This document shows, piece after piece, positions 1-50,767 of a stretch of DNA of 50,767 bases. A program made the translations under genes and the position numbers. This stretch comes from Akkermansiaceae bacterium. GTDB lineage: Bacteria; Verrucomicrobiota; Verrucomicrobiia; Verrucomicrobiales; Akkermansiaceae. Position 1 is the stretch's first letter, and the number at the start of each line of letters is the position of its first letter. The stretch spans positions 1-50,767 of the forward strand of contig JALQTQ010000002.1 of the NCBI GenBank assembly GCA_023263995.1. The letters run 5' to 3'. The notes beneath the pieces are model-generated. The model was given only the letters and a program-made list of their open reading frames with translations. It was not told where the DNA came from and made no database searches.

Positions 1-57
1 CAGAAGCCTCTACAGCTCCTGACTTTTTCGCCAACCTAAATTGCGCTGGAAACTTGA

Positions 58-333
58 ATCCAAGCGACCAAAGAATTGAATCTCCGTGAGGGTCAGGTGA
101 ATCGGACCCGCTTGTGGCAAAACTTTCGCGAGACTCATCTCACTCATCAACGAAGCTATCTCGCTCGCCTCCATTATGTTCATCAGAATGCGGTCCACCA
201 TCGACTCGTTGCTCATGGTTCTCAGTGGAAATGGTGCAGCGCTGCGGCCTTCAAAAAAGCGGTCACGCCAGCATGGCTTAAAACGATTATGAGTTTCCAA
301 TACGATCAAATTGCGGCCAAGGATGGAGACTGA
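58..333 (+). pseudogene. C-terminal remnant of a RayT / IS200-IS605-superfamily (COG1943-like, REP-associated tyrosine) transposase
   Basis: Frame +1 reads ...RLWQNFRETHLTHQRSYLARLHYVHQNAVHHRLVAHGSQWKWCSAAAFKK. This fits the conserved C-terminal block of RayT-like proteins (WQ..., YIH.NPV...LV, W.WSS). In-frame stops at 37-39 and 55-57 separate it from any upstream catalytic part, so only a fragment is present. The antisense ORF 10..339 is treated as a shadow. Confidence 0.4.
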
Positions 334-338
334 TTCCA

Positions 339-440
339 TTGGACTGCGGCAGCAGGCTGCCGCTTTTGATCAGGCCAGCCTGCTGGCCAACGCAGCAGGC
401 TGCGTTTATCCAAAAGCGGCAGCAGGCTGCCGCAGTCCAA
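339..440. repeat. REP/BIME-like compound palindrome: four GC-rich hairpins closed by a 30-nt inverted repeat
   Basis: Arms 339-368 (TTGGACTGCGGCAGCAGGCTGCCGCTTTTG) and 411-440 (CAAAAGCGGCAGCAGGCTGCCGCAGTCCAA) are inverted repeats. The only 4 mismatches are the loop of a local hairpin GCGGCAG-CAGG-CTGCCGC present in each arm (346-363 and 416-433). Between the arms lie GGCCAG-CCTG-CTGGCC (373-388) and ACGCAG-CAGG-CTGCGT (390-405). Confidence 0.85.
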
Positions 441-478
441 GAAGAACTCCCTGAAGCTGATCACCCCTATTCTCACCC

Positions 479-1138
479 TTGTTCCTCTTCCCTCCAAAGA
501 CAGCGTTCGGCAAGACGGTTCCCAAGAGCCGGATCTGCACTCAGGTCAATGCGACCCGGCGAATCCGTGATCTGTTCACCAAGCAAGTCGCAGAGATCAG
601 GTGGGCCCACAAACTCTCGCCCGAGACAATCCACCTGCCTGCGAAGCCTGGTGTGCCGGAGATCGAGGTCTTCGACATCCAGCTGAAAACACTGACCTGC
701 GACGAGGCGGTGCTGGAAACCGTCGATCGGGCGATTCCGTTCCCCATTATCCACCGCATCTTTTCGGAGAAGGGAGTGGCCTACAGTGCCGCCCACAAGC
801 GACCCAGTGAAGCGGATTCCAGCCAGTGGGTCGTCGGCCCCCGCTTCACTTCATCCTTCAACCCTCAACCTTCATCCTTCGAAAAGCCGCTTCCAGCGGC
901 GCTCGACCTCGGTAAGTTGTATGCGGCCCTCCTCGCCAGCCTCATGCCGCTTCCTGCACGCCCCAAGGAATCCCTCACCAGTCAGATCGCTCGCTGCGAG
1001 CGATTCCGGATTCTCAAACGACAGGTCGACCAGCTTACCGCCAGGGTCCATCGCGAAAAACAGTTCAACCGCAAGGTGGCTCTGAATCAGAAGCTGAAGC
1101 CGCTGAAGGCCGAGTTGAAGGCCCTTTCGGCCCTATGA
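479..1138 (+). CDS. DUF4391 domain protein (usually a companion of type III-like methyltransferase/helicase restriction modules)
   Basis: 219-aa ORF with a TTG start. The N-terminus FPPKTAFGKTVPKSRI...IRWAHKLSPETIHLPAKPGVPEIEVFDIQLK, the central DRAIPFPIIH...AYSAAHKRP and the C-terminal coiled tail REKQFNRKVALNQKLKPLKAELK match my recollection of the DUF4391 family layout. Confidence 0.65.
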   Translation: MFLFPPKTAFGKTVPKSRICTQVNATRRIRDLFTKQVAEIRWAHKLSPETIHLPAKPGVPEIEVFDIQLKTLTCDEAVLETVDRAIPFPIIHRIFSEKGVAYSAAHKRPSEADSSQWVVGPRFTSSFNPQPSSFEKPLPAALDLGKLYAALLASLMPLPARPKESLTSQIARCERFRILKRQVDQLTARVHREKQFNRKVALNQKLKPLKAELKALSAL

Positions 1139-1265
1139 ATCTTTCCAAACGAAAAGCTCCTTACTCTTGAGATTGTCCCAGCCTTCTTGCCAGAATCTGC
1201 TCGATTGAGCAGTAGAAATAATAAAGGATCCCGTAGCTACCGAAGACGATTGAATTTTACTCAAC

Positions 1266-2249
1266 ATGCCCACTGCCTCCCAGATTAAAGCTCTCCTCTC
1301 AAGCCACTCTGCTGGGGACGCCGAGCGCTTCCACGCGGTCGCCCTTCAGATGGCTGCGGCGGAGGCCCGGAAAGGGCACCAAAAGCTCGCAGATGAGATT
1401 AGAGAGTTGGTCAACAAGTCCCGTCGTAATGCGCAGTCTGGCAATATCCGCCAGAAAGTTCATAGCCTGGCCGCTCCTCAAGGCGAAGCGGGTGAATTGC
1501 TCGAGGCCAGCGAGAGTCACCTTCGGCTATCCGATTTAGTCCTTGAGGATTCTCTCCGGGAGCGAGTCGAGCGGATCGTCCAAGAGCAAAAGAACCTCAG
1601 TAAGTTGAAGGAAAGAAATCTCCGACCACGGCAACGCCTGCTTTTCACTGGTCCTCCCGGGTGCGGAAAGACGATCACTGCTTCGGCTCTGGCAAATGAG
1701 CTTCGCCTCCCGCTTTTTGTGGTGAGGCTTGACTCGCTCATCAGCCGATACCTCGGTGAGTCACTCTCCAAGCTGCTTCTCATTTTCGATGCGGCCGAGA
1801 AGCATCGTGCCGTCTACCTTTTTGATGAATTCGACAGCATTGGCTACACTCGGGATGCCAGTGGTGATGTCGGTGAAATGCGGCGCGTTCTCAATGCCTT
1901 CCTCGTCTTCATCGAAAAGATGAAGAGCAACAGCCTTATCATCGCAGCCACCAACTACGGTCAGCGGCTCGATCAGGCCCTCTTCCGTCGGTTTGACGAC
2001 CTAGTCGAATTCGGCCTTCCCGAGACTCCGCAGATCCGGCAGACGATCAAGCGCCTCCTGCGGGACGTAGAGAACGAGGAATTTGACTGGAAGAAGATCG
2101 AGCCTGCGGCCAAGGAACTCAGCTACGCGGAGATCACGCGAGCCACGGAGGAGGCCATCAAGGAGATGATTATTCACGATCTTAACATGGTGACTGACAA
2201 GGCACTCGTCAGGGCCCTGAGCGAACGGCGCATGAACCTTCGTTTGTAA
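1266..2249 (+). CDS. classic-clade AAA+ ATPase (PF00004-type) with a ~110-aa helical N-terminal extension
   Basis: Walker A LLFTGPPGCGKT, Walker B AVYLFDEFD, sensor-1 LIIAATN and Arg-finger region LDQALFRRFD are present. ATG start. It lies 16 nt upstream of the next gene. Confidence 0.85.
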   Translation: MPTASQIKALLSSHSAGDAERFHAVALQMAAAEARKGHQKLADEIRELVNKSRRNAQSGNIRQKVHSLAAPQGEAGELLEASESHLRLSDLVLEDSLRERVERIVQEQKNLSKLKERNLRPRQRLLFTGPPGCGKTITASALANELRLPLFVVRLDSLISRYLGESLSKLLLIFDAAEKHRAVYLFDEFDSIGYTRDASGDVGEMRRVLNAFLVFIEKMKSNSLIIAATNYGQRLDQALFRRFDDLVEFGLPETPQIRQTIKRLLRDVENEEFDWKKIEPAAKELSYAEITRATEEAIKEMIIHDLNMVTDKALVRALSERRMNLRL

Positions 2250-2265
2250 TCATATCCACTTTTCC

Positions 2266-3612
2266 ATGAGAATCCGCTCGTTAACTCTAAAAAACTTCCG
2301 ATGCTTTCCGGACCTCCAAGTGCCGGTGGAGTTTGACAACTCGATGACTGTTCTGGCGGCAACAAACGGCCGCGGCAAATCCTCGATCCTGGATGCTATT
2401 ACCGTTGCCTTGAGTCCCTACACGGCTCAGTTCGAGCATGGAGGGCAGAAGGGCTTTAAGCTGACAGATGCTTACCTAAAGGCTGTCCAACCGAGGGTAA
2501 ACTCTCGCTCCAATTTGTTGAGCACGGAAATTCAGTTCCCGGTAGTATTGGAAGCCGGGTTCGAAATAGAAAACCAAATCGTGCATACTGCACGCCGACT
2601 AACTGGGCCCAAAGGCCGGACCACCATAAAGGAAGCAGCCGCTCTGAAAGAACACGCGGTGGCCCTGTCGAATCGGATCACCAAGGAGGAAACAGCAGTC
2701 AACACAATCCTGCCAGTCATTTCCTACTACGGGACCGGACGCCTCCATGCTCAGAAGCGCCTCACTCAAAAGGGGAAGACTCCAGAAGCTCACAATCCCC
2801 AGTCGAGGACGATGGGCTATCTGAACTGTCTTTCCGCTGAGTCCACCTACAAGCACTTTGCTGAGTGGATGAAGGAGACCACCCTCTCCCAGCTCCAAGA
2901 GTCTGATCCGAGCTATTTTGAGGGAAATCCCGAGATTTTTGAAGGCATGTTGCAAGGAGTCCGCATGGCGGTACAATGCGTCCTTCAGGATCAAGCATGG
3001 AGTGATCTTCGCTACACCGTGAAGAGCGACCAGCTGACGGTGCTTGAGAGCAATGCTCGGATCTCGCTGGCCTCTCTCTCGGATGGATTGCGAAGCATCA
3101 TTGCGATGGTTGGCGATCTCGCCTACCGTTGCATCGCCTTAAATCCCCAGCTTGGCCCGGAGGCTCCTAAGGTTACACCCGGTATCGTCCTTATCGACGA
3201 ACTCGAAATGCACCTGCACCCCGCCTGGCAGCAAAAGGTTCTTGCCCAGCTTCAGCATGCCTTCCCATTCGTTCAATTTGTCTGCACCACTCACAGTCCG
3301 CAGATTCTTTCAACAGTTCGTCCCCGGTCGATCCGAACGCTTCATGAAGGCGGCAAAGTAATGTCGCCGACCTGCAAGACTTACGGAGCGGAAAGCAAGC
3401 GTGTCATGGAGGAACTGATGCGGGTGGATTCCCGACCACCCGTTTTAGTTAACGAGCTTCGAGAGTTTATCACACTCACTGATGGCGGGGACTGGTTCAG
3501 TCAGAGATACCGGGAACTGAGAGAATTGCTGCTCAATGAGCTTGGGCCTAGCGATCCCGTGCTGATCAATGCGGAGATTAAGAAAAACTTCCAACAGCTC
3601 GAAGTCGAATGA
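2266..3612 (+). CDS. ABC/SMC-like ATPase (AAA_15/AAA_21 type), PtuA-like (Septu defence ATPase)
   Basis: N-terminal MRIRSLTLKNFRCF...ATNGRGKSSILDAI (Walker A), Walker B/D-loop IVLIDELEMHLHP and H-loop CTTHSPQILS are present. There is no TOPRIM tail. The stop overlaps the start of an HNH gene (ATGA at 3609-3612). Confidence 0.7.
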   Translation: MRIRSLTLKNFRCFPDLQVPVEFDNSMTVLAATNGRGKSSILDAITVALSPYTAQFEHGGQKGFKLTDAYLKAVQPRVNSRSNLLSTEIQFPVVLEAGFEIENQIVHTARRLTGPKGRTTIKEAAALKEHAVALSNRITKEETAVNTILPVISYYGTGRLHAQKRLTQKGKTPEAHNPQSRTMGYLNCLSAESTYKHFAEWMKETTLSQLQESDPSYFEGNPEIFEGMLQGVRMAVQCVLQDQAWSDLRYTVKSDQLTVLESNARISLASLSDGLRSIIAMVGDLAYRCIALNPQLGPEAPKVTPGIVLIDELEMHLHPAWQQKVLAQLQHAFPFVQFVCTTHSPQILSTVRPRSIRTLHEGGKVMSPTCKTYGAESKRVMEELMRVDSRPPVLVNELREFITLTDGGDWFSQRYRELRELLLNELGPSDPVLINAEIKKNFQQLEVE

Positions 3613-4241
3613 TCTCAATCAAGATAGTCAACCCGCCGAGGTGTCTCGCGGGGTTCGCTTCCAGGTCACCTCTCCCTCGCTTCGATGCTCCAGCGTTCCA
3701 GTCGTGCAAGAACCAGATCCGAACCCAGCTCCTATTAAATCAGCTTCACCAGTGTGCCTACTGTGAGAGACCGATCGAAGATTGTGGGGATTCCTCCCAC
3801 CTGGATCACATAGAAAGCCAGTACGACAACCAAGCTCGACGGTTCGACATTACCAACCTCGTGGCGGCTTGTCAGACGAGCCACACCTGCGGACATGCCC
3901 ACGGGCGGCATTCGGTGCCAGCAGAACTTGATCCCTATCGGTCGCCCGGGCTACACAGCAAGCTGTCCTGTCATTCCAGTGGTGAATTAGAGGCATGCGG
4001 TCTCTCCGCTGCAGCGGAGGAATTCGCTCTTGGCGCAAAGGGCTCAGAAGCACCAACTTTGAATCTGAATGATCCGGGCCTGATCAGTCGCCGAGAGCTG
4101 ATAATCGTCCAGCTGATGCAGCAAACGGTCGCTCTTGGCACCAACGCGAAACGCAAGCTACGGAGCCTTTCCACCCACGGGGTCGGTTTTCAAAGCCTCC
4201 ACTACCAATATCTGGCCCGATTTGGCTTCCCCACACCCTGA
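3609..4241 (+). CDS. HNH nuclease of the TIGR02646 / PtuB-like type
   Basis: Motif LLLNQLHQCAYCERPIEDCGDSSHLDHIES...NLVAACQTSHTCGHAHG matches Q..CAYCE....H.(D/E)H...NL...C...CG..KG-like. The start has a 4-nt overlap with the upstream ABC ATPase, the canonical PtuA/PtuB arrangement. Confidence 0.65.
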   Translation: MISIKIVNPPRCLAGFASRSPLPRFDAPAFQSCKNQIRTQLLLNQLHQCAYCERPIEDCGDSSHLDHIESQYDNQARRFDITNLVAACQTSHTCGHAHGRHSVPAELDPYRSPGLHSKLSCHSSGELEACGLSAAAEEFALGAKGSEAPTLNLNDPGLISRRELIIVQLMQQTVALGTNAKRKLRSLSTHGVGFQSLHYQYLARFGFPTP

Positions 4242-4258
4242 ATCTTCTCAAACAACCA

Positions 4259-4630
4259 ATGGACAAACTCAAACTCCACACCCCGGACTTCGCAGAGGCC
4301 AACGCGGCGAAGCTGGCCGAGCTGTTTCCGAATTGCGTCACCGAGAGCAGGGCGGAAGACGGGTCGATCAAGCGGGCCATCGACTTTGATTTGCTGAAAC
4401 AGGAGCTTTCTCAGGATCTCGTCGAGGGGCCGCAGGAACGCTAACGGCTCGATTGGCCAGGCAAGCGGGAATCCCTCGCCCTCGCCAACGCACCCATCAC
4501 CAAGACCCTGCGGCCATGCAAGGAGGAGTCGGTCGATTTCGCGACCACCAAGAATCTCTCCATCGAGGGCGACAACCTCGATGCCCTCAAGCTCCTGCAG
4601 GAGACCTATCTCGGGAAGGTGAAGATGATC
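4259..4630 (+). pseudogene. N-terminal remnant of a type III-like (N6/N4, PF01555-type) DNA methyltransferase Mod
   Basis: MDKLKLHTPDFAEANAAKLAELFPNCVTESRAEDGSIKRAIDFDLLKQELSQDLVEGPQER-TAA(4442-4444)-RLDWPGKRESLALANAPITKTLRPCKEESVDFATTKNLSIEGDNLDALKLLQETYLGKVKMI is a typical Mod N-terminus, all in one frame. The expected YIDPPYN catalytic motif is replaced at 4631 by the IS66 inverted repeat. Confidence 0.8.
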
Positions 4631-4652
4631 GTAACCGTCCGGGCGACCCCTT
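4631..4652. repeat. IS66 left terminal inverted repeat
   Basis: GTAACCGTCCGGGCGACCCCTT is the exact reverse complement of 9637-9658. Confidence 0.9.
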
Positions 4653-4685
4653 AGGCCTGATCTCGTCGCGGCGTCGGATCGTGTC

Positions 4686-4994
4686 ATGATGGCCGCCATG
4701 TCCAACCGACGACACTTCACCCAGTCCGAGCGCGAGTATTGGCTCGCACATTTCGAGAAGCATCAATCGACAGCCACCAGCTTCTGCCGCCAGCACGGCC
4801 TCTGCTACCAGACCTTCTTGCGGTGGCGGCGGGACGCCCGTATCAACAAGCCATCCTCCGCCGCGCCCGCAACCTTCATCGAGCTTGCCCTGTCTGTCCG
4901 GTCCTCAACACCGCCAATGGGCGAAATGGTCGAACTCACCTTTTCCAGCGGCCTCACTCTGCGCATCCAATCCCAACCCACCCCGCAGTCATGA
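4686..4994 (+). CDS. tnpA: IS66 accessory protein TnpA (Orf1, HTH)
   Basis: The 102-aa ORF reads ...FTQSEREYWLAHFEKHQSTATSFCRQHGLCYQTFLRWRR (HTH_Tnp-like). Its stop overlaps the tnpB start (ATGA at 4991-4994), as in IS66 elements. Confidence 0.7.
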   Translation: MMAAMSNRRHFTQSEREYWLAHFEKHQSTATSFCRQHGLCYQTFLRWRRDARINKPSSAAPATFIELALSVRSSTPPMGEMVELTFSSGLTLRIQSQPTPQS

Positions 4995-5263
4995 TCCTCA
5001 CCCACAGCGTCAAAGTCTGCCTCGCCACCCAGCCGTGTGACCTCCGCAAAAGCTTCGACACCCTCAGTTGCCTCGTCAAAGAACAACTCAAAGAAGATCC
5101 ACTCTCCTCCAAGCTCTTCGTCTTCCTCAACAAACGGGCCAACCGGGTCAAAATGCTCTACTGGGATGGCACCGGACTTTGGATTTTGATGAAGAGAACA
5201 GACGCACACTGCCCGCTTTGGCCCGGTTCCGAAACTTCGGTACCGATTTCACCCGCTCTATGA
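4991..5263 (+). pseudogene. tnpB: IS66 TnpB (Orf2), N-terminal part only
   Basis: MILTHSVKVCLATQPCDLRKSFDTLSCLVKEQLKEDPLSSKLFVFLNKRANRVKMLYWDGTGLWILMKR matches IS66 Orf2 (D(M/L)RK(G/S)FD.L, LFVF.N.R...K.L.WDG.G). Family similarity is lost after about 5197. The missing C-terminus is found at 7795-7953. Confidence 0.75.
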
Positions 5264-5306
5264 AACCGATCTGGAAATTGTCGGCTCGATTGGCGGCCAA
5301 CGCGAT

Positions 5307-5513
5307 TTGATCTTCGTCAGATTGCCCGACAACAGTTCGCGTGGCATTCCGGCCTGGATGTTTGATCCAGTGCGCTGCGAAGCCATGCGCTTTGATCGCA
5401 GTGCCACCGTCGATCCGGAAGCCTTGCTGGATCTGACAAGACTGCTTGACCTCCATCAATCGGAGTGGGCTGATCCGGATGATGAACGCGATTCAAGAAA
5501 GCCCACCACCTGA
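5307..5513 (+). CDS. small hypothetical protein upstream of the serine recombinase (possibly N-terminally truncated)
   Basis: The open frame actually runs from 5193 (...RFGPVPKLRYRFHPLYETDLEIVGSIGGQRDLIFVRLPDNSSRGIPAWMFDPVRCEAMRFDR...). The only canonical start is TTG at 5307. I recognise no family. Confidence 0.3.
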   Translation: MIFVRLPDNSSRGIPAWMFDPVRCEAMRFDRSATVDPEALLDLTRLLDLHQSEWADPDDERDSRKPTT

Positions 5514-5661
5514 TTGTCCAACTGCCCACGAACAGGACCTCCTTCCCTTGGAGCAGATTCAAATCACCAACCACCTGCCCGCCGACTCACGGCATGAATG
5601 CCGACAGCTTTTCGAAGAGCTGCTGCGGCAGGTCATCCTCCCACAAAACTCCAAACTGTAG
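5479..5661 (+). CDS. small hypothetical protein (60 aa) immediately upstream of the serine recombinase
   Basis: ATG-ATG start, MMNAIQESPPPDCPTAHEQDLLPLEQIQITNHLPADSRHECRQLFEELLRQVILPQNSKL. It ends 23 nt before the recombinase start. I recognise no family. Confidence 0.3.
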   Translation: MMNAIQESPPPDCPTAHEQDLLPLEQIQITNHLPADSRHECRQLFEELLRQVILPQNSKL

Positions 5662-5684
5662 TTTATATCGTACCTTAAATAATC

Positions 5685-7757
5685 ATGAATGAAAAACTCT
5701 CCGACGGCCAGCTGCAGCGCGCGGCCTACATCTATATTCGCCAATCAACCTTGCAGCAGGTGCGGCATAATGTTGAAAGCAATCGCCGCCAATACGAACT
5801 TGAGGACCGGGCCAGAATACTCGGTTTTCAAAAGATCACCATTGTGGATGACGATCTCGGCATCTCCGGCAGCGGCACCCAAGAGCGTCCCGGTTTTGCT
5901 CGTCTTCTCAACGCCGCCTGCAATGGCGAGGTCGGCGCCGTCTTCGCCTTGGAAGCCTCCCGCCTTGCCCGCAACAACCGCGACTGGCACCATCTCATCG
6001 ACCTCTGCGTTCTCACCGACACCCTCGTCATTGATGACGAAGGGGTCTACGATCCTCGCTTGCTCAACGACCGGCTCCTGCTGGGACTCAAGGGCACCAT
6101 GAGCGAGTTCGAACTCGGCATCCTGCGTCAGCGCGCCCAGGAAGCCTATCGGCAAAAAGTCATGCGCGGTGAAGTCCTCACCCGCGTTCCCGTCGGCTTC
6201 GTCCGGGAAGGAAAGACCGGCATCGTCCTCACCCCGGATCTGGAAATCCAGCAAGCAATCCGCACCCTTTTCGAACAGTTTGAGACTCGCGGCAGCCTGC
6301 GTCAGGTCCTGCTTTGGCATCATGAGGAAAAGATCAACTTTCCCGCCATTCGCTATCGTCACGGCGGCTACCATGTTGACTGGCAACTTCCCAACTACCA
6401 GCACCTCCTGCGAGCCATGAAAAACCCCACCTACGCCGGAGCCTTCGCCTGGGGGAAGAGCACCTCACGCTCCAAGGTCGTTGAAGGCCGTTCCCTCAAA
6501 ACTGGAGGACACAAAGTTCCAATGGAACAGTGGCAGGTTTTGATCAAGGATCACCACCAAGGATACATCACCTGGGATCGCTACATGGACAATCAGAACA
6601 AGCTCGCCTCCAACCGCACCCGCAGTCACCAAAGCTCACCCGGCGCGGCCAGGGAAGGCTCCGCACTCCTTGCGGGACTCCTGCGCTGTGCCAAATGCGG
6701 GCACAAAATGCACGTCGCCTATCGGGGCAAAGAGAAAAGCGCTCCCCGATATTACTGCTTTGACGGAACCAAGGAAAAAGGTCGTCCCACCTGTCTCAGC
6801 TTCGGCGGTGTGAAGGTCGAAAACGCCATTGTCGCGCACGTCCTCGAAGCCTGCCAGCCCATTGGGGTGGAAGCCTCCCTTCACGCCTTTGAACACCAAG
6901 ACAGCCAGCGCGCACAAAAACGCCGTGCTCTCGAACTCTCCCTTGAACGCCTGCAATACCAGGCCGAGCACGCCCGTCGTCAATACGACGCGGTCGATCC
7001 CACCAACCGACTCGTCGCCTCCGAACTCGAAGCCCGTTGGAATCAATCCCTCCAATCAGTCAGTGAAGCCGAAGCCCTGCTTGACGCCGAACCCGAAGCC
7101 ACCTTTGCCCTCACCGAAGAGCAGAAGCAGCAACTTCAACACCTCGGGCAAAGTCTCAGCGAACTGTGGCACCATCCGGACAGCCCCGCCGACCTCAAGA
7201 AACGCATCCTGCGCTGCGTCATCGAAGAAATCATCGTCGACATCGACGAAGGCCCCGGACACATTGACATGCAAATCCACTGGAAGGGCGGCACCCACAC
7301 CCCCGTGCGGACCCGCAAAAACAAAGTCGGAGTCAACAGCAACGCAACGGACAAAACCATCGCCGAACTTGTCCGCGAAATGGCCAAAGCATGGAACGAC
7401 AAATACATCGCCGCCTCCCTCAACCGCCTCGGACTCAAAACCGGCAAAGGCAACAACTGGACCGAGATCCGCGTGCGCAACCTGCGCCGTGAGAACAACG
7501 TTCCCATCCTCAGCAAAGCTCCCGCAAGAACCTGGAGGACCATGGATGAAGCCGCCGAGATCCTCGGCATCAGTACTGCCAGCACCCGCACCCTGGTACG
7601 CAACAAGATCCTGCCAGCCCGCCAGATTATCCCTGGTTCTCCATGGTTGATCGAGGATGACGACCTCTCAACCGACACCATCCAAAACCACCTCAAACTG
7701 ATTCAAACAGGCAAAACCCCTCCGCGTGAGGACAACCACCCAACCCTAGACCTTTGA
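5685..7757 (+). CDS. large serine recombinase (resolvase/invertase N-domain + recombinase domain + zinc ribbon + coiled coil + C-terminal excisionase-type HTH)
   Basis: AAYIYIRQSTLQQV (catalytic Ser), GAVFALEASRLARN, LLLGLKGTMSEFELGILRQR, zinc ribbon LLRCAKCGHKMHV...YYC and C-terminal MDEAAEILGISTASTRTLVRNKILPARQ are present. Confidence 0.9.
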   Translation: MNEKLSDGQLQRAAYIYIRQSTLQQVRHNVESNRRQYELEDRARILGFQKITIVDDDLGISGSGTQERPGFARLLNAACNGEVGAVFALEASRLARNNRDWHHLIDLCVLTDTLVIDDEGVYDPRLLNDRLLLGLKGTMSEFELGILRQRAQEAYRQKVMRGEVLTRVPVGFVREGKTGIVLTPDLEIQQAIRTLFEQFETRGSLRQVLLWHHEEKINFPAIRYRHGGYHVDWQLPNYQHLLRAMKNPTYAGAFAWGKSTSRSKVVEGRSLKTGGHKVPMEQWQVLIKDHHQGYITWDRYMDNQNKLASNRTRSHQSSPGAAREGSALLAGLLRCAKCGHKMHVAYRGKEKSAPRYYCFDGTKEKGRPTCLSFGGVKVENAIVAHVLEACQPIGVEASLHAFEHQDSQRAQKRRALELSLERLQYQAEHARRQYDAVDPTNRLVASELEARWNQSLQSVSEAEALLDAEPEATFALTEEQKQQLQHLGQSLSELWHHPDSPADLKKRILRCVIEEIIVDIDEGPGHIDMQIHWKGGTHTPVRTRKNKVGVNSNATDKTIAELVREMAKAWNDKYIAASLNRLGLKTGKGNNWTEIRVRNLRRENNVPILSKAPARTWRTMDEAAEILGISTASTRTLVRNKILPARQIIPGSPWLIEDDDLSTDTIQNHLKLIQTGKTPPREDNHPTLDL

Positions 7758-7794
7758 AAATGAAAGAAGACGCTTCCTGTCGCAGTGTGAATCA

Positions 7795-7953
7795 ATCCTC
7801 AAACGTCTCGAGCGGGGTTGCTTCGCCCGGCCCAAGCCAGACGACCAGACCAAGGCCAAAATCCACCTCAAGCCCGAAGCCCTCGAAATGCTCCTCAGCG
7901 GGATCGACCTCAAAGACGGCATGCAGCGTGGTTGGTATCAGGAGCCAAATTAG
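7795..7953 (+). pseudogene. tnpB: IS66 TnpB (Orf2), C-terminal part
   Basis: This frame is not in the supplied ORF track. It reads ILKRLERGCFARPKPDDQTKAKIHLKPEALEMLLSGIDLKDGMQRGWYQEPN-stop, matching the IS66 Orf2 C-terminus (KRLE.G.F.WP......L....L..LL.G(I/L)D). Confidence 0.65.
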
Positions 7954-7971
7954 GAAGCACATCGTACCCAT

Positions 7972-9594
7972 TTGAAAAAACAACACAAAGCACCCGGAGT
8001 TGGCACTCTGGGTGCTTCCTTTTCAAGCGTGAGTGAAGAGCTGACCGAGGACCAGAAAACCATCCAGGAATTGCGTGAACGCATCCTTCAACTCGAGCAG
8101 CAGATCGACTGGTTCAATCGCCAGCTCTTCGGCAGCAAGAGCGAAAAAATCAACGCCCAACAACACCCCGACCTCTTCAACCCCGTCGGCCTGGGAAAGC
8201 CCGAGACCTCCTCCGAAAACCGACCGGAGGAGGAAGATAACGAGCCCCAAGAAGCCCCCCGCAAAACAAAAACTCGCCGCCGCCAAACCCGCAGCGAAGC
8301 ACTCCCCGAGGGGCTCGAAATCCGCTCCAGCTACGTCGACCCGCCCGAGTATCGCGAAAACCCCGCCGCTTGGCGGCTCCTCAAAGAAGAACCCCGCCGC
8401 CACCTTGGCAAAGACCCCGGCACCTTTTACATCGAGGAAAAAATCTACCGCACCTGGGTTCCCATCGACACCGATCAGATCCAAGCGAAAGCCATCGGCG
8501 CCAAAGCCCCGCCCACCATCATCCCCGGCGGCTTCTGGCTCTCAAACCTCCTCGCCGAAGTCGTCTGCAATCGCTTCCTCTACCACCTGCCGTACGATCG
8601 CCAGAGCAAACTCTACCAAAGCCGCCACGGAGTCTATCTCCCCAAGCAAACGATGTGCGACGGGGCCCTCCACCTCGCCAACCAATGCCAAATCCTCGTC
8701 GACCTCATGAAGAGCGACATGCTCCAGTGCGGGTGCTTGAGAGCGGACGAAACCGAGGCTCGCTTCCGCGATCCTGACAAACCCGGCACCACCGGGCGCG
8801 GGCGCTTCTGGCTCTACAAAGGCCTCAATGGCAACGTCATCTTCGACTGGACCCTCGGTCGCGACCACCAACACTTCCTTGACTGGATCGGCCTGGACTT
8901 CGAAGGCATCATCGGAAGCGAAGCCTACGAGGTGTATCCAAAATACTGCCGCCTTCAAAAAGCGCGAGGCAAGAAAACCCGGCGTGCCGCCTGCCTCGCC
9001 CACATTCGGCGTCAATTCGAAGAAGCCCTCAAAACCAGCCCGCACCTCGCCAAATGGTTCCTCAAGATTTTCGGCAAACTTTACCAAATCGAAGCCACCC
9101 TCAACGAGCGTGAGGCTGATGAAAACACCACCGCACGCTACCGCCAAAAACACAGCCTCCCCCTCATAAGACTTCTCAAAAAAGCCAGCCTCCACCTTCG
9201 AGACCAAAAAGCAGGACGTCCCGCCGGACCTCTTGGCAAAGCGGTGCGTTATCTCCTCAACCAAGGAGAGGACATCGAGACCTACCTTTTCCATGGCCAG
9301 GTCGAGATTGACAACAACGGGATCGAGAGAGACGTCCGCCCCCTGGCTGTCGGCCGCAAGAATTGGCTCTTTATCGGAAGCCCCGAAGCAGGCCAACGGA
9401 GTGCCGTCATCTACAGCTTACTGATCAGTGCTCGTCACCACGGAGCAGACCCGGAAGCCTACCTGCGTGGGCTCATCGAGCGGCTTCCAAGCTGCGGGAG
9501 CGACGAAGCATCACTTCGTCAACTCCTGCCCGAAAACTGGGCCGCTGCGCAGGAGCAATCAGCAAGCCGGTCATCGGCCCGCGCCGCCGCCTAA
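7972..9594 (+). CDS. tnpC: IS66-family DDE transposase TnpC
   Basis: The N-terminal leucine-zipper region ends in QIDWFNRQLFGSKSEKI. It is followed by the DDE_Tnp_IS66-like core (LRADETEARF, WLYKG, NNGIERDVRPLAVGRKNWLFIGS) and the IS66 C-terminal motif. The start may be TTG 7972 or GTG 8029. Confidence 0.9.
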   Translation: MKKQHKAPGVGTLGASFSSVSEELTEDQKTIQELRERILQLEQQIDWFNRQLFGSKSEKINAQQHPDLFNPVGLGKPETSSENRPEEEDNEPQEAPRKTKTRRRQTRSEALPEGLEIRSSYVDPPEYRENPAAWRLLKEEPRRHLGKDPGTFYIEEKIYRTWVPIDTDQIQAKAIGAKAPPTIIPGGFWLSNLLAEVVCNRFLYHLPYDRQSKLYQSRHGVYLPKQTMCDGALHLANQCQILVDLMKSDMLQCGCLRADETEARFRDPDKPGTTGRGRFWLYKGLNGNVIFDWTLGRDHQHFLDWIGLDFEGIIGSEAYEVYPKYCRLQKARGKKTRRAACLAHIRRQFEEALKTSPHLAKWFLKIFGKLYQIEATLNEREADENTTARYRQKHSLPLIRLLKKASLHLRDQKAGRPAGPLGKAVRYLLNQGEDIETYLFHGQVEIDNNGIERDVRPLAVGRKNWLFIGSPEAGQRSAVIYSLLISARHHGADPEAYLRGLIERLPSCGSDEASLRQLLPENWAAAQEQSASRSSARAAA

Positions 9595-9636
9595 TCACCG
9601 GCCAGCTCCTCTTGGCGAAAATAGACGACACCCCGG

Positions 9637-9658
9637 AAGGGGTCGCCCGGACGGTTAC
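9637..9658. repeat. IS66 right terminal inverted repeat
   Basis: AAGGGGTCGCCCGGACGGTTAC is the exact reverse complement of 4631-4652. Confidence 0.9.
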
Positions 9659-9792
9659 ATTCATCAAGCCTGTGGCATCCGTGATCCGGAATACTTCGAA
9701 CTCAAATTACGTCATCACACCGCTATGCGTTCGTGACGAAGGAGCAATTTTTCGATGGCCGGACTTTGAAAAACTCGTTTTAGTCCAAGGTC

Positions 9793-12700
9793 ATGAAGAA
9801 ACCTTTTGTATTTTCGATGATCTCCTTCGGGCTGTTGTCCGTTTGGTCATTTGCGGGAATTACCAAAACCAAGCTGGCATCGGCACAGACTGGCGGTGAG
9901 AGTTTGTTCCGGGAGCTTGATTCAAACTCCACTGCGATCCATTTCGTCAATCCCATCGATGAAACCCACGACCTCAAGAGGCTTTACATCTCCGGATTTG
10001 CCGGAGGGGGCGTCTCTTTGGGAGATCTTGATAACGACGGAATGATCGATGTCGTGCTGACGTCGGGCGCACGCGAAAACAAGATTTTCAGGCAGACCGC
10101 GCGATGGAAGTTCGAAGAGGTCGAGTGGGATCCCACGTCCAAAGACCGTTGGTCGAGTGGCGCAGCAATCCTCGATATCGACAACGACGGAGACCTCGAC
10201 ATTTATGTCTGTAACTATGACGTTGCCAACAGCCTTTACATCAACGTCACCGAGCCGGGTGGAGAAATCAGGTTTGAGGAGCAAGCGAAGAAGTGGGGCC
10301 TGGATATCGCGGACGCGAGTTTGAATCCCTCGTTCGCTGATTACGATCTCGACGGAGATCTCGACATCTTCATTCTCACCAGCGAGTTCAAGCGGGCAAA
10401 CGGGCGTCCCAAGGAATTGCCGATTGTCGGCAAGAATACCGCGAATCCCCGTCTCAAGCCGGGCTTTGAGAAGTATTATACCCTCGTGAAACATGGCCCG
10501 GGCAACTATGTTTATTACAACGCGGGGCGGGAGAATATTCTTCTGCAAAATCAGGTGGCTCAAGGGAGCAAGAGCTTTGTCGATGTCTCCAAAGCGGCGG
10601 GGATCAAGGAGCGGACCTTTGGCTTGTCCTGCACCTGGTATGATCATGACGGTGACGGCGATCTTGACCTTTATGTCTGCAACGACTTCGACAACCCGGA
10701 TCAACTTTATCTCAACAATGGCAACGGAACCTTCACGGATGTCATTAAACTGGCCGCTCCCTACACCAGTTGGTATGCCATGGGATCAGATGCTGCGGAT
10801 CTCAATGGAGACGGGCGTTTCGATCTCGTGATTGCCGATATGGGAATGACTAGCCACTACAAATCAAAGACCACGATGGGCGACATGAGTATCCACCGTG
10901 AGTTTTTGGATACCGCCATTCCAAGGCAGACCATGAGAAACACCGTCATGATCAACACTGGAACCGGACGGTTTATGGAAGCGGGCTACATGGCCGGACT
11001 GGCAAACTCCGATTGGACTTGGGCGGTGAAGTGTTCGGATTACGACTGTGATTCTTTGACTGATGTTTTTTTTGCCAACGGAATGGCTCGGAAGACCAAC
11101 GATTCTGATCGCCCGATGCCTCTGTCTTTCATGTTTGGAAACACCGAGTTCGATTTCTTTAAATCCAGCGACACCCGTGAGGAGGATAATCTGGTGTTCC
11201 GAAACAAAGGTGATCTCAAGTTTGAGGACATGAGCGCGAAATGGGGCATCAAGGAGCCTACGATGAGCTACAGCGCCGCGACTGGCGACCTTGACAATGA
11301 TGGAGACCCCGACTTGGTGGTTGGCCATCTTGCGAGACCGGTGGCCTTTTATGAGAACACGACGGGAGACGAAAGAAAACGGATCACCGTTGCCTTGCGG
11401 GGGACTCGGAGTAATTCGCGGGGCGTCGGAGCGGTGGTAAAAGTGACGGCGGGTGGCAAGACCCAGGTCAAGGCGGTTAATCCAATGACCGGGTTCATTT
11501 CCTGTGATGCTGAAGAGCTGCAATTCGGGTTGGGGGAGAGCGATCAAGTCGAGAGCCTCGTCGTTGAGTGGCCCGCTGGTGGGGTGGACCGTTTCGAGAA
11601 TCTGGAGGCCGGTTATCGCTACCTCGTCAGCGAACCAAGGTCTCCCCGCCAGGTTCGCGAAAGGAAGCGCCCGCGTCCCGATTTCATCAAGGTGCAGTTG
11701 TTGAGCCACGGGATCCATCGTGAGTTGCCCTTCGATGACTATCTGAAACAGCCGCTGATGCCATGGAGACAATCACGAATGGGGCCGGGGATTGCGTGGG
11801 CTGATGTGGATGGTGACGGAGATGATGATTGTTTCCTGGCGCAAGCAGGGGGGAGCCCAGGTCAGCTTTCCTTGCAGCGATCTGATCGTAGGCTGGAATG
11901 GAATCCGAGCGAAGTCTTTGCCGCTGATACTTCTTCTGAAGACATGGCACCTTTGTTTTTTGACGCTGACGGAGATGGCCGGGTCGATCTCTTGGTGACA
12001 AGTGGCAGCATTGAGAAAGAGGAGGGGCATGCGGCCTACCGGGATCGGCTTTACCTTGCCGCCGGAGAGCCGGGCCAATTCGCTCCGGCCTACGATTTGC
12101 CGGGAGAGCCCATCAGTTCCAGTGTTGCCGCTGCCGCGGATGTCGACCGCGATGGTGATCTGGACCTTTTCGTTGGAGGTAGGGTGGTGCCGGGGCGTTG
12201 GCCACTCTCTCCTGGAAGTCGCCTGTATCTTAATGAGAGCAAGCCGGGTCAGTTGAAATTCGTGGAAGCTCCCGAGGAGCAGGCGGGGGCACTTGCCGGA
12301 TGTGAGAGGGCCACCTCCGCGCTTTGGACTGATATCGACCGGGATGACTGGATGGATCTCATCGTCACCCACGAATACGGCCCAATCAGAGTCTTCCGAA
12401 ATCAAAAGGGAGTCTTGAGAGAGATGACCACTGAGGTGGGCTTTTCTAAGCGAACGGGGATTTGGAATGGAATCGCCGGCCGTGATCTTGATGGCGACGG
12501 CGATATCGATTACGTCGCCACCAACTTCGGCATCAACACCACTTACAAGGCGACTTCGAAGAAACCCGAATTACTTTATTTTGGCGACCTGGATGGGACC
12601 GGAGAGTTTCGTTTGGTCGAAGCGAAACTTGGAGATGATTGCCAGTTGCCACGAAGAGGGTTGAGTTGTTCCAGCAACGCTATGCCTTCGCTCAAGACCA

Positions 12701-13458
12701 AGTTGGGAACCTACAAGAAGTTTGCAATCTCAAGCCTTGAGGAGATTTACACCCCGAAACGGCTCGAGACCAGTGGTCGGCTTGAGATGAACGAGCTCAA
12801 GAGCTTTGCCTTCATCAACGAGAGCGACGACGAAGGAATCCGCTTCAAAGCCATTCCTCTGCCTCGGATGGCCCAGTTGGCACCGGGCTTTGGTGTGGTG
12901 GTCACCGAGCTGAACGGGGATCATCGGCCCGAACTGGTGCTGGCCCAAAACTTCTACTCGCCCCAAAGGGAGGTGGGTCGGATGTCAGGGAGCGTCGGAG
13001 CCACCATTTTGAGTTGGAATGGTAACGATGGTTTTGAAGTTCTCGAGCCTTATCAAACAGGTGTTTTGATTAACGGGGACACCAAGGGAGTCACGGTCAA
13101 TGAGTTCAATGGGGATGGTATTCCCGACCTGGCGTTTACGGAAAATAGCGGTCCGGTCAGCACCTTCCTCAACACAAGCCGAAAAGGATTCCTGGGTGTG
13201 CGCCTCAAGGGCCGCAAAGGAAATCTTCGAGCCATCGGTGCCCGCCTCACTCTGACTCTCGAATCCGGGAAAGCGCAAACGATCGAAGTCACTGGCGGGG
13301 GAAGTTATCTTTCGCAATCCGGAAGCGTCCATTTCTTCGGAGGAGAAGGTCTCGGAGGCAATGAGGGCGCAAAATTGGAAGTGAGGTGGCCTGATGGCCA
13401 AACCTTCGTCTTAAAGGACGTGAAGCCCGGATTGGTGGAATTGATCTGGACACCGTAG
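9793..13458 (+). CDS. secreted CRTAC1-like protein: two tandem (FG-GAP/VCBS repeats + ASPIC/UnbV) units
   Basis: A signal peptide MKKPFVFSMISFGLLSVWSFAG is present. There are many D.D.DGD.D(I/L) FG-GAP motifs. ASPIC/UnbV-like modules occur at GVGAVVKVTAGGKTQVKAV...EWPAG and GARLTLTLESGKAQTIEVTGGGSYLSQS...VRWPDG. Confidence 0.8.
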   Translation: MKKPFVFSMISFGLLSVWSFAGITKTKLASAQTGGESLFRELDSNSTAIHFVNPIDETHDLKRLYISGFAGGGVSLGDLDNDGMIDVVLTSGARENKIFRQTARWKFEEVEWDPTSKDRWSSGAAILDIDNDGDLDIYVCNYDVANSLYINVTEPGGEIRFEEQAKKWGLDIADASLNPSFADYDLDGDLDIFILTSEFKRANGRPKELPIVGKNTANPRLKPGFEKYYTLVKHGPGNYVYYNAGRENILLQNQVAQGSKSFVDVSKAAGIKERTFGLSCTWYDHDGDGDLDLYVCNDFDNPDQLYLNNGNGTFTDVIKLAAPYTSWYAMGSDAADLNGDGRFDLVIADMGMTSHYKSKTTMGDMSIHREFLDTAIPRQTMRNTVMINTGTGRFMEAGYMAGLANSDWTWAVKCSDYDCDSLTDVFFANGMARKTNDSDRPMPLSFMFGNTEFDFFKSSDTREEDNLVFRNKGDLKFEDMSAKWGIKEPTMSYSAATGDLDNDGDPDLVVGHLARPVAFYENTTGDERKRITVALRGTRSNSRGVGAVVKVTAGGKTQVKAVNPMTGFISCDAEELQFGLGESDQVESLVVEWPAGGVDRFENLEAGYRYLVSEPRSPRQVRERKRPRPDFIKVQLLSHGIHRELPFDDYLKQPLMPWRQSRMGPGIAWADVDGDGDDDCFLAQAGGSPGQLSLQRSDRRLEWNPSEVFAADTSSEDMAPLFFDADGDGRVDLLVTSGSIEKEEGHAAYRDRLYLAAGEPGQFAPAYDLPGEPISSSVAAAADVDRDGDLDLFVGGRVVPGRWPLSPGSRLYLNESKPGQLKFVEAPEEQAGALAGCERATSALWTDIDRDDWMDLIVTHEYGPIRVFRNQKGVLREMTTEVGFSKRTGIWNGIAGRDLDGDGDIDYVATNFGINTTYKATSKKPELLYFGDLDGTGEFRLVEAKLGDDCQLPRRGLSCSSNAMPSLKTKLGTYKKFAISSLEEIYTPKRLETSGRLEMNELKSFAFINESDDEGIRFKAIPLPRMAQLAPGFGVVVTELNGDHRPELVLAQNFYSPQREVGRMSGSVGATILSWNGNDGFEVLEPYQTGVLINGDTKGVTVNEFNGDGIPDLAFTENSGPVSTFLNTSRKGFLGVRLKGRKGNLRAIGARLTLTLESGKAQTIEVTGGGSYLSQSGSVHFFGGEGLGGNEGAKLEVRWPDGQTFVLKDVKPGLVELIWTP

Positions 13459-13523
13459 GGCCGGATTCAATTTTTTGGCGATCGAGACACTTTTAGGTTT
13501 GACGCTCACCACCCTCGATCGCT

Positions 13524-15752
13524 ATGGTCTCCCTTACCTCTTATCCGGGGAAAATTAAATCAATCACACGCGCTATGACAAAAAAATCCATCCCGACCAT
13601 GGCTCTGTCACTGGCATCATTGACCGTCGGCTCGATTGCCAGTGGAACAGTTCTGGCTGACTTTGACGGCAATGGAGTCAGTTACACGGAGGGCACTTCG
13701 GAAGGAGGGCTGCCACCTGGCATTACTCCGGGGGGGCCGACCGGCTCTTTCTTCAGCCTGCTGAATAATGTGACCAGCCAGCGGCCTTACATTGCCTTCG
13801 ACTCGGATGAAAACGATCCCGTAGACGATTACACCGGCTGGACCCAAGCCACTTTGACGATGGACTTTCGGGCCGACAATATTTTGGCCGATGGATTCGG
13901 GATCAATTTCCTCGATACCAGTGTTCACGGTCATACCGGTGGCATCGGCTACGAAAACGGGTTGGGGGCTCCGGGAGTCGAGGAGCGCGCGTTGATTCCG
14001 AACTCCTTTGGAGTTGGCTTCCGAACCTTTCAGGCAACCAATGCCACAGTCACCTACGACGCGGTGGATCTCTCCGGGGATGTTGCTTACCCCGTTCCTC
14101 CGCCCACTTGGGCTTCTCTTTCCATCAATCTTGAGCGCAATAACATCACCAAGGAAGCAACTCTGGACTTGACCGTTTATGATCAGACCGGGCAGGGCGG
14201 GAATTCCCAAAATATCTTCACTGATTTTGCCATTCAGGATTTCTTGATTGAGGATTTCCGTGTCCAGATCGGCGGTCGAACCGGCGGTTCTGCCATGACC
14301 CTCGAACTCGATAACATCGAACTTGATGTCACGGTCCCTGAGGTCCTTGACACCGACGGCGACGGACTCCCGGACGAGTGGGAGGTTTTTTATGATCTGG
14401 ATCCGAATGACAATGGGCTCGATCCAAACAACAACGGTGTTCCTGGGGATCCCGATCAGGGAGCGGCCGGGGATCCCGATTCTGACGGTCTCACCAATGA
14501 GGAGGAACTTGCCCGCGATACCAACCCGTCCAGCAATGACTCGGATATGGATGGCTTGACGGATGATGTGGAAGATGGTGGCGGCGTCTGGCGGGGGCGG
14601 GATCAAACAGGAACCAGCCCCAGCAATGCAGATTCCGACGGTGACGGCCTCTTGGATGGCGTCGAGGATCCCACCGAACCATTTGTCGATGAGAATCAGT
14701 CCGGGAGTGATCCGAATTCGGGTGATTCCGATGAGGATGGTTTAGGTGACGGCTTGGAAATTGACCTTGGACGTAATCCGACGATCGATGATCCCATCAA
14801 CCCTTCGCCTGGCATCGTGGCCGACTTTGATGGAAATGGAGAAAGCTTCATGGCTGAGGCTCGTCGTTCTGGTCGGAAGGGTCAATGGATTCCCGCCAAC
14901 GGAAATTCCGATGGAAACTACTATGCGCTGCTTGAGAACATCGGAGATACCGGGAACTTCATCGCGTTTGAATCTGCTCAGGATCTCACCGGCTGGGAAA
15001 ACTTTTCATTCCAAATGGATTATCTCGCGCAAAACGTGCAAGCGGATGGTTTCGGGGTGAATTTCCTCTCAACCGAAAGTCACGGGGACTCGGGTGTTGT
15101 TCCCGTTCTCAGCGAAGAAGAACGGGCCCTCATTCCCAATTCCTTTGGAGTGGGCTTCCGAACCTTCCAAGCCACCAACTCCACCATCACCTGGAATGGA
15201 TCGGACGTCAGTGGTGATACACCCTACACGCTGACCACGGACGTTTGGGCGTCGGTAGGAATTGATGTTGCTCGTGATCCCGACACCTTGGATGCCACGG
15301 TCAACGTGACCGTGTATGACCAACCAGATCGTCAAGGAAACGCTCAAAACGTGTTCACCGACTTTGCGATTCCCGCAATGGACCTCGAGGATTTCCGGGT
15401 CCAGGTGGCCGGAAGGACGGGAGGCTCTGCCATGGCTTTGGCCATTGATAACGTCAAGCTCTTCGTTGATCAGATTCCCGGACAGGGGGGCGCTCTCGAG
15501 ATTTCTTCCATAAGCACCGAAATCGTTCCGGGCAATCCTGATACTGTTTCCGTGACCATTACTTGGAACTCACGCGAAGGTGAAACCTATTCCATCCTAG
15601 CGCATGACAATCTCGCTGATGAGTTTGATCTTTGGGAAGAATTGAATGACAGTTACAACGCCACACCTGGCCAGGAAACGACCTCATTTACCGAGACCGG
15701 GATTCCTGTCGGCACAGTCAGGCGGTTCTACGTGGTGAGAAACGGTCTTTAA
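13524..15752 (+). CDS. secreted protein: two paralogous lectin/LamG-like domains flanking thrombospondin type-3-like Ca-binding repeats
   Basis: A signal peptide follows the second ATG (13575: MTKKSIPTMALSLASLTVGSIASG). Duplicated blocks are ADFDGNG..., ERALIPNSFGVGFRTFQATN and FTDFAI...EDFRVQ(I/V).GRTGGSAM.L..DN(I/V). D.DGDGL.D..E repeats span about 14349-14760. Confidence 0.7.
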   Translation: MVSLTSYPGKIKSITRAMTKKSIPTMALSLASLTVGSIASGTVLADFDGNGVSYTEGTSEGGLPPGITPGGPTGSFFSLLNNVTSQRPYIAFDSDENDPVDDYTGWTQATLTMDFRADNILADGFGINFLDTSVHGHTGGIGYENGLGAPGVEERALIPNSFGVGFRTFQATNATVTYDAVDLSGDVAYPVPPPTWASLSINLERNNITKEATLDLTVYDQTGQGGNSQNIFTDFAIQDFLIEDFRVQIGGRTGGSAMTLELDNIELDVTVPEVLDTDGDGLPDEWEVFYDLDPNDNGLDPNNNGVPGDPDQGAAGDPDSDGLTNEEELARDTNPSSNDSDMDGLTDDVEDGGGVWRGRDQTGTSPSNADSDGDGLLDGVEDPTEPFVDENQSGSDPNSGDSDEDGLGDGLEIDLGRNPTIDDPINPSPGIVADFDGNGESFMAEARRSGRKGQWIPANGNSDGNYYALLENIGDTGNFIAFESAQDLTGWENFSFQMDYLAQNVQADGFGVNFLSTESHGDSGVVPVLSEEERALIPNSFGVGFRTFQATNSTITWNGSDVSGDTPYTLTTDVWASVGIDVARDPDTLDATVNVTVYDQPDRQGNAQNVFTDFAIPAMDLEDFRVQVAGRTGGSAMALAIDNVKLFVDQIPGQGGALEISSISTEIVPGNPDTVSVTITWNSREGETYSILAHDNLADEFDLWEELNDSYNATPGQETTSFTETGIPVGTVRRFYVVRNGL

Positions 15753-15810
15753 GAAATCCTCATCTTGAAAGAGGGCACCTTTTCGTCCCCGTATCTTTCA
15801 CCCTTTCGCT

Positions 15811-15835
15811 GGCTCCGTCTTTTGCAGGCGGGGCC
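15811..15835 (+). terminator. possible intrinsic terminator hairpin after the 742-aa gene
   Basis: GGCTCCGTC-TTTTGCA-GGCGGGGCC forms a 9-bp stem with two G.U pairs. It is followed by ATCTTATT, which is only a weak U-tract. Confidence 0.3.
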
Positions 15836-16191
15836 ATCTTATTGGTGCGTTTGGCAGGGCGCACTGATTTGGGGGTTCAAGCCTTCTGTGGGACTGGTAG
15901 AGGGAGCTACTGGCAGATGACAAGGTAGCCACCGCGAGGCGTGCGCTGAAGGAAAGCGAAGCAAAATTCCGTTTGGATCTTGGGAAGAGGGCCGCAGCTT
16001 GGGGGAGATGAAGGATGAGATTTGAACACGAGATTTGACCATGGAATGCAGGTCGACTGTGGGACTGATGTCCAAGCTCCGTAAAAAGGCGGGCGGTCGA
16101 CCCGGCTCATCGCCAATGGTTATTGGACCACGTTGGGGATAGAGCGTGACGATGGCAGTCTCGAGACAGCCATTCCAAGAGTAGGCTGACT

Positions 16192-17754
16192 GTGGCATGG
16201 GGTGACTTTCGCGTTGCTCTTCGTGGGGACGGCGGCAAACTGCGCCCCGACGTGAATCAGGTGTCAGTCAAGCCAAGTGTGAAGGAGTTTGCCGAGCTGT
16301 CGAAGGCCGGTAATGTGGTGCCAGTGTACGCCCAGTTGGCAGCTGATTTTGAGACTCCGGTTTCGGCTTTTCTGAAATTGCGCGACGGCGGGCATGCCTT
16401 TTTGTTTGAGAGCGCCGAAAGTACCGATGCCAGCGGGCGGTGGTCCATAGTGGGAAGCCAGCCGCGGTGGGTCTTCACCTCGCGGGGGAACGAAGTGACG
16501 ATCACGCGGGGCGGCACAAGCGAGACGCGACCGCGGAAAGGTGATGTGCTGGAGGAGTTGGAGAGGCTCATGGAGGGGTATCGTCCGGTCAGTCACGGCA
16601 ATGCCCCACCTTTTTTTGGTGGGGCGGTCGGGTATGTGGGATACGATGCGGCCCAGCAATTCGAGCCCAGTATCACGGAGTGTCCGCCCGACGACCTGAG
16701 GTTGCCGGAAGCCGTTTTCTTTTTGGCCGACACCCTGGTGGTGTTTGATCACAAGCTGCGTCGTTTGTTAGTGGTGGCCAATGCCATGCTCGACGAGGCG
16801 GCTTCGGTCGACGAAGCCTATGCGCAGGCGGTGGGTCGGGTGGGGGCCGTCCTTGAGATGCTTGACCGACCCCTCCATGTTTCCCCGCTCAACGGGTTGG
16901 CTACGGTGGAGGCTCCCGAGCCGGCCAGCAACACCACGCAGGAGGAATACGAGGACATGGTGCGGGCGGCCAAGGAATACATCGCGGCCGGCGATGCCTT
17001 TCAGGTGGTGCCCAGCCAGCGCTTTGAGGCCGACTTTGACGGTAGCAACATTGATCTCTACCGGGCGCTGCGGCACATCAATCCTTCGCCCTACATGTTT
17101 GTCTACGAGACGCCGGAGTTTTCGCTCGTGGGGAGCTCGCCTGAGGTTCACGTGCGTGCCATTGACGGGCGCATCGATATCCGTCCGATTGCCGGGACAC
17201 GCTGGCGCGGTAAGACGAAGGAAGAGGACGATGCCTTGGCGGCTGACCTGCTGGCCGATGAAAAGGAATGCGCCGAGCATGTCATGTTGATCGACCTGGC
17301 CCGCAATGACGTCGGGCGCATCTCCGAGCCCGGATCGGTCAAGGTCGATGACCAGATGATCGTTGAGCGCTACAGCCATGTCATGCACATCGTGTCAAAT
17401 GTCAGCGGACGTCTGTCGCCGGGGCATTCAACGTACGACGTTCTCAGGAGCACCTTCCCGGCGGGCACGGTGAGCGGGGCACCCAAGATCAGGGCGATGC
17501 AGATCATCAACTCGCTGGAGAAGAACAAGCGGGGGACCTACTCCGGGGCGGTCGGTTATTTCGGGTGGGATGGGAACCACGATTCCTGCATCGCCCTGCG
17601 GACTTGTCTCTTGAAGGACGACAAGGTCTACATCCAGGCCGGGGCCGGGGTGGTGGCGGACAGTGATCCGTCTTATGAATACCGGGAGACGGTGAACAAG
17701 GCAGCGGCGATGATGCGGGCGGTGGGTCTGGCCAAAACCCTGGCGAAGCCGTGA
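16192..17754 (+). CDS. trpE: anthranilate synthase component I
   Basis: GNVVPVY...TPVSAFLKL, GDAFQVVPSQRF, NPSPYMFV, MLIDLARNDVGR and GAPKIRAMQII are present. The start is uncertain: GTG 16192, or GTG 16261, which gives a more typical N-terminus. Confidence 0.9.
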   Translation: MAWGDFRVALRGDGGKLRPDVNQVSVKPSVKEFAELSKAGNVVPVYAQLAADFETPVSAFLKLRDGGHAFLFESAESTDASGRWSIVGSQPRWVFTSRGNEVTITRGGTSETRPRKGDVLEELERLMEGYRPVSHGNAPPFFGGAVGYVGYDAAQQFEPSITECPPDDLRLPEAVFFLADTLVVFDHKLRRLLVVANAMLDEAASVDEAYAQAVGRVGAVLEMLDRPLHVSPLNGLATVEAPEPASNTTQEEYEDMVRAAKEYIAAGDAFQVVPSQRFEADFDGSNIDLYRALRHINPSPYMFVYETPEFSLVGSSPEVHVRAIDGRIDIRPIAGTRWRGKTKEEDDALAADLLADEKECAEHVMLIDLARNDVGRISEPGSVKVDDQMIVERYSHVMHIVSNVSGRLSPGHSTYDVLRSTFPAGTVSGAPKIRAMQIINSLEKNKRGTYSGAVGYFGWDGNHDSCIALRTCLLKDDKVYIQAGAGVVADSDPSYEYRETVNKAAAMMRAVGLAKTLAKP

Positions 17755-18068
17755 AGGAGGTTTACCGCAATCACGAGTACATCCGCGTGAGTCACTTTCG
17801 TGACCTTGTCGAGGCGGCGGGGATTCCGACGATGCTACGAAACGAGCATCTCGTGCACGGAGTCGTGGAGATTCCCATCCCCGAGTTTTATCCCAACCTC
17901 TGTGTTTTGAATGACGAGGATTACGAGGCGGCCTGGACCATCATCCGGGATGCCTTGGAAAAGGAGAGGGAGGCCCCGGGTGAAGACTTGCAGTGCGGGC
18001 AATGTGGTGAGATGAATCCCGGCAACTTTGCAGAGTGCTTCGCCTGCCAACAACCACTCAGTTCCTGA
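17751..18068 (+). CDS. DUF2007-like small protein with a C-terminal zinc ribbon
   Basis: The 105-aa ORF has a GTG start overlapping the trpE stop (GTGA). It contains ...[19 protein letters not shown]...[18 protein letters not shown] and [18 protein letters not shown]. Confidence 0.5.
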
Positions 18069-18073
18069 TTCCC

Positions 18074-18637
18074 ATGCTCGTTGTCATCGATAACTACGAC
18101 TCCTTCACCTACAACCTCGTGCAATATTTCGGGGAGTTGGGTGCGGAGATGAAAGTGTTTCGGAATGATGCCATCACGGTGGAGAAACTGCGGGACCTGC
18201 AGCCGTCGCGGATTTGCATTTCGCCGGGGCCCTGCACGCCCAACGAGGCGGGCATTTCCTGCGAGGTAATCGAGGCCTTCGGAAGCGAGCTTCCGGTCTT
18301 CGGGGTCTGCCTCGGGCATCAATCGATCGGACAGGTTTACGGCGGGGAGGTGGTGCGGGCCCGGGAATTGATGCATGGCAAGACCTCGATGATTCATCAC
18401 GAGGGCAAGAGTGTTTTCAAGGGCCTGGAGAACCCGTTTGAGGCTACGCGTTATCATTCCCTGATCGTGAAGCGCGAGACCCTGCCGGATTGTCTCGAGG
18501 TCACGGCTTGGACCGAGGGTGGGGTGATCATGGGATTGCGACACAAGGAGTTCAACGTCCACGGGGTGCAGTTCCATCCTGAGTCCATCCTGACCAGTTC
18601 GGGAAAGCAGATCCTGCAGAACTTTCTGGATTTGTGA
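18074..18637 (+). CDS. trpG: anthranilate/aminodeoxychorismate synthase component II (glutamine amidotransferase)
   Basis: [29 protein letters not shown] (catalytic Cys) and VQFHPES are present. The ATG at 18074 was chosen over the longer ORF start at 18035. Confidence 0.9.
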
Positions 18638-18729
18638 ATGAGTAGGGGTTACGACCCGTCAAGACAGCTTCTTTTCCCGCAGATTGGGCTTGGTTTGGTT
18701 TCTGGAATTCCCTCTAGCAGTCACTTTTT

Positions 18730-19923
18730 ATGACCATAGACGAACTCAAAATGTTGATTGGAAACGGTGAGGCGGATCGCGTGGAAGTGACGCGATCAAC
18801 AACGGATACGAATAAGTTCCGGGAAGCGATCTGTGCGTTTTCAAACGATTTGGGCGGAAATGGCTTGCCAGGGTATCTCATCATCGGAATCGACGAAAAG
18901 GACGGGGATTTTCGGTTGCCAATCACCGATGACTTGATGCAACAATTTGCAGCTTATCGGTCGGATGGTCAGGTTATGCCGCTTCCTGTTATGCGAGTCG
19001 AGAAAGTGGATCATCCGGGGGGGGGAGGAGAGGTGTTGGTGGTGGAAGTTAAGCCACACGATATGCCGCCTGTCCGATTTAGGGGACGTGTCCACGTGCG
19101 GGTGGGGCCTCGAAAGGATACTGCAAGTGAGGCAGAAGAGCGGGTGCTTATGGAGCGTCGGGCGGCTAACTTTCCAACCTTTGACGCGGCACCATGCCCA
19201 GAAGGTCTGCTGGATCGTTTAGACCTGGAAACGTTTCGCCAAACATATCGGCCCGCTGCAATTGCGGAGGAGGTCATTGCGGAAAACCATCGAGATTTGA
19301 AGGAGCAGCTTGCGGCTTTGCGCTTTTACAACCTTCCCCGCGATTGTCCAACCAACGCTGGGATGCTGGTGCTGGCCTATGATCCGTTGGACCTTTTTCC
19401 GGGGGCAAAGGTTCAGTTTGTCCAATTCGATGGTCCAGGATTGGATGATGCGCCGCTTGCCGAAAAAACCTTCACTGGGAATTTGTTGACGATCCTTTCG
19501 GAGTTAGACGCTTTTCTAAACGGTCGGTTTACCCAACGCCCGGTCAAAGTGTCCGAATTGCGAGAAGTGGCCGTATTTGATTTCCCGCCTGAAGCGGTGA
19601 GAGAACTGTTGATGAACGCGATCCTTCATCGTGATTATCAGTCCACCAGTCCGGTTCGACTCTATCAGTTTAGCAACCGCATCGAGATTCAAAATCCCGG
19701 TGGCCTTTATGGGGAAGCTTCCCTCAATAATTTTCCCCGGGTGAATAGCTATCGCAACCCCATTATCGCCGAGGCCATGCATGTGCTTGGCTATGTTAAC
19801 CGTTTTGGCCGAGGCGTAGCACGGGCCAGGCGAGTGGTTGTTGAGAACGGAAGCCCTGAGTTGGAGTTTGAGTTCGAACCCCATCATTTTCTGGCTACCA
19901 TCCCAAAGCATCCTGCTCGATGA
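18730..19923 (+). CDS. Schlafen-like AlbA_2 (divergent AAA, PF04326-type) + HATPase_c_4 domain protein
   Basis: The N-terminus is ADRVEVTRSTTDTNKFREAICAFSNDLGGNGLPGYLIIGIDEKDG. The C-terminus is RELLMNAILHRDYQSTSPVRLYQFSNRIEIQNPGGL...SYRNPIIAEAM...NRFGRGV. These are the hallmark blocks of that two-domain family. Confidence 0.75.
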   Translation: MTIDELKMLIGNGEADRVEVTRSTTDTNKFREAICAFSNDLGGNGLPGYLIIGIDEKDGDFRLPITDDLMQQFAAYRSDGQVMPLPVMRVEKVDHPGGGGEVLVVEVKPHDMPPVRFRGRVHVRVGPRKDTASEAEERVLMERRAANFPTFDAAPCPEGLLDRLDLETFRQTYRPAAIAEEVIAENHRDLKEQLAALRFYNLPRDCPTNAGMLVLAYDPLDLFPGAKVQFVQFDGPGLDDAPLAEKTFTGNLLTILSELDAFLNGRFTQRPVKVSELREVAVFDFPPEAVRELLMNAILHRDYQSTSPVRLYQFSNRIEIQNPGGLYGEASLNNFPRVNSYRNPIIAEAMHVLGYVNRFGRGVARARRVVVENGSPELEFEFEPHHFLATIPKHPAR

Positions 19924-20954
19924 AGACTCTCGCGTTTTTCAATAATAAAGGCGGTGTAGGGAAAACCACACTAGTTTATCATCTTGCCTGGATACTCTGT
20001 GACATGGGGAAGCGCGTGTTGGTTGCTGATCTCGACCCTCAAGCGAATGTCACTTCGATGTTTCTATCTGAGGACGACCTCGAAACTCTTTGGAATCCGG
20101 AAGTTGACAGCAAACAGAGCATCATGGCTCCGATTGAGCCGTTGATTCGCGGCCTCGGCGATATTGGCCAAGCTCCGTGTCATCAAATTTGCGAAGGCTT
20201 GTGTCTGCTACCAGGGGATTTGAGTCTTTCGAACTTCGAGTCGAAGCTTTCTGACTCATGGGGAAGATGCCTGGACCGGGATGAGGCAGCCTTTCGGATA
20301 ACGAGTGCCTTTCACCGACTGACACGGAATGCAGCTGATGATTTCGGAGCGGATATTGTGCTCATTGATGTAGGGCCGAATTTTGGTGCTCTCAATCGAG
20401 CGGCTCTCATATCTGCGGATGCCGTTGTAGTTCCCCTAGCTCCAGACCTATTCTCGATCCAAGGTCTTCGAAATCTGGGTCCGACGCTTAAGCGATGGAG
20501 GGAGGAGTGGAACGAGCGGAAGACGAAGAATCCAGAACCTTCGCTTGATCTGCCTACCGGGACAATGTCGCCGCTGGGTTACGTGGTTCTCCAGTTCGGA
20601 ATCAGAGACAGCCGCCCCGTCAAAGCCTATGACAAGTGGTCCAAGAAGATCCCCTCAACTTTTCGGGATTTTGTAATTGGCTTGCCGGCGCAAGGCGAAG
20701 TGGCTGAGGGGGAGGATGAATACTGTCTCGCTCTTCTGAAGCATTATCGCAGCCTGATGCCTATGGCAATGGAATCGCGAAAGCCAATCTTTCACCTCAA
20801 GGCAGCAGACGGAGCAATCGGAGCTCACACCTATAGCGTGAACGATAGTGGGAAGGATTTTCGACGACTTGCGGACCAGATTCTTGAGCGCCTCGGAAGT
20901 GGATCTCTTTATACCGATTCTTCCTTCAGGGCGCTGATGAATAATGATTTGTGA
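19920..20954 (+). CDS. ParA/Soj-family (deviant Walker A) ATPase with an extended C-terminal region
   Basis: MKTLAFFNNKGGVGKTTLVYHLAWIL...VLVADLDPQANVT and VLIDVGPNFGALN are present. The start overlaps the upstream stop (ATGA at 19920-19923). Confidence 0.8.
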   Translation: MKTLAFFNNKGGVGKTTLVYHLAWILCDMGKRVLVADLDPQANVTSMFLSEDDLETLWNPEVDSKQSIMAPIEPLIRGLGDIGQAPCHQICEGLCLLPGDLSLSNFESKLSDSWGRCLDRDEAAFRITSAFHRLTRNAADDFGADIVLIDVGPNFGALNRAALISADAVVVPLAPDLFSIQGLRNLGPTLKRWREEWNERKTKNPEPSLDLPTGTMSPLGYVVLQFGIRDSRPVKAYDKWSKKIPSTFRDFVIGLPAQGEVAEGEDEYCLALLKHYRSLMPMAMESRKPIFHLKAADGAIGAHTYSVNDSGKDFRRLADQILERLGSGSLYTDSSFRALMNNDL

Positions 20955-20990
20955 CGATTTGATCATTCATTGAATGACAACTGTTTTAGT

Positions 20991-21617
20991 TCAAAAAGGA
21001 ACGGGTGAGGTGAAGGTCAGGGTTTCGTTGCTCACGGGGTGGCGGAAGGTCAGGCTGGCGGCGTGCAGTTTCATCTTTCCGGGGTCGTGGCCGTGGCCGT
21101 AGAGCGGGTCGTCGACGATGGGGGTGCCGAGGCCCTTCGGGTGGGCGGCGTGGACCCGAAGCTGGTGGGTGCGGCCGGTCAGGGGTTCGAAATGGACGCG
21201 GGTGATGCCGTTTTCGACTGCGAGCTTGCGCCAACGGGTGATCCCGATCTTGCCGTGGACCTCGTCGTAGATCTGGTAGGGGCGGTTCTCGATGTCGAGG
21301 CGGAAGGGCAGGGTGATGGTTCCCTCGTCGTCTTCCGGTTCTCCGTCGAGGAGGGCCTGGTAGATCTTTTTGGGTTCCCGGTTTTGAAATTGGATCGAGA
21401 GGGCGCGGTGGGCCTCGGCGGTGAAGGCGAGGACGAGGAGGCCCGAGGTGTCCATGTCGAGCCGGTGCACTGCGGGGTGGGTGAGGCAGCCGGGGTTGGC
21501 GAGTCGGATGCGGTGGGCCACCGAGTCGATCTTTTCGGGTCCGCGGCCGGGGACTGAGAGGAAGCCGCTGGGCTTGTCGACCACGATGAGGTGTTCGTCC
21601 TGGAAGACGATGGTCAT
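20991..21617 (-). CDS. RluA-family pseudouridine synthase
   Basis: MTIVFQDEHLIVVDKPSGFLSVPG...HRLDMDTSGLLVLA...TGRTHQLRVHAA is present. The ATG at 21617 was chosen because it overlaps the upstream gene stop (ATGA). The longer ORF to 21701 would run into that gene. Confidence 0.85.
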   Translation of the reverse strand: MTIVFQDEHLIVVDKPSGFLSVPGRGPEKIDSVAHRIRLANPGCLTHPAVHRLDMDTSGLLVLAFTAEAHRALSIQFQNREPKKIYQALLDGEPEDDEGTITLPFRLDIENRPYQIYDEVHGKIGITRWRKLAVENGITRVHFEPLTGRTHQLRVHAAHPKGLGTPIVDDPLYGHGHDPGKMKLHAASLTFRHPVSNETLTFTSPVPF

Positions 21618-23260
21618 TGCACCTTCAGGATGGCCTCGATCATCTGGCGGGTCTCCTCGATGTTGTGCTGGGGATGGGGAGGCATCGGTTGTTCGCCCCA
21701 AGCCCCGCTTCCGCCGGTGAGGATCTTCTTGGCCAGGGTCTCGTAGGCCTCTGGATCCTCGGCGTATTTCTTGGCCACGTCGCGGTAGCTGGGTCCGATC
21801 GAGGCGGTCTTGGTCTGATGACAGGAGAGGCAGGTTGTTTCCCCGATGAGCTTGGTGCCGGGGTGGTTCAAGGGCAGGCCTTTCATGCGGGGGTCGGACG
21901 GGGAGACCGGGATGGGGACGGGGGTGGTGGAATAGGTGATTCGCTTGAGCTTGCCGTCCTTGCCGTCGTACCAGGCTGAGCCGTATTCGAGGAGGTAAAG
22001 TTCGCCCTTGGGACCGAGCTCCAGGTCGCCGGGATGGACGAAGCGGTATTTTCCGAGGAAGGGATGGTTCCAGGCGATCTTGCCCTTGTCATCGAGTTTG
22101 ATCGCGTAGAGCCGGGCCGTGGTCCAGTCGTAGGCGATGAGGCATCCGTCGAGTGCGGGTGGGAGGCCCGGGCCGTCCTTGGGGAAGAGGTCGGTGTAGA
22201 AGACTGGGCCGGCGCAGGCGGAGGCGTGGGGATAGTGCCAGAGGGCGGGTTGGGCTGGCGGGAGTTGAGTCAGGCCGGTGTTGTTGACCGAAGTGTTGAC
22301 CGGAGCGGCAGGGTCGAACTTGGCTCCGATCTTTTTGGTCGCGAAGTCGTAGTCGGCGTAGGCTTGGTTGTCTCCGCTGAAGTAGGGCCAACCGAAATTA
22401 CCCGGCCCGCGGGCTTGATTGATCTCATCGTATCCGCGCGGGCCACGGTCGGAATCGCGTCCGGCGTCGGGCCCCACCATGCCCCAGTAGAGGAAGTTGG
22501 TCTTGGGGTCGACCGAGATGCGGTAAGGGTTGCGGCAGCCCATGACGTAGATTTCCGGGCAGGTTTTCGGGGTGCCTTCGGGGAAGAGGTTGCCTTTTGG
22601 GATGGTGTACGAGCCGTCGGGGGTGGGCTTGATGCGGAGGATCTTGCCGCGCAGGTCGTTGGTGTTGGCGGCGCTGCGCTGGGCGTCGTACCACTTGCGT
22701 TCGGGGCCTTCGTCGATGGGGGCGGAACCGTTTGACTGGAACGGGCAGGTGTTGTCTCCGGTGGAGAGGTAGAGGCAGCCATCGGGTCCGAAGGTCAGGG
22801 AGCCTCCCTCGTGGCAGGTCGCATTCTCGCGGTCGTGGGGGACCTCAAGAAGTTTCTTTTCGGTAGTCAGGGTGGTGCCATTGAAAGTGAAGCGGGAGAG
22901 TTGGTGGACGGGCTTTTCGGGGACAGAGTAGTAGAGGTAAACCCAGTGGTTTTGAGCGTAGTCTGGATCGAGAGTGATGCCGAGGAGACCGCATTCGCGG
23001 GCGAACTCGCCCTTCTTGACCTCCACCGGGAGAGTGGCGACCAGCTTGGTCTGGCCTGACTCCGGGTTCACCAGCTTGACCGCGCCGGTGCGTTCGACGA
23101 CGAAGACATGGCCTTGCGGGGTGACTGCGATTTCCATCGCGTCGACGAATCCCTCTGCGACGGTATCAACGCGGAAGTAGTCATCGGCCGGAGGAGTGGC
23201 GAAAGTGGTGGAGGCGGTGAGGAGGGAAGCGAGCGAGAGATAGAGGCGGAACATGGCCAT
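21614..23260 (-). CDS. PQQ-dependent (sorbosone/glucose dehydrogenase-like) beta-propeller fused to a C-terminal c-type cytochrome domain
   Basis: A signal peptide MAMFRLYLSLASLLTASTTFA follows the ATG at 23260. GLLGITLDPDYAQNHWVYLYYS and GGSLTFGPDGCLYLSTGDN are present, with a heme motif CLSCHQ near the C-terminus. Confidence 0.75.
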   Translation of the reverse strand: MAMFRLYLSLASLLTASTTFATPPADDYFRVDTVAEGFVDAMEIAVTPQGHVFVVERTGAVKLVNPESGQTKLVATLPVEVKKGEFARECGLLGITLDPDYAQNHWVYLYYSVPEKPVHQLSRFTFNGTTLTTEKKLLEVPHDRENATCHEGGSLTFGPDGCLYLSTGDNTCPFQSNGSAPIDEGPERKWYDAQRSAANTNDLRGKILRIKPTPDGSYTIPKGNLFPEGTPKTCPEIYVMGCRNPYRISVDPKTNFLYWGMVGPDAGRDSDRGPRGYDEINQARGPGNFGWPYFSGDNQAYADYDFATKKIGAKFDPAAPVNTSVNNTGLTQLPPAQPALWHYPHASACAGPVFYTDLFPKDGPGLPPALDGCLIAYDWTTARLYAIKLDDKGKIAWNHPFLGKYRFVHPGDLELGPKGELYLLEYGSAWYDGKDGKLKRITYSTTPVPIPVSPSDPRMKGLPLNHPGTKLIGETTCLSCHQTKTASIGPSYRDVAKKYAEDPEAYETLAKKILTGGSGAWGEQPMPPHPQHNIEETRQMIEAILKVQ

Positions 23261-23354
23261 GGCCGGGAGTGTGGCGATAATTCTTGGGCAGGGCAAGACC
23301 TCACCGAGAAAGGAAACAAGGCTGGATATGGGAGGGAAAGCGGTCTAAACACCT

Positions 23355-25433
23355 ATGATGATGATCAGACCATTCATCGGCATTTTTCTTCTGGCCGGGT
23401 GGGTCTGCGGGGAAGTCTCGCTTCAAGAGGTGGAAACGGTCGGGGTGGCCTCCTTTCAGCACGCGAACTCGACCTCCGAGGTCATCACTCATCCGGACAG
23501 TGGGCATGTCCTGAGTTCTTCGCGCGACCACTGTGTGCGTCTTTGGGAGCTGAAATCCGGAAAGCTGGTGCGACGTTTCACTGAGCCAGGCTGCGGGATG
23601 ATGTGGGGAATCCGATTCGTCAAGGAGGGCAAGGAATTCCTTGCCGCAAGCAGTTCGAATCGAGTTTATCGATTTGAGCTGGCGACCGGGAAGGTTCTCA
23701 TGACTTACGAGCATTCCGATGACGTCTACCGGCTGGCCTTGCACCCGGATGGGAAGCATTTTGTGGCGGTGGGCTCCGCCAAGACCGTGATCCTTTGGGA
23801 GTTGGAGACTGGGAAGAAGGTGCGGACGTTCCATGGTCACACCGGTGATGTTTACACCGCGATCGTAGTGGAGGATGGGAAACGACTCATTACCGGCTCC
23901 AGTGATGACACCGTGAAGCAGTGGGATTTGCGCAGCGGAGAGTGTCTCAAGACCTTGAAGGAGAAGCCGACCTTCGGTGATGTCTTCACTCTCGTTACTT
24001 CTCCCGATAAGAGGCGGTTTGCCATGGTGAGCGACGATCAAAACCTGCGGGTTTTCGACAGTGCTTCGCTGGAGGAAGTCTGGAAGACGAAGTTGTCGTC
24101 GGAAGGGCAGGTGGTGGCGTGGTCGCCGGATGGTCGGTGGTTGGCCACGGCATCGAAGGATGGCCAGCTTTATCTGTTGGCGGCGACTGATGGGAGAGTG
24201 GCCAAAAAGATCAAAACTCAAAAGGGGGCTCACACCCCGGTGACTTTTTCGGAAGACGGAAAGGTGTTGATTTCCGGGGGCGACTGGATCCTCCATCTGC
24301 ACGATGTTCGGACAGGGGAGCGCATCAAACCAAGCATGGGTTTTTCCTCGCATTCCTTCGCCTACGATGCCCTCGTGGTGGGCAAAGGGGGGCAATGGAC
24401 CGTCATGGCGGATGGATCCCGCCTCGAGATTCGCGATCGGAAAAATCCTGGAGAATGTCGTGTGATCACAGAATCGGGGGAGGTCACTTCCATGGTCTTG
24501 TCGGACGATGGCTCTTTCCTCGCCATCGGCGGGGAGCAGGGCGAAATCTCGATTCGTGAAACCAAGGGATTCACCCGCGTTCATCGCCTGAAGGCAACCA
24601 CCGCAATCACGTCCTTGGATTTTTCGTCGAATGGATCTCGGTTGGTGTCGGGTGAAACGCGTGGCGGGGTCACGGTTTGGGCGATGCCCACCGGGGAGAA
24701 AGTCCGTGATTTGGTGGGGCACCGGGACACCGTCAACAAGGTGGCTTTTCACGCGGGTGGTGAGCAGGTTATCACAGTGGCAGATGATCGCACCCTGCGC
24801 ATCTGGTCGGTGTCAGGGGGTGGGGCACCGGTTCTCTTGGCGGTGAAAGATTATAATCCCGACGATTTTCTGTCCCTCGATGACGGGCGCTCCCTGCTTG
24901 TGTCGGGGGAAAGTGAAAAGCTGTATGGGCGGATCTTGCCGAAGGTGAATCAGCGGAAGATCAAGGACTCCGCCCAAGTGCGGCAGTTGGTCGGACAGTT
25001 GGGGGACGAGATTTATCAAAAGCGGGAGCAAGCGATGCAGGAGTTGGCCGGTTTTGGGCGGAAAGTCCTGCCCTTGCTCGAAGCCGTCAAAACCACCGAC
25101 CCCGAGGTGAGAGCCCGCCTGATCGGGGTTCGCAATATCCTGTGGGGAACCTTGTCGAATCAGGACCTCAGGGTGATCAAGGAATTCGATGAGGATCTTT
25201 CGGGAATTGTTGCCGATCCGAAGGGGCGATTTTGGGTCGGGCGGCTTGGGGAAAACGGGGTGGAAAGAATCGTGCTGGGGAGAATTGATCACGACCAGAA
25301 GGTCGTCGCCGTGATCAAGACCGTGGAGAATCTCCACGGGTGCAAGCGGCTGGTCTTTTCACCCGACGGCGGGCACCTCGGCTCGCTTAACGCTGACGGC
25401 ACCGTCACTCTCTACCGGGTGATCGTCGAGTGA
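23355..25433 (+). CDS. secreted WD40-repeat protein with a helical C-terminal region
   Basis: A signal peptide MMMIRPFIGIFLLAGWVCG is present. There are repeated WD40 units, e.g. HTGDVYTAIVVEDGKRLITGSSDDTVKQWDL and DRTLRIWSV. Confidence 0.8.
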   Translation: MMMIRPFIGIFLLAGWVCGEVSLQEVETVGVASFQHANSTSEVITHPDSGHVLSSSRDHCVRLWELKSGKLVRRFTEPGCGMMWGIRFVKEGKEFLAASSSNRVYRFELATGKVLMTYEHSDDVYRLALHPDGKHFVAVGSAKTVILWELETGKKVRTFHGHTGDVYTAIVVEDGKRLITGSSDDTVKQWDLRSGECLKTLKEKPTFGDVFTLVTSPDKRRFAMVSDDQNLRVFDSASLEEVWKTKLSSEGQVVAWSPDGRWLATASKDGQLYLLAATDGRVAKKIKTQKGAHTPVTFSEDGKVLISGGDWILHLHDVRTGERIKPSMGFSSHSFAYDALVVGKGGQWTVMADGSRLEIRDRKNPGECRVITESGEVTSMVLSDDGSFLAIGGEQGEISIRETKGFTRVHRLKATTAITSLDFSSNGSRLVSGETRGGVTVWAMPTGEKVRDLVGHRDTVNKVAFHAGGEQVITVADDRTLRIWSVSGGGAPVLLAVKDYNPDDFLSLDDGRSLLVSGESEKLYGRILPKVNQRKIKDSAQVRQLVGQLGDEIYQKREQAMQELAGFGRKVLPLLEAVKTTDPEVRARLIGVRNILWGTLSNQDLRVIKEFDEDLSGIVADPKGRFWVGRLGENGVERIVLGRIDHDQKVVAVIKTVENLHGCKRLVFSPDGGHLGSLNADGTVTLYRVIVE

Positions 25434-25437
25434 TGTT

Positions 25438-28146
25438 TCAACCTGTCTCGCGCAGACCTGACGAAATCGCATTGATCGTGAGTTGAAGGGCAAGGAAGTC
25501 GCGGTGGAATTTGCCGTTGTCGTCCTCGATGGGGCTGCCGCCTTCTCGCCACCGCCGGAGGAGTGAGATTTGTTGTTCGTGGAGGATGCGGAGTGGGAGT
25601 TCCCGCACCGCGAGGGTCTTCTGCATCCGGGGGCGTCGTGAGAGGAACTCCTTGCCGAACAACTCGTGGACGTAGTGACGAGTTTTCTCGTACTCCTTGA
25701 GGATCGCGTCGAGGAAATGGCTGCGGATCTCATCGTTGGGACAGAGGGCGGCGTATTCCGTCATCATTTCGCGATTGGCCGAAGACAGGGACGACTCGAT
25801 GTTGGTGAAGACGTAGCGGAGGAAATCGAATTTGGTCAGGTTTTCCTCGATGTTTTCGCGGGCCTTCGGGCCGATGGCTTCCAAGCCGGAACCGACTCCG
25901 AACCAGCCGGGGAGGTAGAAGCGGGCTTGGGTCCAGGAGAAGACCCATGGGATTGCGCGGAGATCCTTCAGGGAAGCCTTCTTTCCCGTGCGTCTTGAGG
26001 GGCGGGACCCAAAGACGCCGGTTTCGAGGGCGTCGATGGGGGTGGCGGTGCGATAGAAATCGAGGAAGCCTTCGGCATCGCGGAGGGCGCGGTAGGCCTT
26101 ATCTGACTCGCGCGAGAGGGCATCGAGGCTCTCACGGCATTGCTCGACCGGGTGGAAGTGTTTGTCTTGGAGGCCCACGGTGCGGGTGGCTCCGGCCACG
26201 AGGAGCTCGAGGTGGAAGTGGGCATTCCCTTCATGCCCGTATTTTCGAGGGAGAACTTCGCCTTGTTCGGTGATCCGAAGCGGGCCGGCGAGGGCCCCTT
26301 TGGGGAGGGCGCGGAGGAACCAGCGGGTGGGGCCGGCTCCGCGGCCGATCGTGCCTCCACGCCCGTGGAAGAACTGGGGAACCACTCCGGCCTTGTGGCA
26401 GGCTGCGGTCATTGCTTCCTGTCCTTTGAAAATGCCCCATTGCGAGGCGAAGACTCCGGCGTCCTTGTTGGAGTCTGAGTATCCGACCATGGCGGGCTGC
26501 ATCCCGGACGGATGAGGGCCCATGATTTCGAGATATTCGCCGAGGATGTCCTTGGAAGCGGCCAAATCTTCGCCGGTCTCGAAGAGCGGGCTGACTGGGA
26601 GGAGGGAGCGCCATTTCCCGTTGCTGCCGATCCGGGCGAGCCCGGCTTCTCGGGCCAGGAGTTGTACCAGAAGGATGTCCGAGACTGACCGGGTCATGCT
26701 GATGATGAGCTGGCCAAGTCCTTCCGGGCCGTGACGGCGGAGGTGGGTGGCGAGAAGTCGGAAATAGGCAAGAATCTTGTCGGCATCCTCCCCGGCTTCC
26801 TCGTATCGAGGGAGAAAGGGGCGGGGATTGGAGAGTTCGGTGACGAGAAAGCTCCTTCTTTTTTCCTCGCTCCATTGCGGGAAGTTTCCCCCATCGGGAA
26901 TCCCCACCTTGGCAAAGAGTTGGGCTGCCGCCGCGTCGTGAGCTTCCGAGTTGTTGCGGACGTCGAGCGAGGCCAGGTGGAGACCGAAGACGCGGGCGAG
27001 TCGGATGAGGGGAAAGATCCACTCATGAGCGGCGAGCGGGGCGTGGGCTTCCTCGAGGGTTTCATGGAGGAGTTCGAGGTCTGCGAGATATTCCGTCGTG
27101 CGGAGGTAGCGGCCTTGCTCGAACTTTTCGTGCATCAGGCGCAGGTAAGTCTGCCATGGCTCGAGGTGGTAGCGGGTCGCAATGGCGTGGCCAGCTTCTC
27201 CCAGTTCCGTCACCATGGTGTTGAGGGCCTCGCCGAGCGAAGTTGGGACCTTGGTGAAGGGCGGGGCGAGAGTGAGCTTGTCGGCGACCCGGTTGAGGTG
27301 CCGTTGATGCATCGCCACGGCGTGTTCGTGCAGTTCGGCGAGCGTGTTCCTTGTCACCTCCGGAGTCACAAAGGGATGGCCGTCACGGTCGCCCCCGATC
27401 CAACTGGCGAAGCGGAGGGTCGGGTAGGCGTTTTCGCGTCGGAGGTTGGCTGGATCCCAGCCCGCATCCTCCCAGGCCAATTCCAAGGAGCGGTCAAGCC
27501 GGATGAGAACCTCAGGAAAGGTTTCGGAAAGATAGGGCAGAGCGTTGCGCAGTTCTTCATGGACGGCCGGGCGTTTCACGAAGATTTCGCCGGTGTGCCA
27601 GAGGGTCTGGAACTCGGCGCGCAGGGAGTCGGCCACCCGGCGCCCGTAGTGGGGATCACTCCGCGCTCCCTCGTAAGTCCGTAATTCCTCGTAGATAGCC
27701 TTGTGACGGAGTCGGACCGAAGGGCGTTTTGCTTCGGTGGGATGGGCGGTCAGGACAGGCTCGACGCGGACTTTTCGGAGGGCCGAGAGAACATCCTGCT
27801 CGGTGAGGCCGTTCTCGACCAACCGATTGATCACCGAGGGCCAGAGGCCCTTGATGGCCTTGGCACCGTGAGTGCTGCGTCGCGCTCCGCGAAAGCGCCA
27901 AGCAACGCGTTCCTCGACGATATTGAGAAGTTCAAAACAGATCGATAGGACTTGGGCTCCTTCCCGTTCCGAGCCTGCAGGGATGCTTTTTGGAAGGGAT
28001 TTGCCGGTCCGCCAGGGAACGAGGGAGCGGAGTTCATCGTCCAGCGGCAGGGCGTCGGCCAGCATGGAGGTGATTTCGGCCAGATTGTCGTCGAGTTCAC
28101 GGAATCCGGCCTCAAAGTAACGGTCGTCTTTAATGTCATCGGGCAT
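25438..28146 (-). CDS. ppc: phosphoenolpyruvate carboxylase
   Basis: VLTAHPTEAKR, GYSDSNKDAG, FHGRGGTIGRGAGP and the C-terminal ...AISSGLRETG are present. The protein is 902 aa. Confidence 0.95.
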   Translation of the reverse strand: MPDDIKDDRYFEAGFRELDDNLAEITSMLADALPLDDELRSLVPWRTGKSLPKSIPAGSEREGAQVLSICFELLNIVEERVAWRFRGARRSTHGAKAIKGLWPSVINRLVENGLTEQDVLSALRKVRVEPVLTAHPTEAKRPSVRLRHKAIYEELRTYEGARSDPHYGRRVADSLRAEFQTLWHTGEIFVKRPAVHEELRNALPYLSETFPEVLIRLDRSLELAWEDAGWDPANLRRENAYPTLRFASWIGGDRDGHPFVTPEVTRNTLAELHEHAVAMHQRHLNRVADKLTLAPPFTKVPTSLGEALNTMVTELGEAGHAIATRYHLEPWQTYLRLMHEKFEQGRYLRTTEYLADLELLHETLEEAHAPLAAHEWIFPLIRLARVFGLHLASLDVRNNSEAHDAAAAQLFAKVGIPDGGNFPQWSEEKRRSFLVTELSNPRPFLPRYEEAGEDADKILAYFRLLATHLRRHGPEGLGQLIISMTRSVSDILLVQLLAREAGLARIGSNGKWRSLLPVSPLFETGEDLAASKDILGEYLEIMGPHPSGMQPAMVGYSDSNKDAGVFASQWGIFKGQEAMTAACHKAGVVPQFFHGRGGTIGRGAGPTRWFLRALPKGALAGPLRITEQGEVLPRKYGHEGNAHFHLELLVAGATRTVGLQDKHFHPVEQCRESLDALSRESDKAYRALRDAEGFLDFYRTATPIDALETGVFGSRPSRRTGKKASLKDLRAIPWVFSWTQARFYLPGWFGVGSGLEAIGPKARENIEENLTKFDFLRYVFTNIESSLSSANREMMTEYAALCPNDEIRSHFLDAILKEYEKTRHYVHELFGKEFLSRRPRMQKTLAVRELPLRILHEQQISLLRRWREGGSPIEDDNGKFHRDFLALQLTINAISSGLRETG

Positions 28147-28218
28147 CCCGCCCCAAGAATGCGCGGAATCGTCTCAAGACGCAAGGATGGGTCTTTTGCG
28201 GTCGAGGAAGTTCTGCTA

Positions 28219-29319
28219 ATGACGGGCATGAAGAAATTGTTGATTTTGCTGGCTGGGTGTTCGGGATCGCTTGTCGGGGAAACGACACGGGTGTTTGTTG
28301 GGACAAGCAACGAGGGTTTGTTTCAAGTGGAACTCGACGAAAAAACCGGGGCTCTGACGAACCGTCAGCAATTGGTGAAGGCTTCCGGGATGGGATTTCA
28401 GGAGCTCAATGCCGATGGATCGTTGCTTTACTCGACCATCCAGCAGGATGGAAAGGGAGCGGTTGCTTCCTATCGGGTGACCGATGAAGGGATGCAGGAA
28501 CTTTCGGTACAGCGGTATGACGGACGGGGGCTGTGCCATGTCAGTCTTGATCGGACCGGGACGGTTCTCTTCGGTGCCGACTATGGCGGGGGCCTGGTGG
28601 TTTCCTTTCCGGTGGCCGATGGCGTGATCGGGAAGAACGCCTCCTTGATGCGTCACGAGGGATCGGGGCCGAACAAGCAGCGGCAGGAGGGTCCTCATGC
28701 CCATTCGATGTATGCCGGGCCGGACAATCGGTTTGCCTACGCTCCGGACCTCGGAATCGATCAGGTGAAATTCTATTCTTTCGGGAACGATGGTCACTTG
28801 AGCGACCAAGGAGGCTTCGCGGTGCCGGGCGGATCCGGTCCGCGGCATATGAAATTCGGGAAAAGCGGGGAGTTCGCGTATGTGCTCAACGAATTGTCAC
28901 TCACCGTTTCGGGTTTCAAACGGGATTCGAAGACTGGCAAGCTGACGCTTTTGGAGTCGGTCAAGGTGCTGCCCACCAACGCTGATGCCACCGAAATGAG
29001 CTGCTCGGAGATCCGGGTCTCCTCCGATGGACGTTTCCTCTACACGGCCAATCGTGACTTGCGGAATGAGAAGCGTGATTCGGTCTCGGTCCTTGCGGTG
29101 GGGGAGGACGGCAAGGTCAGGCTGATCGCGGCCGCTCCGGCTGAAGTCTGGATCCCGCGCAACATCAATCTCAGCCCGTCGGGAGATTGGTTGCTGGTAG
29201 CGGGACAGCGGTCGAATGAAGTGACCAGCCATCGCATCGACAAAAAATCCGGCAAACTCGCCTTCAGTGGGAATCGCATCGAAATGCCCGCCGCGATGTG
29301 CATCAACTTTGAGAGGTGA
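28219..29319 (+). CDS. lactonase-family 7-bladed beta-propeller (6-phosphogluconolactonase-like), secreted/lipoprotein-like
   Basis: The ATG at 28219 gives MTGMKKLLILLAGCSGS, which is lipobox-like. GSGPRHMKFGKSGEFAYVLNELSLTVSGFKRDSKTGKL is the typical lactonase repeat. Confidence 0.75.
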   Translation: MTGMKKLLILLAGCSGSLVGETTRVFVGTSNEGLFQVELDEKTGALTNRQQLVKASGMGFQELNADGSLLYSTIQQDGKGAVASYRVTDEGMQELSVQRYDGRGLCHVSLDRTGTVLFGADYGGGLVVSFPVADGVIGKNASLMRHEGSGPNKQRQEGPHAHSMYAGPDNRFAYAPDLGIDQVKFYSFGNDGHLSDQGGFAVPGGSGPRHMKFGKSGEFAYVLNELSLTVSGFKRDSKTGKLTLLESVKVLPTNADATEMSCSEIRVSSDGRFLYTANRDLRNEKRDSVSVLAVGEDGKVRLIAAAPAEVWIPRNINLSPSGDWLLVAGQRSNEVTSHRIDKKSGKLAFSGNRIEMPAAMCINFER

Positions 29320-29662
29320 AGGCTCTCTCTGGAAAGCGAGAGTGCGCCTTCCCCTGCGTGAATTTTTATTCATTCAATTTGATCATTAAGTTTGATTTAA
29401 TATTATCGGTCCTGAGGTTGGATCCCGATTGTTCCGGAGTCGGGTGGGAGTGGTGATGATGGTTTGGTTGGGGGCAAGTTTCTTTTTTTCAGTGGGTTGA
29501 GTTCGCTTCGAGTGGGCTTCAACTGGTGTGCCGGAATTTCCGGTCAAAACCGTTTGGTCGTCCTCGGTGCTCTCGATAGAAAAACCTTGTCGAAGACGGT
29601 TTTCGTGAGAGAAGGGGGTTAATTGCTAACGGGCGTGAAGAGCGTCCAGTCCCCCTTTTGCG

Positions 29663-32600
29663 ATGAAGAGATCTTACCGTGGCGCATTTTTTCTCTGGGT
29701 TCAGTTGATGATTTTGGCCCTGATGCCTGCGAGAGCTGTCGGGCAGTCTTTTTTGAACATGGTGGAGTCTCCGGCGGGGGCTGGGCTGTTTGTGGATCGT
29801 TTCAGTGGTGAGTATCTTCAGGCCAATCTGACCGCTGGGGTGACCCGCCTTTTCAATGCGGCGGCAGGCGACCGGGTCACGGTGTTGGTAGAGACGAGCT
29901 CGCTTCGCGAGAATGCCAACCCCCGGGTGCGGCTCACCGATGCGGGAGGTGTCCTCATCGCGGAAGTGACTGGAGACCAGCAGGGAAGGGTAGTGTTGGA
30001 GAACCAGCTCATTGCTGATCCCGGGGTTTATACCTTGACGATCTATTCCACCACTGAGTCGGCCGAATTCACGGCCGATGTCATGTTGGGGCGACAGCTC
30101 GAATTGGAGAGCGAATTGAACGACTTTCCCTTGGTCGCCGACGTGCCCAAGGCTCTTCCGGTGGCGGGGGGATTCGAGGTCCGTGCGGCTGGTTCGTTGG
30201 GATCGACCCTTGATTGGTTCGCCTTGGGAGAACTGGCGGTTGGTTCGGCGATCGACCTCGCGGTGGTGGCTCCGGCCAATTCCCTGTTGAATCCTGAAGA
30301 TCTTTCGATTGCTCTCTTCAAAGAGGGAGATCCGGTGCCAGTGACCACGGTTTCCGGTGGGGCACTTTCCTTCACTCCAACCGAGGCGGCTTCCTATCTG
30401 GTGCGCCTTGAGGTGCCCTCGCTTGATGACAAGGCCTTGCAGTTTGACGGCACGGCGGCCACGGTGAATCTCGGGAATCCGGTGGCCCTTCAGATATCTG
30501 GTGATCAGACGGTTGAGTTCTGGGTCAACCCTGCTCGGCTGGGCAAGCGTCAGAATCCTTATGAAAAGGCCTACGGCGGGGAGGGGACGATGACCATCGA
30601 GCCTGATGGATTGATCAACTATTATTACGGAAGCGGAGGCGACAACAACAATCCCTACTTGGGGGTCCCGTCGGTGGCCCGTGTCCGTCCGAACGAATGG
30701 ACTCATGTGGCGATGGTCCGGGATCTCACCAGCACGCCCAAGACGGTGACCTGGTATTTCAACGGGCAGCAGGTGGCGCAACAGGAAGTGACGATCTTCC
30801 CGGCGGCCACCAGTGTCCGGGATTTCCTGATCGGCAACGGCTATGCCGGATACTTCGAAGGAGAATTGGATGAATTCCGCGTCTGGAACGTGGCTCGCAG
30901 CGCGGTCGACATTGCCAACCACTACGCGGTCACCCTGACCGGAAGCGAAGGCGGGTTGGTGGCCTACTACCGGTTCAACGAGGCGGGGGGGACGGACATT
31001 CTCGATGGCTCGTCGAACGGGCTCAATGGAACGATCACGGGAACCTTTGATCGGAGTGGGGCAGGTGGTTCGGTGGCTGCCTTTGCGGCCTCGCAGTCGC
31101 TCGGGACGACCTACTTCCTGAGTGCCGAAGTGGATGACCTGGTGGCCCCGACGGTGGTCCGGACCGGTCTTTCCCCACTGGCTCCGTATCTCTTCAATGG
31201 CACCACGGCTGCGCCCTCCAACATGGAAGGTGAGCGGGGGAATATTGGCAGCGAGTTTTTCTACACCGTGCGCGGGACCACTTCGGGAACGCTCAAGGGA
31301 ACGGGCGTCTATTCCGACGATTCCTCGCCGGCTAAGGCCGCGGTTCACGCCGGGATTCTCCGATCGGGAGAGGTGGGCACCGTCAAGGTGACGATCACCG
31401 GTGACACCCGCTATTTCCAGGCATCAAGCAATCACGGGGTGGCGTCTTCGTTTGACGACTTTCACCCCGGCAGCTTTACCATCGAGCCCTACGCCCCGTT
31501 GGTGGCGCCCACCCTGGATGGCCTCTATCCCGGATTCTGGGTGGCCTTCAGTGAGCCGGTGGATCCGTCCACCCTGGACGCCGTCACCTTGAGTTGGGCC
31601 GGGCCCGACGGAGTCCTTGCGACCGCGGACGACGAGAACTTTCCCGTCAGTTTGATTTCGGTGGAAGACCACAACCGGGCCGTCTTCGGGCTGGATGGCA
31701 AGGTCCTGCAGGCCGGGGTGTATCGTCTCCGGGTGGCCGCATCGCTTGCCGACCGCGCCGCCAACACCCTGGCTTCGCCCTACACCGAGGACTTCACCAT
31801 CGCTTCCAATTCGGGTTACGTGAACGAATCAGGCGAAGGCGATACCTTCGCGACATCGACCTTGCTCTCTCTTTCGGTGGACGCCGGGACCTTTGACGGC
31901 TCGTTTGTGGATGGTGGGGTGAACCAGAGTTCATCGGGAGATTCTCCCTTTGATGTGGGGCACGCCGACTTTGATGGTGATGGTCACGAGGATGTCGTGG
32001 TGGGATACCAGGGGAGCGGGGAAAAGGTGTCGGTGTTCCCGGGCAATGGCGACGGGACCTTTGGGACGCCGGTCGAGTTTCCCGCGTCGGGCGATGTCTG
32101 GGACGTCGAGTTGATCGATTACAACAAGGACGGGAAGACCGACGTGGTGGCTTCGGCCCGCAACATTGATGCGGTCCTCCTGTTGCAGAACACCTCGACC
32201 CCGGGAGTGTTGTCCTTCGTGCAGCAAGCGAACCTTCCGGTGGGTGACGACCCGCGTGTCATTACGACCGGGGATTTCAACAAGGACACCTGGCCGGACT
32301 TGGCGGTGAGCAACTATGGCACCAACGGGACGACGGGCCGGAGCGTTTCGCTGTTGTTGAACGACCAGAGCGGCGGCTTCACCCCCTCGCTTCTGGAGCA
32401 GGGCACGATGCGGGCCTTTGGCCTCTCGGCGGCGGACCTGAATGGCGACACCAACCCCGACCTGGTGGTGGGCGACATTGATAATGGACAACGGATCGGG
32501 GTGATGCTGGGCAACGGGGACGGGACTTTCGGGGCTCCGGCCTTCTATGATTATGGCGCGGGCTGGGACCCTAGCGGGATTGCCATCGCGGACTTCAACC

Positions 32601-35600
32601 AAGATCTGGCCATGGATCTGGTAGTGATGCGGGGGAACTGGTATGCGCGCGAACTGTCAATTTACCCAGGGGTGGGCGACGGCACCTTCGGTGAGCGGAT
32701 CAACCAAGATCTGGGCGGGGGAGGATATTACTATCACTTTGAGCAGGGCGACTTCACCGGGGACGGCTGGCCGGACCTGATGTTGGGCGGGTATGACCGT
32801 CTCACCCTGCTGCAGAATACAGCCGATGGGAGCTTCGGCTTCCGGGAGTCGTCGCGCAACCCGGGGCGGGCCTACGGGGTGGCGGTGGCGGACTTTGACG
32901 AGGACGGCACGGTCGATCTGCTGTCGAGTGATGAGAACAATGATTTGCTGCGGTTCTATGCCGGGCAGCCGCGGGCCTTTTTGCTGGCCGATGACAGCAA
33001 TGTCGCGACCGGTTTGTTGCACGGGTATGGCCGGGGCTATCTGAGCGACAACAACGACGTGGACTACTTCCGCTTCTCGGCCAAGGCCGGGCAGTTGGTG
33101 AACCTGGCGGTGGACACCACGGGGCAGGACTCGGCGAACCTCTACTACATTGTCGAGGACTCGGAGGGCAACGACCTCTTTGCGATTGCCGGGCCGGTGA
33201 CCGTGAGTGGGCCGCGGACCATTCCGCGGGACGGGACGTATTTCGTGCGGGTGAGCCCGAATGCGGGGCACTACAACCGGGAGTATCGCTTCCGGGTCAG
33301 TCTGGCTCCGGCGGGAAGCGGCCAGCAGGAGAGCGAGAACAACGACTCGATCAACAACAGCGACGGGCTGGCCTTCACCCAGAGCGGAACGCAATTGTCG
33401 GCCCGCATCTACGGGGTCCTGATGAGCAACGACGGGTCCGGGGATTACTATAACCTGGGCAACCTTGCCGAGGACACCGAGGTCCGCATCCGGCTCGATC
33501 TGCCCTCGACCTCGACTCTTGATTCACCGGCCCTGACCCTCTTCAAGTCTGATGGTTCGGCGATCACGCCTGATTCCCTCTCCCCGACCGAGCTCTTGTT
33601 CCAACTTGGCGAGGGCGATGCCTCGACGTATTTCCTGCGGGTCTCCGGAGGAACGCGCTCATCGCTGGCCGAGTACTTCGTCAACGTCTCCCTGACCGAC
33701 CTCGTGCCGCCGAGCGTGGTGGCCGACAGCCTTCCCGATGATTCGACGGATGGTCTCGTGACCGGCTTTTCACTCACCTTCAACAAGGACATGCTTCCTT
33801 CGTCGATCAACAACGCGAGCAACTACTCGTTGGTCTGGGCGGGTCCCGACGGGTTGCCCTCGACCCCGGATGATGTCGCGGTCACCATCGTTTCCTCCGG
33901 ATACTCCAGCGGGCTCACCGCCTCCTATGCCCTAGCTGGTGCCCCGATTCCTGCGGGGGACTATCTCTTCCGGGCCACCGGACTCCGGGACATCTTCGGA
34001 AACGAAATTCCGGTTCCCTACGAAAAAGCCTTCTCGGTCGGATCCCAGTCCGGTGCCGGCATTGAAACCGAGAGCAACAACTCGACCGCAACGGCCACTC
34101 CGCTGCCCTTGGACGATTCCATTCCGGGATACCTGACCGCCAATGCACGGGGTCTCCTGATCGATTCGCCTGATGTCGATTACTGGAGTTTCGAAGGGGA
34201 GTCCGGCGACCTCTTTGTCTTTGAAACCTTCCTGCCTTTCGTGGGTTCAACAACCTCGCTTTACTATCGGGTCTACCGCCCGGACGGATCCCTCCTTTGG
34301 GAACGTCGGATCAACAGCAGCGAACTTGAGTCGGCAGCGCCGGTCACTCTCCCGGAAACGGGGACCTATGTGATCCAGATCGATGACTGGAACTCGGTGC
34401 GCAGTGAATACCGTTTCCGGGTGACCCTGGTCCGGGCGGGCATTGACTACGAGACCGAAGGGAACGGCGATCTCGGCAGTGCCAACCCGGTGAACTACAA
34501 CGTGGTGAACAATATCAACACGGCGGTGGCGGCCGGATTCATCAGCGGACCCACCCAGCTTGACTTCTTCGATCTGGGGACGATTGACGCGGGCACCACC
34601 GTTTTCCTGAGCACCCGGGCCCCGAGCGGAAGCGGGCTCTCTCCCATCGTCTCTCTCTACAACTCGGCGGGTCAGATCATGAACGAGGTCAGCGGAACGC
34701 CGAATGATTCCAGTGTGGAGGTGCCGATCTCCGAGACCGGAGTTTACTACGGTTTGGTGCGCGCCAACATCGGCACCTCCGGACTCGACGGCACTTACGT
34801 CCTAGATATCCGCACCCTGCCGACGGCTGCGGTGGACTTTCCGAACCTCCAGGTCACCGCGGTGGACGACGTCACCACTCCGGGAATCCGGAGCGGCGAC
34901 GCCATCACCTTCAGTTACACCGTCACCAACACCGGAAGTCTCCAGACCGGCTCGTCGGCGTGGGTGGACCGGGTGGTCCTGTCCTCGAATGATGTCTACG
35001 GAGACGGCGATGATCTGCAATTGGCGGTCATCCCTCACACCGGGGCCCTGTCTCCGTCGGCCTTCTACGTCAACAATCCCACCGTGGTGATCCCGGACGG
35101 ACTTTCCGGAGACTTCTATCTCATCGTGAGGACCGATTCGTCCAATGCGGTCGATGAGATCTTCAAGGAGGGCGACAACAGCCGGGCCACCTCGACGACC
35201 TTCCCGGTTCAGCTGCAGGACTACCCGGATCTGGTCATCGAGGACTTCGGCATCACCGGTCCTGATCCCTCGGGGCTCTATCAGTTTGACTGGAAGTTGG
35301 CGAACCGCGGCACTGGCGATGCCACCGGGAATCACACCACGCGGATCACCATCCTCAATACCACCACCTCCCAGGTGGTCCTGAATCAGGACCTCGATGT
35401 CATCGATGCGATCGGATCCGGATTGTTTTTGAGTCAGGCCACCTCGTTGACCACCACCACGCCTGGGTTCTACCTCATCACGATCACGGCCGATGCCGAC
35501 CGGGAAGTTTACGAATACAACGTCAGCGGCCATGGGGCGGCTGAAGCCAACAGCCTTCAGGACAACTTCCAGATCTTCGAGTTCTTCGACATCATGGTTT

Positions 35601-38600
35601 CGGCCTCACCCGGAAGCGGCGGATCGGTCTCGGGTGGAGGGACCTATCGGGACGGATTTGAAGTGACAGTCAGCGCCACCCCGGACACCTCGGTTTTGCC
35701 CTACCGCTTTGTGAACTGGACCGAGAACGGTGTTTTCGTCAGCGCCAATGCCACCTACACCTTCACCGCCGGGTCCGACCGGAATCTCGTGGCGGTCTTT
35801 GCCCTGCCGCAGTTCCAGGTGGTGTCCTTGGTTTCCCCGCCTGGGTCGGGGAGTGTCTCGGGGGCCGGGACCTATGCCTTGAATGCCACAGCCAGCCTCA
35901 CGGCCAACCCGTCGCCCGGCTACCTCTTCGACCGGTGGGAAGAGGGGGCGACCAATCTGGGTTCGACCAACCCGCTGGCCTTCAATGTCACCGGTGCCCG
36001 CACCGTGACCGCGGTCTTCCGCGAGGCCAATCCGACCCACCTGGTCACGCTGGCGACCGCGCCGCCCGACCTCGTGGTGATACCCGGCGGGGCGACCTAC
36101 GCCAATGGTGAGATTCTCAACGCCACCGCTCCGCTGTCGGTGATCCGAGATGACTCGGAGTTCCTCTTCAAGAGGTGGGTGCTGAATGGGCTGCAGCTCA
36201 ACACCAACCCGGTCCTCAGCAAGACCTTCTCGACGCTCGACCCGCCGGTCATGGCCTACTTGGCCGACTATGAAGAGCGGAGCCTCCTCCCGGTCCTCAC
36301 GTCGGTGACGAGCAACTTCGGGACTCTGGTGCCGCTCTCGGATGCGGTGGTCTTCACCGTCAACTTCGATCGCGACATGAACACCAGCATCCTTCCGGGG
36401 CTGACGCTTTCTTCGGGAACGGCGTCAGTCATCCCGCCGGTGCCGACCGGAGCTTGGGTGAATGCCCGGCAATACCGGAGCGGGCCCACCAGCTTCGGGT
36501 CCGACAGCGCGGGAGCCTTCGCCTTGACGGTCGGGGCGGCCACCGACACCAACGGACGGGTGATGGCGGCGGATTCCTCCTTCGGCTTCACCGTGGACGG
36601 TCTGCCTCCTGAGAATCCGGTGCCGATATTGACCGGAACGACCTCGAGCGCGGCCACCGTGGGATGGGCCGGTTACCCGGCTCCGGCCGATCTGGGGAGC
36701 TTCCGCTATTATCTCGAGACCTCGCCCTTCACCTCGGTTTCGGGACTCTCTCCGGTGAGCGGGGCCGGCAAGACCGCCCGCTCGGCGACCTTCACCGGAC
36801 TTGAACCCGACACGGACTACTACGCTGCCATCATCGCCGTGGACGCCGCCGGTAACATCACCCCCACGGTGACCCCGCTCAGCTTCCGGCTGGCGACCGT
36901 GCTTCCACCTCCGGTCAATCCCACCCTGGCCCGGCCGTCGATCACTTCGGCCCGCCTGGACTGGGCGGCCTACGACCGGACCTTGATCGGGCTGGAGGGC
37001 TTCCGGATCTATCGTTCCACCACCCCGTTCACCACGGTCGATGTTCTCACCCCGGTGGCCGAGGTCGATCGCAATACCACGCAGTATCTCTTCGAGGGAC
37101 TGGACCGCCTCGATGATCATCACTTTGCCGTCGTGGCCTTCAACCGGAATGATGAGCAGGTGGACGAAGTCACGCCCGTGCTCTGGCAGGATCCCCTTCG
37201 TGGAACCCTGGCCGAGTCCTTCACGATCGGAGGCGAGGAGGAGGTGATCCTGATTCACGGGGATCTGGTTTTGTCGGGGGGCGCCACCCTGACCATTCTT
37301 CCGGGAACCACCCTGGCCTTCGCGCCGGGGACAGGTCTTTCGGTGCAGGATGGCATCCTCGTGGCCGACGGTAGTGCGCGCTGGCCGGTCCACTTCACCT
37401 CCGCCGGGGAGTTCTCCGATCCACCGACGGCAGCCCGTGGCGATTGGTCCGGAGTGACGCTGGGCGATCCGACGAAGGTTTCCACCTTGCGTCATCTTTG
37501 GTTGCGGTTCGGTAGTGGCTTGCAGGTGACCGGAGGAGAGCCCGTGCTGTCCAACTACTATGCCGTACAGAATTCCGGAGCGGGCCTCGATGTCAGTGGC
37601 GGAACGGTGAATGGCGTTGATCTGCTACTGACCGTGAACGAAAACGGGGCGCGTGCAACTGGGACGGGATCCTTGACTCTCACCAACAGCATTCTCAAGA
37701 GCAACAGCGTGGCAAACGCGGTCCAGTCCGGAGGCGGGGAGCTTTCCGCCGAAAGATGTTTCTGGGGCACTCCGACGGCTTCCGGTCTCGAGGGAATCGT
37801 CTCGGCCGGTTCGCTGCTGGCCAACGAGCCCGTCCTCGGTGGGGTGCTGGCCGTTCGGAATGGTGAGGACCGGACAGCGACTCGAGACATCGTCCTCTTC
37901 CTAGGGGCGGCCAATGGCGTGAGCTTCCGGTTGTCGGAGGACTCCCTGTTCCCCTCGGTGGCCTTCGATGAGCTTTTTGAAGCGGATGATGATTTCCGCT
38001 TCTCGCCCTACGGATTCGAACTGCCCTTCCGCTTGAGCCAAGGAGGAGGACTGAAAACCGTCTTCGGACAGCTGCGTTCGGAAAGCGACCAGCCCGGAGG
38101 GAATCTCTCAGTCCCCATCACCTTGGTGACCGATGGTCCGGTGGTGGGGTCCTTCAGTCTGACCGAAGGTCAGGTGGTCGATCGTCCGATCACGGTCACC
38201 GGCACGGGAAGTGCGCCGCTGGGAGTGGCGCGAACGCAATTCCTGGTGGACGGCGTGGTTCTGGCTCAAACCACCACCGGGGCCCTGTCCTTCGAGTGGG
38301 ACCCGCGTTCGCTTCCCTCTGGGATCAAGCGGGCCGTTCTAGCGGTCTCGGACAATTACGGGGGAATGGCCACCCGCGAGGTGAATGTCACAGTGGCTCC
38401 CGGCCCGCCGCCGCGCCCGGTTATTGCCTCCCCATCGGACGGGACACTCACCAACAACGCCACCGTCACGGTGCAGGGCTCGGCTGAGCCGGGTGTGACG
38501 GTGCAAGTGACCCGGAACGGCGCCGTGATAGTCTCCGATATCCTGGTGCCTGCAAACGGACAGTTTGTCATTCCGGATGTCCCGCTGGTGGAAGGGGCCA

Positions 38601-41600
38601 ACGTTTTGGTGGTGTCGGCGGCCGACTTTCTGGGCTCGAGTTCCTCGCTTTCGGTTTCTCTGACGTATGATAGCGGCCCGCCTGCCGCTCCGAACCTTTT
38701 GCGGGTGGTCACCAACGACCTTTCGGTTGAGGCTGAGTGGGAATACCAGGGCGATGAAGAGCCGACCCGCTATGGCCTGTATTGGAATCCGACGTCGTTC
38801 GATGATCCGTCGCAGGCTTCCAAAAAAATCGAAAATCTGACGTTAGCCAATGGCAACTTCACCTTCGAGGATGGCAACTGGTTTGTCGGAGTGGTCGCCT
38901 TTGATGCTGCTGGCAATGCCAGCCCGCTTTCAAACCTGCGGCAAATATCGGTCGATTTCAGTCGCCCGGTCATCACTGTCTCTTACGACCAGGCCATGCC
39001 AGTCGGTCCCGGCCTCCTTGGTGTGCAGGTCGAGTCCAATGAAGCGCTCGATTCGGTCCCGTCGATGACCATTCGCTCCGCAGGTTCGAGTAGTCCCATT
39101 GCCATCACTCTGGCTCAGCAGACGTCCACCTTGTTCACCGGGCAGTATCAGGTCAGTGCAGCCAGCAGTCGTTCCGGTAATGCAGCGGTCCGCGTTTCTG
39201 CGCGGGATTTGGCAGGAAATGTCTTCAGCGGAACTCCGCAGGGTGAGAGCCTCAGCTTTGATGTCACCAAGCCCACGGCCATCATCACGCTCGATGAGGC
39301 TGCGCCCATCCAGACCACGTCGCCCCGGACGCTGACGGTCGGGTTGACCTTGTCCGAGAGTCTTGAGGCTGGTACGGAACCAGTCCTTCGATTCGAACCG
39401 CCCGTCGGGGCTATCATTGATCTCCCGCTGACTGGAAGCGGACTGGTCTGGTCGGGGCAACTGCCGGTGAATGCTGCGATGGGAAGCGGGGAGGGCTTCT
39501 TCCGCTTCAACGGCACCGATCCGGCAGGCAACGATGGCACCGTGATCACGGAGAACGAGATCTTGGAGCTCTACAACTCGGCGCTGCCGAACCCACCCGG
39601 ACAGGTGACCCAGGTGCGGGGTGAGATTCTCTCGGGCGGACGCATCCGAATCGATTGGACCCCCGCTGCGCGGGCCGAGTCTTACAAGCTGTTCCGCGAG
39701 CCCGGTAGCGAGGGGGGAGTGCCCACCCTGCTGGTCGAGGGCGGAATCGAGGCCTTGTCCTATGTCGACACCCCGCCTGTTGATGGTCCTTACCGGTACG
39801 CCGTGGTCTCCGAGTTGCGGGGCGCGGAAGGCCCCCCATCCGGCATCCTGGTGGCCGAATCGGACCGGCTGCCTCCGGAAGTGCCCGAGTCCTTCTCGGT
39901 CCAGTTGCTCGCCTCCGGCGTGGAGATCAGTTTTGCGGCACCGGCCTCCGGGCCGATCCCCAGTTCCTACCGGATCTACCGTGGCGCGACCTTGTTGCGC
40001 ACCGTTTCGACTCCGGAGATCATCCGCGACTACCCGGCGCGGGGGGCTCACGATTACCGCGTGGCTTCGGTCGATCAATACGGCAATGAGAATCCCACCG
40101 CCCCCATCACCATCGAGTTGTCGGTGAGTCCGGTGCGCGACCTCCACCTCAATGCCCGTCGGGGGAGTGCTTCCTCGCTGACCTGGCAGAACATCGATAA
40201 CACCGTGGTGGGCTTCAATGTCTATCGGGACGGGGTGAAACAAAACGGAGCGCCCCTGGCGACAGCGGCCTATGTCGATTCGCTGGGTAGCGGCGGTCGC
40301 TCGGTTCTGTATGAAGTGAGCGCTGTGAACGGGGCGGGGGATGAGAGTCTTCGTCGCGAGGTCCGGGTCTTTCCGATCGACCTGCGTGCCCTCCTCAATC
40401 CCGGGCAGGAGGGGAGTGAGGGACGGAGCTTTGCCGGCTACTTTGACCGACTCCGGATTGAAATCGAGAACCGGGCTGCCGGGAACGCGTTGGAGCTGGA
40501 AGCCATCGAGATCAACCGTATGGTGACCGGCGAGGATGATCTCACTCAGACCAATGATTTGAATCTGACGGTGGCCCCCGCGACCACGGAGGCCACCGAG
40601 GTGGTGTTGCCGGCCCCGGTCACGGTGGGAGCGGCCCAGAATTATCAGGTCATCCTGGAAAGCCTTCCCTCGTCGGGGGGCAGCCGGGTGACCTATGAAT
40701 TCAATTTCGAGAAGGATCTTGCGGTCCGGGCCTCGACCCCGGCCAGCCTTCGCACCGCCATGATTCCGGTTGCCGGAGCCAACGCGAATGTTGAGGTCAC
40801 TCTCCGGAATGCTGGGGGGGCTCCGATGGAAGTTATCCTCGGGAGGGAGTCGGGTACCATGCCGGGAGATGTGGCCATCGAGGTCACCACTGCCGAGGGC
40901 GAGGTGGTGAGTCGCACTGAATTCAAGGGACTCGGGGCCACCGGGACCGTTCTCCAAACCGATGGCCGGGTCACGGTGACCATCGCGCCGGGCCAGACCT
41001 TCACCTTCACCGTGCCTGACGTGGTGATTCCGGAATACTTGGGACCGCTCGGGGACGGTGCCTTTCTTTCGCTCAATCTCTCCAACCTCTATTCAGGACT
41101 TGGAACCTCCAACTCGGTCATGCAATCGACAAGGTTGTCCGCCCAGATTTTCACCCGCCTGCTCGAAACACCCTACTACGGCGAGTTGCAAACGGACAAA
41201 GATGCCTATGTCAACGAAGAAACGATCATGATTTCTGGTCGGGCCCTCGCCCGGGAGACCGACCTGCCTGAAGCCAATGTGCCTCTCCGAATCGGTTTCG
41301 AGGTGCAGAGCTACGTCTTTTACGAGGAGGTCACGACGGATGAAAATGGTGACTATACCCTTGAGTTCACTCCGCCCAAGGGGTTCTCAGGCGCATTGAA
41401 CATCTGGGCCGCCCACCCCCTGGTGGTCGATCAACTGAAACAAAAGACCATCCAGTTTCGGCGCTTCTACACGGCCCCGGGAACTGGCCAGATTGTTTTG
41501 TCAAAGAATGACACCCTCGACTTCCAGATCACCCTCGCAAACCCGGGCGACCTCCCTCTTGAGAACATCGCCTTGAACGATCGGGTGTTCATCACGAACG

Positions 41601-43690
41601 AGGGAGTCGAGACCGACATCGACACCATTTCCGCCGAGATCCTGACGCCGGGTCCGCTCAATCTTGAGCCGTATGAGGTTCGCAAGGTGGACCTACGGGT
41701 GACGTCGGCTCTGGATGCCCCAGATGCCGCGGTGGCAGTCCTGAACTTCGTTTCCCAGGGAGGGGCTTCAGCGGAATTCCGGGGCTTCCTGTCCCTCCGC
41801 CCGGCAGTGCCCGTGCTCAGTTTCACCGAGCCCTCGGTGGGATACGTCGACCTGTCGGTCAACCGCGGGGAAATCGCGAGCACCCGGGTCGTTCTCGAGA
41901 ACAAGGGGCTTCGGGCCCTCGAAGGAGTGGAGGTCATTCCACCGTCCACCCTGGGCTGGATGGATGTGACCCTGCCGCGCGATGAGAACGGACGTATCTT
42001 GCTGCCCGACGTTCCGGTCGGCGGGAAGTTGGTCTTCACGGTGGCCTATGCCCCGCCGCAAGGAACGGCGCTGGGGCTTTACGATGATCTCCTCCTCATC
42101 CGGGGCTCGAACCTGCAAAGCGATTTCCAGGTGAACCTGTTTGCCCAGATCACCAGTTCGGAGCGGGGGAGCGTGAAGTTCTTTGTCGACAATATCTTCG
42201 CCGAGCCGGTTCCAAACGCCAAAATCCGTCTGCGCAATCCGAACCTGCGGGCCAACCTGGGACCCTTCTTCACCGATTCCCTCGGTGAAGTGACGATTCC
42301 GGATTTACAGGAGGGAGGATGGTCCTACCAGATCACCGCATCGGGTCACACTACCGCCACCGGAAGCTTCGATGTCCGCGGCGGGCAGACTGCCTTCGCG
42401 ACCCATCGGCTCTCGAAATCGCTGGTGACGGTCGAATTCACGGTGACACCAGTGCCTTTTACCGACCGGTATGAAATCACCATCGAGCAAACCTTCGAAA
42501 CCCGGGTGCCGGTTCCCAATCTTGTGATGGACCCACCAGCAACGCAGTTGTTCGACCTTCCCGATGTGGCCGAGGGAACGATCATGGTCGATGTCAAGAA
42601 CGTGGGTCTGGCCAGTCTCTTCGAGGTGATTATCCGGGGACAGTCCGCGAACTACGGTTCTTTGGTTCCCCTCGTACGCTACCTTCCTGAGTTAAAGGCG
42701 CAGGAGACGGTGACCATTCCCTTCAAGTGGACCTGGGACATCACGGGATTGGTCGATCGCGATGCTCCGGGAGCCGAGCCGAGCAATTTCGATGAACAGG
42801 GAATCGAGAATATTCTAGCCCGCCGGCAGTTGGCTGACCAGATGGCCAATGCTCTGAGCTATCCCGAAACGGGAAATTCGACCTTTGACTTCTGTGCCGG
42901 AAACTTCGGCAGTCCCTTCCCCGATATTCGTGGTCTGGCCGCCCTCACCGAGGGGCTGGCCTGCTGTCCGGATGGCGCACCCCTGGCGGCCGGCGCGGCC
43001 TTCGCCCTGACGGCTTACAGCACCTATTCCTTCATCAGTTCGCCCGCCGTCACCATCGGGACCTTCCTCGGCTGTTTGGCCAGCGGTCTCTTCGACGGGA
43101 TCGGCGGCGGAGGCGGCGGAGGGGGGAGTAGCGGGCCGTCGACATCGCCCGGATTCGGGCCCGGGGGCGGTTGCTTTGTCACCAACACCCTGGTCGAGGT
43201 GCCCAATGCCCCCCCGGTTCCGATCCAGGATCTCAAGACCGGGCAGTTGGTCCGGACCGGCGAGAAGGCGGGGCACTATGCCGCGGTCGAGGAGGTGATC
43301 ACTCGCGAAGCCGACAACCTGCATCGCTTGTCCCTGAAGCCGATGCGGGGGGCGGTTGATGAGAAGCCGATCGTCCTGACCGGTACCGGTGACCATTACG
43401 TCTGGTCCGACTCGTCGGGGTGGACCCGCATTGACCAGCTGAAACCGGGCGATTTCCTGCATCACCATGACGGTCGACTCTTCAAGCTCCTGAAATCGGA
43501 GCTTCTGGAGGGAAGCCACACGGTGCACACCCTGAGCATCAAGGACGATACTGCCTTCTACGCCAACGGCCTGCTGGTGCAGGAACTGTGTGGTGACTTC
43601 GAGCTCCGGGCTGACCCGGAAAAGGAGACTGTGGAGGATGCTTCCTCCGAGCCCCTTGAACCCTTCTCAAACATTCCCGCCATCAAATGA
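29663..43690 (+). CDS. giant (4675-aa) secreted mosaic surface protein ending in a Hint domain
   Basis: A single uninterrupted ORF with signal peptide MKRSYRGAFFLWVQLMILALMPARAVG. Recognisable modules are listed here. LamG_3-like (about 30425-30915, ...ELDEFRVWNVARS). LCCL-like (about 31240-31460, GVYSDDSSPAKAAVHAGIL). FG-GAP/VCBS repeats (about 31960-32950). Several PPC-type (DVDYFRF/DVDYWSF) and CARDB-like domains. Three InlB-B-repeat-like units (about 35590-36030). FN3/Ig-like arrays. A beta-helix-like stretch. CarboxypepD_reg-like. Two hydrophobic segments (about 42977-43095). A Gly8 linker. The Hint domain. Confidence 0.85.
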   Translation: MKRSYRGAFFLWVQLMILALMPARAVGQSFLNMVESPAGAGLFVDRFSGEYLQANLTAGVTRLFNAAAGDRVTVLVETSSLRENANPRVRLTDAGGVLIAEVTGDQQGRVVLENQLIADPGVYTLTIYSTTESAEFTADVMLGRQLELESELNDFPLVADVPKALPVAGGFEVRAAGSLGSTLDWFALGELAVGSAIDLAVVAPANSLLNPEDLSIALFKEGDPVPVTTVSGGALSFTPTEAASYLVRLEVPSLDDKALQFDGTAATVNLGNPVALQISGDQTVEFWVNPARLGKRQNPYEKAYGGEGTMTIEPDGLINYYYGSGGDNNNPYLGVPSVARVRPNEWTHVAMVRDLTSTPKTVTWYFNGQQVAQQEVTIFPAATSVRDFLIGNGYAGYFEGELDEFRVWNVARSAVDIANHYAVTLTGSEGGLVAYYRFNEAGGTDILDGSSNGLNGTITGTFDRSGAGGSVAAFAASQSLGTTYFLSAEVDDLVAPTVVRTGLSPLAPYLFNGTTAAPSNMEGERGNIGSEFFYTVRGTTSGTLKGTGVYSDDSSPAKAAVHAGILRSGEVGTVKVTITGDTRYFQASSNHGVASSFDDFHPGSFTIEPYAPLVAPTLDGLYPGFWVAFSEPVDPSTLDAVTLSWAGPDGVLATADDENFPVSLISVEDHNRAVFGLDGKVLQAGVYRLRVAASLADRAANTLASPYTEDFTIASNSGYVNESGEGDTFATSTLLSLSVDAGTFDGSFVDGGVNQSSSGDSPFDVGHADFDGDGHEDVVVGYQGSGEKVSVFPGNGDGTFGTPVEFPASGDVWDVELIDYNKDGKTDVVASARNIDAVLLLQNTSTPGVLSFVQQANLPVGDDPRVITTGDFNKDTWPDLAVSNYGTNGTTGRSVSLLLNDQSGGFTPSLLEQGTMRAFGLSAADLNGDTNPDLVVGDIDNGQRIGVMLGNGDGTFGAPAFYDYGAGWDPSGIAIADFNQDLAMDLVVMRGNWYARELSIYPGVGDGTFGERINQDLGGGGYYYHFEQGDFTGDGWPDLMLGGYDRLTLLQNTADGSFGFRESSRNPGRAYGVAVADFDEDGTVDLLSSDENNDLLRFYAGQPRAFLLADDSNVATGLLHGYGRGYLSDNNDVDYFRFSAKAGQLVNLAVDTTGQDSANLYYIVEDSEGNDLFAIAGPVTVSGPRTIPRDGTYFVRVSPNAGHYNREYRFRVSLAPAGSGQQESENNDSINNSDGLAFTQSGTQLSARIYGVLMSNDGSGDYYNLGNLAEDTEVRIRLDLPSTSTLDSPALTLFKSDGSAITPDSLSPTELLFQLGEGDASTYFLRVSGGTRSSLAEYFVNVSLTDLVPPSVVADSLPDDSTDGLVTGFSLTFNKDMLPSSINNASNYSLVWAGPDGLPSTPDDVAVTIVSSGYSSGLTASYALAGAPIPAGDYLFRATGLRDIFGNEIPVPYEKAFSVGSQSGAGIETESNNSTATATPLPLDDSIPGYLTANARGLLIDSPDVDYWSFEGESGDLFVFETFLPFVGSTTSLYYRVYRPDGSLLWERRINSSELESAAPVTLPETGTYVIQIDDWNSVRSEYRFRVTLVRAGIDYETEGNGDLGSANPVNYNVVNNINTAVAAGFISGPTQLDFFDLGTIDAGTTVFLSTRAPSGSGLSPIVSLYNSAGQIMNEVSGTPNDSSVEVPISETGVYYGLVRANIGTSGLDGTYVLDIRTLPTAAVDFPNLQVTAVDDVTTPGIRSGDAITFSYTVTNTGSLQTGSSAWVDRVVLSSNDVYGDGDDLQLAVIPHTGALSPSAFYVNNPTVVIPDGLSGDFYLIVRTDSSNAVDEIFKEGDNSRATSTTFPVQLQDYPDLVIEDFGITGPDPSGLYQFDWKLANRGTGDATGNHTTRITILNTTTSQVVLNQDLDVIDAIGSGLFLSQATSLTTTTPGFYLITITADADREVYEYNVSGHGAAEANSLQDNFQIFEFFDIMVSASPGSGGSVSGGGTYRDGFEVTVSATPDTSVLPYRFVNWTENGVFVSANATYTFTAGSDRNLVAVFALPQFQVVSLVSPPGSGSVSGAGTYALNATASLTANPSPGYLFDRWEEGATNLGSTNPLAFNVTGARTVTAVFREANPTHLVTLATAPPDLVVIPGGATYANGEILNATAPLSVIRDDSEFLFKRWVLNGLQLNTNPVLSKTFSTLDPPVMAYLADYEERSLLPVLTSVTSNFGTLVPLSDAVVFTVNFDRDMNTSILPGLTLSSGTASVIPPVPTGAWVNARQYRSGPTSFGSDSAGAFALTVGAATDTNGRVMAADSSFGFTVDGLPPENPVPILTGTTSSAATVGWAGYPAPADLGSFRYYLETSPFTSVSGLSPVSGAGKTARSATFTGLEPDTDYYAAIIAVDAAGNITPTVTPLSFRLATVLPPPVNPTLARPSITSARLDWAAYDRTLIGLEGFRIYRSTTPFTTVDVLTPVAEVDRNTTQYLFEGLDRLDDHHFAVVAFNRNDEQVDEVTPVLWQDPLRGTLAESFTIGGEEEVILIHGDLVLSGGATLTILPGTTLAFAPGTGLSVQDGILVADGSARWPVHFTSAGEFSDPPTAARGDWSGVTLGDPTKVSTLRHLWLRFGSGLQVTGGEPVLSNYYAVQNSGAGLDVSGGTVNGVDLLLTVNENGARATGTGSLTLTNSILKSNSVANAVQSGGGELSAERCFWGTPTASGLEGIVSAGSLLANEPVLGGVLAVRNGEDRTATRDIVLFLGAANGVSFRLSEDSLFPSVAFDELFEADDDFRFSPYGFELPFRLSQGGGLKTVFGQLRSESDQPGGNLSVPITLVTDGPVVGSFSLTEGQVVDRPITVTGTGSAPLGVARTQFLVDGVVLAQTTTGALSFEWDPRSLPSGIKRAVLAVSDNYGGMATREVNVTVAPGPPPRPVIASPSDGTLTNNATVTVQGSAEPGVTVQVTRNGAVIVSDILVPANGQFVIPDVPLVEGANVLVVSAADFLGSSSSLSVSLTYDSGPPAAPNLLRVVTNDLSVEAEWEYQGDEEPTRYGLYWNPTSFDDPSQASKKIENLTLANGNFTFEDGNWFVGVVAFDAAGNASPLSNLRQISVDFSRPVITVSYDQAMPVGPGLLGVQVESNEALDSVPSMTIRSAGSSSPIAITLAQQTSTLFTGQYQVSAASSRSGNAAVRVSARDLAGNVFSGTPQGESLSFDVTKPTAIITLDEAAPIQTTSPRTLTVGLTLSESLEAGTEPVLRFEPPVGAIIDLPLTGSGLVWSGQLPVNAAMGSGEGFFRFNGTDPAGNDGTVITENEILELYNSALPNPPGQVTQVRGEILSGGRIRIDWTPAARAESYKLFREPGSEGGVPTLLVEGGIEALSYVDTPPVDGPYRYAVVSELRGAEGPPSGILVAESDRLPPEVPESFSVQLLASGVEISFAAPASGPIPSSYRIYRGATLLRTVSTPEIIRDYPARGAHDYRVASVDQYGNENPTAPITIELSVSPVRDLHLNARRGSASSLTWQNIDNTVVGFNVYRDGVKQNGAPLATAAYVDSLGSGGRSVLYEVSAVNGAGDESLRREVRVFPIDLRALLNPGQEGSEGRSFAGYFDRLRIEIENRAAGNALELEAIEINRMVTGEDDLTQTNDLNLTVAPATTEATEVVLPAPVTVGAAQNYQVILESLPSSGGSRVTYEFNFEKDLAVRASTPASLRTAMIPVAGANANVEVTLRNAGGAPMEVILGRESGTMPGDVAIEVTTAEGEVVSRTEFKGLGATGTVLQTDGRVTVTIAPGQTFTFTVPDVVIPEYLGPLGDGAFLSLNLSNLYSGLGTSNSVMQSTRLSAQIFTRLLETPYYGELQTDKDAYVNEETIMISGRALARETDLPEANVPLRIGFEVQSYVFYEEVTTDENGDYTLEFTPPKGFSGALNIWAAHPLVVDQLKQKTIQFRRFYTAPGTGQIVLSKNDTLDFQITLANPGDLPLENIALNDRVFITNEGVETDIDTISAEILTPGPLNLEPYEVRKVDLRVTSALDAPDAAVAVLNFVSQGGASAEFRGFLSLRPAVPVLSFTEPSVGYVDLSVNRGEIASTRVVLENKGLRALEGVEVIPPSTLGWMDVTLPRDENGRILLPDVPVGGKLVFTVAYAPPQGTALGLYDDLLLIRGSNLQSDFQVNLFAQITSSERGSVKFFVDNIFAEPVPNAKIRLRNPNLRANLGPFFTDSLGEVTIPDLQEGGWSYQITASGHTTATGSFDVRGGQTAFATHRLSKSLVTVEFTVTPVPFTDRYEITIEQTFETRVPVPNLVMDPPATQLFDLPDVAEGTIMVDVKNVGLASLFEVIIRGQSANYGSLVPLVRYLPELKAQETVTIPFKWTWDITGLVDRDAPGAEPSNFDEQGIENILARRQLADQMANALSYPETGNSTFDFCAGNFGSPFPDIRGLAALTEGLACCPDGAPLAAGAAFALTAYSTYSFISSPAVTIGTFLGCLASGLFDGIGGGGGGGGSSGPSTSPGFGPGGGCFVTNTLVEVPNAPPVPIQDLKTGQLVRTGEKAGHYAAVEEVITREADNLHRLSLKPMRGAVDEKPIVLTGTGDHYVWSDSSGWTRIDQLKPGDFLHHHDGRLFKLLKSELLEGSHTVHTLSIKDDTAFYANGLLVQELCGDFELRADPEKETVEDASSEPLEPFSNIPAIK
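43172..43585 (+). other. Hint (Hedgehog/intein-like, bacterial intein-like) autoprocessing domain at residues about 4504-4641 of the giant protein
   Basis: It starts with Cys directly after GGGGGGGGSSGPSTSPGFGPGGG (CFVTNTLVEV...IQDLKTGQLVRT). The block B motif TGDH (TxxH) is present. The C-terminal block is HTVHTLSIKDDTAFYANGLLVQE, with QE in place of the intein HN. Only 34 residues follow it. Confidence 0.7.
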
Positions 43691-46600
43691 AAACCGCATG
43701 CCATTCCAACTCCCGGCCGGGCCGTTTTTGGGTAGCTGTCCTGTTCCTTTCCGGGCTCGTTCCCGCGCTCTTTGCCCAGCAGCAGTTCCAGGGGCTCTGC
43801 AACCGGGTGAAGATCGAAATCGCGCAGGAGCTGACCACCGAACGGATCGGATTCGAGGCCGTGCTCAAGGTGACCAATAACGACGGGGAGGATCCCATCA
43901 CCAACTTCTCGGCTGCTCTCACCTTCACTGACAAGGAAACGGGGGAGGATGCCGCCGACCGGTTCTTCGTGCAGCCTCCCGAGTTGTCCTCGATCAACCG
44001 CATCGACGGAACGGGCAACATCTCGCCGACCCAGACGGCTGTCATGACCTGGTTCATCATTCCCAAGACCGGGGAAAACGCGCCGGGTGGTGAGGACCCC
44101 CGCGGGAAGCTCTACGACATCGGATGCAATCTCGCCGGCTCGATCCGTGGGGAGCCCATTCCCGGTGATGTCCTTTTCGCGGTCAGTGACACCATCACGG
44201 TTCGGCCGGAGCCTCAGTTGGCTATCACTTACTTCCAGCCTCGCGATGTGCAGGGTGACGATCCGTTCACGCCGGAGGTGGAAAGCCCCATTCCCTTCAC
44301 CCTCGGGGTGTTGGTCAAGAATGACGGCTTTGGAATCGCCAAGAAGGTCAAGATCGATTCCCAGCAACCCAAGATCCAGGAGAATCGCAACGGTCTCTTG
44401 TTAATTGCGCGCTTGCTCGGAGCGCGGGTGCAGGACTCGCAACTCGATGAGACCAGCCTTGTGGTCAATCTCGGCGACATCGAGCCGGCCAAAGTGAAGA
44501 AAGGGGCGTGGGACATGATCACCTCGCTGAGCGGCGAGTTCGTCGAGTTTCAGGCCCGCTACACCCACGCCGATGATCTCGGAGGTGAGGCCACCTCCCT
44601 GATCAAGAGTCTCGATGCCCACTTCATCGCCCGCGAGGTCCTCAATGACGAACCCGGGCGGGACTCTATCATGGATTTCCTCGCCGATACTGATCGGGAT
44701 TCCAACCGTATCCCCGACACCCTCTACGAAACGGATGGCGCCATCCTGCCGGTCAACTACCAGCCGCAGGCAACCGTTGATGGCCTGAGTGGAGGCAAGA
44801 CCACCGTGACCCTCAATGCCGACCGCGAGGGGTGGGTCTACCTTCGTCTCGACGATCCCGCCCAGTTTCGCTTCCCGATTGCCAGTGTGGTGCGCAACGA
44901 CGGCAAAGTCCTCAATCCCCGGAACTACTGGACCAACGTCCGTTACCGACCATCCGACAACTTCCGCCTGACTTACCTCAATCTCTTCGATCGCGTGGAA
45001 AACGGAGCCTCCCATACCTATGAGGTGACCTATGACACGGTCAGCGACGACGTCACTTCTCCGGAGACCCGCATTCGCTTTTCAGGCGAGGTGAGCGGAG
45101 ATGGGCCGTATTACATCACGCCTGAAACGCAGATCTACTTCACGAGCGAGGACGATAGCCCGGTCTCGATTGAATACCAGCTTGACGGCGGCGGCTTCCG
45201 GCCGGCCCTTCCCTTTGATCTCGATCTTCCCGGCACCTATGTCGTGGAGTTCTTTGCGACCGATGTCCCCGGCAATGTCGAAGTCACCAAGACCGCGACC
45301 CTGATCATTCCGGAACCGGGAGCACCGGTGGCCTTGAGTGCCGATGAAAACCGGATCTTCCCGTCGGATCTTCTCTCTATCCGGCCAAACCAGACCCCCA
45401 TCCGTGCCACCGTGCCACCAAGCTCAGTCGAGGTGAACGGGCAACTCCGGCTCTACCGTGGGGTGGTGGCCTTTCCTCAACTCGCCGGGATCCCGATGGA
45501 CCCGACTCCCCGGAGTGGGGCCACCATTGAAGTGAGCGGGCAATTCGCGGAGTATTACCAATATCGGATCAATGGCGGTGCCTGGACTGCCGAACGTCCG
45601 GTTGATCAGCTCATCGAACTGACCGACCTCAGCGGATCGATCACTCTTGAGGTGCGGGCGCGCCATGGCCTCGGAGATTACCTTGACGACGCCCAAGCGC
45701 TCACGGTGACCTGGACGGTCGATCCCGCCGCCGAGGATCTGATGATCACCGGGCTGCCTCCCACACCCACCCGCGAAGGCAGTACTATTACCGCCGACGT
45801 GACCACTAACGGTTCCTCGACGCAATACCGATGGTCTCCGGGTGGGCTCGGCTTTTATCGCCCGGCTGAACCCTACACCACTCCGATCACGCGCGAGCGT
45901 CTGCTGGAGGGAGATTATCAACTCAACATCATCACCAATGCCGGTGGGACTTTTCCCGATGAGGCCGCCCCCGACTCGGTCAGCGTGGCCCGGTGGACTT
46001 TTGACCGGAGCTGGGGATTTGATTTCTCAAGCCTGACCGAGATCCGGAGCGAGGAACTGGACAATGTCGCGGGGACCGGGATTTCCTTTGTCTGGGATGG
46101 TCGTGATTCCGATGGCGTGGAGCAGATTCCCGGAGCCTACACCGTTTCCCTGGAGCTCACCGATGCCCTCGGCAACATCACCCGGGCCGCCAGCCTGGTC
46201 GAGATCGAGGGGCTGTCGTCGAGTCGGCAGATCCTGGCCGCCGCCTCGAGCTCTCCCGGCAACCTCCGGGCGCAAGGCGACTGGGCGGTTTGGCAGCAGC
46301 GGGTGGGAACCACCTTGAACATCTTCGCCGACAATCTCAGCGACAGTGAACCGCCGGTGGCCATCACCAACTCGGTGGAGATGGACCAGGAAGATCCAGC
46401 GACCGATGGGGCCTATGTCGTTTGGCAGACCCGTTTGCCCAACGGCTCCACCGATCTTCTTTACTCCCCCCTGGGTGCCCCGACTCCGGCCATCGTGACT
46501 GACACGCCGGGCCGGGTGGAGGCCAATCCGGTCATCGAGTGGCCCTGGGTGGTCTACCAGGTCAAGGATGCTGACAGCCCGTCGGCTCCGTGGCAGGTCG

Positions 46601-47667
46601 AGGCTTGGAACGCCCAGAGCAATGAACGATTCCTGGTGTCCCCTGGTGTCGGGGACCAGTTCCGTCCCCAGATTCATGGCGGACGAATGGTCTGGGAAGA
46701 TCATCGCGATGTCGGTCCAGGCGAGGTTTACTTTGCTGATCTCGAGACCCGAGAGGTCCTGCGCATCACCAACAATACTTTCGGGCAGAACAACCCCACC
46801 ATCCACGGTGACCTGATCGCCTGGCAGGACAATCGCAGTGGCCAGGTCGACATCTACCTGCGCGATCTGCGTCGCCCGGTGGAAGAACAGATCACCTCGA
46901 CCAACTACAACGAGGCCAACCCGCTCCTGAGTGGGACCTGGCTTTTGTTCACCGAAGATTCACTGGGGCCCCAGCTCGACAACCTGGTGATTTACGACCT
47001 TCAGGCCGGCAGCCAGCTCTCGCTCACACGCGCCACCCGACGCCACACCTTGGGTGGGCTTGGAAACGGGTTTGGAGTCTGGATCGAAACGGTCAACGGA
47101 TCCCGTACCGTGGTGGCCAGCCGCCTGCCGGGATTGCAGGCCGTGATGACCAGCACCAACGCCCTCGCGGTGAGCCCCGGTTTGGTCAGCCGCTTCGACT
47201 CCGCTTTCGATCTCCTCAAGAGTTGGGGCGGCGGCAACGGGGTGACTTCGGTGAGCCTCTATCAGAGCCTCGATCCCGTTTCGGTGGTGACCGCCGAATA
47301 CAATGGCGGATCGCCAACCGGCGACGATTTTGCCCTCGTGCCCGGGAGTTTTCTCTGGGTGCAATTCGAAGCCGCCAACTTGGTTGACCTCGGCAGTGGG
47401 GGCTTCGGCGAAGTCACGGTCGAGAGCGGCGTCAATGTCCTTAGCTATACCGGCTTTCCGGTGGGTTTCACTTCTTACGACCTGGTGGGCTCGATCGGAG
47501 CGACCAAGGTGCGCGGGATCCGGCTCTACGATGCCTTTGCGGGCGTCTGGCGATCCTTGGAGATCGATGAAACCGGTCTCCCCACCGGGCCGAACTTCAC
47601 CATCCCGCGGGTAGCTACTCTCATCATGGACTTGCGGGAAGCTTCCACCTTTACCCCGAAATTCTAA
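43687..47667 (+). CDS. 1326-aa secreted multidomain protein with a C-terminal beta-propeller-like repeat region
   Basis: The ATG overlaps the giant gene stop (ATGA 43687-43690). The signal peptide is ...FWVAVLFLSGLVPALFAQQ. It has Ig-like modules, including a FlgD-Ig-like GISFVWDGRDSDGVEQIPGAYTV. About seven ~45-aa repeats G(D/A)x(V/I)(V/A)WQ...(D/E)(I/L)Y..(D/P)L span about 46270-47130. Confidence 0.8.
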   Translation: MKTACHSNSRPGRFWVAVLFLSGLVPALFAQQQFQGLCNRVKIEIAQELTTERIGFEAVLKVTNNDGEDPITNFSAALTFTDKETGEDAADRFFVQPPELSSINRIDGTGNISPTQTAVMTWFIIPKTGENAPGGEDPRGKLYDIGCNLAGSIRGEPIPGDVLFAVSDTITVRPEPQLAITYFQPRDVQGDDPFTPEVESPIPFTLGVLVKNDGFGIAKKVKIDSQQPKIQENRNGLLLIARLLGARVQDSQLDETSLVVNLGDIEPAKVKKGAWDMITSLSGEFVEFQARYTHADDLGGEATSLIKSLDAHFIAREVLNDEPGRDSIMDFLADTDRDSNRIPDTLYETDGAILPVNYQPQATVDGLSGGKTTVTLNADREGWVYLRLDDPAQFRFPIASVVRNDGKVLNPRNYWTNVRYRPSDNFRLTYLNLFDRVENGASHTYEVTYDTVSDDVTSPETRIRFSGEVSGDGPYYITPETQIYFTSEDDSPVSIEYQLDGGGFRPALPFDLDLPGTYVVEFFATDVPGNVEVTKTATLIIPEPGAPVALSADENRIFPSDLLSIRPNQTPIRATVPPSSVEVNGQLRLYRGVVAFPQLAGIPMDPTPRSGATIEVSGQFAEYYQYRINGGAWTAERPVDQLIELTDLSGSITLEVRARHGLGDYLDDAQALTVTWTVDPAAEDLMITGLPPTPTREGSTITADVTTNGSSTQYRWSPGGLGFYRPAEPYTTPITRERLLEGDYQLNIITNAGGTFPDEAAPDSVSVARWTFDRSWGFDFSSLTEIRSEELDNVAGTGISFVWDGRDSDGVEQIPGAYTVSLELTDALGNITRAASLVEIEGLSSSRQILAAASSSPGNLRAQGDWAVWQQRVGTTLNIFADNLSDSEPPVAITNSVEMDQEDPATDGAYVVWQTRLPNGSTDLLYSPLGAPTPAIVTDTPGRVEANPVIEWPWVVYQVKDADSPSAPWQVEAWNAQSNERFLVSPGVGDQFRPQIHGGRMVWEDHRDVGPGEVYFADLETREVLRITNNTFGQNNPTIHGDLIAWQDNRSGQVDIYLRDLRRPVEEQITSTNYNEANPLLSGTWLLFTEDSLGPQLDNLVIYDLQAGSQLSLTRATRRHTLGGLGNGFGVWIETVNGSRTVVASRLPGLQAVMTSTNALAVSPGLVSRFDSAFDLLKSWGGGNGVTSVSLYQSLDPVSVVTAEYNGGSPTGDDFALVPGSFLWVQFEAANLVDLGSGGFGEVTVESGVNVLSYTGFPVGFTSYDLVGSIGATKVRGIRLYDAFAGVWRSLEIDETGLPTGPNFTIPRVATLIMDLREASTFTPKF

Positions 47668-47679
47668 CCGTTGATCATC

Positions 47680-48528
47680 ATGAAACGATTCCGAGCCACC
47701 TTCCTGATTTCCTTGGCCTGCCTGCAAGGGGTTCCCGGAGCCGAGATTTCGGCCAAGCAGTTGCGTGCCCTTCTCGCCAAGCCCGGACACCATCCGGTCC
47801 TGATCGACATTCGGCCCACCGCTTCATTCCAGAAGGGCTCCTTGCCCGGAGCCATCAACATTCCGGGGCAGGTCCTGCTGGAGAAAAAGATGAGTTTTTC
47901 GCGGGGATGCATCCTCATTTCCGACGGCATCGCAGACAAGGTGGATCCGGTTCAACTGGCCGAAAAGTTGCGGGCCCAAGGGGTTTCTTCAGTGGACTAT
48001 CTCAAAGGAGGGGTGGCGGCGTGGTCTGAGCTCAAGGACGCCCCCACCACCACTGGCAAGGGGTCGTCCATTGGGCGAACCACCCGGACGGTGACGTATC
48101 AGGACTTGGTCCGTAAAAACGGCGATGTCTGTGTGATTGATCTGCGGACTGCCCAGGAACGCGAGGTCTCCGAGGGGCACCAGTGTCCAGTGGCAGGGTT
48201 TTGCGGATTGCGCAAGTTCGCCTACTGCGCCAATCTCAAGGAGTTTCATCACCGCAACCGCCGGTTTTCCCGTGAGGACCGAGCCGGGGATATGCCCTTG
48301 ATCATTCTCATTCCCAGCGCCACCAACGACGCGGAGCCGGTGCTGAATTCCCTCCTGCTGGAAGGCTACCGTCGCTCGGCCATCCTGATCGGGGGAGCCG
48401 AGGTGATCGAAACCGAGGGGCGACGCGGGCTCAAGCGAAGTGGGGCCAGCACCGTGCGTTATCGCGATAAGCCCGGCGACGAGTCCGGGCGATCGATCAA
48501 AGAGGCTCAATCCACCCCCAACCGATAG
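47680..48528 (+). CDS. secreted tandem rhodanese-like domain protein lacking an obvious catalytic Cys loop
   Basis: MKRFRATFLISLACLQGVPGAEI is a signal peptide. Two rhodanese-like units are present (VLIDIRPTASFQKGSLPGAINIP...YLKGGVAAW and VCVIDLRTAQE...ILIGGAEV). I could not find a C-x5-R active-site loop. The ORF could also start at TTG 47671. Confidence 0.6.
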   Translation: MKRFRATFLISLACLQGVPGAEISAKQLRALLAKPGHHPVLIDIRPTASFQKGSLPGAINIPGQVLLEKKMSFSRGCILISDGIADKVDPVQLAEKLRAQGVSSVDYLKGGVAAWSELKDAPTTTGKGSSIGRTTRTVTYQDLVRKNGDVCVIDLRTAQEREVSEGHQCPVAGFCGLRKFAYCANLKEFHHRNRRFSREDRAGDMPLIILIPSATNDAEPVLNSLLLEGYRRSAILIGGAEVIETEGRRGLKRSGASTVRYRDKPGDESGRSIKEAQSTPNR

Positions 48529-48537
48529 TCAACCGCC

Positions 48538-50055
48538 ATGAATCGATTCCCATTCCTCTTCCCCATCATCGCCGCGTGCGGATTCATCCTTGGTTCGTGG
48601 GCTGCGGCGAATCCGACGGTGGAGAGCGCAGAGGTGGGCAATGTCACCACCACCGGTTTTTCGCTTTGTTGGGAAAGCAGCGAGGCGGCCTTGCCTCGCC
48701 TCCGGGTTTTCCGCGATGCGGCCGGAACCCAGGAAGTCACTGACGACGTCTCTATTGCCTATCAAGCCCTTGCCGCCGATCGTCGTGAGGTCTCCAGCAC
48801 GCCCGCAACCCGGGCTCGGAACCGGCAGGTCCGACAAGCGATGACCGACCGCCTGGTCTTTCTGGCCCGGGTTTCGGGACTGCAACCGGGGCGTGATTAC
48901 TGGGTGGAGGCGGCGGTTCTCGACCCGGTCGATGAAACCCCTGATGCCAGCGCCCTGCTGCCGGTCACCACGGCGTCGCGCGCGACTTTCCTCTTGGAGT
49001 CCCGTCAACTGGTGGTCGATCTTGGCGGGGCGGGCGACCTGACCGGTTGTGTGGTCGGGCTTTCCCATGCGACCTCTCCCTATCCCTTGTTTGCGGTGGT
49101 GGGCGATGGCCTCGCCGGGAGCCGGGCTTACCTTGATCTCACCCATTTTCTCGATGCCACCGGCGAGACCCAACTCAATCCCGCTTCCGGGTCCACTCTG
49201 GAACTGGTGGTGGAACTCAAGGGGAGCGACCTCAAAGAGGGGGATTTCGATGGGACTGATGTTGCCTTTGACGGAAGCCTTACGGCTGCCTTGTCCTCCA
49301 CTGCCACCTACAGTTCCGGGGAGGTGATTCTGGTGGCCACCCCGGACCGGGCGACGGCCCTGGTGGGGCAGCCCCTCCTGGTGGATTTCCGGGTCGAGAC
49401 CACGGGCGGCGAGGTGGTCACTGGTTTCAATGGTCCGCTCACCTTGACCTCGGCCGCGATCGTGGGAGGGAGCCTGATCACCGACCCGCTGGTCGACGGA
49501 GACCTGACGGGACAGCCCGTGACCTTTGGGACTGCCGGGGTGCAGACGGTGTCGGTCCTTGATGTGACGAGCGGTGCTGGAACGTCCTTCGAAATCAACG
49601 TGCTGGACTACACCTACGAGAACTTTCGGACCCACTATTTTGGCGATCCGGCCGATCCTGCGGGTGGGTTTTCCGTCAATGGCGATCATGATCCTTACAG
49701 TAATCTTGAGGAGTTTGCTTACGGTCTCAATCCCCTGATCCTCGATCGTCCGCTGGTAATTGGCGGTGATGGGGCATCCTTGTTCCGGGAGGGTGGTCCG
49801 GTGATCACCCTGCGGATTGATGGTGGCGGTGTGGATTTCAGGGTCACCTTTTTGCGTCCCCGGAACCACGAAAGCCTCGGTTTAAGCTATGTTCCACGCT
49901 TCAGTGCCGACCTTGAAAATTGGTTCGATGCTCCTGGAGATCCCATCGTCTTGGCCACCGAAGGTGAACTCGAACTCGTCACGGTTCAGTTTCCCTTACT
50001 CACTCCGGAAATTCGCAAGGCTCGCTTTTTCAGCCTCGCGGTCAAAATTCAATAG
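48538..50055 (+). CDS. 505-aa secreted protein (FN3-like N-domain, Ig-like middle, PVC-type C-terminal module)
   Basis: The signal peptide is MNRFPFLFPIIAACGFILGSWAAA. An FN3-like VGNVTTTGFSLCWES...YWVEAAV is present. The C-terminal motif is DHDPYSNLEEFAYGLNPL...YVPRFSADLENW. Confidence 0.6.
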   Translation: MNRFPFLFPIIAACGFILGSWAAANPTVESAEVGNVTTTGFSLCWESSEAALPRLRVFRDAAGTQEVTDDVSIAYQALAADRREVSSTPATRARNRQVRQAMTDRLVFLARVSGLQPGRDYWVEAAVLDPVDETPDASALLPVTTASRATFLLESRQLVVDLGGAGDLTGCVVGLSHATSPYPLFAVVGDGLAGSRAYLDLTHFLDATGETQLNPASGSTLELVVELKGSDLKEGDFDGTDVAFDGSLTAALSSTATYSSGEVILVATPDRATALVGQPLLVDFRVETTGGEVVTGFNGPLTLTSAAIVGGSLITDPLVDGDLTGQPVTFGTAGVQTVSVLDVTSGAGTSFEINVLDYTYENFRTHYFGDPADPAGGFSVNGDHDPYSNLEEFAYGLNPLILDRPLVIGGDGASLFREGGPVITLRIDGGGVDFRVTFLRPRNHESLGLSYVPRFSADLENWFDAPGDPIVLATEGELELVTVQFPLLTPEIRKARFFSLAVKIQ

Positions 50056-50064
50056 ATCCCCTTT

Positions 50065-50682
50065 ATGAAAGAACTGATCATTTTGTCATTTTTCATCACC
50101 GCCTCGCTTGGTCGAGCGGCGATCATCCTCTGGGCGAACCAGGAAATTGCCATCCCGAATAGTTCGGTTGGGGTTTATCTCAACCCGGCGACAGGGGAAA
50201 CCCATACTTCTGAGTCCGTCGGTTTCTCGAACACCGCGGTGAATTTCTTCTTCCGCGGACAGGGAATTCTATCGACGGAAGATTTTATGCCAGCGAGGTT
50301 GGGAACAGGTCGTCTTGATCCGATTCGACGCCTTTATCCCGGTGATCTGGTCAATGGCACCCTGACCTTTGGTCCGCAGGGTAATGGTGGTTCGAGCGGA
50401 CATGTCAGCACCGTGCCTGCACCCGATCAATTTGAGTCAGGGGTTCCGGGATACCTCGGGTTTCAGCTCGATCTCAATGAGGATGGACAATATGTCTTTG
50501 GTTGGATGCGGGTGACGTTTTCAAGTGGGGCAGAGGAGGCGGCCATTCACGAGTGGGCCTACCGCACTGCCCCTGGTCAGGAAATCATCGTGGGAGTTGT
50601 TCCGGAGCCTTCGACCTGGGTTGGGGGATTTCTTGGAGCCTGCCTGGTGATGGCCTTCCAACGGAAAAGGAAAGGGGGATGA
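50065..50682 (+). CDS. PEP-CTERM sorting-signal protein
   Basis: The N-terminal signal peptide is MKELIILSFFITASLGRAA. The C-terminus is VPEPSTWVGGFLGACLVMAFQRKRKGG: a PEP motif, a TM helix and a basic tail. Confidence 0.85.
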   Translation: MKELIILSFFITASLGRAAIILWANQEIAIPNSSVGVYLNPATGETHTSESVGFSNTAVNFFFRGQGILSTEDFMPARLGTGRLDPIRRLYPGDLVNGTLTFGPQGNGGSSGHVSTVPAPDQFESGVPGYLGFQLDLNEDGQYVFGWMRVTFSSGAEEAAIHEWAYRTAPGQEIIVGVVPEPSTWVGGFLGACLVMAFQRKRKGG

Positions 50683-50683
50683 C

Positions 50684-50767
50684 ATGAGGAAACATCCTGA
50701 AGTTCGATGGGGAAGAGCCGGTTTCGGTCTCTTGATTCTTTTTCTCTTCCTGCTTGCGTGCCCGTTT
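50684..50767 (+). CDS. 5' end of a further secreted/lipoprotein-like ORF (runs off the window)
   Basis: An ATG at 50684 sits 1 nt after the previous stop. It reads MRKHPEVRWGRAGFGLLILFLFLLACPF, a hydrophobic signal with a lipobox-like LLAC. Only 28 codons are visible. Confidence 0.4.
   Translation, partial: MRKHPEVRWGRAGFGLLILFLFLLACPF

Follow-up and report, generated by a model that had tools for sequence, protein, structure and literature searches.

In the Septu system, the HNH nuclease PtuB is reported to be bound and kept in check by an oligomer of the ATPase PtuA until infection sets it free. A PtuAB effector also occurs in retrons of type I-A (Ec78/Eco7), in which a reverse transcriptase (RT) and msDNA encoded upstream control it. 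IetAS, a defence and plasmid-stability pair, is described as having the S8 serine protease IetS as toxin and the AAA+ ATPase IetA as antitoxin, and a construct with mutated ietA could not be made; a variant of this pair, ietHAS, requires an SNF2 (DrmD-like) helicase (PMC13069673). The locus described in this article lies in a window of 50,767 nucleotides, by which the whole analysed stretch of DNA is meant, and brings genes of IetAS and Septu type together within the remains of a type III restriction-modification (R-M) island. Its features are as follows.

479-1138, + strand: DUF4391 gene (Pfam PF14335, 3.6e-49), accessory to the type III R-M-like island and bounding its cargo slot on the left
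1139-1265, + strand: AT-rich intergenic region 5' of ietA, containing one sigma-70-like site (1167-1196)
1266-2249, + strand: ietA, 327 aa, matching the PADLOC IetA profile; predicted classic-clade AAA+ ATPase with an N-terminal three-helix bundle
2229-2265, + strand: junction at the missing IetS, comprising the last ~7 ietA codons and a 16-nt spacer
2266-3612, + strand: ptuA, 448 aa, matching PADLOC PtuA; predicted Septu ABC/SMC-type ATPase
3609-4241, + strand: ptuB, 210 aa, matching PADLOC PtuB; predicted Septu HNH nuclease
4259-4630, + strand: 5' fragment of Mod (type III methyltransferase of the island), a pseudogene that retains codons 1-124
4631-9658, + strand: IS66-family element with tnpA, tnpB, a serine recombinase passenger gene and tnpC, truncating Mod

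The three open reading frames at 1266-2249, 2266-3612 and 3609-4241, which a preliminary description had placed on one strand, all lie on the + strand, and both the 16-nt ietA-ptuA spacer (2250-2265) and the ATGA overlap of ptuA and ptuB (3609-3612) are read directly in the sequence. Every motif quoted in that description was located in the translations, namely GPPGCGKT (aa 129-136), LFDEFD (185-190) and ALFRRFD (238-244) in the AAA+ protein, NGRGKSS (aa 34-40), LIDELEMHLHP (309-319) and TTHSP (341-345) in PtuA, and CAYCE (aa 49-53) and HLDH (64-67) in PtuB. The AT-rich gap noted before the AAA+ gene has a GC content of 41.7% (1139-1265) versus 58.6% for the window, and the spot count of 28/60 on the line starting at 2281 is correct (46.7% GC). 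The cassette is indeed lower in GC than the core, as had been proposed, but only modestly so (54.8% versus 60.8% at 21-50 kb), and the region of 9.6-21 kb, at 54.7%, is close to the value of the cassette. A promoter search returned one sigma-70-like match, with consensus-level support, at 1167-1196 in the region 5' of ietA, and no terminator-like site was found between ietA and ptuA. The genes ietA and ptuAB are probably carried on one transcript.

The reading of 2266-4241 as a PtuA/PtuB pair of Septu type is borne out by both PADLOC profiles and solved structures. The 448-aa protein matches PADLOC PtuA (PDLC00310) at 8.2e-130 over residues 1-446 and the PtuA of PDB 8ee4 at 5.7e-72 over residues 1-433, carries the Walker A, Walker B, signature and H-loop motifs, and keeps every alignment column that is invariant among its 16 closest clade relatives. 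The 210-aa protein matches PADLOC PtuB at 3.9e-20 and the PtuB of PDB 8ee7_C at 3.5e-4, and its CxxC...HLDH...N...CGH motifs are conserved across clade members. This protein had been called an HNH protein resembling TIGR02646; the HNH part of the assignment stands (Pfam HNH, 1.5e-4, 22.3 bits against a cut-off of 21.4), whereas the TIGR02646 score of 41.4 falls below the cut-off of 52.15. The curated cut-offs of NF041760 for PtuA (264.7 versus 500) and NF041761 for PtuB (66.3 versus 150) were missed as well, and since these two equivalogs were built for retron Ec78 proteins, missing them argues against retron-type equivalence and not against Septu. A retron-type PtuAB was considered and rejected, with no RT-like open reading frame in 1-9000 and no retron RNA among the Rfam matches at E<=1 in 1-10000. 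Judged by profile and structure matches, ptuA and ptuB are a genuine and complete two-gene Septu pair, which by analogy should act through the reported Septu mechanism.

The comparison with IetA-type ATPases suggested in the preliminary description proved to be the right lead for the upstream gene. The 327-aa protein matches the PADLOC IetA profile at 1.8e-74 over residues 3-321 and Pfam AAA at 1.5e-29, contains the Walker A (GPPGCGKT), Walker B (DEFD) and arginine finger (RRFD) elements of the family, and retains every family-invariant residue in the family alignment; against the NCBIfam IteA_antiphage equivalog, it scores 206.6 bits, short of the cut-off of 510. It is 91% identical to protein P0001 and 85% identical to a protein of H. 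helveola, and in both cases IetS comes next. The earlier view of a classic-clade AAA+ gene upstream of a Septu pair was correct, whereas the N-terminal domain that it could not place is an ordinary IetA-family N-domain, the alignment to the PADLOC IetA profile beginning at residue 3. The structural check proposed for this part yielded an AlphaFold2 model (mean pLDDT 80.5) with a three-helix bundle at residues 4-58, and the best Foldseek matches of the model were Rpt/PAN, FtsH and p97. By these matches, the protein is full-length IetA, the ATPase half of IetAS. The near-invariant C-terminal LxLNH was also considered as a general protease-docking motif and rejected, being conserved within the Verrucomicrobial clade only and variable in the wider family.

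The usual neighbour of IetA is an S8 protease. Among 80 GTDB-species genome loci with an IetA homologue, 4 end at a contig edge, and IetS lies directly after IetA in 73 of the 76 informative ones (73/80 overall); the remaining three (L012, L038 and L046) are orphans, none of which has PtuA (0/3). Homologues followed by an IetS-type S8 protease are 46-91% identical to the window IetA, and a Peptidase_S8 gene of 740-860 aa lies directly 3' of each of the six close homologues that were inspected (identities of 62-91%), with PADLOC IetS matches of 1.9e-35 and 3e-34 for S8 proteins at this position. IetA homologues are also common on plasmids (1454 matching plasmid records); the homologue on a Rhizobium plasmid carries the annotation of an ATP-binding protein, and the gene after it that of an S8 peptidase. 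A tblastn search with IetS across the whole 50.8 kb window gave no match. The preliminary description had proposed an undescribed Septu variant or a new three-component system, for which conserved linkage of the AAA+ homologues to ABC-ATPase/HNH pairs would be expected; the result was largely negative, PtuA standing beside IetA in 0/80 IetA genome loci and IetA near PtuA in 0/78 more distant PtuA loci, the PtuA-side survey having covered 80 metagenome loci. The proposal is not supported, the AAA+ protein being identified as IetA with IetS as its normal partner, and a conserved three-gene IetA-PtuA-PtuB system was rejected for want of general linkage across the 80 genome and 80 metagenome loci.

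The setting in which the two modules meet can be seen in Verrucomicrobial relatives, whose type III R-M operon follows the order SNF2, DUF4391, cargo, Mod and Res, the cargo slot between DUF4391 and Mod holding IetAS, PtuAB or both in related contigs. The order is DUF4391-IetA-IetS-Mod in L001, L007 and L014, DUF4391-IetA-IetS-PtuA-PtuB-Mod in L008 and L094, and PtuA-PtuB-Mod without IetA in L010, L173-175 and L176-177. Colinearity with locus L001 of Haloferula helveola extends over positions 476-2228 of the window, and an alignment with L008 and L010 runs through PtuA, PtuB and Mod at positions 2710-4630. The alignment of 1174-2228 with the IetAS locus L006 is in one piece, at 83%, and starts 92 nt 5' of ietA, so that the region before the window ietA is the family's usual upstream region. 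A recent import of PtuAB in place of IetS, first suggested by the alignments with L001 and L007, was dropped because PtuA-PtuB-Mod is an old colinear block (L008, L010 and L094) and L008 and L094 also show IetAS and PtuAB coexisting. In other members of the clade, AbiEi/DUF6088, an antitoxin-type gene, is located directly 5' of ptuA.

Nucleotide homology of the window to IetAS loci ends at 2228-2239, and the spacer TCATATCCACTTTTCC that follows ietA is similar to the one between IetS and PtuA in L008 and L094 (TAACCACTTT...). The 7-nt AACCACT flanks IetS in both of these full-tandem loci, and the window keeps CCACTTTT on the right side; mapping of the exact deletion breakpoints was abandoned, the junction being too short and too diverged. 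IetS is likewise missing from L091 and L092, which have the order IetA-PtuA-PtuB and in which the ietA frame enters a TGA overlapping the ptuA ATG, the L091 overlap being due to a frameshift of 1 nt by which the conserved C-terminus of IetA is destroyed, and in L009 the C-terminal tail of IetS persists after ietA. The window IetA shares 91% identity with an IetA that is linked to IetS, versus 77% and 72% with the other two IetS-less IetAs, and the ietA-ptuA junction sequences of the window and L091 are unlike. As read from these alignments, IetS has been lost independently at least three times (in the window, L091/92 and L009), because the closer IetA relative is IetS-linked, the junctions differ and L009 keeps a tail. 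The loss is seen in 2/4 PtuAB loci, the window excluded, versus 3/76 loci elsewhere (Fisher p=0.018 in a small, non-independent sample). Across the loci compared, the IetA-PtuAB adjacency is seen in the window and L091/92 only, and its predicted origin is confined to one Verrucomicrobial type III R-M hotspot, where it arises via loss of the intervening IetS.

Downstream of ptuB, the Mod fragment matches PADLOC MTase_III at 3.6e-13 over its first 61 aa and shares 92% identity with the L001 methyltransferase over residues 1-124 of the latter. A change of TAC to TAA at 4442-4444 (codon 62) introduces a nonsense codon, and nothing past codon 124 of Mod is left within the window. The IS66 element that cuts Mod is bounded by perfect 18-bp terminal inverted repeats GTAACCGTCCGGGCGACC (4631-4648 and 9641-9658) and contains the Pfam domains HTH_Tnp_1, TnpB_IS66, Resolvase/Recombinase and DDE_Tnp_IS66; its 8-bp flanks, AGATGATC versus ATTCATCA, are unlike and form no target-site duplication, which suggests that the insertion was accompanied by a deletion. 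Neither SNF2 nor Res has a match in the whole window, and relatives carry SNF2 before DUF4391. The R-M island of the window is eroded, with IetS, SNF2 and Res absent and Mod both nonsense-mutated and cut.

The orphan ietA itself bears no mark of decay. It shows 3 deviations at 149 conserved columns (family mean 2.1), and its polarised nonsynonymous/synonymous (N/S) counts are 16/32 versus 8/15 on the sister branch, neither measure being informative as to relaxed selection on the window ietA. On the L091 ietA branch, the counts are raised (33/33 versus 9/35, p=0.002), which is suggestive only.

The block is probably composed of two separate known defence modules, standing side by side in a decaying island, and not of one three-part system. 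The ancestor of the window most likely had the order DUF4391-IetA-IetS-PtuA-PtuB-Mod, and a deletion of IetS would then have brought the ietA stop to 16 nt from the ptuA start. Losing the toxin and keeping the antitoxin would be a harmless decay route for a toxin-antitoxin pair, and ietA would survive intact because toxin-first loss is harmless. Transcripts that start in the ietA promoter region now probably extend into ptuAB, a read-through attributable to the IetS deletion and not evidence of functional partnership.

Several other explanations were weighed against that of two separate modules. One is that IetA, after the loss of IetS, was co-opted into a single operon as a third Septu component, acting as an antitoxin-like restraint, an unfoldase or a sensor; we consider this unlikely, and equally so its more specific form, in which IetA would restrain or activate the PtuAB complex as RT-msDNA does in retron I-A. 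The loss of IetS would then be favoured specifically with PtuAB downstream, and PtuAB of this clade may generally be preceded by a third component in the form of an antitoxin-type gene, either IetA or AbiEi/DUF6088. Consistent with such a role, a second lineage, L091/92, has the IetA-PtuA-PtuB layout too, there with an ietA/ptuA stop/start overlap; yet each occurrence stems from a deletion of its own, as the differing junctions show, and not from an inherited architecture, and the overlap in L091 is the frameshift that wrecks the IetA C-terminus on the branch with raised N/S counts. The tight 16-nt spacing with no terminator-like site between ietA and ptuA would also suit co-option, but all genes in such operons are tightly spaced, which makes short spacing uninformative. 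The intact ietA with its invariant residues and purifying-type N/S counts, the enrichment of IetS loss beside PtuAB (subject to the small, non-independent sample noted above), the AbiEi/DUF6088 genes directly 5' of ptuA in other clade members and the precedent of a third partner controlling PtuAB in retron I-A all favour co-option; the absence of the pairing from both the IetA genome loci and the distant PtuA loci, as well as the retention of IetS between the modules in L008 and L094, speak against it.

IetA might alternatively be kept as a stand-alone antitoxin, protecting against incoming IetS on plasmids or mobile elements (anti-addiction) and unconnected to PtuAB. The first description of IetAS as a plasmid-stabilising toxin-antitoxin pair, the many plasmid records that match, the orphans away from PtuAB in L012, L038 and L046 and the unrelaxed constraint on the window ietA point in this direction, although orphans are rare (3/76), no report of cross-protection by an orphan IetA was found in the literature consulted, and an intact reading frame may merely reflect a recent deletion; this explanation too is improbable. 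The least probable, by far, is that the missing IetS is an assembly artefact, through a chimeric join or a collapsed region, which was raised since the relatives come from metagenomes and has no positive support. The junction is clean and the reading frames that flank it are intact, L091 and L092, from other assemblies and different sequencing runs, have an IetS-less layout of their own, and L009 bears a different deletion with a scar.

The locus illustrates defence-island turnover, in which a type III R-M operon serves as a landing pad for other systems, and its IetA without IetS illustrates toxin-first decay of a toxin-antitoxin-type system. A gene order made by deletion can mimic a novel operon, which is a warning for discovery pipelines that rely on guilt by adjacency. 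If co-option were true, a classic AAA+ ATPase controlling the Septu nuclease would represent a new mode of Septu regulation and a first clue to the function of IetA.

Compared with known systems, the 327-aa protein corresponds to IetA profiles along its whole length, but its partner IetS is missing, so that the window locus is an IetAS remnant and not an IetAS system, and its C-terminus reads MNLRL in place of the clade's conserved LHLNH. With respect to ietHAS, the relatives carry IetAS in a co-directional array with an SNF2 helicase (best PADLOC match C3a139 'HKD+Snf2', with weaker, partial DrmD matches); the window lacks both SNF2 and IetS, and the relatives' arrays add DUF4391, type III Mod and Res. 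The window DUF4391 and the 5' end of Mod are colinear with the complete SNF2-DUF4391-...-MTase_III-REase_III operons of relatives, although the intact Mod and Res that a type III R-M system requires are not found in the window. Retron I-A, in which PtuAB is under a third component, provides the best functional analogy for a control of PtuAB by IetA, and the window PtuA matches retron-type PtuA over the C-terminal half only. The closest likeness is to Septu: as in the known system, the gene for an ABC/SMC-type ATPase is followed by an overlapping HNH nuclease gene, with PtuA matching the solved standalone PtuA over its full length and PtuB matching the solved PtuB. The window PtuA is at most 69% identical to any database PtuA, and its PtuAB clade is distinguished by sitting within a type III R-M operon, directly 5' of Mod.

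The three genes of the cassette lie exactly where the preliminary description had placed them, and all of the motifs quoted there were found in the three proteins:

1266-2249, plus strand, ietA, 327 aa
2266-3612, plus strand, ptuA, 448 aa
3609-4241, plus strand, ptuB, 210 aa

A 16-nt spacer separates ietA from ptuA, and ptuA and ptuB overlap by ATGA. The gap 5' of ietA, described as AT-rich, comprises 127 nt at 41.7% GC against 58.6% for the window, and the lower GC ascribed to the cassette amounts to a modest drop only (54.8%).

PADLOC identifies the 327-aa protein as IetA along its full length (1.8e-74), with residues 3-321 aligned to profile positions 3-321; the helical N-terminal domain, previously unrecognized, therefore belongs to the IetA family. 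In the AlphaFold2 model (mean pLDDT 80.5), residues 4-58 form a three-helix bundle, followed by a disordered linker and a classic AAA+ module, with proteasomal Rpt/PAN, FtsH, and p97 as the nearest folds. The assignment of 2266-4241 to Septu is borne out by a full-length match of the 448-aa protein to the PADLOC PtuA profiles (8.2e-130) and to the solved standalone Septu PtuA (PDB 8ee4; 5.7e-72, residues 1-433), and by matches of the 210-aa protein to the PtuB profiles (3.9e-20), Pfam HNH, and the solved PtuB 8ee7_C, its Cys/His motifs being kept across clade relatives. Neither protein reaches the NCBIfam equivalog cut-offs, which were derived for retron Ec78 proteins, and the pair likewise misses that of TIGR02646. 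No RT gene or retron RNA is present near the pair, which is therefore a Septu of the standalone type.

The usual partner of IetA is a different one. A Peptidase_S8 gene of 740-860 aa, matching PADLOC IetS, lies directly 3' of IetA on all six contigs examined, those of the closest homologues with a contig available (62-91% identical), and a Rhizobium plasmid homologue annotated as an ATP-binding protein is likewise followed by an S8 family peptidase. In a scan of one genome per GTDB species, IetA homologues of 46-76% identity were found at 80 loci from many phyla; IetS is directly 3' in 73 of these, four reach a contig edge, and three are informative orphans (L012, L038, L046). PtuA is near IetA in none of the 80, and at none of 78 loci with a more distant PtuA (35-40% identity) does IetA occur within about 7 kb. 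Neither survey shows a general linkage of such AAA+ proteins to PtuAB-like pairs, and of the preliminary description the Septu pair is supported, the new three-component system not. IetS is absent from the entire window.

The adjacency of IetA and PtuA is best read against a Verrucomicrobiota type III restriction-modification (R-M) hotspot, of which window 479-4630 is an eroded version. Window 476-2228 (DUF4391-IetA) is colinear with Haloferula helveola (L001), where the order is SNF2-DUF4391-IetA-IetS-77aa-Mod-GmrSD-UvrD and homology resumes at the start of Mod (window 4253-4630), and 2710-4630 (PtuA-PtuB-Mod) is colinear with relatives L008 and L010. In the close PtuA clade (54-70% identical), PtuA is in every case directly 5' of a type III Mod, within an operon of the form SNF2-DUF4391-X-PtuA-PtuB-MTase_III-REase_III in which X varies by locus:

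Content of X in the close PtuA clade
nothing: L009
AbiEi-like DUF6088 gene: L010, L173-175, L176-177
IetA-IetS: L008, L094
IetA alone: window, L091/92

In these operons the DUF4391-to-Mod slot serves as a cargo hotspot; what the window shows is the L008/L094 arrangement minus IetS.

Several features of the hotspot deserve separate mention. Its Verrucomicrobiota cargo (L001, L008, L014, L091, L094, L173-L177) includes IetAS, PtuAB, AbiEi-like, Fic, and GmrSD genes in differing combinations. The DUF6088 protein (PADLOC AbiEi 1.5e-67) is encoded directly 5' of ptuA in three distinct loci (L173, 5740-6429, with a 4-nt overlap with the ptuA start; L176, 5492-6106; L010, 4126-4683), all in the close PtuA clade, and this trio, AbiEi-PtuA-PtuB, perhaps has a better claim than the IetA layout to be a recurrent three-gene variant of Septu. 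At L094 6797-6868, between IetS and PtuA, the first part of Mod is present as a 23-codon copy of its N-terminus (MDNLKIHSKDLNVENIARLADEN*), which suggests that the PtuAB module entered, or was swapped, by recombination at the Mod 5' end. The accessory SNF2 helicase has C3a139 'HKD+Snf2' as its best PADLOC match; because E. coli ietHAS requires an SNF2 helicase (PMC13069673), the SNF2 and DUF4391 genes might, by analogy, be functionally tied to IetAS instead of the R-M system.

The remainder of the island has decayed in the window too. No SNF2 gene is present 5' of DUF4391; its place is taken by unrelated sequence and a hairpin. Possible origins of this long imperfect palindrome (339-440; 30-nt arms, 93% complementary, with nested shorter repeats) are a REP-like element and a recombination scar; at 44 bits, its Rfam match to a plant miRNA family falls short of the gathering score (90) and is surely spurious. 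Mod carries an in-frame TAA at codon 62 (4442-4444) for a conserved Tyr codon (TAC in L001), and was therefore dead already, or separately, apart from its interruption at codon 124 by the following element:

4631-9658, IS66-family element, 5,028 bp, perfect 18-bp terminal inverted repeats

A large serine recombinase of 690 aa (5685-7757) is encoded between its tnpB and tnpC as a passenger. No target-site duplication flanks the element (the 8-bp flanks, AGATGATC and ATTCATCA, differ), which points to an associated deletion, and beyond it the remainder of Mod and the whole of Res are missing from the window. Further along, at 18730-20954 and about 15 kb from the cassette, the gene for a 397-aa Schlafen/AlbA_2 + HATPase_c_4 protein overlaps that for a 344-aa ParA/AAA_31-type ATPase, perhaps a further pair of the defence or mobile-element type; a giant 4,675-aa ORF and an overlapping 1,326-aa ORF occupy 29663-47667.

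Identities and junctions alike show several independent losses of IetS. The window's IetA shares 91% identity with the L006 protein and 84% with the proteins of L001 and L007, each of them IetS-linked, against only 77% and 72% with the other IetS-less proteins, of L091 and L009; the PtuB proteins of L091 and the window share only 30% identity. The window's spacer is similar to the one between IetS and PtuA in L008 and L094, the L091 junction retains the opening bases of the spacer that parts IetA from IetS, with a 1-nt frameshift carrying ietA past its old stop to a TGA overlapping the ptuA ATG, and L009 still encodes the last ~20 residues of IetS 3' of ietA. In both full-tandem loci (L008, L094) the 7-nt AACCACT is found where ietA stops and again between IetS and PtuA, a direct repeat through which IetS could be deleted precisely.

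IetA in the window is probably a relic beside an independent Septu pair. PMC13069673 describes IetAS as a toxin-antitoxin-type system with a protease toxin and an ATPase antitoxin, and its authors report being unable to build the system when ietA was mutated. For such a pair, loss by way of the toxin is the viable course, and IetA then stays as an orphan antitoxin, which would explain the survival of the ATPase. Co-option of IetA for use with PtuAB is unlikely, even though the IetS-less layout is seen again in L091/92, IetS loss is nominally enriched with PtuAB (2/4 loci, window excluded, vs 3/76 elsewhere; p=0.018), and the window's ietA is intact, without an excess of changes at conserved sites. 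Retron I-A, in which PtuAB does take a third controlling component, is a precedent. Against co-option, nonsynonymous/synonymous changes are raised in L091 ietA (33/33 vs 9/35, p=0.002). On the window's branch the ratio equals that of the IetS-linked sister (16/32 vs 8/15), and the ietA data fit alike a recent deletion or continued selection, whether with PtuAB or as a stand-alone antitoxin; retention in the latter role is also improbable. As a relic, IetA leaves the locus composed of known kinds throughout: a Septu pair and an IetAS remnant inside a decayed type III R-M island.

Follow-up and report, generated by a model that had tools for sequence, protein, structure and literature searches.

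A probable minimal integrative element with a large serine recombinase, inserted in the tnpB gene of an IS66 insertion sequence

Positions 5194-7802 of the window (the whole stretch of 50,767 nucleotides that was analysed, from an Akkermansiaceae bacterium, contig JALQTQ010000002.1) in all likelihood form a minimal autonomous integrative element, with a large serine recombinase (LSR) as its only enzyme, integrated in the tnpB gene of an IS66 insertion sequence. Judged from the sequence, its mechanism is ordinary LSR integration, while its target range and a gene split across its two ends appear to be undescribed. The unit is a member of a widespread and apparently undescribed family of parasites of parasites, because its relatives insert alike in helper genes of other mobile elements.

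Results

An IS66 element with a divided tnpB gene

The host IS66 element has the tnpA-tnpB-tnpC set (HTH_Tnp_1, TnpB_IS66, and DDE_Tnp_IS66 with LZ and C) and 29-bp terminal inverted repeats (Table 1). An 8-bp target-site duplication is absent from this IS66 copy, the flanks AGATGATC and ATTCATCA being unlike. As the first-pass annotation had described, tnpB is split: the N-terminal part (Pfam TnpB_IS66) ends ...LYWDGTGLWILMKR at 5197, and the C-terminal part lies in an unannotated frame reading ...SQCESILKRLERGCFARPKP...LLSGIDL..., with its stop at 7951-7953. Similarity of the C-terminal part to IS66 TnpB had been named as a test of this claim, and the part matches positions 67-118 of a TnpB HMM built for this analysis (E 2e-20). 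The differing codons that had been quoted for the two halves are correct, and so is the description of the DNA between them, which holds two small open reading frames (orfX and orfY) and a 690-residue protein with Resolvase, Recombinase, Zn_ribbon_recom and C-terminal HTH_17 domains. The three genes are tightly packed.

Within the LSR, the Resolvase domain (PF00239, residues 14-163, E 1e-19) contains the candidate nucleophile Ser21 in the sequence YIRQST. It is followed by the Recombinase domain (PF07508, residues 190-309, E 7e-13), a zinc ribbon (PF13408, residues 328-386, E 2e-10) and a C-terminal extension that carries HTH_17 at residues 619-661 (Pfam); DUF4368 was absent from the protein in the Pfam search. 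In PHROG the protein matches integrase phrog_95 (E 7e-62), and the nearest solved relative is SPbeta SprA/YokA. A sigma-70 promoter scan, uninformative for this phylum, returned no promoter-like site.

Table 1. Coordinates of the IS66 element, the inserted unit and its recombination sites in the window.
Feature	Position	Strand	Evidence or remark
IS66 left terminal inverted repeat	4624..4652	+	GTAACCGTCCGGGCGACCCCTT...; self-match to 9637-9665, 93%
IS66 tnpA (HTH_Tnp_1)	4686..4994	+	Pfam E 6e-6
IS66 tnpB 5' part (attB B arm)	4991..5193	+	Pfam TnpB_IS66 E 5e-25, junction analysis
attL core dinucleotide AA	5192..5193	+	common to 7801-7802; contig joint
orfX body, 106 codons and stop, no start codon	5193..5513	+	alignment A2
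Inserted LSR unit, 2609 bp including one core copy	5194..7802	+	exactly 2609 bases absent from the empty-site contigs
P' arm of attP, GAGAACAGACGCACACTGCC	5194..5213	+	half-site comparison
orfY, 60 aa, conserved ATG, +1 frame relative to orfX	5479..5661	+	conservation
Large serine recombinase (LSR), 690 aa	5685..7757	+	Pfam; PHROG
orfX first 14 codons, ATG at 7760 (3 nt past the LSR stop)	7760..7802	+	joined in frame to 5194 onward in the circle alone
P arm of attP, CGCAGTGTGAATCAATCCTC	7781..7800	+	half-site comparison
attR core dinucleotide AA	7801..7802	+	junction analysis
IS66 tnpB 3' part (attB B' arm and remaining gene with stop)	7803..7953	+	translation
IS66 tnpC (DDE transposase)	7972..9594	+	Pfam DDE_Tnp_IS66 E 5e-60
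IS66 right terminal inverted repeat	9637..9665	-	self-match

Boundaries, core and attachment sites

Metagenome contigs from runs X1, X2 and X4, which belong to three studies, join 5191 directly to 7801 and skip 2609 bases, two letters of the joint being ambiguous. Only an AA dinucleotide is common to both junctions. These results show that integration took place by conservative site-specific recombination at a 2-bp AA core; they uphold the claim that no target duplication is present, and the limits of the unit, placed at 5198-7794 by the first-pass annotation, are corrected to 5194-7802, with one AA dinucleotide per side. In IS66 tnpB, the unit interrupts the conserved motif KRLE at its Lys codon, and the 5' part of the gene closes on the AA of that codon (junction analysis). 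In-silico excision yielded an intact tnpB here (...WILMKRLERG...), an intact TnpB of ~115 residues in 10/10 of the first loci, and a restored TnpB in 35 of the 38 later loci (those having both junction motifs). Unit length was 2581-2609 bp across 38 loci.

The attP half-sites are inverted around the core, the reverse complement of P reading GAGGCACGCAACACACTGC in relatives against GAGACACGCTCCACAATGC for P', and the window's own arms have GAG...CACACTGC in common. The two ends of the unit, ~20 bp each, thus repeat one another imperfectly in inverted orientation, and the P' arm doubles as code for the conserved N-terminal ..HTAR.. of orfX. An earlier suggestion that attP mimics attB was upheld weakly, and the protein overlap between the tnpB halves did not survive as a sign of it: the K-R on the left consists of the AA core and the P' arm bases GAGA, and the L-K on the right of the P arm bases CTC and AA. 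The left junction reads NT, NS or NR in other copies; the overlap is therefore not a conserved feature.

Relatives and their targets

At least 54 other loci, 14 in species-representative genomes and 40 on metagenome contigs, have tnpB split at the identical codon. These units share their orientation, and their host IS66 elements are only 40-60% identical to each other. The recurrence of the split at one codon is far beyond chance.

Target classes were assigned from Pfam domains on the flanks and the LSR tree, which placed sister LSR clades in IS21 istB (at the Walker A codons), in an IS91-adjacent tyrosine-recombinase gene (at the R-H codons) and in an ArdC-like gene. These codons are equally conserved, and the family therefore homes to conserved DNA in the accessory genes of other mobile elements. 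An empty ArdC-like site was found in the same genome as an occupied one, and a S. meliloti plasmid (pSmeRU11b of strain RU11/001, NZ_CP021214.1) carries a family copy in istB, beside istA at ~70.3-72.9 kb. Granulicella paludicola DSM 22464 is another cultured carrier. In PLSDB, 454 plasmids encode full-length LSR relatives (<=46% identical), mostly from Rhizobium, Sinorhizobium and Bradyrhizobium; istB holds the unit in 2/2 records inspected, and a split istB is absent from the PLSDB tables. Hosts of the family belong to Verrucomicrobiota, Acidobacteriota, Planctomycetota and Pseudomonadota.

With three genes, no cargo, its own ends and a multicopy family, the unit fits the ISfinder sense of an insertion sequence (<3 kb, mobility genes only). 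A search of open-access full texts brought up no account of LSR units within IS66 tnpB or IS21 istB, and nothing about DUF5372, the domain family to which orfX appears distantly related (below). IS66 and IstB go unmentioned in Durrant et al. 2022 (PMC10083194) and its accessible supplements.

A gene split across the ends of the unit

No start codon precedes the body of orfX, since the ATG is found at the opposite end of the unit. This ATG and the first 14 codons occupy the right end, and orfX is therefore complete only when the unit ends are joined. An in-frame ATG is present on the P arm in 32/32 distinct class-A units, compared with 15/64 in control frames, and hand inspection confirmed the split orfX in classes B, C and D. 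For class C, a core of TG within CATTGCC was rejected, as it left the ATG out of frame; the empty site at locus L089 places the core 30 nt upstream of that guess, where the ATG is in frame.

OrfX is probably a distant relative of DUF5372. The window copy scores 16.3 bits (E 0.01), below the Pfam cutoff of 25; E<=1 is reached by 21 of the 29 homologues, the best of them at 3.6e-5, and an atlas feature search with orfX returned DUF5372 clusters at 0.92-0.94. Its predicted fold is a small SH3/KOW-like barrel with a helix (AF2 pLDDT 81); Foldseek found no match to this model in the PDB at E<=0.001. A wide structural search gave matches only to SH3/KOW-like barrels (Z<=4.5), a common arrangement that offers no basis for assigning a function. 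The designed armadillo repeats matched by the orfX alignment in a PDB profile search were spurious, arising through its low-complexity tail. A long orfX 'tail' running to the LSR start in many loci was rejected as coding sequence, the conserved frame there being orfY.

The motif Q..L.F....W..LP...R..C..L..LL..V of orfY is kept in all four target classes, and the protein is modelled as a disordered N-terminus with one helix (pLDDT 66). No match to orfX or orfY was found in PHROG or NCBIfam; orfY also had no match in the PDB profile search and corresponds by sequence to no known recombination directionality factor (RDF).

The first-pass annotation had taken the first open reading frame to be truncated at the left junction. 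The start codon is indeed missing there, but this is not decay, since the ATG sits at the other end and is joined to the body in the circular attP form. The same point weighs on the idea that a real LSR element has become an immobile relic in this genome, with the missing start and a shortened orfX tail as its marks of decay. Self-comparison found one unit copy only in the 81%-complete MAG, and the orfX stop comes sooner than in most relatives. In addition, no circle (attP) junction was seen: the back-joint was found in none of the metagenome contigs examined, a regex gave 0 matches over all fetched loci, none of which was a circular contig, and a degenerate attP pattern gave 0 matches in viral contigs, absences that are in each case uninformative. 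Against a relic, the LSR, orfY and the orfX core are all open and the start is missing family-wide. Near-identical units also occur in the metagenomes of several studies, those of four runs being mostly 99-100% alike, and in run X8 the left end of the unit adjoins a different tnpB (parts of the unit without contig cover carry no evidential weight in that run). We consider a relic unlikely.

Evidence that the unit moves independently of IS66

The empty-site contigs show that an IS66 copy without the unit exists. Contig depth at the empty site was 42, 51 and 18 in X1, X2 and X4, compared with ~1-8 for the unit (3-15x), excised and never-occupied IS66 copies looking alike in these contigs. Compared with the IS66 flanks of the window, one empty-site contig differs at 0 of 202 bases on the left side and at 2 of 500 on the right. 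With high probability, these contigs therefore rule out both the fusion of two IS66 copies and a passenger gene native to IS66.

In the passenger reading, an IS66 subfamily natively carries the recombinase, has a shorter or split tnpB and moves as a whole only as IS66. The unit does always lie in the same orientation in complete-looking IS66 elements, and here the inverted repeats, tnpA and tnpC are intact. This reading, which the first-pass annotation had itself raised against its proposal, is nonetheless contradicted by the dominance of the empty form and by discordant phylogenies. Between loci, LSR and TnpB identities diverge (93 vs 51% for L017/L125, 99 vs 80% and 61 vs 81% for others; r = 0.44), and at L006 the LSR is 91% identical and TnpC only 31%. 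Insertions with the same ends and AA core lie outside IS66 altogether (L013/L105, L018). A native passenger is thus very unlikely. Within single genomes, family copies that are 99.8% identical lie in differing flanks, at 3-4 copies per genome. Together with the restoration of TnpB in silico, the discordant identities support the original proposal that a serine-recombinase unit specifically parasitises IS66 tnpB.

Another early suggestion, that recombination through the unit linked two diverged copies of IS66, was not borne out and has hardly any probability left: the halves seem to overlap in protein yet differ in codons, but a single empty-site contig fits both flanks as one IS66, and the overlap comes from core and arm bases and is missing from other copies. 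Least probable of all is that splicing, as of an intron or intein, removes the insert and leaves tnpB functional: insertion is precise and at a highly conserved codon, as in many homing introns and inteins, but the tnpB frame entering the unit meets a stop at 5261-5263, the insert encodes an entire serine recombinase and has inverted-repeat ends around a 2-bp core, and Rfam matched no family over 4600-9700, group I/II introns included, so no intron or ribozyme is indicated.

Discussion

For the integrative element favoured here, we propose that the LSR releases the unit in circular form and integrates it anew at tnpB sites that are empty. Where the target is a helper gene of a multi-copy insertion sequence, intact copies would supply TnpB in trans, and the unit could therefore still ride the insertion sequence. 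As a directionality factor, the strongest candidate is OrfY (~60 residues, one helix, putatively coupled in translation to the LSR). OrfX, if produced from the circle alone, may bias the reaction to integration or otherwise report the excised state. The roles given to orfX and orfY are guesses, the former having a weak fold match (Z 4.5) and the latter a low-confidence model (pLDDT 66).

A further-reaching interpretation, which we put forward tentatively as one possibility, is that of an unrecognised minimal LSR 'hyperparasite' family that homes to catalytic-motif codons in the helper genes of other mobile elements and uses split orfX as a topological sensor. The integrated unit would express only OrfY and LSR, favouring excision; the circle alone would express full OrfX, which would switch the LSR to integration or block OrfY. 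If true, this would constitute a self-contained directionality switch that needs no host input.

With a total of 2.6 kb, the unit offers a compact LSR system whose exact attB, attP and core are now defined. Natural variants that read four very conserved sequences provide a comparative set for the study of changes in LSR specificity. Parasitism of insertion sequences at their helper genes (IS66 TnpB, IS21 IstB, the IS91-linked recombinase) bears on the population dynamics of insertion sequences and on the annotation of their 'pseudogenes'. A gene that every member completes in the excised circle alone gives a simple and testable model of LSR directionality control and would place DUF5372 in a functional context for the first time. 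Tractable bacteria hold many relatives, which makes experiments easy.

In Firmicutes, ICEs of the Tn5252 superfamily harbour serine-integrase integrative mobilizable elements (IMEs) within conserved genes (traG, maff2-like, SNF2-like) (PMC5704250). Like the unit, these IMEs are LSR-driven and site-specific, disrupt a conserved gene of another mobile element, have very short flanking repeats and use secondary sites. They differ in being larger, with replication, mobilisation or cargo genes, and in having conjugative hosts, whereas the 2.6-kb unit has only orfX, orfY and the LSR and targets insertion-sequence helper genes and an ArdC-like gene.

Tn4451/Tn4453 (TnpX) and Tn5397 (TndX) likewise have an LSR as sole mobility enzyme, a circular intermediate and a 2-bp core, but their target sites (GA) are numerous and they bear resistance genes. 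The circle junction of Tn4451 makes a promoter for tnpX, so that expression depends on the circle; the junction of the unit assembles a coding sequence instead. TnpX works without an RDF (PMC5704250). Durrant et al. linked DUF4368 to multi-targeting LSRs (PMC10083194), and the LSR of the unit is without it.

Phage LSR integrases (SPbeta SprA/SprB, TP901-1 Int/Orf7, phiC31, Bxb1) have the same domain order and an attP dyad around a 2-bp core. A small RDF of ~60 residues lies next to the integrase in the cases of SprB and Orf7, to which orfY could be comparable. Unlike these systems, the unit has no phage genes, and its LSR has an extra C-terminal region of ~200 residues with an excisionase-type HTH. 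The IS607 family also comprises small elements that use a serine recombinase and make no target duplication. IS607 TnpA belongs to the small serine recombinases, its domains are in inverted order and its target specificity is minimal (PMC4058570), whereas the unit has a 690-residue LSR and a long specific site.

Homing to a conserved functional sequence of another transposon is shared with IS4321/IS5075 and Tn5053/Tn402. The former, of the IS1111 group, target the inverted repeats of Tn21-type transposons, and the latter are known as 'res hunters'. Both differ from the unit in using DEDD or DDE enzymes and in having non-coding targets rather than catalytic-motif codons. Finally, SSV1-type integrases and Mx8 intP have attP inside a gene of the element itself, the product of which depends on the integrated or free state. 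There the split gene is the tyrosine integrase itself, whereas in the unit it is a separate small DUF5372-like gene that accompanies a serine recombinase.

A recombinase unit splits IS66 tnpB at an AA dinucleotide

Pfam searches and frame reading bore out the first-pass annotation: the tnpB gene of the IS66 copy is split around two small ORFs and a 690-amino-acid large serine recombinase (LSR), and the first small ORF is open back to position 5193 without a start codon. The recombinase contains Resolvase, Recombinase and Zn_ribbon_recom domains and a C-terminal HTH_17 (Pfam).

Features of the IS66 copy, the inserted unit and the neighbouring genes
Feature	Position	Basis or remark
ATPase and HNH endonuclease genes	2266-4241	AAA_15/AAA_21 ATPase (448 aa), then HNH (210 aa); stop/start overlapping
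Short ORF downstream of HNH gene	4259-4444	no Pfam match
IS66 terminal inverted repeats, 29 bp	4624-4652 and 9637-9665	self-match
IS66 tnpA	4686-4994	HTH_Tnp_1
tnpB 5' part	from 4991	Pfam TnpB_IS66, E 5e-25; reads ...LYWDGTGLWILMKR
AA copies	5192-5193 and 7801-7802	junction alignment
Inserted unit	5194-7802	2609 bp
orfY	5479-5661	
LSR	5685-7757	
orfX start codon (ATG)	7760	3 nt after LSR stop
tnpB 3' part	stop 7951-7953	unlisted frame; reads ...ILKRLERGCFARPKP...LLSGIDLKDG...
IS66 tnpC	7972-9594	DDE_Tnp_IS66

Loci with full-length LSR relatives were fetched from species-representative genomes (n = 80); 14 of these have the N-part of TnpB next to the small ORF and its C-part downstream of the recombinase. 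Junction alignment revealed that every unit has the right end ...GCAGTGTG(N7)CCTC-AA and the left end AA-GAGA/CACA-CACGCTCCACAATGC, the two forming imperfect inverted repeats around the AA dinucleotide. Joining the flanking arms (B and B') through a single AA gives TGG ATT TTG ATG AAA CGT CTC GAG, encoding the WILMKRLE of normal TnpB, and excision in silico yielded an open TnpB of ~115 amino acids in 10/10 loci tested first.

The protein-level overlap of the tnpB halves had raised the possibility that the attP of the unit mimics its attB. The left Lys-Arg consists of AA plus the first bases (GAGA) of the left-end arm P', and the right Leu-Lys of the last bases (CTC) of the right-end arm P plus AA, while other copies have Asn-Thr, Asn-Ser or Asn-Arg at the left junction. 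The overlap is thus a by-product rather than conserved mimicry, and the resemblance of attP to attB is at most faintly indicated. Positions 5198-5263, read in the tnpB frame (TDAHCPLWPGSETSVPISPAL*), align to TnpB profile positions up to ~82 (Pfam and our own HMM), as do the left ends of the units in several other loci (L016, L099, L107, L123 and L132). This TnpB-like end could reflect chance, P'/B' half-site similarity or an old captured piece of tnpB.

Unoccupied IS66 copies outnumber the unit

Public contigs of four metagenome runs were aligned to window positions 4700-8300. Three of the runs, each from a different study, contain a contig in which 5191 is joined to 7801 and 2609 bases are skipped; two letters at the joint fit both sides, and these are exactly the predicted core. 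Depth of the empty-site contigs was 42, 51 and 18, versus ~1-8 for unit-covering contigs. The empty-site contig of run X1 has 0 differences in the left flank and 2 in 500 in the right flank. Matching of both flanks, together with the depths, indicates that the tnpB halves belong to one IS66, most copies of which are unoccupied.

These contigs rule out the unit as a native passenger of IS66, as the same IS66 occurs without it in three studies and at greater depth. They likewise dispose of the earlier suggestion that two diverged IS66 copies were fused through the unit. In the fourth run, the left end of the unit runs on into different tnpB sequence. No circle junction was seen in the contigs of the four runs, the fetched loci or viral contigs, and contigs do not distinguish empty IS66 copies left by excision from those of other origin.

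No 8-bp target duplication borders the IS66 copy: its flanks (AGATGATC and ATTCATCA, within 4604-4631 and 9658-9685) differ, which suggests an IS-mediated event at one end, either rearrangement or deletion. A solo, degenerate fragment of a related IS66 lies on another contig of the same genome (C39; L002:1350-2150, minus strand); it is 81% identical to window 4929-5197, and its frameshifted tnpB retains ...LMKRLENW... and holds no unit. Upstream of the IS66, the ATPase-HNH pair resembles the two-gene arrangement of Septu-type defence systems, and the short ORF that follows may be the N-terminus of a DNA methyltransferase gene interrupted ahead of the IS66 end.

The unit moves among IS66 lineages

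Another 40 loci came from a scan of metagenomes, and their TnpB halves share the profile position of the split and the orientation. Excision in silico restored ...W(x3)KRLE... in 35 of the 38 loci having both junction motifs, where unit lengths are 2581-2609 bp. Three loci lie outside tnpB with the AA core kept, L013 and L105 at one common site and L018 at another. They represent secondary sites, which other integrases are also known to use. The site shared by L013 (286-324 / 3015-3053) and L105, from different assemblies, reads ...NNGAGISTAG|K..., and in L013 the host DNA on either side of it forms an inverted repeat of 33-39 bp.

Identities of LSR and TnpB between loci were discordant (93% vs 51%, 99% vs 80%, 85-88% vs 44-58%, and in the opposite direction 61% vs 81%; overall r = 0.44). 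In L006 the LSR is 91% identical to that of the window, but the host TnpC only 31%. Hence the unit itself is mobile between IS66 lineages. Recurrence at the same codon, empty sites and discordant identities together uphold the proposal of an IS66-specific LSR parasite. In L006, the closest relative of this unit, the N-part of tnpB is missing, as is the 5' half of orfX (L006:560-1200); its tnpA runs straight into orfX residue 49, a deletion across the left junction.

Related units enter other genes

Units whose LSR is more distantly related (47-52% identical) lie outside tnpB. They are still 2.6 kb long and, within single genomes, 99.8% identical to each other in different flanks. Flank clustering and Pfam identified three other target genes. 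In IS21 istB the break falls among the Walker A codons G-x-x-G-T|G-K-T. A second target, a tyrosine-recombinase gene next to an IS91-type transposase, is interrupted at the R-H codons of its catalytic box. The third is an ArdC-like gene, for which an unsplit copy from the same Granulicella genome defines the core as TG and the site as ...EIARQ|MPSAKRVAGFW.... In the unrooted LSR tree, tnpB, ArdC-like and tyrosine-recombinase targeters each form one clade (100% SH-aLRT), with istB targeters paraphyletic and scattered along the backbone; as a lead, istB may be the ancestral target.

PLSDB holds full-length LSR relatives (<=46% identical) in 454 plasmids, mostly of Rhizobium, Sinorhizobium and Bradyrhizobium, at up to 12 places per record. 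Both records inspected (S. meliloti RU11/001 pSmeRU11b and a Paraburkholderia sabiae plasmid) have the unit beside istA and inside istB. On rhizobial plasmids, including NZ_CP021214.1 (67342-76342; L086), the unit is annotated solely as 'recombinase family protein' next to istA, with the split istB and two small genes unlisted; the family is thus invisible in standard annotation.

Two small genes, one divided by attP

The conserved core of orfX (~95 aa; ..HTAH/R...Y-P-x-H-P-L-F-G...IPxWMLD..C...) is distantly related to Pfam DUF5372, matched by 21 of 29 members; at 16 bits the window copy falls short of the cutoff. Its AlphaFold model (pLDDT 81) predicts a small SH3/KOW-like barrel plus a helix, with only weak, non-specific structural neighbours. 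Conserved orfX sequence starts right at the left junction, where there is no start codon; the start lies at the opposite end of the unit, reading MKEDASCRSVNQSS and then, in frame across the reconstructed circle junction, REQTHTARFG.... An ATG lying 43 or 49 nt from the junction, in frame and uninterrupted by a stop, was present in 32/32 distinct tnpB units versus 15/64 control frames, and representative units of the other three classes have the same split arrangement. Once integrated, orfX is offset by one base from the tnpB frame in the window and runs antisense to the target in the other classes, so no fusion with the target can rescue it.

The second gene, orfY, covers the tail of orfX in the +1 frame (16/16 loci examined). 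It has a conserved ATG and the family-wide motif Q..L.F....W..LP...R..C..L..LL..V, and usually overlaps the LSR start. Its model predicts a disordered N-terminus and one helix; Pfam, PHROG, NCBIfam and PDB gave no match. In L020, L028 and L072 orfY and the LSR gene form one continuous frame without a stop, so the LSR is extended at its N-terminus, a hint that OrfY acts while physically contacting the LSR.

A model for the unit

It is established that the unit integrated in the LSR manner, through an AA core within a target site that is long, conserved and asymmetric, and that its distribution is mobile. Very probably, it is a minimal autonomous integrative element with the LSR as its only enzyme, homing to a conserved tnpB site. 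The LSR would excise the unit as a circle and then re-integrate it. Integrated copies would express only orfY and LSR; circles would make OrfX as well, encoded immediately after the LSR. Our best guess is that OrfX favours integration and that OrfY, by analogy, acts like the small directionality factors of SPbeta or TP901-1. All three IS66-family ORFs are reportedly required for IS679 transposition; a benefit of targeting helper genes could be that multi-copy elements supply their products in trans.

Comparison with known systems

LSR elements are found in conserved genes of other mobile elements, such as IMEs in the traG, maff2 and SNF2 genes of Tn5252-type ICEs, and Tn4451 (TnpX) exemplifies LSR-only transposons with circular intermediates (PMC5704250). 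Durrant et al. catalogued LSR target genes, their text and supplements containing no mention of IS66 or IstB (PMC10083194). Mainly open-access full texts gave no account of tnpB/istB LSR units or DUF5372, though earlier naming is possible. The chemistry of the unit is ordinary and like that of known LSR systems; new, as far as could be checked, are its 2.6-kb size without cargo, the targeting of IS helper genes at catalytic-motif codons and a gene split by attP.

Follow-up and report, generated by a model that had tools for sequence, protein, structure and literature searches.

A giant exported bacterial protein that ends in a pre-toxin HINT variant lacking a toxin

The giant gene and its neighbors

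The window, meaning the whole stretch of 50,767 nucleotides of Akkermansiaceae contig JALQTQ010000002.1 that was analyzed, carries a gene for a 4675-aa protein, followed on the same strand by genes for exported products:

29663..43690, forward strand: giant gene, 4675-aa product (ORF call; stop codon 43688-43690)
29663..29737, forward strand: probable Sec signal peptide, MKRSYRGAFFLWVQLMILALMPARA followed by VGQ, inferred by eye from the sequence
36260..42712, forward strand: conserved C-terminal core (aa ~2200-4350), collinear across the giants of the family
42893..43099, forward strand: Cys-framed helical region (C4411, C4435, C4471; three predicted helices)
43100..43171, forward strand: Gly/Ser/Pro-rich linker IGGGGGGGGSSGPSTSPGFGPGGG (aa 4480-4503), ending at Gly4503
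43172..43585, forward strand: Hint domain C4504-E4641 (138 aa), PT-HINT/BIL clade
43172..43174, forward strand: codon of the Cys1 nucleophile, C4504 (CFVTNT), at a Gly-Cys-Phe junction
43385..43396, forward strand: block B, T-G-D-H (T4575-H4578)
43580..43594, forward strand: Hint end and flank, Q4640-E4641, L4642 (+1) and C4643-G4644
43595..43687, forward strand: acidic terminal tail DFELRADPEKETVEDASSEPLEPFSNIPAIK, 31 aa past the Cys-Gly
43687..47667, forward strand: partner gene, 1326-aa exported product; ATG start overlapping the stop of the giant gene (ATGA)
47680..48528, forward strand: exported tandem rhodanese-like protein, Cys missing from both active-site loops
48538..50055, forward strand: exported 505-aa protein, function unassigned; operon position conserved (495-690 aa)

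The giant ORF contains Laminin_G_3, LCCL, six FG-GAP, PPC, CARDB, Flg_new_2, fn3, Big_x, and CarboxypepD_reg domains. An earlier, sequence-only reading had it end in a 138-aa Hint domain (CFVTNT, TGDH, AFYANGLLVQE) with a 34-aa tail, and these positions are verified, with the last motif terminating at E4641 (43585) and the tail as a whole being L4642-K4675. The Gly8 run of the linker, described in the same reading as Gly8-Ser-rich, is G4481-G4488, and Gly4503, the last linker residue, is the predicted scissile residue; the spacing from Cys4471 to Cys1 has a family median of 33 aa.

Two hydrophobic segments had also been noted ahead of the linker, and they fall inside the Cys-framed helical region. 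The hydrophobic stretch itself is present (42977-43095, aa ~4439-4478), with a 19-residue Kyte-Doolittle mean that peaks at 1.53, no greater than in several internal beta-rich regions of the giant protein. Across the family, the Cys-framed hairpin holds 0 to 22 charged residues and reaches a 19-residue mean of at least 1.6 in only 31 of 76 cases; its polar sequence in many of the members leaves a conserved membrane anchor unsupported, and we reject that interpretation of the segments. The conserved Cys4411, Cys4435, and Cys4471 had gone unremarked, as had the invariant Cys4643-Gly4644, which begins two residues past the Hint end.

Fold and clade of the terminal Hint domain

The window Hint alone matches Hint_2 at 18.0 bits (E = 0.0038) and PT-HINT at E = 0.11, so that this single copy lies under every Pfam gathering threshold, and a naive Pfam run on it would have seemed to refute the Hint assignment. 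The copy is divergent, with N4515, A4516, and Q4528 where the family consensus has D, G, and D. [quoted passage not shown] Pfam PT-HINT (PF07591) is matched by 33 of 46 family members (best 1.2e-28). Given the alignment, AF2 models the Hint at pLDDT 96 to 98, and the model superposes on BIL and mini-intein structures, with target-normalized Foldseek TM scores of 0.71 to 0.89 against BIL2, the C. thermocellum BIL (0.83), and the gp41-1 intein and E values as low as 1e-10. BIL2 (6TMM/6Y75) is the top PDB match for the single sequence and also the top Foldseek match. A genuine Hint fold is confirmed at the C-terminal end of this Sec-signal-bearing, multidomain protein, and fold and clade are directly established.

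Both sequence and structure place the domain closer to the bacterial PT-HINT/BIL group than to Hedgehog. The term "Hedgehog-like" that had been applied to it is apt for the architecture, which shares with Hedgehog Hog/Hint a C-terminal Hint, an N-terminal secreted cargo, a Gly-Cys-Phe junction, and the absence of the C-terminal splicing step, but not for the clade (E ~ 1e-20 for PT-HINT/BIL versus 3.9e-5 for 1AT0; Hedgehog Foldseek E = 1.2e-6). Phylum and cargo differ as well, and, unlike in Hedgehog, no sterol-recognition counterpart follows the window Hint.

The same sequence clade holds the PT-HINT toxins (CdiA, Rhs, MafB, and Streptomyces UmbC, PDB 8W20), which share Cys1 and TxxH and in which a hydrophobic/helical segment and a Gly-rich linker precede the domain (P0142, P0147, P0093). 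Toxin HINT domains are described as "always sandwiched" between pre-toxin domains and the toxin (PMC3113570), whereas here the Hint is terminal, and toxin and adjacent immunity gene are absent. A-type BILs are alike in lacking a +1 nucleophile and in occurring in secreted or variable bacterial proteins (PMC4031507); however, they are internal and end in His-Asn, whereas the window Hint is terminal and ends in Gln-Glu. Prior evidence for terminal bacterial Hints comes from Burglin 2008 (PMC2362128) and from Dassa & Pietrokovski, who reported C-terminal Hint-like domains in secreted proteins of proteobacteria and myxobacteria. Those proteins have a signal peptide, and two conserved Cys precede the domain; by description such domains are set apart from the present family, which is near BIL/PT-HINT and resides on giant Verrucomicrobial proteins. 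The window domain represents a terminal form of bacterial pre-toxin HINT that lacks a toxin and had not been described before.

Residue conservation, family, and operon

A total of 465 cluster representatives were found at E < 1e-3, and residues were counted in the terminal-type ones among the best 150, namely, 120. Cys1 is present in all 118 domains that reach the start, block-B His in 120/120, and block-B Thr in 115/120 (Ser in 4), and position -1 is Gly or Ala in 85/118. At the other end, the terminal residue is D in 84, Q in 16, E in 12, and H in 8 of the 120 and never N, block-G His is retained in 66/120, and block-F His is found in 19/120 versus 16/27 canonical HN relatives. In the window, Q4640-E4641 stand where His-Asn is expected, with the non-nucleophile L4642 at +1, mostly Leu in the terminal-type family; the family ending follows the pattern [HQRE][DEQH]-x-Cys-Gly in place of His-Asn, with Cys-Gly at +2/+3 invariant. 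Since the N-terminal machinery is strictly conserved and the C-terminal one relaxed, a canonical intein is excluded, and the chemistry preserved by selection is N-terminal thioester formation, the one that the sequence-only reading had left available.

The Gln-Glu end, which had earlier been taken to make a true intein unlikely, is not enough to exclude C-terminal cleavage, given that Asp, Gln, and Glu termini cyclize in some inteins (PMC4031507). In a BIL-A-like excision, the terminal Glu would cyclize and cut the Hint-tail bond, and the alpha-amine of Leu4642 would attack the thioester, splicing the tail onto the giant and discarding the Hint. The nearest solved relative (2LWY) is an A-type BIL, a class that takes this route to splice without a +1 nucleophile, and the semiconserved tail terminus might be a functional product; we nevertheless regard such excision as very improbable, considering the relaxed block-F and block-G His, both kept in HN relatives, the varying terminal residue, and the short tails of variable sequence. 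Past Cys-Gly, the tail of terminal-type members has a median of only 17 aa, many terminating in E-V-x-K/R, and no toxin cargo follows the Hint, whereas HN-type relatives continue for 80 to 1440 residues or into toxin domains.

The invariant Cys also bears on whether the domain is active at all. Five conserved Cys (4411, 4435, 4471, 4504, and 4643), one of them at +2 beside the active site, lie in an exported protein, and in an oxidizing compartment Cys1 could be disulfide-locked, e.g., to Cys4643, which would count against self-cleavage. The Hint would then be a docking or plug module, for which the semiconserved C-terminal motif suggests a recognition element, and cleavage would never happen or happen only upon reduction. 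This seems improbable to us, as the conservation of block-B Thr and His with Cys1 is hard to square with a purely structural role and, of five conserved Cys, one has to stay unpaired.

All 35 members longer than 3000 aa have in common a collinear C-terminal core of ~2450 aa, and every one of the seven named members belongs to the Verrucomicrobiota. In 8/9 loci the gene order is the giant, a ~1330-aa exported protein, the Cys-less tandem rhodanese-like protein, and the 495- to 690-aa protein. At its N-terminus the partner has a ~440-aa domain, highly conserved and unmatched in Pfam, and it further contains Ig-like domains and a TolB-type beta-propeller. It is 44 to 69% identical between loci, far above the Hint module (33 to 47%); it is absent from the neighborhood of one family member, L009. 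No immunity gene adjoins the giant gene. The pattern of conservation is a direct observation, as are family and operon. The Hint, which had first appeared as a one-off oddity of a single adhesin, is an ending that a whole protein family keeps, along with a conserved operon.

Residues ~3852-4357 are homologous to a Hint-less 1258-aa Orbus protein that adjoins an RHS toxin, and polymorphic toxins (P0142, P0147, P0129, P0093) carry the same module of hydrophobic helices, Gly linker, and Hint, which in them ends in HN[SA]C and is combined with toxin domains. Both would fit an evolutionary remnant, a Hint carried along after a polymorphic toxin lost its toxin domain. A neutral remnant would decay, however, and the catalytic residues are invariant in 120 diverged representatives, with tail length, Cys-Gly motif, and operon all conserved; because of the 465 representatives, the 120 terminal ones among the best 150, the shared core, and the operon in 8/9 loci, we do not consider this a decayed remnant, an origin to which we give hardly any credence.

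Proposed self-cleavage and the fate of the thioester

Most likely, the Hint cuts itself from the giant protein or activates its new C-terminus. We favor, with some confidence, the view that the last 172 residues are a catalytically competent PT-HINT/BIL-clade Hint that has lost toxin cargo and C-terminal cleavage chemistry and self-cleaves between Gly4503 and Cys4504. Following Sec export and folding, Cys4504 would attack the Gly4503 carbonyl, an N-S acyl shift aided by Thr4575 and His4578 would convert the peptide bond ending the Gly-rich linker to a thioester, and its resolution, by default through hydrolysis, would split the ~4500-residue mature protein from Hint and tail. Whether and where acyl shift and cleavage take place, and what resolves the thioester, we infer from known Hint chemistry (PMC4031507) and from PT-HINT having been proposed as an autoproteolytic releaser (PMC3113570). 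The Hint and tail would be a disposable C-terminal handle that removes itself and is probably used when the protein is exported or assembled with the partners conserved alongside it. Against self-cleavage, the window copy is divergent and by itself sub-threshold in Pfam.

C-terminal export modules that are later removed are also found in autotransporter passenger release and in the T9SS, where PorU removes the CTD and the new C-terminus is covalently attached. The likeness would be one of function only, folds and chemistry being unrelated.

Hydrolytic self-cleavage leaves the invariant Cys4643 unexplained, and hydrolysis alone gives no clear reason for Cys-Gly, the E-V-x-K/R terminus, or the conserved partners. 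It is possible, by analogy, that the thioester is transferred to an acceptor rather than hydrolyzed: Hedgehog transfers its cargo to cholesterol, and BIL2 of Tetrahymena BUBL, among the closest relatives, transfers its N-terminal, ubiquitin-like domain to Lys through a thioester (PMC8616854), a precedent for ligation over hydrolysis, although BIL2 is eukaryotic and cytoplasmic, with ubiquitin-like flanks and an Asn end. The domain might thus act as a built-in ligase or sortase in which a specific nucleophile resolves the Gly4503 thioester and anchors or cross-links the giant protein, the candidate acceptors being an envelope lipid or glycan amine or hydroxyl, peptidoglycan, or a Lys of the 1326-aa partner, with Cys4643 as a possible relay thiol. 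The Hedgehog-matching architecture, a flexible Gly-rich C-terminus resembling ubiquitin- or sortase-type handles, the invariant Cys-Gly, the operon, and a partner gene that overlaps the stop and is better conserved than the module would all be in line with this. However, the acceptor is hypothetical, a sterol-recognition-like region is absent, L009 has no partner nearby, and the steps past thioester formation are drawn by analogy; the rhodanese-like protein is without a catalytic Cys and therefore offers no sulfur chemistry. We hold ligation to be unlikely, though worth serious consideration, next to hydrolytic self-cleavage.

Fold and clade of the terminal Hint domain

The open reading frame at 29663..43690 (+ strand; 14,028 nt) encodes a giant protein of 4675 aa, which begins by inspection with a Sec signal peptide (MKRSYRGAFFLWVQLMILALMPARA, followed by VGQ) and whose body contains Laminin_G_3, LCCL, six FG-GAP, PPC, CARDB, Flg_new_2, fn3, several Big, and CarboxypepD_reg domains. 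The C-terminal landmarks assigned in the sequence-only reading proved exact: position 43172 is base 1 of the Cys4504 codon (CFVTNT), TGDH corresponds to T4575-H4578, the block AFYANGLLVQE ends at E4641, giving a Hint domain of 138 aa with 34 residues left to the stop, and both the Gly8 run (G4481-G4488) and the hydrophobic stretch before it are present.

Taken alone, the window C-terminus scores poorly against Pfam (Hint_2, 18.0 bits, E = 0.0038; Vint, E = 0.02; PT-HINT [pre-toxin HINT], 13.1 bits, E = 0.11, below the PF07591 gathering threshold of 27.7 bits); its last 296 aa, tail included, give nothing above the curated thresholds in Pfam and no NCBIfam match, and a single-sequence AF2 model has a pLDDT of 36. 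An exhaustive HMMER search with aa 4380-4675 against 1.84 billion cluster representatives returned 465 relatives at E < 1e-3, including 104 at E < 1e-10, and a word-indexed homology search with a Hint-only alignment returned 12 proteins. Against PDB, a profile of 46 relatives matches 8W20 (2.7e-21; deposited as "intein C-terminal splicing domain-containing protein"), the C. thermocellum BIL (bacterial intein-like domain) 2LWY (1.4e-20), and Tetrahymena BIL2 (1.3e-18), with mini-inteins at ~1e-7 and Hedgehog 1AT0 at 3.9e-5. PF07591 (Pretoxin HINT) matches 33/46 family members at E <= 1e-3, with 1.2e-28 as the best value. When the window sequence is left out of the family HMM, the window C-terminus still obtains 244 bits, and AF2 with the family alignment reaches a pLDDT of 96-98 over aa 4502-4644. 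Foldseek finds 64 PDB matches at E <= 1e-3, the top ones all being BIL, intein, or Hedgehog chains (target-normalised TM, 0.71-0.89), and the Hint model superposes on BIL2, 2LWY, and gp41-1. These profile and model comparisons therefore confirm the proposed Hint fold, with the window copy alone remaining subthreshold in Pfam and the family profile being decisive. The label "Hedgehog-like" holds for the architecture (GCF junction, terminal Hint) but not for the clade, which by profile comparison is that of the bacterial PT-HINT/BIL domains (1e-18 to 1e-21 versus 3.9e-5 for 1AT0).

Bacterial Hint domains are known as inteins, BILs, and pre-toxin releasers, and the processing junction of Hedgehog is GCF. 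The window protein resembles the Hedgehog Hog domain in its junction (G4503-C4504-F4505) and in placing a C-terminal Hint after N-terminal cargo, and differs from it in having a 34-aa acidic tail where the sterol-recognition region is missing; of the 213 profile positions of Pfam Hint (PF01079), the match takes in only 10-48. Whereas a canonical class 1 intein ends in (His)-Asn, has Cys, Ser, or Thr at +1, and restores its host protein by splicing, the window domain ends in Gln4640-Glu4641, is followed by Leu4642, and is terminal, with a short variable tail as its "C-extein"; the earlier judgment that a true intein is unlikely is thus upheld on each of these points. A-type BILs end in His-Asn, and B-type BILs do not resemble inteins in block G (PMC4031507). 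The window domain is unlike the A type in its Gln-Glu end and like it in having no +1 nucleophile (Leu4642), and it departs from the B type in that AFYANGLLVQE aligns with block G of BILs and inteins (...vLVHN) in profile alignments. Secreted bacterial proteins with a terminal Hint-like domain have been on record since 2008 (PMC2362128), and it has been proposed that eukaryotic Hedgehog Hints stem from the PT-HINT/BIL clade (PMC3417536).

Conserved residues and the predicted reaction

Most relatives are extreme C-termini of 3,000-7,220-aa proteins or short contig fragments of such ends. Residues were counted in the best 150 of the 465 HMMER relatives, with the query truncated before the end motif to avoid selection bias. 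We observe a distinctive ending in 120/148 domains that reach their end (hereafter terminal type), reading ...A-F-Y-A-N/G-G-v-L-V, then H (66), Q (20), R (17), or E (11), then D (84), Q (16), E (12), or H (8), and then x-Cys-Gly, while the remaining 27 domains are canonical ...VHN Hints with 80 to 1440 residues beyond, or tandem copies. Asn is found at the Hint terminal position in none of the 120 terminal-type domains, and the replacement of His-Asn by Gln-Glu reported for the window copy (Gln4640-Glu4641) is borne out. The +1 residue is variable (L 49, Q 16, R 12, S 11; Leu4642 in the window). Beyond Cys-Gly, family tails have a median of 17 aa (mode, 15; the acidic window tail, counted from the end of the Hint, has 34 aa) and often end in E-V-x-K/R (E at -4, 58/122; V at -3, 54/122; K/R as last residue, 69/122).

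With respect to the first half of the reaction, Cys1 is present in 118/118 domains reaching their start, Phe directly follows it in 64/71 (71-member alignment), and Gly occupies -1 in 66/118. Block B of the terminal-type domains has Thr in 115/120 and His in 120/120 (T4575-G-D-H4578 in the window), whereas the block-F His, which helps Asn cyclisation, is kept in 19/120 compared to 16/27 canonical relatives. This pattern indicates that selection keeps the residues for the first Hint reaction (Cys1, block-B Thr/His) and has let go of those for Asn cyclisation and trans-esterification. A neutral toxin remnant is contradicted by this conservation, and we regard it as highly improbable; a Hint that is held in a redox latch or is purely structural seems very improbable too.

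The best-supported reading, and in our judgment a probable one, is a Cys4504-dependent N-S acyl shift at the Gly4503-Cys4504 junction followed by loss of the Hint and tail. Cys4504 would attack the preceding carbonyl (mostly that of Gly in the family), assisted by the block-B Thr and His, and the resulting shift would remove the 172-aa Hint plus tail from the mature protein. Hydrolysis would be the default fate of the thioester, and the Hint plus tail would be a disposable handle, probably used with partner proteins. Asp, Gln, and Glu termini cyclise in some inteins (PMC4031507), so that excision in the manner of A-type BILs through one of these residues has a precedent, but we hold it to be very unlikely for a family in which the ending has been relaxed as described. 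By analogy, a specific acceptor might instead resolve the Gly4503 thioester, leading to anchoring or cross-linking of the giant protein. This is consistent with the Hedgehog-like layout, the Gly-rich handle, the tightly coupled partner encoded directly 3' of the giant gene, the Lys conjugation known for BIL2 (PMC8616854), and the invariant Cys-Gly at +2/+3 (C4643-G4644), which is otherwise unexplained; we nevertheless consider it unlikely next to the default of hydrolysis.

The conserved core and operon

All 35 family members above 3000 aa (35/35) are collinear with the window protein over residues ~2200-4350 and again over the Hint, and their first ~2200 residues are variable, which makes the Hint the last part of a conserved ~2450-aa core and not a mobile appendage. 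The named members all belong to the Verrucomicrobiota (7/7; Luteolibacter yonseiensis, Pedosphaera parvula Ellin514, Opitutales, Puniceicoccaceae, and several MAGs), with none of their database names mentioning a Hint, and the closest relative of the window giant, for which an exact-sequence look-up gave no record, is a metagenomic fragment (P0001, 89% identical).

Ahead of the Hint, the family conserves a Cys-framed helical hairpin and then a ~33-aa Gly/Ser/Pro linker. The framing Cys residues are C4411 (63/64), C4435 (54/71, with Ser or Thr in the others), and C4471 (67/70), and the two hydrophobic segments reported at 42977-43095 exist as the second and third helix of a stretch of three, modelled at a pLDDT of only 57-67. 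In the window protein, the 19-residue Kyte-Doolittle mean (KD19) peaks at 1.53; across 76 members, the Cys-to-Cys hairpin has a median of ~41 aa and 0-22 charged residues and reaches a KD19 of at least 1.6 in only 31. These values give no support to a conserved transmembrane hairpin, and the segments do not represent a family-wide membrane anchor. A membrane-interacting role may apply to the more hydrophobic members, including the window protein.

Directly downstream of the giant gene, the window encodes the following proteins:

43687-47667: partner, 1326 aa, exported; its start overlaps the giant stop (ATGA)
47680-48528: tandem rhodanese-like protein, 282 aa, exported
48538-50055: 505-aa exported protein without assigned function
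50065-50682: 205-aa PEP-CTERM protein, ending in VPEPST, a hydrophobic helix, and RKRKGG

The PEP-CTERM sorting signal suggests that the source organism probably carries an exosortase system. This gene order (giant, ~1320-1345 aa, rhodanese, 495-690 aa) is found again in homologous loci of other genomes (L001-L005, L010, and L011; 8/9 loci with the window) and holds at module identities down to ~32%, the exception being locus L009 with its divergent VHERCG subclade member. A Peptidase_S8 (subtilisin) gene lies directly upstream of the giant gene in L002, L004, and L010 (3/9 loci), with a P_proprotein domain in L010; the window has no such gene.

The partner is conserved far better than the Hint module, its orthologues sharing 44-69% identity and long invariant stretches within the first ~440 aa. 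We found no match for its N-terminal 440 aa in PDB, Pfam, or NCBIfam, and downstream of this domain only Ig-like pieces (FlgD-like Ig, OmpL47-type) and a TolB-type propeller were matched, so that the partner was rejected as a known enzyme. Besides Verrucomicrobiota, other phyla have the N-domain in proteins of 620-760 aa (35-41% identity), and by sequence it looks like an undescribed domain family; in the window it spans aa 30-470 (43774-45096) and has highly conserved motifs such as YFQPRDVQGDDPFTPEVESPIPF. In 6/6 orthologues of the rhodanese-like protein, both active-site loops lack Cys, on which ground we reject sulfur/thiocarboxylate chemistry on the Gly thioester through this gene. The loops in the window and in L001-L005 read VVVY[ADG][DE]G and LIVL[IV][DP], and a conserved C-terminal GR.G..R motif is retained.

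Polymorphic-toxin relatives and other genes in the window

According to the Aravind group, the HINT of pro-toxins "always occurs sandwiched", with a pre-toxin domain on one side and a toxin domain on the other; they also mention two-TM plus HINT combinations (PMC3113570). The terminal toxin-less family breaks the first of these rules: no toxin domain follows the window Hint (34 aa; Pfam and NCBIfam on the C-terminal 296 aa), and the immunity-gene position 3' of the giant gene is occupied instead by the conserved 1326-aa exported protein in 8/9 loci. Every toxin-case Hint described to our knowledge precedes a cargo that the Hint releases. The canonical-type relatives include polymorphic toxins (cluster representatives P0142, P0147, P0129, and P0093) in which the Hint ends in HN[SA]C before a toxin-sized domain and is preceded by a Gly linker and, before that, by strongly hydrophobic helices or the end of an RHS-type core. 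Since some of them have Cys at +2, this Cys may predate the toxin-less family. In P0142, P0147, and P0093, hydrophobic Gly/Ala-rich helices and a Gly linker lead into an HN-type PT-HINT and a toxin domain. The same composite module being already present in toxins, the window module would thus be a toxin-less, Asn-less derivative of it.

In Orbus sturtevantii (locus L006; CP133960.1, 10001-21679), a homologue of the partner N-domain is followed by four genes:

Gene 1: 287-aa protein, weakly rhodanese-like
Gene 2: 1258 aa, homologous to giant residues ~3852-4357 (E = 2e-17), with a Cys/Gly-rich tail and without Hint
Gene 3: separate RHS/TEN_YD-shell/Ntox33 toxin
Gene 4: DUF4279 protein at the immunity-gene position

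This combination of partner homologue, Hint-less core, and RHS toxin suggests that the whole gene set is historically tied to polymorphic-toxin biology, and the Orbus genes, which have colicin and microcin-family genes and a holin immediately upstream, may be an uncharacterised set for toxin delivery. A broader reading, which we advance tentatively and as a whole deem rather doubtful, is that of a single-turnover built-in "sortase", where the Gly4503 thioester, possibly relayed to Cys4643, would be coupled to an envelope component or the partner, and where partner N-domain, Cys-less rhodanese, and core would make up an undescribed export/assembly apparatus that is linked instead to an RHS toxin in Gammaproteobacteria (Orbus).

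PT-HINT and BIL domains are already known, and many family members are matched by Pfam. In the searchable literature (PT-HINT, Hint plus Verrucomicrobia, Hint plus adhesin), the toxin-less terminal subfamily is not described, and neither are the Cys-Gly ending, the giant-protein core, and the operon. The family has no cargo left after the Hint and relaxed C-terminal cleavage residues, yet invariant thioester residues, in proteins of 3,000-7,200 residues that have a conserved operon of their own. The family would be a prokaryotic counterpart of the Hedgehog arrangement that arose inside the PT-HINT/BIL clade, with a terminal Hint predicted to process the N-terminal part, and may provide a model for the evolution of N-terminal-only Hint chemistry out of splicing or toxin release, as well as a candidate for how the largest Verrucomicrobiota proteins mature or are anchored. 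If the outcome is hydrolytic self-cleavage only, the family would add modestly to the known autoprocessing domains. Its importance would rise sharply with a specific acceptor, as a new type of natural protein ligation with interest for biotechnology, and a built-in "sortase" would mean Hedgehog/ubiquitin-style covalent anchoring of giant surface fibres in Verrucomicrobiota.

Elsewhere in the window, a defence island (1266-4241) consists of an IetA-like AAA ATPase (1266-2249; PADLOC E = 1.8e-74) and a Septu pair (PtuA, 2266-3612, E = 8e-130; PtuB, 3609-4241, E = 4e-20), adjoined by a large serine recombinase (5685-7757; Resolvase/Recombinase/Zn_ribbon_recom) and an IS66-family transposase (7972-9594). 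Near 10 kb, the GC skew switches sign. The window encodes a second large FG-GAP/VCBS protein (9793-13458; 1221 aa), which has ASPIC/UnbV domains and lacks a Hint end, and at 18730-20954 a gene for a Schlafen AlbA_2 plus HATPase_c_4 protein, with weak PADLOC similarity to Argonaute-associated PNTD proteins, overlaps that of a ParA-like AAA_31 ATPase.
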